From: Psammoneis japonica
Lineage: Eukaryota
Direction of reading: 5' to 3'
DNA length: 20,000 bases
NCBI GenBank assembly: GCA_008632985.1
Contig: QPGO01000192.1
Coordinates: 121,718 to 141,717 of the forward strand
Shown: piece after piece, positions 1 through 20,000 of the stretch
Layout: every line of letters begins with the position of its first letter
How positions within the stretch are numbered: the first letter of the stretch is position 1
Made by a program: the position numbers and the translations under genes
Notes under the pieces: generated by a model
The model's database searches: none
The model's input: only the letters and a program-made list of their open reading frames with translations
Told to the model about the DNA's origin: nothing

Positions 1-60
1 AAAGCACTTTGCAAAAAATTGACCACCCCAGCACCTCAGTGCTGTCACACGTGTTTTGCG

Positions 61-198
61 CACTCCAGTTTTGACTTGAAAGTCAGCTGCTGCCAGCCAG
101 AAACCCAGCAAGATTTTTTGATCTCCTCACTTTCTCACTGCTGTCTCTCACACATGTGTGGGCACTCCTGTGTCAACCTGAAAGTTGGCTGCTGCAGC
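61..198 (+). repeat. Degenerate direct repeat, ~36 bp unit, ~102 bp apart
   Basis: cactccagttttgacttgaaagtcagctgctgc (from 61) vs cactcctgtgtcaacctgaaagttggctgctgc (from 163). The differences are mostly transitions. Confidence 0.55.
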
Positions 199-560
199 AA
201 ACCCGGCAATGTGTGGCAGATGGCGAGCCTTCCAAAGCTGCCAAAGAGTGTGCAGAGAGCACACAGCTTGTGTGCACATGTGGTGTGATGCCTGTGGAAC
301 ATTTCTCCTGCAACAGACTTCCAACAAATGGATTTTTTTCTGTCTCCAAGGGAGTCATGGTCAACATCAGCGGTGGTGCACCCCTCTGCAAAAACGAGTC
401 CAGCAAAAAAGGGAGGTGCGCAGAGACCATTTTGTTGTCTCCGAGACAACACATTGGCCAAGTGCAAACTGAAAGCAGCAGCATTGCATTTTAGCAAACC
501 AACTGCAAACTGGGGTGTGGGTGTTGTGACAGAGCTTGACAAGAAAAGGCTGCACCAACA

Positions 561-980
561 GTGCCAGCAATCTCTCCCATCACTCTTTTGAAGAGCAGCC
601 ACCCCCCTGAGGTGGCCAGCGGGCATTGTTGTTTTGTTCTCAGGGCTGCTGGAGGCTTTCATGTTCAAATGGTCCATCATTTCTGCACGTTGAAGGAGAT
701 TCGATGTTTTCTTGACAGGCAAACAATGAGCAGTGATGAGTGTGATGGAGCAGAAGAATTCGCCGAAAACCAACTCTTTGTCACCAATGGTGCATCCCAC
801 GGAATTGAGCTGATTTGTTCAACCTTCACCTCTCCCGGAGACGTGGTGTTTGTAGAACGTCCCACCTGCTTTCTTGCAGCCGACATCTTTCGAAGCCACG
901 GGCTCAGAGTGAGTGGCCTGCCAATGATCCCAACCGAGAACAATCCATTCCTCCTCAAACATGATGGATTTTTGAAATGA
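561..980 (+). pseudogene. Truncated, mutated PLP-dependent class I/II aminotransferase fragment (2-aminoadipate transaminase/MocR-like)
   Basis: LFVTNGASHGIELICSTFTSPGDVVFVERPTCFLAADIFRSHGLRV matches the family segment 'xxTxGAxxxL...PGDxVxVExPTY'. The conserved Tyr is Cys (TGC 867-869). The frame stops at 978-980, well before the PLP-binding Lys. Confidence 0.8.
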
Positions 981-1576
981 CACAGCCCAAAGTGATCAAT
1001 CAGTCGATGCGGGCCAATCGTTCGTCGCATGTCCGACATTCCGGGTGCTTGGCACGAATGAATCATCAATCACTCCGACTCAGGACTAAAAACCCTGTGC
1101 CCACGTAGAAAACTACGTGTTGAGATACCACGCAAAATTAAAATACACATGTGGCAATTTGTCGCGTGGCAGTCGTTGAAATATTTATGTCCGAGAAAGA
1201 GTTCGTTATCCCCAGCAAACAACCTGACGGTACGGGGTATCTGGTACAATATCTACGCAAAAGCACCGGAACCCTTGAGAGGTTCGTTTCGTGTACAAAT
1301 TCGAGCTCGTGGTGGGGTGGCATGTTGTTTCGGCAAAGTTGCTTTTTACGACAGTGTCAAGGTGATGTGTTTTACAGTGTATGGATGACCATGAACAGCA
1401 GCAGAAGAAGTAGTGTAGGGCCGCACATGAGTTAAAAAGAGACACTCTCTGTTTGAAATAGTCCTGCTTGAATCGGAATTGATCATCCCCTCTGTGCCAG
1501 GTTTAGCGTCGAGCAGCAAAAACGCTGTCAATTTCAAGTGTCCATCAGTCGCAACTCGAAACTGAAAGAAACGGGA

Positions 1577-3583
1577 ATGGTGGTGGTGCATCGTCATGTC
1601 TCTGCACTCTTGTCGCTGCTTACTCTGCTTCATAGAGCAGTAGTCACAGCATACCGCTATGCAGTGATTCCGAAAAGAATCAACAGTCCTTTTTTCGAGG
1701 CGGTCCGCCAGGGATGCGAGCATCAAGCACGGCAATACGACAATGTTGAATGCGTGTACACTGGACCTGCCGACACTACCAATTTGACAGAACGACAAGT
1801 GGAAATATTGACAGAGCTACTACCCACAATTGATGGGTTTGCCATTGCCGTCAAGGACGCTACCGTTATTGGAGATTTGATTGATTCTGCCGTGGAAACA
1901 GGCAAGTTTGCTCTAACTTTTGACAGTGATGCAGAGGACAGCATGCGAAACGCATACGTGGGGACCGACAATTACAAGTTTGGGAGGGAGCTTGCGCATG
2001 TCCTATTGCAGCTCGCACCAGAGGGCGGGTCGTATGGTATAATAACGGGAAGCTTTACGTCTCCAAACCTTGTTGCAAGGGTCAATGGAGTCCGTGATGG
2101 TTTGAAAAGGAGCGAGTGGGTCGAAGTGGCAAGCTCACCACGCAATGGTCTCGGAAAACCTTTGGTCGCGGTTCAAGAAATGGAAGATCTTGCGCAGCTA
2201 TATCCTGACATACGGGCCATTATCCCCGTTGGGGGTTGGCCCATGTACGATGAGGAAGCTTGGCAGTCGTTTGTAGGAAAGTACCCACGTATTGTCACGG
2301 TTTGCGCAGATGCGCTTGACATTCAAATTCAATTAATGAATCGAGGAATGGTCAATGGACTTGTTGGACAGCTTCCGTTTCAATTTGGGCAGTTTGCGAT
2401 TGAAAAGCTACACCTTCTCAAGACTAGTCAAGTCCAGGGCTTACCGGCCCCTTTTCCAAATGGCAGCATCTTCCCGACGGCAGTCCTTAATGTGTTACAG
2501 ATTCCACAGAATCTTCCGCCTTTGACGGAGGATATGAATTACATTGGATCCTTGGCCATACTTGGTTATGTGCTCTTTGGTATCATCGTAGCGTCATGCT
2601 TTGTGTTTGCGGGATGGACCTATGTCAATCGCAACTCTCCCGTGGTGCTACTCTCTCAACCGCCATTTCTTTATATGATTCTCGCTGGGGTTTTGATTAT
2701 GGGGGCAGCAATCATTCCTTTATCGATTGATGATGAGAAGCATTCTACAAGAGGATGTAGCATTGCTTGTATGTGCGTTCCTTGGTTAATTACCATTGGC
2801 TTTGTTACTACATTTTCGGCCCTCTTTAGCAAGACGTGGCGTCTCAACAGAATCCATAGGAACGCTCAGAACTTTCGACGCGTCCAGGTAACTGTGGCGG
2901 ACGTCCTCGTACCGTTTGCTTTGCTATTGACGTTGAACGTCATTGTCTTGCTTTGCTGGACTCTGATTGCACCTTTGCAATACGAACGAAGAGCATCAGC
3001 GGGGACAGACAATTGGAATCGGGTGTCAAGAAGTTACTACGGTGCCTGCTTTGGACCAGACGATGTCAAGGGAGGAGCTACTCCATATGTCGTGCTGCTT
3101 GTGGTGATTAACTTTTCGGTCATTATTGTTGCAAACATCCAGGCCTACAAGGCGAGAAAGATCCAGAAGATCTACATGGATGAGTCCAAATACATTGGCT
3201 ACATTATGCTCAGCATTCTCCAGGGGTGGATGGTGGGAATTCCGATACTGGCACTATCACGCGATGATCCTCAAGCATCCTTTGTCGTGTTGTCAGTCAT
3301 CATTTTTGCCACTTCAATGGCGACGCTCCTTTTCCTTTTCGTGCCAAAAATTACTACTGACAAGGAAAGCTTAACAGATGGCCAGAGGCATTCATCAACG
3401 GTTGAAGCAATTCGAAACGCAGTGGCGGTGAGCGCCTTGGATAAAGAAAGCGAGATAGGAACGATACAAGAGGAAGATTCATCAAACATTGCTTCGAACG
3501 CTCCGATAAAGAGGTCGGAAAATGGTGGAGACGGGACTACCGCACTCGCTAACGTTGATGAAACGCACGTTGGGCTGCGATGA
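1577..3583 (+). CDS. Class C (GABA-B-like, 7tm_3) GPCR with N-terminal periplasmic sugar-binding (RbsB-like, type I PBP) domain; intronless
   Basis: ATG 1577 starts a signal peptide (MVVVHRHVSALLSLLTLLHRAVVTA). The PBP-like region has NSPFFEAVRQGC, TFDSDA...YVGTDNYKFG, ARVNGVRDGL and GLVGQLPFQFG. Seven hydrophobic helices follow, with class C motifs SQPPFL, FSKTWR, DESKYI and LFVPKI. Confidence 0.9.
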   Translation: MVVVHRHVSALLSLLTLLHRAVVTAYRYAVIPKRINSPFFEAVRQGCEHQARQYDNVECVYTGPADTTNLTERQVEILTELLPTIDGFAIAVKDATVIGDLIDSAVETGKFALTFDSDAEDSMRNAYVGTDNYKFGRELAHVLLQLAPEGGSYGIITGSFTSPNLVARVNGVRDGLKRSEWVEVASSPRNGLGKPLVAVQEMEDLAQLYPDIRAIIPVGGWPMYDEEAWQSFVGKYPRIVTVCADALDIQIQLMNRGMVNGLVGQLPFQFGQFAIEKLHLLKTSQVQGLPAPFPNGSIFPTAVLNVLQIPQNLPPLTEDMNYIGSLAILGYVLFGIIVASCFVFAGWTYVNRNSPVVLLSQPPFLYMILAGVLIMGAAIIPLSIDDEKHSTRGCSIACMCVPWLITIGFVTTFSALFSKTWRLNRIHRNAQNFRRVQVTVADVLVPFALLLTLNVIVLLCWTLIAPLQYERRASAGTDNWNRVSRSYYGACFGPDDVKGGATPYVVLLVVINFSVIIVANIQAYKARKIQKIYMDESKYIGYIMLSILQGWMVGIPILALSRDDPQASFVVLSVIIFATSMATLLFLFVPKITTDKESLTDGQRHSSTVEAIRNAVAVSALDKESEIGTIQEEDSSNIASNAPIKRSENGGDGTTALANVDETHVGLR

Positions 3584-3879
3584 TCAGGTAGAGTAACAAC
3601 CGAGAGTGGCACGCTCAATCTGGCAACAAAGCAACTTCGAAACAATCGTTGATCCGCGCCGCAATCAAAGGGGCACATGGTAGCTTTTGAATCATACGTT
3701 CTTCCGTGAGGAGAATCATAATTCCGATGGGAGGGTCGTGCAATTTCTGCACGGAATGATGTGCCAGCAGATTCGCCCGGAGGGGTGGGGGGAGCGGAAA
3801 AATCGGTTCTTAGTTAATGACAGCGTTGGCTGTGCTCTCTAGTAGAGTAGCTAGCAAGTAGTGGTCCTCTACTAGTAGC

Positions 3880-3963
3880 TAGTAGAGAGTAATGTCTATT
3901 CGAATCTGCCTGAGTACGTAGTAGTAGAGAGTAATGTCTATTCGAATCTGCCTGAGTACGTAG
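3880..3963. repeat. Perfect 42-bp tandem duplication within a TAG-rich tract between convergent genes
   Basis: tagtagagagtaatgtctattcgaatctgcctgagtacgtag occurs at 3880-3921 and 3922-3963. Confidence 0.95.
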
Positions 3964-4081
3964 TATGTAAGCATCAAGATTTCACCCGGTTTCTCGTATC
4001 TTTCATGTACCTATAACGCTTTGCGTTTACCAAGACGCTCGATCTCCTCATGTTGAACAGTTTATATAACTCTTCTTGGGT

Positions 4082-7000
4082 TTATGCGGCTTTTGAGGCA
4101 AAGAATTCCATTTTTCTCTTTGACGCTTTCGCGGACTTCACTTTTGGCATTTCAGGACGAAAAGCCTGCTCTGAAACGGTGCCTTCTCCCTCTGTTACAC
4201 CCTCTCCTACCCAAAATGTGACCATATCCCCTTTGCCCTTGACCGGAACCTTACCACGCTTGGTCAGCGGCACGGACGGATCCTGATCTCGGAGGAGGAG
4301 CGCAGAACGCTCAGAAGCCTGTATCCTCCCAGCCACACTGGTAGACTCCATTCTGCTGCTGACATTGACACAGTCCCCAAATAATCCATAACGAGGGTTC
4401 AACGAGCCTACAACGTTGCTGACGACTGGTCCAGAATGAAATCCTACGCGAATTTGGACGAAACCTTTTTCAGGGTCCTCTTCGTCAATCAAAGTATCAC
4501 CGGCTGCCTTGACAGCATCCAAGGCAAAGTGAGCGATTCTCTGCACATGGTCGTCCGATTGATCCTGAACAAGGTTGCAGACACCCATGAAAGCGTCGCC
4601 AATCGTTTCCACTTTTCTCGTGGGGTCGTGGAGGGAATTTTGGTTGTAAGCAAATTATAGAACACATTTTGCAAAGCACAGTACAGACCAAACAGAAGGA
4701 TTACCTTTGAACACTTCATGTTTTCGAGCAAGATTGTCAAATGCTAGATAGAGCCTATCCAGCATGTTGGACACCTTCAAAGGTTCCGACTCACTTGCAA
4801 TCGCGGTGAAGCCTACTATGTCAGAAAAGAAAATGGTGACGCAATCGTGCGACTCCGGCTCAACCTTCCGTCCGGCAAGTAGAGAATTGGCAATGTGTCT
4901 TGGGAATACATCATAAAGGACTTCTGCACTTCGTCCGCTCTTTTGCTTGGCAAAACGACTTCGACGGTCTACTCCTGGCTCAACTGTTTTACAGTCTAAC
5001 AACTTCAGACGCCGGTCGAGTTCTTTGGCAGTTGGACGAAGCTGTGGGTCTCCCTCCAAGCAGTCTTTCATTAACGTTGCAATCGTCGGAGGACATCCGG
5101 GGGGGATCTTGGGACGCTTGTTTATTCTTGGGTCGCATATTTGTCTAATCACGTCATCATAGCTCTCTCCCTGGAAAGGATCCTTCCTCGAGTACAATTC
5201 GTAAAGAATCATGCCGAAAGAATACAAATCAGATTCCGCGGTCGAGCCACTCTCGCGACGTAGAAGCTCTGGTGCCATCCAAAAAGGTGTCCCTTGTCCT
5301 TTTCTTTCCTTTCGATCACCCTTTCGCGCAAGTCCAAAGTCCGCCACCTTGGCTCTGAATCTCGAATCAATGAGCACGTTTTGACTCTTCAAATCGCCAT
5401 GAATAATTTGCGGCGTTGCTGAATGAAGAAACAAAATCCCTTGACAAATATCTCGCAAAACATTCAAGCAAAAGTCGCCTTCAATTTGAAACGTGTCGTT
5501 GTGAATCACATCGCTAATTTGACAAGAAAAATGAGCAAAGGTCAGTACCAGCATTTTGGGCTGACAGGTTCTTGTCATCGTCAACTTACTAAAGGGAGCC
5601 ATGATCCGCGTATTCCATTATAATCAAAGTGTCTTCATCCCATCTCGATGCCAACACAGCGCCCATGATCGTGCTGATACATGGGTGACGCAACTTGGTA
5701 AGAAATCTTATCTCTTGAAGGAAGCTTTGCTTCAGCTGAGCATTGCTGTTTCGGCTTCTGAGGCTGAAGAGAGAAGACCCTCGCGTTTTCTTTCCTTCTT
5801 CAGCCGCTTCGAGATCAACGGAAGCGAACGCGCTTTTTGAGCATCCGTCAGAGGTCACATGACTTTTGACTCCTTGCTCATTGCGCTTGTAAGCGCATTT
5901 TACTGCGACCTTTGTTCCACGATATTCAGCCAATAGGATGCTGCCGAAAGCACCTTCTCCGATTTTTTGAACCGGTGTTCCGAAATGGAGCTCCTCGCGA
6001 TTGACAATCCAGAGGGCATCAGCCTGCTTTCTCTTGCGCTGAACGTAAACGTATATTGCAACAACAGTAAGCAAGCAGACAGGTAACGCGATGATCAGAA
6101 CTAGAATCCAAATTTGAATGCAGGAACTTCCAATGGACACTGTGTCACCCGCACATTGACAGTTGCCGTCAACATCCGGTTCTCGCGGGTCGGAGCCATA
6201 GTCTGAAGAGCAATCTCTTGCTTGAACCTCAACTCGGAGCGGCGACTCGGAGATCTGTTCCCCGTTAACAAACACCTCGAGAATAACAGTACCAACTTTC
6301 GTTGCAGAGACCGAGAATTGATATATGTTCTGCGATTCGGAGCTTCGAACGACCGGTATTGTCCTGGAAATTTCACCTTCGTGTACCACAGCGGTAATGA
6401 GAACTCCTTCGCTCGCTCGTTCTTTATTGTCTTTGGCATAGAATGTCAGCGCTTTTGTTTGCTGAAAACCACCACAAAGGGACATCTTAGAGCATCCTGT
6501 CTCCATAACGTCCTCTTCTGGGAAAACATCGACATCGAATCCCTTCCGACATGGACTACACAGACACTGAAAGCCCTCTTCGCAAAAAAGTCCAACTTGC
6601 TCGCAACCTTCATCGATTTCCTTTTTCGACTTTTTGAAATACCCATTAGGACACGTTATTGCGTTATAGAGTTCCGCTGGACGGTTGCAGCGCCAGGTGT
6701 TCGTTATCGGATCCTTGTGAATGAAATCGTTGTCCTGCAGCATCGAGCGTATCTCTATGTACGAGAGTGTAGTTCTGAAATCAGCATACTTTCCATTTAT
6801 CAATGCCACTCTCGCATATTTTGCAATTTCTTTTGTCGTGTCACATCTTGCATCTACGTCAAACTCTTTCGGGAAAGAGAATGTTTCGCAGACTGACTGC
6901 CCAAGTTGCTCGATGCATTCTTCCAAGGCGAAACCCAACCTACCGTGAGCTGACAGAGAAAGCATAGCAGTTTGCACCTCAAGAGACACTTCTTCCGAAA

Positions 7001-7985
7001 TATGAGTTAGGGCGGCCAGGTTCCATTCGGGGTAGAGCTGAGTTGAGGCCTCAAAGCTTAAAGGCAGATACTGGGGAGTGAGAAGAAAACCCAACCGACT
7101 ACATACACGTGGCTTTGATGTCACTTACGGAAATGGTTCATTGAATAGCACGTTCGTCTTTGGTTCCAACACTTTGAAAAGGCTAGGATCAATTGCGAGT
7201 CCATCATTATCTTTTGTTCTTTCTATTTGATCAGTTCTTACGAATCCCGCATCGAACTCGCCGCTGAGAACTCCACGCACAATTCTTCCTTGGTTCCCTG
7301 TAAAGACGAGCTGCTTGAAATCGTTAATGAAGGATAGTCCAGCATTTTGAACTTCACGAAATTGCACCTGACCACCACCAAAAGATGAAATCGCGGCAGC
7401 AGCAACTATTTTCCCCTCTAAATCCTTCAAACTGGTAATCTCGGTATTGTTTGCTCTTGCCGTGATGACGCCAGCGAACTTTGGGAGATTGTACACTTGG
7501 TTTCCGACCACTCTCTTTGAAATATGGGAGACCAAAGACTCAGCTCCGTATTCGGATTCAATACACGAGAAGGGACTAGGACTGGTGTAAATGAAATCAA
7601 TCGTCTTTGCTTCCGTTTCGTCAAACATTGTCTGAAAATCAATGGGTTTCATTTCAAATCGGATAGGAGGGTCAAACTTCTTTCCTGCGGCTTCCGTCAA
7701 ATACTCAGTAAATGTAACACCATGCTGGGCAAATGCAGTTCCCGGTCCTCGAAACTCCAGAACACCAACGGTATATACTTGCTTGTGCCTTTTCGCATCG
7801 AACGGCCGAGGTTTGGTACATGCACCGCAAGAGACGTCCGTTTCAGTTGCCATCGGGAATGTCGTGCTGTTGTATGATTCTTCTGGTTCGTTTTCTTGCA
7901 AACGACGTTCCATTTTTGTGTTGCTAGAAACCCCTGTCACCAAAAGGTGACTAATGCAATAACTGAAAACGAAAAGTGCTCTCAT
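4082..7985 (-). CDS. Receptor-type nucleotide (probably guanylate) cyclase: signal peptide, PhnD-like phosphonate-binding PBP, Cys-rich and Ig/filamin-like region, TM, protein kinase, class III cyclase; ~1220 aa, 4 exons
   Basis: Exons 7985-7129, 7056-5590, 5513-4705 and 4611-4082 total 3663 nt and stay in frame. The joins read EPFP|FEASTQLYPEW, HGSLY|DVIHN and EVFKV|ETIGDAFM. Kinase motifs: GEGAFG, VAVK, HGDLKSQN, DFG, GTPFWMAPE. Cyclase motifs: VTIFFSDIVGFT, VETIGD, RVGFHSGPV, RYGLFGDCVNVSSRMES. Confidence 0.9.
4612..4704 (-). other. Intron 3 of receptor cyclase (93 nt)
   Basis: Donor GTAAT at 4704, acceptor AAAG at 4612. The join gives the canonical cyclase motif FKVETIGD. Confidence 0.85.
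5514..5589 (-). other. Intron 2 of receptor cyclase (76 nt)
   Basis: Donor GTAAGT at 5589, branch-like CTGAC at ~5541-5545, acceptor TAG at 5514. The join TA|C gives the kinase segment GSLYD. Confidence 0.9.
7057..7128 (-). other. Intron 1 of receptor cyclase (72 nt)
   Basis: Donor GTAAGT at 7128 and acceptor TAAG at 7057 restore the frame (CC|C TTT GAG). The nearby CAG at 7071 gives an immediate stop. Confidence 0.75.
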
Positions 7986-8651
7986 GACGATAGTTTGATT
8001 GTTTCACGATTGCCGGTTGGGACTGATGACTCTCGTCCGATATCCTGCCAGTTCACCCACTTCTACTCGTTAACTTTTTGTATGAGAAGCCTGTTACGGC
8101 AAAAAAGCAAGAGGATGTGGTGATTGATGATCGAAGCAGTCAATGCATCTGCAGCAACCCGTGATCATCCGCGGTTTGGGATCGATTCTTTTTAGGTTTG
8201 ACAAAAGGTCATTCAATCGTGCTTTCTGCTTGCGGCATAAATCCCCCCTATTGCCTTATGACCTCAACCGAAACGAAATGACTTCTTTGATGACTCCGGC
8301 TCCGCTGGATTTGTTGCTTTGTATTTTCCAGAGCTCGGAGCTCGAGATGGAAGATGGACGAGCTTCGACGAACCTCAATCGAGCGAGCGAGATCTCAACA
8401 CTCTGAACTCCACTTGTACTGTACCGGTAGTCAGTTACCATAGGACCCTCTAGACTATTCTACATGGCCTCCTGGACGCTAGTACTGGGAGATTCTTCAC
8501 AAATAAGCCACGGGGAATGACTCCACTTACTTCCGTAGCCCGGGTGCAGGACGCGCCAACTGCAGTTGACGTTGTGCAGATTATTTTTTACCGGATCCAT
8601 CTTCACAAGGTAGTTTGTTGAATTTGGTACTCCGTTTTGTAGCCTTTGTGG

Positions 8652-10265
8652 TCAAACATGCCCTTCTGCATCGCCTTCAGTCCAACAAACAGCCTCGAGA
8701 AGAGAGCCCACAATATACAATGATCCAGTGACACAAACTTCAACACCTTCGTGTTGCTTGTCGCCCATTGCACGACCTTTGATTCTCTCCAAAGCATCAG
8801 GCACGGTCAAGCTGGAAAAGATGGTTGAGCCACGGTTTGCAGTCCTTTCCAGATGCTTCCAAATGTTGGCCAAGGTATCCTGCCATGATGTCTCTTGTTG
8901 GTGATGAAGAATGTCGTCATCAGGATCGACCGGTAACCCGCATTCTTTCAACAAGTCACGTGCACTTGACTTGTTTACCATACTTGGGCGTTCCGTGTTG
9001 GAACGACAAAAGTAAACCGTATCAAACAGTGTAGATTTTTGCAGGATCTGCAAGAGCGGCACTGGGTTGCGTTCATGACTGCAATTGAAAATGAGCGCCT
9101 TCTCTGCGTCTGCGTTGTCGTTGCAGATGCTTTGAAACCAGTCCATGCACGCTAGCATCGATATGACAGTATGCGCCCCGTCGCAACGAAAATGAATAAA
9201 AGCATTGTTGGTCTCGACTCCAACCGTCTGACACCGTCCTGGCCACGACGCTTGAGCAAGTGCGTCCTGTACACCCATATCCGCAACAGTCATGTTTTGT
9301 ACCAATGCTTCACACAAATGTACCGCCAATTCAGCATTGATGCGTTGGTGTCTTCCCTCCAAACCAAGCTTGTATTCGTTCGGAATCGATTCTCCCTCAC
9401 CAACAACATGAAGCTCTTGTCCCATTCCTTCAGTATACGCGCATTGGCGAAGCACGGCAAGGACGGATGGAGGGTTGGTATTGACAGCAAACAAGCGCTT
9501 TGACTGGTTACTATCTGACGATGACAATGGCTGTAGCACTACTGGTTTTTCTTGATCGGTTTGTTCTTCTGATGGCCGAGGCGTCACATTTTCGTTGCTT
9601 GCTTTGTGCACAGCAAAGATTCCCCCCTTTTCCCATGCAATTTGTTCCAGTGTGTTTCCCAACACCCGCGTATGATCCAAATCCAACAAGGTCACACCAC
9701 AAATCACATTTTTATTTAAAGAATCAATCACATTGGTGGCATCGTACCGTCCGCCCATGCCCACTTCGAGAATCACAGCGTCCAGAGTCGGTTCTTGGTA
9801 GTTGGCAAAAACATACAGAGCCATGAGGGTCAGCATGCGAAAATATCCCGGCAATTGCGGCAATTCATCATCTTTATTGGATGGGTAGGTCTGTAGCTTT
9901 TCTCGTACATCAAAATACGCTTTTCCAAACACCTCTTTGGAAATCGGTTTGCCATTGACGCGAATGCGTTCTCGAATATCCACAAGGTGTGGAGACGAAA
10001 AGAGACCCGTATTCAACTTGTATCTTCTTCTGAGGATAGAATCACAAAAGGCCGCTGTGGAGCCTTTGCCTTTGGTTCCCGTAATATGAATAATGTTGTT
10101 TGGCAATTTTTTCGTTAGATGATTCAAGCGTTTCAGGTAGCATTGCATGTCGGACACGGTGTGAATGCGACGAGCAGCCGATTTTTCCAGAGCTTCTTTT
10201 GTGCGTGCTTGGTGGAGAGAAGAATAGAGTGCTGAAACCGCATCGTCAAATTGTGAGTCAGACAT
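8652..10265 (-). CDS. FPGS: Folylpolyglutamate synthase (eukaryotic FPGS/FolC family, Mur ligase fold)
   Basis: Motifs IHITGTKGKGST (P-loop), GLFSSPHLVDIRERIR, LEVGMGGRYDATN, LDHTRVLGNTLEQIAWEKGGIF, WPGRCQ, DGAHT and VTGSLYIVG. First in-frame ATG is at 10265 (MSDSQF). Confidence 0.95.
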   Translation of the reverse strand: MSDSQFDDAVSALYSSLHQARTKEALEKSAARRIHTVSDMQCYLKRLNHLTKKLPNNIIHITGTKGKGSTAAFCDSILRRRYKLNTGLFSSPHLVDIRERIRVNGKPISKEVFGKAYFDVREKLQTYPSNKDDELPQLPGYFRMLTLMALYVFANYQEPTLDAVILEVGMGGRYDATNVIDSLNKNVICGVTLLDLDHTRVLGNTLEQIAWEKGGIFAVHKASNENVTPRPSEEQTDQEKPVVLQPLSSSDSNQSKRLFAVNTNPPSVLAVLRQCAYTEGMGQELHVVGEGESIPNEYKLGLEGRHQRINAELAVHLCEALVQNMTVADMGVQDALAQASWPGRCQTVGVETNNAFIHFRCDGAHTVISMLACMDWFQSICNDNADAEKALIFNCSHERNPVPLLQILQKSTLFDTVYFCRSNTERPSMVNKSSARDLLKECGLPVDPDDDILHHQQETSWQDTLANIWKHLERTANRGSTIFSSLTVPDALERIKGRAMGDKQHEGVEVCVTGSLYIVGSLLEAVCWTEGDAEGHV

Positions 10266-10797
10266 GTCGTTGTGAAAAAGCAAATGATGAACGCCGCAAC
10301 GCAACAGAGCGCCATTGGCAATCGGTGATGGCCGGTCTGTCAATGTCGAAAAAAAGACAGGAAAAAGGAAAAAGGAAAAAGACTGATTTATGATTTCTGT
10401 CCGAAAGAGTTTAGAAAATGGAATTTTAGTTTTTCACATGATTTTACCCCATTTCTGTCATTCGGTGTCAGACACACAGGCCGACGACACATATTTTCAT
10501 ATACATATTCAGTCTTTAATATCATGAATGAAACAATCCGAACACGCCGACCATCCGTTCAGCACCCGGACCCCCCAGCAAACATCGTAGAATTTGTACT
10601 GGATTTCACGTTCAAGAAAACTCTATGATCACTTTGGGTCAGAAACACTCATGATATTGATATGTTCAACGGCATGGCATTTTGGAGTTAGTTTACCGCC
10701 GTCGGACCACTTTTGCATCACAACAACACTGTAGAGTCCTCCATTTATCCATACAAGTCCATATTCTATCCTGAGTTAGAGTTAGTACTCTCTTATA

Positions 10798-13215
10798 ATG
10801 AGTTCCATGCACAGATCTTCCAAACGCCGCCGCCGCAAGCCTCTCTTTCAGCACGCTACGCAGGTTTCTACGGTAGAAGAGCGGCTGTTGCAACAAGCCA
10901 TTCAAAACTCCAAAATCGACACAAAACGACCCGTCGATGGCAAGCTAGACATTCCCGAGGGTCCCACCTTTTATCCCACCCATGAAGAGTTTCAGGGCAA
11001 CCCGATTGATTATATCGAGTCGATTCGCCCGATTGCTCAGCAATACGGGATTTGCAAGATTGTCCCCCCGGCGGGGTGGAATCCGCCCTTTTGTGTCGAC
11101 ATGGAGTCACAGAAAAAGTTTGCCACCAAAGAACAGCTGCTGCACCGGCTACAGGAGGGAATTAGTTTTGGAGACGGAGTCGAATACACGGCGGCCGAGT
11201 ATCAGCGCGTAGCAAGTCTACGTGCAAAAGAGTGGAAGGCCAAGCATTATCCCGATCATGATTTGCTAAAGAGCGCTCGTGATTACACGGCTGCCAATAA
11301 CACGAGTGATGCTGATTCAGAAAAGAAGAACGATGCGAAAATCATGACGCCGGAGAATTTGGAACGTGAGTATTGGGATATCGTAGAGACCCATACGCGT
11401 GAAGTTTCAGTGGAGTATGGGAACGATGTGGAGAGCAACATTTATGGTTCGGGCTTTCCTCTATCCGAACGCGGCCGTGCCTTGTATGGAACCAATTCCA
11501 AATCAAATTTACCCGAACCCGAATTTGGTACCCCCGAGTATTACCGTGAAACGTGGTGGAACCTAAACAACATTCCCCAAGCACCCGATTCTGTGTTGCG
11601 GCATGTCAAGGTGGGAATCAACGGTGTCAATGTGCCGTGGATGTATTATGGAACACTGTTCTCGACCTTTTGTTGGCATAACGAAGACAATTATCTGTAC
11701 AGCATCAATTATCACCACAAAGGTGCTCCCAAACAGTGGTATGGAGTGCCGGGGACCAAGAAGGATTCTGACGGAGTGGAAAAAGTCTTCAAGAGCTACC
11801 TGTCCATGAAGCTACGGGACATTCCGGACTTGCTCCATCACATCACAACCATGTTTAGTCCGCGCTTGTTACAGAATGCCAAAGTTCCCGTGTACAGGAT
11901 GTTGCAGTATCCCGGCGAGTTTGTCGTGACATTTCCGCGTAGCTTCCACGCTGGCTTTAGTCTCGGTCCCAATGCCGGAGAAGCGGTCAATTTTGCCACG
12001 CATGATTGGATTGCTCATGGCGCCGACGCCAATGAGCGTTATCGGTCCTATGCCCGACCGCGGTCTTTTCTCACGACCGTCTCACCTTTACCATGGCGAA
12101 CCACTTGAAGGAACAAAAGCACTACGCACGTGTCGATTGCTCTTGGCTGAGCTGGAACGCATTGTCAAGGAAGAACTCTCGTTGCGACACAAACTTATTC
12201 AGGATGGTGTCCGGGATGTTTCCGATATGATTACGTTACCTCGGAATCGTTTGGACCAACTGGATGAGGCGAGTGCCGATTATGATGACAAGCGCTTGTG
12301 TTTTGCCTGCAAGCACATTTGCTTCTTCTCGGCAGTTGCGTGTGAGTGCAGCCAAACCAAGGTGAGCTGTCTTCGACACTCACATTACATGTGCCGGTGT
12401 GTGACGGAACGCAAGTATCTGATGATTTGGAGTGACGAGGAGGAAATGAACGGGACTCTCGAGAAAGTACGGGACTTTTGTAACGAGTTGAAACAAAAAG
12501 AGGGTGTCGGCGGGACGGAGGAAACGGCGGCGGTTGAACTTCCAGCAAAAGCACCCGGTGTAGAGCGAGATGCGGAAGCTCACAAGAACGAAGAGCTTAC
12601 TCTTGAACCGGTCAATGCGGATCCGAATTACTTTCAACCCGCGACGAGGGACTCTCCTATCGCTGTGCCTGTTGCAAAGAGAGCCAAAACTTCAATGGCT
12701 GGGGCATCCATGTCGTCCTATACCTCTGGACTCGTGGAAGATACGTTGAGGGCCTACACTGCCCAAACCGCAAAGAATGCCCGGACTCAATGTGCGGATC
12801 TCGCGGCTGGAGGTCCGTCGTCTGGATCTGGGAAAGGTCGTGGCGAAGCTGCTACTGTAGGAAATGGCGCCATCGAAAGCCCATCCGGAGGGGGAGTAAG
12901 TGCGGCTGCTACCGCTGGAAGTCCATCTACGGACGGGGAAGATTTGTTTGGTGATGACGCCACTGAAACGACAGCGGCTACAAACAATGGCCAAGTAATC
13001 GTGGTATAGTAGAAGGACTGCCCGCTGCGAACTTGAGTTCGCCCATTGCTAGTGCCGTCGAAGCACCATCACTTGTAAAGAATAGCGCCGATGAGACGCT
13101 CAGTGCATGCTCCACTCAAGCGACAACGAACAAAGGACCAAGTGTTGAAGTCGCCGGTCTTGCTGGGGTTGCGGGATCTCTGACGCCTAAACTGGAGGTC
13201 GAGGGCAGCACGTAG
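10798..13215 (+). CDS. JmjN-JmjC-C5HC2 zinc finger histone lysine demethylase (KDM5/JARID1-like) with three apparent single-base deletions; 5' end uncertain
   Basis: JmjN: PTFYPTHEEF...YGICKIVPPAGW. JmjC: WNLNN, PWMYYG, FCWHNED, PKQWY, FPRSFHAGF, EAVNFA. C5HC2: CFACKHICFFSAVACEC...CLRH...C.C. Three -1 shifts (~12060, ~12110-12128, ~12990) give a continuous protein ending at 13215. Confidence 0.85.
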
Positions 13216-13645
13216 GATTTATCATTATTTATATCAAGACATTACTATTCTCAAAATGCTGTGATTTGCTTGCGTTTGTGGACAACCGATTGTTTCGAAA
13301 CTGCAATCTTTTCTCTGTGGTGATATCCCACGAAGACTATTATTTTTGGATAGATCCTTGGATGTGGATAACGTCTTCTTCTCCTTGGCTTGCAACAGTC
13401 TTCAGTTTGCATCTGAGGTTGCGAGGCAGCGCAATTCCATTGCGCATTATTTTCAAACAAGAAATTGTCCGTAGCTGGAGGAGCAGGTACCGGTAGAGTT
13501 TGGAATGTAGGAACCGAAGAGCTGAAAACATGAAATGTTCGATAGACACGGACAAGTGACTCTGGGGAGGAAAGAATGAGACCCGTCGTACACGCAGCGA
13601 AAGGGTGCAAATCTGGGGTGTAAATTGGGTTCCAATCAAGGCAAT

Positions 13646-14647
13646 CTAGCTACTCCAAACCTCTTCCAGGGTCTCTCTAAAGATCTGATTAAGCTGTTCA
13701 ACCGGCACCTTCTGCATCCTCTTTTCAAACCTTTCCGCTTCAAGGCGAACGAATTGGTCTTCGAGGAATTGGCTTATCACGGGAATGACTGGGCCCTCAT
13801 CCATTTCGGCACCGGACCGTTTCTCCTCAATAAGATCTTTGATGGCAGTTTTCAATTCACCGTCGGATAGAGTTCCTTCAAGCAAGGCTTGAAACTCTGT
13901 CGGAACCACACCCAGCTGCCTTTCCAACCACATCATAGCAAGAAGCGGCCGCAACACATAAAAGTACTTCTTGGTCCGGATCCGATCGCCGCGGAGGTAA
14001 CTCCGAAAGTTGCTCTTTGCCATCGAGTAGTAATGATACATGCAGGAGACTGGCGAATATACCTTCGGGGCCAAGTCTCGCATCTTTTGAGCGGTAGTGT
14101 ATTGTTCCAAATAAACAATGGGTGATCCAAGCCACTCAAGCAGCGGCGGGTTTGATTTCTCAAAAAGCTTTAGCGCCTTGCGCAAATCCCACCCGTTAAT
14201 GTCGAGATCATTGTAAATTGGCAATTCAATCACATCTCGAAGTTGTTCAAGTTCAACAGAGAGATACCAATCGGTAGGATGCACGTAGAGAAAGCGAACA
14301 TCGTAATCACTGTTGGCGGAGGGGAAGCCCCAGGCCCGCGACCCAGACTCGCATGCGTACAGTACCTTGACGGCGTGATCCTTTTCGATTTGATGGATTT
14401 CATCCATGATTTGCTTCCGGACCCCATCATAAATTTCAAATGTTCCATCAGGTTCCGAGAATTTCGGCGTGCCACATAGCCGAGGTTTTGGGGTAGACAA
14501 TTTGAGTCTGTGCACCTCATTGTGCCACGGCAACATGATTTTCGAACTGCCGTGCGTTGGCTGTTTCTTACGCTGTGGCACGGACAACGAGGTCACCAAG
14601 GGTGATGAACCTAAAGAAACAAGGAATGCAAGCGACAACAACCTCAT
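13646..14647 (-). CDS. Bacterial-type Pol-beta superfamily nucleotidyltransferase (RlaP/YcgL-like, PF10127-type) with N-terminal signal peptide and transit-like extension; intronless, 333 aa
   Basis: Core motifs: VLYACESGSRAWGFPSANSDYDVRFLY (GS plus DxD), RDVIELP, LDINGWDLRKALKL..KSNPPLLEWLGSPIVY, KKYFYVLRPLLA. ATG 14647 starts MRLLSLAFLVSLGSSPLVTS-LSV. Confidence 0.88.
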   Translation of the reverse strand: MRLLSLAFLVSLGSSPLVTSLSVPQRKKQPTHGSSKIMLPWHNEVHRLKLSTPKPRLCGTPKFSEPDGTFEIYDGVRKQIMDEIHQIEKDHAVKVLYACESGSRAWGFPSANSDYDVRFLYVHPTDWYLSVELEQLRDVIELPIYNDLDINGWDLRKALKLFEKSNPPLLEWLGSPIVYLEQYTTAQKMRDLAPKVYSPVSCMYHYYSMAKSNFRSYLRGDRIRTKKYFYVLRPLLAMMWLERQLGVVPTEFQALLEGTLSDGELKTAIKDLIEEKRSGAEMDEGPVIPVISQFLEDQFVRLEAERFEKRMQKVPVEQLNQIFRETLEEVWSS

Positions 14648-15962
14648 TCTGTTACTTGGAATCAAATCAAGGTATTTGAAGTGAAACAAACCACACTTCT
14701 TGCGAACGCCTGCCTGCCTGGTGGCAATTCACGACGGTTTGTCTGTCACCGTCTTTTACGTATACGAGAAAACCTGAAACATAACAAGCAAAAGGAGTTT
14801 CCAACGACTCGTCAAGCACACGAAGCTTATCTCCCTTGTACGACGTCCATCTGCGACCAGCAATCATTCGTCGCAAAAACGCCACTCGATTGACTTAACC
14901 TCATTTGCCGGAAACTAGATCCACAAAATTTGACCACCTGGGTTTACAGTCAAACAAAAACCCAGTCAATCAACAGCCACACCTAATTATCTATCTTCAA
15001 ACATGAAATCCCGTGGGTGATGGAAAACAACGAGAAAGCGCCAATTCCGGGAGGAATCCGCCTCGTACATGAATCGTTATTGGTACTTTCAAAAAAGCAT
15101 CGCGCTCTTCCATACCATCACCCCAATAACACTCATCAGGAAAATATGGTAGAGGATGTGCAGAGCCTGTCTGGCAGTGACCAAATCAGGACAATCGAAC
15201 GTAATCAAGAGTGAAACAACCGAAAGAAAATTTCGATCTTTGTCGGGTCATTCTCTTGTTGCCTGTCAAGCATCGCATTCTTCCACACTAGCGCACATGG
15301 ACCATTCAGTAGGAGCGCAGTAGAGCCTGGAGTGTTCATCCTTCCATTAGCACCCGCAGAACTTTGATTTCCTTTCACATTCTCCAAATGCTGGCATGAT
15401 TGACGCGACCCCAAGAATCTCCTGCGCAGCGCGAGGACACGCATCTGGCTGCATGCGAGTTGTTCTTCTTTTGTTATGTGTTTCAAAAAACATCAAAGAG
15501 ATGACAGAAATGAAAGATTTGCAAGCAGATTTTCAACATGGACAAATGAAAAGGGTGAGAGAGATGCGTCAATTGTCAGTTGGCGCAGCTTGGGCGGGTT
15601 GTCGGATTGGGGTCGTTTTTGGGCGAAAAAAATTCTAGAGATTCTATGGTTTTCATCGGCGTCCCCACCAGAAGACCATTGTCGCCAATGGGGAGGCACA
15701 TGACCGTTTGCTATGGCATTGCTCCGCTTTCTATTGAAGATCGAGATCATTGTTTCGGAGCAAAGATTATTGATATCAATGACGAAGAATCGCTTGGGGA
15801 AAATCATCGCATGGATGTGGTGCCAACAATGGCGCATGCTGGGGATGGAACTTTTCTGGGCGGACGCAAATATGAGGTGCATCATTATTGTATTAAAATT
15901 TTCAAATTGACCTTACAATGGTTAGTGACAAGTGTGACACCGTCAAGATAAGTCACCACGGT

Positions 15963-17449
15963 TTATGGTGTTTCTTTGCATTGCCGTGATTGCTGCCTCG
16001 AAGGTTTTCTCGGGTTTCTTCTTTGCTTGCGATGATTCTGTTTGTTCTGATTTCCTGAAAGGCCTACGCTATACTTTTTCCAATGAGGATACTTGTGATT
16101 TTTGACAGGCTTTCCCGCATGAATACCCTTTTGATTTCCCCAACGATTAGTTGCGTGCCATGGGCGCCAGTTTGGGTTGATCCTTGTAGGTGGACGGGTC
16201 GTCTCATATTGTGCCGTGGGTGCCCTTGTTGATGGCGCCGGGGTAGTTGGCTCGGGAGTTGGTGGAGCGGTTGGTGATGAGGTGGGACTCATTGTTGGGA
16301 CCCTTGTTGCTGGCGCCGGGGTAGTTAGCTTGGGAGTCGGCTGAGCGGTTGGGGACAATGTTGGACGTAAAGTTGGCGCTTGGGTCGTTGGCTCGAGGCT
16401 TGGCGGAGGCGTTGGTGTCAGAGTGGGACGAGCTGTAGGTGTTTCAGACGGAATCGAGAGATCCGAACACCAAGTGCGTTTGCTCGCGTCCAGCACTTTC
16501 GTCATGTCACAAATCGTTTCATACAACCAGCCTAGCACATGACTTAGGCGCACGTAGACTTCTGGGCATGTAATTGTATCAGCACAACCGAAGGCACCCC
16601 ACGAAACAACTCCGACTTGGATGTCTGCTGCTGGATCTCGTCCTCGAATGACTAGAGGCCCACCAGAGTCGCCATAGCATGGTCCGTCGACTTCAGAGAA
16701 CGCGCACATCATCTCATCTGTGAAGGTAAGCTCCATCTCGTCGAAAATCTCCGAGCAATCATCGTTTGTCAATGATTTGACAGAGGTCTCTAGCAAGAAA
16801 TCTGAATCAAGATAGTCTTCTGTCTCGCCAAACCCCATTACAGTCAGATCTGTTCCTGCAGCGGGAATGCTCTTTACATGGTTTATGGCGACGGGGGAAG
16901 CTGCAGATATACCGCGCAGTCGAATCAACATGACGTCATTCTCATCGGTAAAAAAGTTGTACTGCGGATGAGGGATCACTTCCGCAACTCTAAACCTCTC
17001 AAAGCTATCTTCAGAGTCAAACACACTGTATTTGCCAATGCTCACGAACTTCAAGGATTCGTGGTTGCAATGAGCAGCGGACAAGACGACATTGGGAGCG
17101 ACGAGCGATCCTCCGCAAAATTCATTTCCTTTTCTGTCTTCTAAGGATGCAAAATATGGATACCTGTTTCTCTTTGCATTACTTCCGCCAATGATAAACG
17201 TTGATGGTGGCGGATAACTTCTGTCTCGTTTCTCCGGCTTCTGAGATAGAGCGTGGGTTGGAGGAAAGCGATGTGTACAGTGAGTGAAATTCTTGGAAGC
17301 AAAAACACTTGCAATCGTTTTTAGCTCACCTTGTTTAAATGACCAAGGCCTCGTGGCCCGTCTAGACGGAAAACATTCACTTGATCTCCATTGGCGTTCT
17401 GACATCGAATCATAAAATGAAGGACGATGATGACACTAAAGACCTTCAT
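15963..17449 (-). CDS. Secreted S1A (trypsin/chymotrypsin fold) serine protease with Pro/Thr-rich stalk and basic C-tail; 2 exons, ~465 aa
   Basis: Exon 1 (17449-17330) encodes the signal peptide MKVFSVIIVLHFMIRCQNANG. Exon 2 (17240-15963) has IIGG, CGGSLV, LSAAHC (His), ENDVMLIRL (Asp), CYGDSGGP (Ser) and GVVSWG. Confidence 0.92.
16200..16445 (-). repeat. Coding Pro/Thr (PTxxPT) repeats including an imperfect 78-bp (26-aa) tandem duplication
   Basis: cccttgttgatggcgccggggtagttggctcgggagttgg at 16223 vs cccttgttgctggcgccggggtagttagcttgggagtcgg at 16301. Confidence 0.85.
17241..17329 (-). other. Intron of serine protease (89 nt, phase 0)
   Basis: AAG|GTGAGC donor, CTCAC branch-like site, pyrimidine-rich tract and TCTCAG acceptor. 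It joins the signal-peptide exon in frame with the protease ORF. Confidence 0.88.
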
Positions 17450-17876
17450 TATTTTGTGCACAAGTACAATGTAACACAAGATCAAGAACGTATTTTAGCA
17501 GTGAATTTGTTAGCACAGATTACGGAACGCTTTCTCTGCTGCAAATAAGAGTTTGTGAGATCAAAAAAGTGTTTCTTCTACAACGCAAGGCGGGGCACGA
17601 CTCATTCATCAAGTTCGAGCCATGTTCGAGGATGGGGCACAACTTTCGGCATCAAGTCCACATGCTGCTGTACTGGTAACTGTGTAGATGAGACTAATGA
17701 TAGTTTCAGAATGACTTATTTGTGACCATTGCTCAGAACTTTTTTAAGTGAGATGTGTCTGTGAAGACATTATGTTGAACAAACTTTTGTCTCGAACCGC
17801 GAAAAATAAAAAATATAAAAAGAACAAAACTTGTGGATCCCTGCTGCAAGCCGGTGTGCATGCACCGGCAGACCTA

Positions 17877-20000
17877 ACAGCACGAGACGGACCTTTCGCG
17901 CTTCGAGTCGTCACACGGCACGGGGGCGCATGGTGGCGGCCATTGCCACCCGCTTTCATCGGCATCCACCACCGACAGTCGAGTGCGCTTCCTGTTGCAC
18001 GACTCCATGTTTTTGTTTTGAAGGAGACCTGTTGAGTCTGTGAGAAATGATGCTTTTTGCTGCATTGTCTGGAGTCCCCAGCAGCAAAGCTTCACACACC
18101 AGTGACGCAAAGTTGCCAAGTGCAGCCCTCCTTTCCTTTTTTCAACAGGCCAGCCTTCTTGCAGCCTGGGCTTTGGGCAAACATGAGATGGAGAGGTCAG
18201 CTTGGTGCTCAACGCTTGTCTCCTCTGTCTGCTTTTTCAGCGCTGCACGCATCCCTTTCATTTTCTGTGTGCTGCATCGAAGCAGCTTGCCAGCACACAG
18301 AATTTTTCCAAAAAGAGAAACACACCATGCTGCAATGCAGAGGGCTGTGTGCAGCTCAGCACTGCAAGCTCAACAACAGGGGCTCCTTCAGGCATTTTTG
18401 TTTGTTTGAGTGAGAGCAAACACAGGGGCTCAGCAGAAAGAGGAAAACCGAGCCTTTTCCACCCGTGTCTGAAAGGGCATGAAGAGCAGGTGCAACACAG
18501 GAGGGGGCTCTGGTGGGCAAAAGAAGTCAGCAGCAAAGTTGTTCAGCCAAGACCCCAGTCGGTGCCACCAAAGCCATTGCATCAGCACAGAGGGAGTGGC
18601 AGGTCAGGGGCAGGAGTGCCAACTTTCAACATGGAAAATGGGGCCGACAAAGAGTGTGTGCTGCAGCCATGTGTGTGCAATCAACACAGAAAGTTTTGTG
18701 CACACTGCCCTTTTGCAACAGGTTTCACTGCTGTCCTTTTGGATGTTTTTTCTGGCTTGAACACAGACACAGCATGGGCCTTTTGGGCAGAAGGGGGGCA
18801 AGCAGAGCTGTGACCTTGCCAAGTGTGCACTTGTCATCAACCATGGCAAAACAACATCATCACCCATGACCTTGATTGGGGTGCCCAACATTTGACAAAT
18901 GTGCGGCAGTTTTTTCACAGCCTGGGCTTTGTTTTCACAGCCTGGGCTTTGTTGTTGGGGCAGATGAGGGGTGCGCAAAAGTCTTTGCCAGCCCCAAGGT
19001 GCACGGGGGATGACTGCACAACAAGACACAACTGTCATCTCTGCAAGCCACTTTGGCACCTGGCTGAGCTTGAGCTTGAGACTGCCAGGGTCATCACAAC
19101 AGCACAAGAAGAGGGGTCCGCACACCACCACCATCTTCTTCCATTTGGAGAACAAGGCTTGTTGCTCCTGAAGAGGAGACAATGGTGGGGTGATGTGGTG
19201 CAACAGTTGGCACCAGAGCTTCTGCATTTCTTGAAGACAAGTGTGCCAAGCTGTCGCTGGCGAGGGATGGCTCTGGGTGCTGAATCCCAGCGCTGCACCA
19301 GCAATGTGTGACAAGGCAATGGGCTCCGCTGCCCCCCATCTTGCTGTGGCCCAGAAAGTGTGCAAGAGGCAATGCTGGTGGCAGACAGAGCTTGTGACAT
19401 CCAACAGGCTCCTGCCATGGATGGTGCACAAGGCCACCAGGCCAACATCTTCTGGCAAATGATGGCCAACAACAACACCCTCATGACGAGGGGTGCAGAA
19501 GAACGTGGTGTTTGTTGGCAGTGCAGCTGCTGGAAATGATGGCAACCACCCGGCACATGCGCAGTCATTGATGCTCCTCCAATCTGACTCAGTCAGTGGT
19601 GATCAGAGTGCAGAGCATCTTGTGCACTGCCTTCAGGGTGATGGCATGGGCACCACGCATTGTGCACCACATGGTCAGACATCAGTGTGCACACACAAAT
19701 GTTGCACTGGATGCCTGGTGTACTCACAGAAAAAAGTGCCAAACTGCCACACTTTTCCCCAGAGGTGAGAGCAAGAAAAGCTGTGCGTGCTGGTTTTTTT
19801 GAAATGAACAGCCAGCAAGATAATTTGAGAACATGCAACATTGAGCCACATCACTCAAATTGACACCCAACAGACAAGCATCAAGAAATTGTTCCCCCAA
19901 ACTGCTTCTCATTGGTGGCTGCTCTTTTGAGGAAGACTCCTTTGATTTTGCTGAGGGGCGGGGGGCACAGACAAACAGAAAAACAGCACACAACAGCATC
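17877..20000. other. TpA-erased, CpG-depleted, TpG/CpA-rich degenerate block (right flank; probable decayed repeat or gene remnant)
   Basis: Manual scan finds only 2 TA (~19721, ~19821) in ~2.1 kb and roughly 25 CG in 18010-20000. Many overlapping Cys/His/Gln-rich ORFs with almost no Tyr. Confidence 0.9.
18912..18953. repeat. 20-bp tandem duplication
   Basis: ttttcacagcctgggctttg occurs twice in tandem. Confidence 0.9.

Follow-up and report, generated by a model that had tools for sequence, protein, structure and literature searches.

A diatom gene of probable bacterial origin for an RlaP-family nucleotidyltransferase with a putative plastid-type presequence

The P0001 locus and its surroundings

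The window, by which we mean the whole 20-kb stretch of DNA analysed here, contains on its reverse strand a stop-free reading frame for a protein of 333 amino acids, P0001 (Table 1). The first in-frame ATG, at position 14647, has a purine at -3 and is preceded by an in-frame stop codon, the stop-to-stop frame starting at 14728. Because the protein is collinear with its bacterial homologues, the gene is considered to be free of introns. An earlier, sequence-only reading of this DNA had described an intact, intronless core with GS and DxD motifs, and this description holds: the 333 codons are uninterrupted, the Pfam domain is present at full length and both motifs were found.

Table 1. Positions of the P0001 gene, the parts of its product and an intron in a neighbouring gene
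Feature	Positions	Strand	Remarks
RlaP-family nucleotidyltransferase precursor gene (P0001)	13646..14647	(-)	complete intronless CDS, 333 codons plus stop (13646-13648)
Signal-peptide-like start, residues 1-20	14588..14647	(-)	MRLLSLAFLVSLGSSPLVTS; one basic residue, hydrophobic core 4-12, small residues at -3/-1 (VTS-L)
Transit-peptide-like stretch, residues 21-68	14444..14587	(-)	predicted disordered, basic, Ser/Thr/Pro-rich; no acidic residues in the first 20 positions; no bacterial counterpart
Mature RlaP body, residues 69-333	13649..14443	(-)	N-terminal Pol-beta-type nucleotidyltransferase domain and C-terminal helical domain; Pfam part, residues 77-324, at 13676-14419
GS motif, G102-S103	14339..14344	(-)	Pol-beta nucleotidyltransferase fold
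DxD motif, D114-Y-D116	14300..14308	(-)	putative metal-binding carboxylates
GT...AG intron, 93 nt	4612..4704	(-)	splits the guanylate-cyclase motif HEVFK/VETIGDAF of a neighbouring gene

The Pfam domains of the neighbouring genes are those of a JmjN/JmjC/zf-C5HC2 protein, whose architecture we take to be that of a eukaryotic chromatin-type demethylase, a receptor kinase-guanylate cyclase, a receptor that combines a periplasmic-binding-protein domain with 7tm_3, and a trypsin. The intron in the guanylate-cyclase motif identifies the contig as DNA of a spliceosomal eukaryote. For the adjacent folylpolyglutamate synthase (FPGS), nine of the best 120 relatives listed have an organism name, which in every case is that of a diatom. 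With eukaryotic domains on both sides, the spliced neighbour and these diatom names, the proposed setting among intron-bearing eukaryotic genes is well documented. No RNA ligase domain was detected in the 20-kb window, in agreement with the earlier remark that no partner ligase is visible there.

The flanks of P0001 contain 10 small open reading frames, none of which matched a Pfam family. No direct repeats and a single weak inverted repeat were found around the gene, and both Rfam and the tRNA scan returned zero matches, so nothing in these scans hints at a partner RNA or a mobile element. GC3 was 0.57 for the RlaP core versus 0.42-0.57 for the neighbours, and the RSCU correlation of the core with the neighbouring genes was 0.16, compared with 0.03-0.67 among the neighbours themselves, the RSCU correlations being slightly off because the pooled host table included an FPGS row with 17 stops that was out of frame. 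Codon usage is uninformative here, as it neither backs nor contradicts a long residence of P0001 in this genome.

Family, fold and predicted activity

P0001 is an intact member of the RlaP family. It matches Pfam PF10127 with 315 bits (cut-off, 23 bits) and an E-value of 5.2e-94, with residues 77-324 aligned to profile positions 2-248 of 249, which bears out the family assignment made earlier. The GS and DxD motifs lie in a block, YACESGSRAWGFPSxxSDYDVRF, that is common to all 16 sequences covering this region in an alignment of 17 (A1); the remaining sequence, P0032, lacks the block. D149 and D154 are invariant throughout this alignment, and either of them could be the third conserved catalytic aspartate. 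The AlphaFold2 model of P0001 has a confidently folded core from about residue 70, with strands between residues 94 and 154, helices between 155 and 331, and a terminal helix at 317-331. A Foldseek search of the PDB with this model returned as best matches the kanamycin nucleotidyltransferases ANT(4'), which are two-domain nucleotidyltransferases (E-value 1.9e-6), while the sequence itself matched no PDB entry. NCBIfam offered no family for P0001 and the ESM Atlas returned bacterial RlaP clusters only.

The sequence-only reading described the family as one linked to RNA repair by genome context, a description that has since been overtaken. RlaP had been predicted from gene context only until a 2025 preprint (PMC12776372, doi 10.64898/2025.12.29.696909) reported that members of the family extend damaged RNA ends; all of this work concerns bacteria and phages. 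The two enzymes with known activity, from Pseudomonas fluorescens and P. aeruginosa, add one or two NMPs to RNA 3'-OH ends, prefer mimics of damaged tRNA and use three conserved aspartates (PMC12776372). The crystal structure of PfRlaP comprises an N-terminal nucleotidyltransferase domain and a C-terminal helical domain closed by the terminal helix; the genes of the characterised RlaPs belong to RtcB operons, a neighbouring ligase gene (RtcB or a 5'-phosphate ligase) is a feature of some members only, and PF10127 includes a small number of eukaryotic members (PMC12776372, as far as the accessible text goes).

The proposed family link to RNA ligases is therefore correct for some members but does not extend to the subclade of P0001: RtcB was found beside RlaP in one of the 15 closest named bacterial loci by Pfam scan and in 18 of 160 fetched loci by tblastn. 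As these relatives are mostly stand-alone, the substrate and pathway of P0001 may differ from those of the characterised RlaPs. By analogy with the Pseudomonas enzymes, we consider it fairly probable that P0001 catalyses nucleotidyl addition to RNA 3' ends.

Relatives and probable bacterial origin

Of the 7999 scored candidates, 7993 are relatives. Among the matches listed, those without an N-terminal extension are 257-265 aa long and up to 70% identical to P0001, and identity to the RlaPs of named bacterial genomes, which represent more than 20 phyla, is 47-59%. We built an 88-row tree from P0001, six eukaryote-type proteins, P0004, P0005, P0007, P0009-P0031 and L001-L055 (P0033-P0121 and L056-L160 were left out) and a careful 50-row tree from a subset of the same rows. 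In the larger tree P0001 and the six relatives form one clade (SH-aLRT 96), to which P0004 and P0005, both lacking an extension, are sister (support 95). In the 50-row tree the P0001 clade received UFboot 94 and SH-aLRT 77 and was present in 92% of 200 bootstrap trees, values that fall below the strict threshold; the group made up of this clade with P0004 and P0005 received 100/93 and lies inside the bacterial RlaPs. P0005 is labelled as belonging to a Chloroflexota metagenome-assembled genome (MAG), on a 5.5-kb contig, and P0004 is taken as bacterial. With the clade nested inside bacteria at good support, horizontal origin is the best reading, and the phylogeny favours the acquisition that had been proposed from the sequence.

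Four of the six relatives in the P0001 clade have a signal-peptide-like extension of their own, in differing forms, while the bacterial relatives have none. One clade member, L081/L082, adjoins an ANF_receptor/7tm_3 gene that is split across frames, which marks its contig as eukaryotic. Gene context verifies eukaryotic status for the window and for L081/L082 only; for the other members we infer it from their extensions. A profile search with the clade recovered no further member among the best 120 matches. None of the six relatives comes from NCBI, UniRef, EukProt or MMETSP, and the same sources return named diatoms for the neighbouring folate gene. An old, widespread eukaryotic clade had been named earlier as the pattern that would speak against transfer; the best 120 matches of either P0001 search include no named eukaryote, and the clade is placed within bacteria.

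On these grounds P0001 is very likely of bacterial origin and fixed in a eukaryotic genome, and the distribution of its relatives speaks for transfer from bacteria to a narrow lineage of diatoms and against an old eukaryotic family. A viral route was considered and rejected, because the relatives on viral contigs, 19 in number, are all at most 51% identical to P0001 and stand further off than the bacterial ones.

The N-terminal extension, alternative readings and comparison with known systems

Diatom proteins bound for the plastid, which has four membranes, carry a two-part presequence that first directs them through the ER membrane and then into the organelle; among the residues accepted at +1, leucine was reportedly the weakest in the 2007 work of Gruber et al. 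In P0001, the bacterial start (MY.I.E.VR.EI) is matched by residues ~69-80, so residues 1-68 represent an addition, and AlphaFold2 pLDDT is below 50 at residues 1-3 and 5-68. Signal peptide and cleavage sites were read heuristically, from hydropathy and the (-3,-1) rule. Among windows of nine residues, LSLAFLVSL (residues 4-12) is the most hydrophobic, with a Kyte-Doolittle value of 2.49, and the rule is satisfied after residues 11, 13 (SLG-S), 14 (LGS-S), 20 (VTS-L) and 22 (SLS-V). The 15 residues that follow VTS include three K/R, no D/E and four S/T, and the K/R and D/E counts are the same at the other candidate sites; F/W/Y/L at +1 is found with cleavage at VTS-L, not with SLG-S, LGS-S or SLS-V. 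The hydrophobic start and the basic Ser/Thr/Pro-rich stretch described earlier are thus present, with the core at residues 4-12 and three basic and no acidic residues after VTS. The cleavage predicted at VTS-L agrees with the (-3,-1) rule but is one candidate among several rule-conforming sites.

The criteria for plastid proteins given in the available part of the ASAFind 2.0 paper (PMC12136025) are F/Y/W/L at +1 and an almost acid-free stretch of 15 positions, the lack of an aromatic residue or Leu at +1 being the mark of periplastidial proteins. In all five full-length members of the clade, P0001 included, the N-terminus is hydrophobic (Kyte-Doolittle 2.4-3.4), and each contains a (-3,-1) site that would place F, W or L at +1 (VTS-L, SLS-L, VES-F, LRS-W and VAS-F). 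The number of acidic residues in the next 15 positions is zero in three of the five, one in P0008 (at +2) and two in P0068, where a transit-like stretch is nearly lacking and the net charge is not positive. P0001 and P0002 share 16 identities over their first ~45 residues, so the tag is older than their split. Entry of P0001 into the secretory route through the predicted signal peptide appears likely, and plastid targeting is plausible; for the plastid stroma as the final destination we would give even chances.

The extension could instead consist of a signal peptide or anchor and a disordered linker. In that case the bacterial RlaP, fixed in the diatom as before, would reside in the ER lumen, the periplastidial compartment, the endomembrane system or outside the cell, where it would nucleotidylate a protein or a small molecule; we know of no RNA in any of these locations. 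Several observations fit such a reading, namely the three rule-conforming sites that lack F/W/Y/L at +1, as periplastidial proteins do according to the accessible text on ASAFind 2.0 (PMC12136025), the near absence of a transit-like stretch in P0068 and the acidic +2 residue of P0008, the scarcity of RNA ligase genes beside the close bacterial relatives, and the nearest solved folds, which are those of aminoglycoside nucleotidyltransferases with small-molecule substrates. However, the Foldseek matches are weak (TM 0.38-0.47, 10-12% identity) and speak for a shared Pol-beta fold only, and in every full-length clade member there is a site with F, W or L at +1, with 15 acid-free residues after it in three of the five. 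We regard a destination and substrate of this kind as rather unlikely.

It is also conceivable that the upstream ATG is unused, translation starting at M38 or M81 to give a cytosolic (possibly mitochondrial) protein, or that the gene is silent, an unexpressed recent acquisition in decay. A search for RNA runs at positions 12500-16500 found none; among the relatives, one is truncated at the 5' end and lacks the catalytic half, so the gene would be dispensable in at least one lineage; P0068 continues with unrelated residues after ...EEKRK, which suggests that some copies are broken or intron-bearing; and a DNA contig carries a non-synonymous variant of P0001, Y97C, at a conserved Tyr/Phe position. 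Against these signs stand the intact 333 codons of P0001 with every catalytic motif present, the partial conservation of the presequence in P0002, the in-frame hydrophobic N-terminal extensions of four other clade members, the purine at -3 of the ATG, and terminal branches whose lengths in the P0001 clade (0.03-0.42) are similar to the median over all terminal branches of the trees, 0.28-0.35; an unused start or a silent gene therefore seems improbable. Least probable of all, and in our view very improbable, is that no transfer took place, P0001 being either an old, vertically inherited eukaryotic gene or bacterial contamination mis-joined to diatom DNA. The small number of eukaryotic PF10127 members mentioned in the available text of PMC12776372 would be compatible with an old gene. 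As for a mis-join, the only DNA run found to contain the gene, from a single study, may be the source sample of the assembly, and hence not independent, and among the contigs listed from this run no single one extends into the neighbouring coding regions. Yet a 2622-nt contig of the run spans positions 13093-15712 at a depth of 54.9, which is in line with that of the flanks (mostly 47-100, with one bin at 26.5), allelic variants occur throughout P0001 and both flanks, and eukaryotic genes lie on either side in the window. The nesting of the clade within bacterial sequences (100/93), its absence from the named eukaryote sources that yield diatoms for the neighbouring gene, the 68-residue extension lacking in the bacterial homologues and the greater distance of the 19 viral loci argue in the same direction.

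Overall, we lean slightly towards the combined reading of P0001 as a gene in the diatom nucleus, bacterial by origin, that codes for an intact RlaP (PF10127) nucleotidyltransferase of the Pol-beta type with a plastid-type presequence. The gene would have passed from a bacterium into the ancestor of a diatom group that is small and has been sampled poorly, the nearest extension-less relatives including the one labelled as a Chloroflexota MAG. After the transfer the gene would have gained ~68 new N-terminal codons, the new residues forming a signal peptide and a basic, acid-free, hydroxylated stretch that may direct import into the plastid. The mature enzyme (residues ~69-333), judging from the biochemistry of the family, would bind NTPs and a divalent metal held by D114, D116 and the third aspartate and would extend RNA at the 3'-OH end by one or two nucleotides; its substrates could plausibly be plastid tRNAs or rRNAs that have been trimmed or damaged.

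To our knowledge, dedicated RNA end repair in plastids is essentially unexplored. In the literature on RlaP, PF10127 and COG3541 we found no work on algae or organelles, and an organelle-addressed member of the family has not been described. It is possible, albeit doubtful, that this diatom group maintains in its plastid a bacterial enzyme that mends RNA 3' ends, replacing nucleotides that plastid tRNAs or rRNAs lose when nucleases or photo-oxidation damage them, possibly in concert with a ligase addressed to the same organelle. It would then be the first nucleotidyltransferase of the RlaP type to act in RNA repair within a eukaryotic organelle. If true, such an enzyme would bring RNA end-repair chemistry into plastid RNA metabolism and would provide a clear case of a transferred bacterial gene that gained a targeting tag. 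With one mature domain and differing tags, the five related proteins would then constitute a natural series for finding the presequence features that matter. Gene transfer into diatoms is common, and the localisation and expression of P0001 are still predicted; for these reasons P0001 is, for now, a well-founded lead and not a discovery.

Like the ANT(4') enzymes (PDB 6un8, 1kny), the P0001 model places a helical domain after a Pol-beta nucleotidyltransferase domain, but ANT(4') belongs to another family with small-molecule substrates, and the similarity is limited to 10-12% identity, TM scores of 0.34-0.48 and an rmsd of ~8 Å. The Pseudomonas RlaPs, as far as the accessible text of PMC12776372 describes them, share with P0001 the full-length Pfam domain, the two-domain layout predicted for P0001, the conserved aspartates and, as expected for P0001, the addition of one or two NMPs. 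In contrast to these enzymes, P0001 is encoded in a eukaryotic nucleus, has a 68-residue signal/transit-like extension and has no RtcB/RtcA operon or ligase in the window. The stand-alone RlaPs of Chloroflexota, Planctomycetota and other phyla (P0005, L001, L003 and L010) are 50-70% identical to P0001 over the mature domain, collinear with it and, like it, mostly without an adjacent RNA ligase; they differ in length (257-265 aa versus 333 aa), in the lack of an extension and in their bacterial gene contexts.

With diatom presequences of the ASAFAP type, as presented in the available part of the ASAFind 2.0 paper (PMC12136025), P0001 shares the hydrophobic start, small residues at -3 and -1, a possible Leu at +1 and 15 acid-free residues. 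Its putative motif is nevertheless weak, with Leu instead of Phe at +1 and with competing cleavage sites. Finally, a phylogenetic screen for bacterial HGT by Vancaester et al. (doi 10.1101/2020.01.24.918219) attributed 3-5% of the genes in nine sequenced diatoms to such transfer and, in the portion of the work available, reported a shorter total intron length for HGT genes in several pennate diatoms. The available main text of that study has zero occurrences each of nucleotidyltransferase, RNA repair and RNA ligase. The pattern of transferred genes that it describes is nonetheless one that P0001 fits, being nested among bacterial sequences and intronless in the company of intron-bearing neighbours.

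The RlaP gene and its diatom setting

The RlaP gene is a single unbroken frame, 333 codons long before its stop; the frame's first ATG, at 14647, lies downstream of an in-frame stop and carries an A at -3. Pfam matches residues 77–324 of the product (P0001) to profile positions 2–248/249 of PF10127 (315 bits, E 5.2e-94), and the alignment displays the hallmarks of Pol-beta nucleotidyltransferases, namely G102-S103 and D114-x-D116 together with D149 and D154, which are invariant. Because the protein is collinear with its bacterial homologues, its core is free of introns, and the intact, intronless RlaP core with GS and DxD motifs described by the sequence-only reading was confirmed. No NCBIfam model matches the protein, and sequence-level comparison with the PDB detected no solved structure. 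An AlphaFold2 model built with a 17-sequence alignment is confidently folded from about residue 70 onwards, with strands at 94–154 followed by helices, the last at 317–331; pLDDT is below 50 for residues 1–3 and 5–68. For this predicted structure, the top Foldseek match in the PDB, kanamycin nucleotidyltransferase ANT(4') (E 1.9e-6, TM 0.38–0.47, about 11% identity), shows the common two-domain nucleotidyltransferase fold and nothing closer.

The RlaP gene sits in a diatom nuclear setting, among intron-containing eukaryotic genes as previously proposed (Table). A GT...AG intron of 93 nt splits the cyclase motif HEVFK|VETIGDAF in the large receptor gene. Diatoms account for every one of the nine organism-named entries among the 120 matches listed for the folylpolyglutamate-synthase-like gene (Seminavis, Fistulifera, Attheya, three Cyclotella, Nitzschia and two Cylindrotheca), with identities of up to 51%. 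Frames of 332, 208, 185 and 165 aa, none with a Pfam match, overlap where the GC content of the window peaks (0.51–0.54).

Features of the window and of loci carrying RlaP relatives
Sequence	Feature	Coordinates	Strand	Remarks
Window	Periplasmic-binding-domain and 7tm_3 receptor	1472–3583	+	Pfam
Window	Large multi-exon receptor: phosphonate-type periplasmic-binding, filamin-like, protein kinase, guanylate cyclase	4082–8003	-	Pfam; four frames
Window	Intron	4612–4704
Window	Folylpolyglutamate-synthase-like gene	8652–10433	-	Pfam
Window	JmjN/JmjC/zf-C5HC2 demethylase	10786–13009	+	Pfam; two frames
Window	RlaP ORF	13646–14647	-
Window	Trypsin-like protease	15963–17405	-	Pfam
Window	Long overlapping frames	18187–19602	both
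L081	RlaP remnant	4898–5557		C-terminal two thirds, residues 120–331
L082	RlaP remnant	2386–3045		C-terminal two thirds, residues 120–331
L005 (Anaerolineae)	NAD-dependent DNA ligase gene and RlaP	3890–5959		LigA-type domains
L022 (Anaerolineales)	PIN-domain gene	5603–5977		nuclease-type

DNA contigs from one study carry allelic differences across the RlaP gene and both flanks. One of them, of 2622 nt, spans 13093–15712 at a depth of 54.9, and the flanking bins have depths of mostly 47–100, with one at 26.5. Because this DNA run is perhaps the assembly's own source, and because none of the DNA contigs listed extends into the neighbouring coding regions, these contigs provide weak, non-independent support against contamination. 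A contig of run X1 differs from the window at 14358 (C instead of T on the plus strand), which turns the TAC (Tyr) of codon 97 into TGC (Cys) just ahead of the ACESGS motif, a position occupied by Tyr or Phe in all aligned homologues. A second difference in run X1 lies at 14649, two bases 5' of the start codon; both may be allelic variants.

Relatives and origin of the gene

In a collection of 5.8 billion proteins, 7993 of the 7999 scored candidates were relatives. Most of the best matches in this collection are 257–265 aa long and lack the N-terminal extension; those with a name, 56–70% identical, derive from MAGs of Chloroflexota, Planctomycetota or Brocadia. Each search for relatives covered the best 120 matches. 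A set with one genome per prokaryotic species yielded 590 confirmed relatives, the best 80 of which are 47–59% identical and come from more than 20 phyla, with Bacillota (25) and Chloroflexota (11) foremost. Viral contigs contributed 19 relatives, each at most 51% identical.

The window protein groups with six eukaryote-type clusters, P0002, P0003, P0006, P0008, P0032 and P0068, with eukaryote status confirmed by gene context for the window and for L081/L082, the two loci of P0032. The 311-aa P0002 is 69% identical to the window protein over its full length. Hydrophobic N-terminal extensions are also present in P0002, P0006, P0008 and P0068 (four of the six clusters), the N-terminus of P0003 is cut, and P0032 encodes only the C-terminal part. 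A profile search from the seven members revealed no further member among the best 120 matches. NCBI, UniRef, EukProt and MMETSP supplied none of the six clusters, although these sources did yield named diatoms for the neighbouring folate gene. In P0068/P0128, the sequence is family-like up to ...LIEEKRK and ends in 13 unrelated residues, which suggests a lineage-specific intron gain or a frameshift.

An 88-row maximum-likelihood tree unites the window protein and its six relatives in one clade (SH-aLRT 96) with P0004+P0005 as its sister (95); P0005 is labelled a Chloroflexota MAG, and clade and sister fall inside a Chloroflexota-rich bacterial region. In a 50-row tree the eukaryote clade has UFboot 94 and SH-aLRT 77 and is recovered in 92% of 200 bootstrap trees, and its union with P0004+P0005 has 100/93. 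An old, widespread eukaryotic family fits poorly with a clade nested in bacteria and with so narrow a distribution among the best 120 matches of each search. The phylogeny supports the proposed horizontal acquisition, and its simplest reading is that the forebear of a narrow group of diatoms, itself poorly sampled, received the gene once from a bacterium. Such a transfer is in itself ordinary, because bacterial genes are reported to account for 3–5% of the gene complement of diatoms (Vancaester et al. preprint).

The contigs of L081 and L082 are 99% identical, and their RlaP, which lacks the catalytic half, is 77% identical to the window protein and 87% to P0002. The L081 contig is eukaryotic, since among the genes beside its RlaP is an ANF_receptor/7tm_3 receptor that is split over frames. 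A tblastn search of L081, covering 4.9 kb upstream and 8 kb downstream, gave no N-terminal half. Upstream of RlaP in this contig pair lies a long frame with in-frame stops and no Pfam match. This RlaP probably represents a truncated pseudogene, and an insertion may have cut it.

Predicted targeting of the N-terminal extension

Residues 1–68 of the window protein are extra, since the start of bacterial homologues (MY.I.E.VR.EI or shorter) aligns only to residues ~69–80. The extension opens with M-R and a hydrophobic LSLAFLVSL (Kyte-Doolittle 2.49). Heuristically, the (-3,-1) rule is fitted at LVS|L, SLG|S, LGS|S, VTS|L and SLS|V. The 15 residues past VTS| include three K/R, four S/T and no D/E (four K/R and no D/E in the first 20), so the signal-like start and basic stretch of the sequence-only reading were recovered. 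The diatom criteria of ASAFind 2.0 comprise a signal-peptide cleavage motif and a transit peptide with F, Y, W or L at +1; the first 15 positions of plastid proteins are almost without acidic residues and positive in net charge, whereas periplastidial proteins lack such a +1 residue and contain acidic residues (PMC12136025). If cleaved at VTS|L, the window protein would fit the plastid criteria, both site and call being heuristic.

All five full-length clade members combine a hydrophobic N-terminus (Kyte-Doolittle 2.4–3.4) with a (-3,-1) site that places F, W or L at +1: VTS|L in the window protein, SLS|L in P0002, VES|F in P0006, LRS|W in P0008 and VAS|F, near the classical ASAFAP wording, in P0068. 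No comparable hydrophobic core was found in P0011 and P0014, two bacterial calls with an extension. Acidic residues are absent from the 15 positions past the site in three of the five members; P0008 has one there, and P0068, with a very short transit-like part, has two. P0001 and P0002 share 16 identities over the first ~45 aligned positions, so the tag of at least this pair goes back to a shared ancestor. The F/W/L at +1 across the clade is consistent with plastid import but no proof of it, Leu being common in such regions. What is new is an RlaP with a predicted eukaryotic targeting extension: the papers found on RlaP, PF10127 or COG3541, none of which concerns algae or organelles, describe no organelle-addressed RNA end-repair nucleotidyltransferase.

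Biochemical function and ligase context

The earlier assignment to RlaP stands, but the function of the family no longer derives from genome context only. According to a preprint by Carruthers, Fatma and Huang, two Pseudomonas RlaPs accept RNA as the sole cellular macromolecule, put one or two NMPs (dAMP too) onto its 3'-OH ends, favour cleaved-tRNA mimics and can restore aminoacylation of a tRNA missing a nucleotide (PMC12776372). The fold described there combines a nucleotidyltransferase domain with a helical domain and three conserved Asp, and the similarity network includes few eukaryotic members, on which its description does not comment (PMC12776372).

From family membership, we infer that the diatom RlaP would share this chemistry, in a pathway that may or may not involve a ligase. 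The obvious substrates would be plastid tRNAs and rRNAs, provided that the protein reaches the stroma. RNA is not known to occur in the ER lumen or the diatom periplastidial space, so a non-plastid destination would imply another acceptor.

The suggested association with RNA ligases does not hold for this subclade. By Pfam, RtcB adjoins RlaP in only one (L008) of the 15 closest named bacterial loci, and the sole other ligase there, found once, is a housekeeping-type NAD-dependent DNA ligase. By tblastn, an RtcB-like gene occurs in 18 of 160 loci (8/80 genome, 10/80 metagenome); six of the eight genome loci are from Paenibacillaceae (Paenibacillus, Cohnella or Gordoniibacillus), and the loci nearest the eukaryote clade, within the 80 named genome loci, gave no RtcB-like match. 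In L005, RlaP lies directly downstream of an NAD-dependent DNA ligase gene, an adjacency that may be chance with a housekeeping gene. In L022, the PIN-domain gene directly precedes RlaP and overlaps its start, and the two may form a toxin-repair pairing. The Pseudomonas RlaP genes lie between rtcB and rtcA (PMC12776372), an arrangement from which the parent subclade of the diatom gene differs.

What the first reader, a model, noticed from the sequence alone, without database searches (positions are those of the whole stretch)
17877..20000. Near-total erasure of TpA: candidate 'reverse-RIP' hypermutation system acting on silenced DNA
Seen: about 2 TA in 2.1 kb by manual count, where base composition predicts on the order of 100, and the same pattern in 1-1085. 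TG and CA are abundant, while AA and TT runs survive. The genic core has ordinary TA use. Established: 5mC deamination explains CG->TG/CA but cannot remove TA, and fungal RIP (CpA->TpA) raises TA. Inference: a second, region-targeted process converts TA to TG/CA (A->G 3' of T, on both strands). One candidate is error-prone Pol-eta-like patch synthesis during repair of T:G mismatches, as in the WA->WG phase of somatic hypermutation. Another is a TadA-like DNA adenine deaminase with TA preference. Either would destroy Tyr codons, TAA/TAG stops, TATA motifs and TA transposon target sites, and could serve as genome defence. I know of no described mechanism for this, but I cannot search the literature.
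Basis: partly seen in the sequence, partly recalled or inferred. Interest (0 to 1): 0.9.

Follow-up and report, generated by a model that had tools for sequence, protein, structure and literature searches.

The report
TpA-erasing hypermutation domains in a diatom
Two stretches flanking a block of ordinary diatom-like genes have lost almost every TA dinucleotide through TA-to-TG/CA mutation, a signature reported so far in only one unrelated alga and whose enzyme is still unknown.

Summary
TA occurs 2 times against 119 expected in 17877-20000, and 2 against 68 in 1-1085. CG is also depleted and TG/CA is about 1.7-1.9-fold enriched. The edges are step-like.

The direction of mutation could be read directly. 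Window 690-944 is a duplicated fragment of an aminotransferase gene. A second copy in the same sample's contigs differs at 10 places. Seven are TA in that copy and TG or CA here, two are CG to TG, and one is a transversion. A distant homologue agrees with the other copy at all 3 testable residues.

TA sites mutated 7 of 8, against 0 of 118 other A/T bases and 2 of 14 CG sites. In 751-1086 TA is erased while CpG is intact, so the process does not depend on CpG decay.

The phenomenon is no longer undescribed, though. A 2026 preprint reports TpA-only hypermutation of integrated viral DNA in the chlorarachniophyte Bigelowiella natans. This window extends it to a diatom-like stramenopile, at saturation. 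The enzyme, the silencing and a defence role remain untested, and a Pol-eta WA mechanism fits poorly.

The parts
1..1086 (.). Left TA-free domain, which runs off the window's left end. It holds 2 TA (at 492 and 853) against 68 expected.
1..750 (.). Part of the left domain that is both TA-free and CpG-depleted: TA 1 against 25 expected at the core's o/e, CG o/e 0.24, TG 83, CA 85. No recognisable coding origin.
   Evidence: no Pfam hit in the flank ORFs
690..944 (+). Mutated duplicate of an internal fragment of a class I/II aminotransferase gene, matching residues 105-189 of the 490-aa homologue P0121 (PF00155). The other copy in the same sample differs at 10 places. Seven of them are TA there and TG/CA here, including Tyr-to-Cys twice and Val-to-Ala three times.
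751..1086 (.). Margin where TA is erased (1 observed against 10.9 expected, P = 2e-4) but CpG is normal (o/e 0.90). This shows that TA loss is separable from CpG decay.
1087..17876 (.). Unmutated core of ordinary, intron-poor host genes: PBP-7TM receptor, phosphonate-binding/kinase/guanylate-cyclase receptor, FPGS, JmjN-JmjC-C5HC2, RlaP nucleotidyltransferase and trypsin. TA o/e 0.53, CG o/e 0.98. The outermost genes start about 450 nt inside each border and face outward.
   Evidence: spliced contigs of X2
17852..18000 (.). CpG-dense, GC-rich border segment (18 CG in about 150 nt). It has no TA after 17875, but that is not significant on its own.
18001..20000 (.). Right TA-free and CpG-depleted domain, which runs off the window's right end. 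TA 2 (at 19721 and 19821) against 61.5 expected at the core's o/e; CG o/e 0.18; TG 211, CA 246. No recognisable coding origin.

Best explanation
The two flanks are chromosomal domains of a diatom-like stramenopile that underwent, in place, a context-specific DNA hypermutation. The A of TpA became G on either strand (TA to TG or CA), and this ran almost to saturation.

A second, slower process is superimposed: CpG-to-TpG/CpA decay of the kind produced by 5-methylcytosine deamination in methylated diatom repeats.

The TA process is bounded by domain, not by repeat. It stops abruptly about 450 nt upstream of the first outward-facing host gene on each side. It covers a captured fragment of a host aminotransferase gene together with its unrelated surroundings. 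It leaves the donor copy of that gene untouched.

What is shown: the signature, its polarity, its TA specificity, its symmetry between strands, and its independence from local CpG loss.

What is inferred: the agent is a polynucleotide adenine deaminase with a -1 T preference (TadA/ADAT2-like, A to inosine, read as G) that is recruited to silent or foreign chromatin. This would be the same kind of process as the TpA hypermutation just reported in Bigelowiella natans. I put about 0.75-0.8 on the process-level reading and about 0.4 on the deaminase.
For: Signature.
- TA o/e is 0.02-0.03 with TG/CA at 1.6-1.9. The TG+CA excess (213) roughly equals the TA plus CG deficit (223).
- A simulation applying only TA-to-TG/CA and CG-to-TG/CA changes to the core reproduces the flank dinucleotide profiles (r = 0.93 and 0.96, against 0.72 and 0.83 for the unmutated core).

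Polarity and specificity.
- A second copy of 688-945 in X1 and X2 contigs differs at 10 places: 7 are TA there and TG (3) or CA (4) here, 2 are CG to TG, and 1 is a C/G transversion.
- The outgroup P0121 has V, Y, V where the window has A, C, A. This agrees with the other copy at 3 of 3 testable positions.
- 7 of 8 TA sites changed, against 0 of 118 non-TA A/T bases (P = 9e-11) and 2 of 14 CG sites (P = 0.0015).

Separability from CpG decay. In 751-1086, TA is 1 against 10.9 expected while CG o/e is 0.90.

Both strands. TG:CA is 211:246, 83:85 and 3:4.

Real DNA. An X1 contig reproduces 17030-20000 with no differences.

Precedent. In B. natans mutation-accumulation lines, 230 of 231 mutations in two integrated viral regions were A-to-G or T-to-C, all at TpA. 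[quoted passage not shown]

Enzyme plausibility. TadA recognises U(-1)A(0)C(+1)G(+2) (passages of PMC10586758).

CpG component. Diatom methylation is mainly at CpG and lies on repeats (passages of PMC5124317).
Against: - Polarised evidence rests on one 258-nt duplicated segment. For the other roughly 2.9 kb of flank, only composition is available.
- The 10 differences are those that the table lists. 284 rows for the whole window were not shown. I argue that none belong to this contig, because all its rows carry the same support, but I could not verify it.
- X1 and X2 come from a single sample and study and may be the assembly's own data, so platform independence is not proven.
- No viral or transposon origin of the flanks could be shown: 0 Pfam families reached their curated cut-off in 32 ORFs (3 sub-threshold matches, E 0.02-0.24), and no homologue of the 332-aa ORF was found. 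In B. natans the targets were integrated viruses.
- No genome is held, so no deaminase, DNMT5 or genome-wide distribution could be examined.
- Nothing shows that the process is still active, or that the domains are methylated or silent.
- AT is somewhat depleted (o/e 0.70-0.78) and GC and TT are raised in the flanks. The two-process simulation does not reproduce this.
- The other diatom-like contigs examined showed no such islands, but only about 10 of the 80 loci were diatom-like.
Confidence: 0.77

Rival explanations
1. Repair-coupled polymerase error. Error-prone Pol-eta-like patch synthesis during repair of T:G mismatches from 5mC deamination writes G for A at WA motifs.
For: TA loss and CpG decay coincide over most of both flanks: CG o/e 0.18-0.24 where TA is about 0. 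From recall, Pol eta's hot spot in somatic hypermutation is WA with TA above AA.
Against: AA is not depleted: o/e 1.10 and 1.24 against 1.19 in the core. In 751-1086 TA is erased while CpG is intact (o/e 0.90). In the polarised segment, 7 of 8 TA sites changed against 2 of 14 CG sites, so TA loss does not track deamination events. There is no strand bias.
Confidence: 0.1
2. RNA-level editing followed by reverse transcription. An ADAR-like enzyme hyper-edits double-stranded transcripts of a retroelement, and the edited copy is inserted.
For: According to the B. natans preprint's Discussion, ADARs favour a U 5' of the edited A. The flanks could be degraded retroelements, since their origin is unknown.
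Against: The TA-free state continues across both ends of the duplicated gene fragment (688-945) into unrelated sequence, and it ends at a step about 450 nt from host genes rather than at element termini. TG and CA products are interleaved and balanced. No RT or integrase trace was found in 32 ORFs. From recall, ADARs are known only in animals.
Confidence: 0.05
3. Intrinsic or selected composition. The flanks are foreign or special DNA that never had TA, or that is under selection against TA, for example to avoid TA-targeting transposases or nucleases.
For: Outside 688-945 only composition is known, and no progenitor is available.
Against: In 688-945 the TA-bearing state is ancestral by outgroup at 3 of 3 residues. 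The changes destroy conserved residues, for example Tyr to Cys in the ERPTYF motif. That looks like decay, not selection. The TG+CA excess matches the TA plus CG deficit.
Confidence: 0.05
4. Sequencing or base-calling artefact at modified DNA.
For: The library type of X1 is not on record, and all the runs come from one sample.
Against: A separately built contig set gives the identical 3-kb sequence. Persistent inosine or a modified base would give strand-coupled all-TG or all-CA reads, whereas here the two products are interleaved. The TA-bearing donor copy is read correctly in the same runs.
Confidence: 0.03

Closest known systems
TpA-targeted hypermutation of integrated NCLDV and virophage DNA in Bigelowiella natans (Mettrop et al., bioRxiv 10.64898/2026.01.13.699255; abstract, Results and Discussion read)
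   Same: The change is exclusively TA to TG/CA on both strands. It is regionally confined. The long-term footprint is TpA depletion with CpA+TpG enrichment. The flanks here pass that paper's cluster cut-offs (Rho TpA at or below 0.43, Rho CpA+TpG at or above 1.52). Their TA frequency of 0.0009-0.0018 matches its low-TpA CDS class (0.0018).
   Different: The host is a diatom-like stramenopile, not a rhizarian. Here the erasure is saturated, whereas the active B. natans NCLDV region still has Rho TpA of 0.45. Here it co-occurs with strong CpG decay, and the word 'CpG' does not occur in the preprint's main text. The one identifiable target here is a host-gene fragment, and no viral or transposon origin could be shown. 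Ongoing activity was not measured here.
Fungal repeat-induced point mutation (RIP); the RIP-related papers appeared only in search listings and the details are recalled
   Same: Both are regional, context-specific transition hypermutation that destroys coding capacity, and both have been proposed as genome defence.
   Different: RIP is C to T, mainly at CpA, and it raises TpA. Here TpA is erased. RIP mutates both copies of a duplication. Here the donor copy keeps its TAs.
CpG decay of methylated repeats in diatoms (passages of PMC5124317)
   Same: CG o/e is 0.18-0.24 with a TG/CA gain, and 2 polarised CG-to-TG changes were seen.
   Different: It cannot remove TA. The TA-free zone extends 120-340 nt beyond the CpG-depleted zone.
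TadA/ADAT2 tRNA adenosine deaminases and the DNA adenine deaminases evolved from them (passages of PMC10586758; BjADAT2 and TbADAT2 as cited in the preprint)
   Same: The chemistry is A to I, read as G. The natural substrate has U at -1, which corresponds to TpA in DNA.
   Different: Natural TadA also requires C(+1) and G(+2) and a loop structure. Here every TA context is lost (TAA, TAT, TAC, TAG). No such gene could be looked for, because no genome is held.

Membership tests
TpA-targeted regional hypermutation (B. natans type) | Mutations are almost exclusively A-to-G/T-to-C and fall on TpA only | tested here: met
   7 of 8 TA sites changed, against 0 of 118 non-TA A/T bases (P = 9e-11). The other 3 of the 10 differences are 2 CG-to-TG changes and 1 transversion.
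TpA-targeted regional hypermutation (B. natans type) | Both products occur (TpG and CpA), meaning both strands are hit | tested here: met
   3 TG and 4 CA in the polarised segment. TG:CA is 211:246 and 83:85 in the flanks.
TpA-targeted regional hypermutation (B. natans type) | [quoted passage not shown] | tested here: inconclusive
   The thresholds are met in every 250-nt bin of 1-750 and 18001-20000. Both domains run off the window after 1.1 and 2.1 kb, so the 3-kb length criterion cannot be judged.
TpA-targeted regional hypermutation (B. natans type) | The target is foreign DNA (integrated virus or transposon) | tested here: inconclusive
   No Pfam family reached its curated cut-off in 32 flank ORFs; 3 sub-threshold matches (E 0.02-0.24) were treated as noise. 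The 332-aa ORF has no homologue among 1.84 billion representatives. The only identifiable piece is a host aminotransferase fragment.
TpA-targeted regional hypermutation (B. natans type) | A measurable, about 1000-fold higher ongoing mutation rate in the region | not testable with these tools
   This needs mutation-accumulation lines or population data.
Fungal RIP | CpA-to-TpA transitions that raise TpA | tested here: not met
   TA o/e is 0.02-0.03 and CA is 1.6-1.9.
Fungal RIP | Both copies of a duplicated segment are mutated | tested here: not met
   The other copy keeps 8 TA and matches the outgroup at 3 of 3 residues.
5mC-deamination CpG decay | CG loss with a TG/CA gain | tested here: met
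   CG o/e is 0.18-0.24, with 2 polarised CG-to-TG changes. This explains only the CG part. Methylation itself was not tested.
Pol-eta WA-to-WG spectrum (somatic-hypermutation phase 2) | A-to-G at both AA and TA (WA), with strand bias (motif recalled, not from a call) | tested here: not met
   AA o/e is 1.10-1.24 against 1.19 in the core, and no strand bias is seen.
TadA/ADAT2-like polynucleotide adenine deaminase | An HxE...PCxxC deaminase gene present in the genome and active on DNA TpA | not testable with these tools
   No genome is held for this window.

The most novel reading that the evidence does not exclude
TpA-specific DNA adenine editing is an old, SAR-wide genome-defence or heterochromatin-linked mutator, present in both stramenopiles and rhizarians. 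It is recruited to chromatin domains rather than to repeats or viral sequence as such. It works orders of magnitude faster than 5mC decay. It runs to complete TA erasure, which removes Tyr codons, TAA/TAG stops, TATA elements and TA integration sites, and it stops precisely at the promoters of active genes. If so, diatom genomes should contain many TA-free islands that mark former invaders and captured gene fragments. The responsible enzyme would be a natural, TpA-specific DNA adenine deaminase acting in double-stranded chromatin.
Probability: 0.4. Interest if true: 0.85.

Novelty: new member of a known kind. Interest (0 to 1): 0.72.

Why it matters
Context-specific A-to-G hypermutation of nuclear DNA had no natural example until a single 2026 preprint on one rhizarian alga, and its enzyme is unknown.

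A second, independent case in a diatom-like stramenopile would show three things:
- The process is not a peculiarity of one strain.
- It can run to saturation.
- It also hits non-viral DNA.

This window also provides a clean internal clock. TA loss is nearly complete in DNA whose CpGs are still intact, which separates the process from methylation decay.

Diatoms are genetically tractable, so the agent could be sought by knock-out. A natural DNA adenine deaminase with TpA specificity would interest work on genome defence, mutation-rate evolution and base editing.

For annotation, such domains carry long spurious ORFs, because TAA and TAG stops are absent. They also hide the origin of the DNA from homology searches.

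Tried and rejected
- Origin of the flanks: 12 + 21 ORF queries against Pfam (32 distinct ORFs of at least 70 aa, one queried under two coordinate ranges) gave nothing above noise. The best hits were Ribosomal_S14 (E = 0.023) and BigA_N (E = 0.093), both far below their cut-offs. phmmer of the 332-aa ORF against 1.84 billion representatives gave 0 hits.
- Internal structure: no repeats are shared between the two flanks, only a 20-nt tandem repeat at 18912-18953, and there are no tRNA genes at the borders. The two CpG-dense border segments are not similar to each other; the alignment score is within the shuffle range.
- Generality: 80 metagenome loci around FPGS relatives (856 kb, only about 10 diatom-like) contain no island with the combined signature. 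This serves as a control for rarity. It is not evidence about other diatoms.
- Donor gene's protein from the same organism: only a 58%-identical homologue was found.
- Expression: no RNA holder was listed by the run search. X2 behaves like spliced RNA contigs and has no cover on 1-667 or from about 17343 onward.
- Earlier notes of this scan: 4 look-ups gave nothing on this genome or sequence, only unrelated phage cases.
- Literature: five full-text searches found no report of TpA hypermutation in diatoms. The only report of the phenomenon was the B. natans preprint. Its supplements (bioRxiv) are closed and were not seen.
- Rejected readings: persistent deoxyinosine as a read artefact, RIP, and ADAR retro-copies. 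The reasons are under the rival explanations.

Full report
**1. Observation.**

| Region | TA obs/exp (o/e) | CG o/e | CA o/e | TG o/e | AA o/e | TT o/e |
|---|---|---|---|---|---|---|
| 17877-20000 | 2/119 (0.02) | 0.27 | 1.92 | 1.68 | 1.10 | 1.49 |
| 1-1085 | 2/68 (0.03) | 0.44 | 1.63 | 1.69 | 1.24 | 1.27 |
| Core 1086-17876 | 0.53 | 0.98 | | | | |

- The four surviving TAs are at 492, 853, 19721 and 19821. The core's outermost TAs are at 1087 and 17875, so the edges are steps, not gradients.
- At the core's own TA rate, 77.9 and 39.8 TAs are expected in the flanks (P = 4e-31 and 4e-15). 2000 shuffles never fell below 92 and 46. The longest TA-free run is 1846 nt, against 181 nt in the core.
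- The TG+CA excess in the right flank (213) roughly equals the TA plus CG deficit (223).
- Applying only TA-to-TG/CA and CG-to-TG/CA changes to the core reproduces the flank dinucleotide profiles (r = 0.93 and 0.96).
- As a rarity control, 0 of 80 unrelated metagenome loci (856 kb) contain a 500-nt window with the combined signature.

**2. Setting.**

- The core carries ordinary eukaryotic genes: PBP-7TM receptor, a phosphonate-binding/kinase/guanylate-cyclase receptor, FPGS, a JmjN-JmjC-C5HC2 protein, an RlaP nucleotidyltransferase and a trypsin.
- The FPGS's best hits reach only 55% identity. Every named hit among the 120 listed is a diatom: Seminavis 51%, Fistulifera 48%, Cyclotella, Nitzschia, Cylindrotheca, Attheya. 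The host is therefore a diatom-like stramenopile without a close relative in that collection. It is not Bigelowiella.
- No genome is held for the window.
- Three coded runs from one sample and study hold the DNA.
- X1 gives DNA-like contigs. Record 7 reproduces 17030-20000 with no differences.
- X2 behaves like RNA. One contig skips three 72-93-nt segments with CT..AC ends (GT..AG on the minus strand), exactly between the ORFs of the receptor gene.

**3. Polarity of the change.**

- Translated, window 690-944 matches residues 105-189 of a 490-aa class I/II aminotransferase (P0121, PF00155, 58% identity).
- In both X1 and X2, a second contig matches only 688-945. Beyond both ends it continues with unlike sequence. 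It differs from the window at 10 listed places.
- Read in context:
  - Seven differences are TA in that copy and TG (728, 742, 868) or CA (731, 751, 793, 877) in the window.
  - Two are CG there and TG here (734, 737).
  - One is a C/G transversion (812).
- The consequences include Tyr to Cys twice and Val to Ala three times.
- The outgroup P0121 has V, Y, V where the window has A35, C60, A63. This is ERPTYFLV against ERPTCFLA. The window copy is therefore the derived one at 3 of 3 testable residues.
- TA sites changed 7 of 8 times. Non-TA A/T bases changed 0 of 118 times (Fisher P = 9e-11). CG sites changed 2 of 14 times (P = 0.0015).
- Caveats: it is one 258-nt segment. The table omitted 284 rows for the whole window. 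I assume none belong to this contig, because all its rows share one support value.

**4. Relation to CpG decay and to the borders.**

- In 751-1086, TA is 1 against 10.9 expected (P = 2e-4), while CG o/e is 0.90.
- In 1-750 and 18001-20000, both dinucleotides are depleted (CG o/e 0.24 and 0.18).
- 17877-18000 is a CpG-dense, 65% GC segment. Its lack of TA is not significant on its own (P = 0.13).
- TA erasure therefore proceeds where CpGs are intact, and it is the faster process. CpG decay fits the known CpG methylation of diatom repeats (passages of PMC5124317).
- TG and CA products are balanced (211:246, 83:85, 3:4), so both strands are hit.
- Both borders lie about 450 nt upstream of the start codons of outward-facing genes, at 1538 on the plus strand and 17405 on the minus strand.
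- The TA-free state crosses both ends of the duplicated fragment, and the donor copy is unaffected. Targeting is therefore by domain, not by repeat.

**5. Mechanism.**

- Shown: an in-place DNA-level process that is TA-specific, symmetric between strands and bounded by domain, plus CpG decay.
- Inferred: deamination of adenine at TpA (A to inosine, read as G) by a polynucleotide deaminase. TadA-type enzymes read U at -1 of the target A (passages of PMC10586758). The B. natans authors propose an ADAT2-like enzyme.
- Against the Pol-eta WA reading: AA is not depleted, TA loss does not follow CpG loss, and there is no strand bias.
- Against RNA editing followed by retro-insertion: the signature ignores the boundaries of the duplicated unit, and no RT or integrase trace was found.
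- Against selection or intrinsic composition: the ancestral state had TA, and the changes destroy conserved residues.
- Against an artefact: an identical independent contig exists, TG and CA products are interleaved, and the TA-bearing donor is read correctly in the same runs. Independence of the sequencing platform is not proven, however.

**6. What is known.**

- Five full-text searches found one report of this phenomenon: Mettrop et al., bioRxiv 10.64898/2026.01.13.699255. I read the abstract, Results and Discussion. The supplements were not seen.
- In Bigelowiella natans mutation-accumulation lines, 231 of 302 nuclear mutations fell in an integrated NCLDV and a virophage. 230 of the 231 were A-to-G or T-to-C, all at TpA, at about 6e-7 per site per generation.
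- The word 'diatom' does not occur in that text, and none of the five searches found a diatom report.
- The present flanks pass that paper's cut-offs and match the TA frequency of its low-TpA class.
- The differences here are the host lineage, saturation, coupling with CpG decay, and a host-gene fragment as the only identifiable target.

**7. Verdict.**

The novelty claim is overtaken by a very recent preprint. This makes the finding a new member of a barely known kind, and worth following up in a tractable group.

The enzyme, the silent state and the defence role remain open. So does the origin of the flanks: no Pfam hit, and no homologue of the 332-aa ORF.

Noticed in passing
window 1-1086 and 17030-20000 against the core: X1 contigs carrying the window's flank sequence have about half the word depth of the core contigs (30.6 and 37.4 against 55-60). 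Other X1 records diverge from the window at 17563 (a loose end) and at 17417-17497. This may mean the TA-free domains are haplotype-specific. The tool warns that depth is not copy number.
   Followed up: no
window 1005-1076 and 17852-18000: Each border of the core carries a short, unusually CpG-dense segment: 9 CG in 72 nt and 18 CG in about 150 nt. These sit between the mutated domain and the first gene's upstream region. The two segments are not similar in sequence. They could be unmethylated boundary or promoter islands.
   Followed up: partly
window 3880-3963: A perfect 42-nt tandem duplication lies in a TA-rich intergenic or 3' region (TA o/e 1.42 in 3751-4000). The X2 contig carries only one unit.
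   Followed up: no
window 4082-7985 (- strand): This is one large receptor gene: phosphonate-binding-like ectodomain, transmembrane segment, protein kinase and guanylate cyclase. It is interrupted by three 72-93-nt GT..AG introns that the X2 contig splices out.
   Followed up: partly
window 13646-14689 (- strand): An intronless ORF gives a full-length match to Pfam RlaP (PF10127, 'RNA repair pathway DNA polymerase beta family', E = 6e-94). I recall this family as mainly prokaryotic, so it may be an acquired gene.
   Followed up: no
window 15744-17198: The trypsin gene's Pro/Thr-rich tail holds a diverged 78-nt repeat at 16216-16434. Several other X1 and X2 contigs match this region at under 90% identity with many indels, which suggests a paralogous protease family.
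   Followed up: no
window 17877-20000 and 1-1085: With TAA and TAG gone, only TGA stops remain, so the flanks carry long spurious ORFs of up to 332 aa that contain no Tyr. A gene caller could annotate them as proteins.
   Followed up: partly
window 1-1085 and 17877-20000: AT is also somewhat low in the flanks (o/e 0.70-0.78 against 0.95 in the core), and GC and TT are raised. The two-process simulation does not reproduce this. It is unexplained.
   Followed up: no
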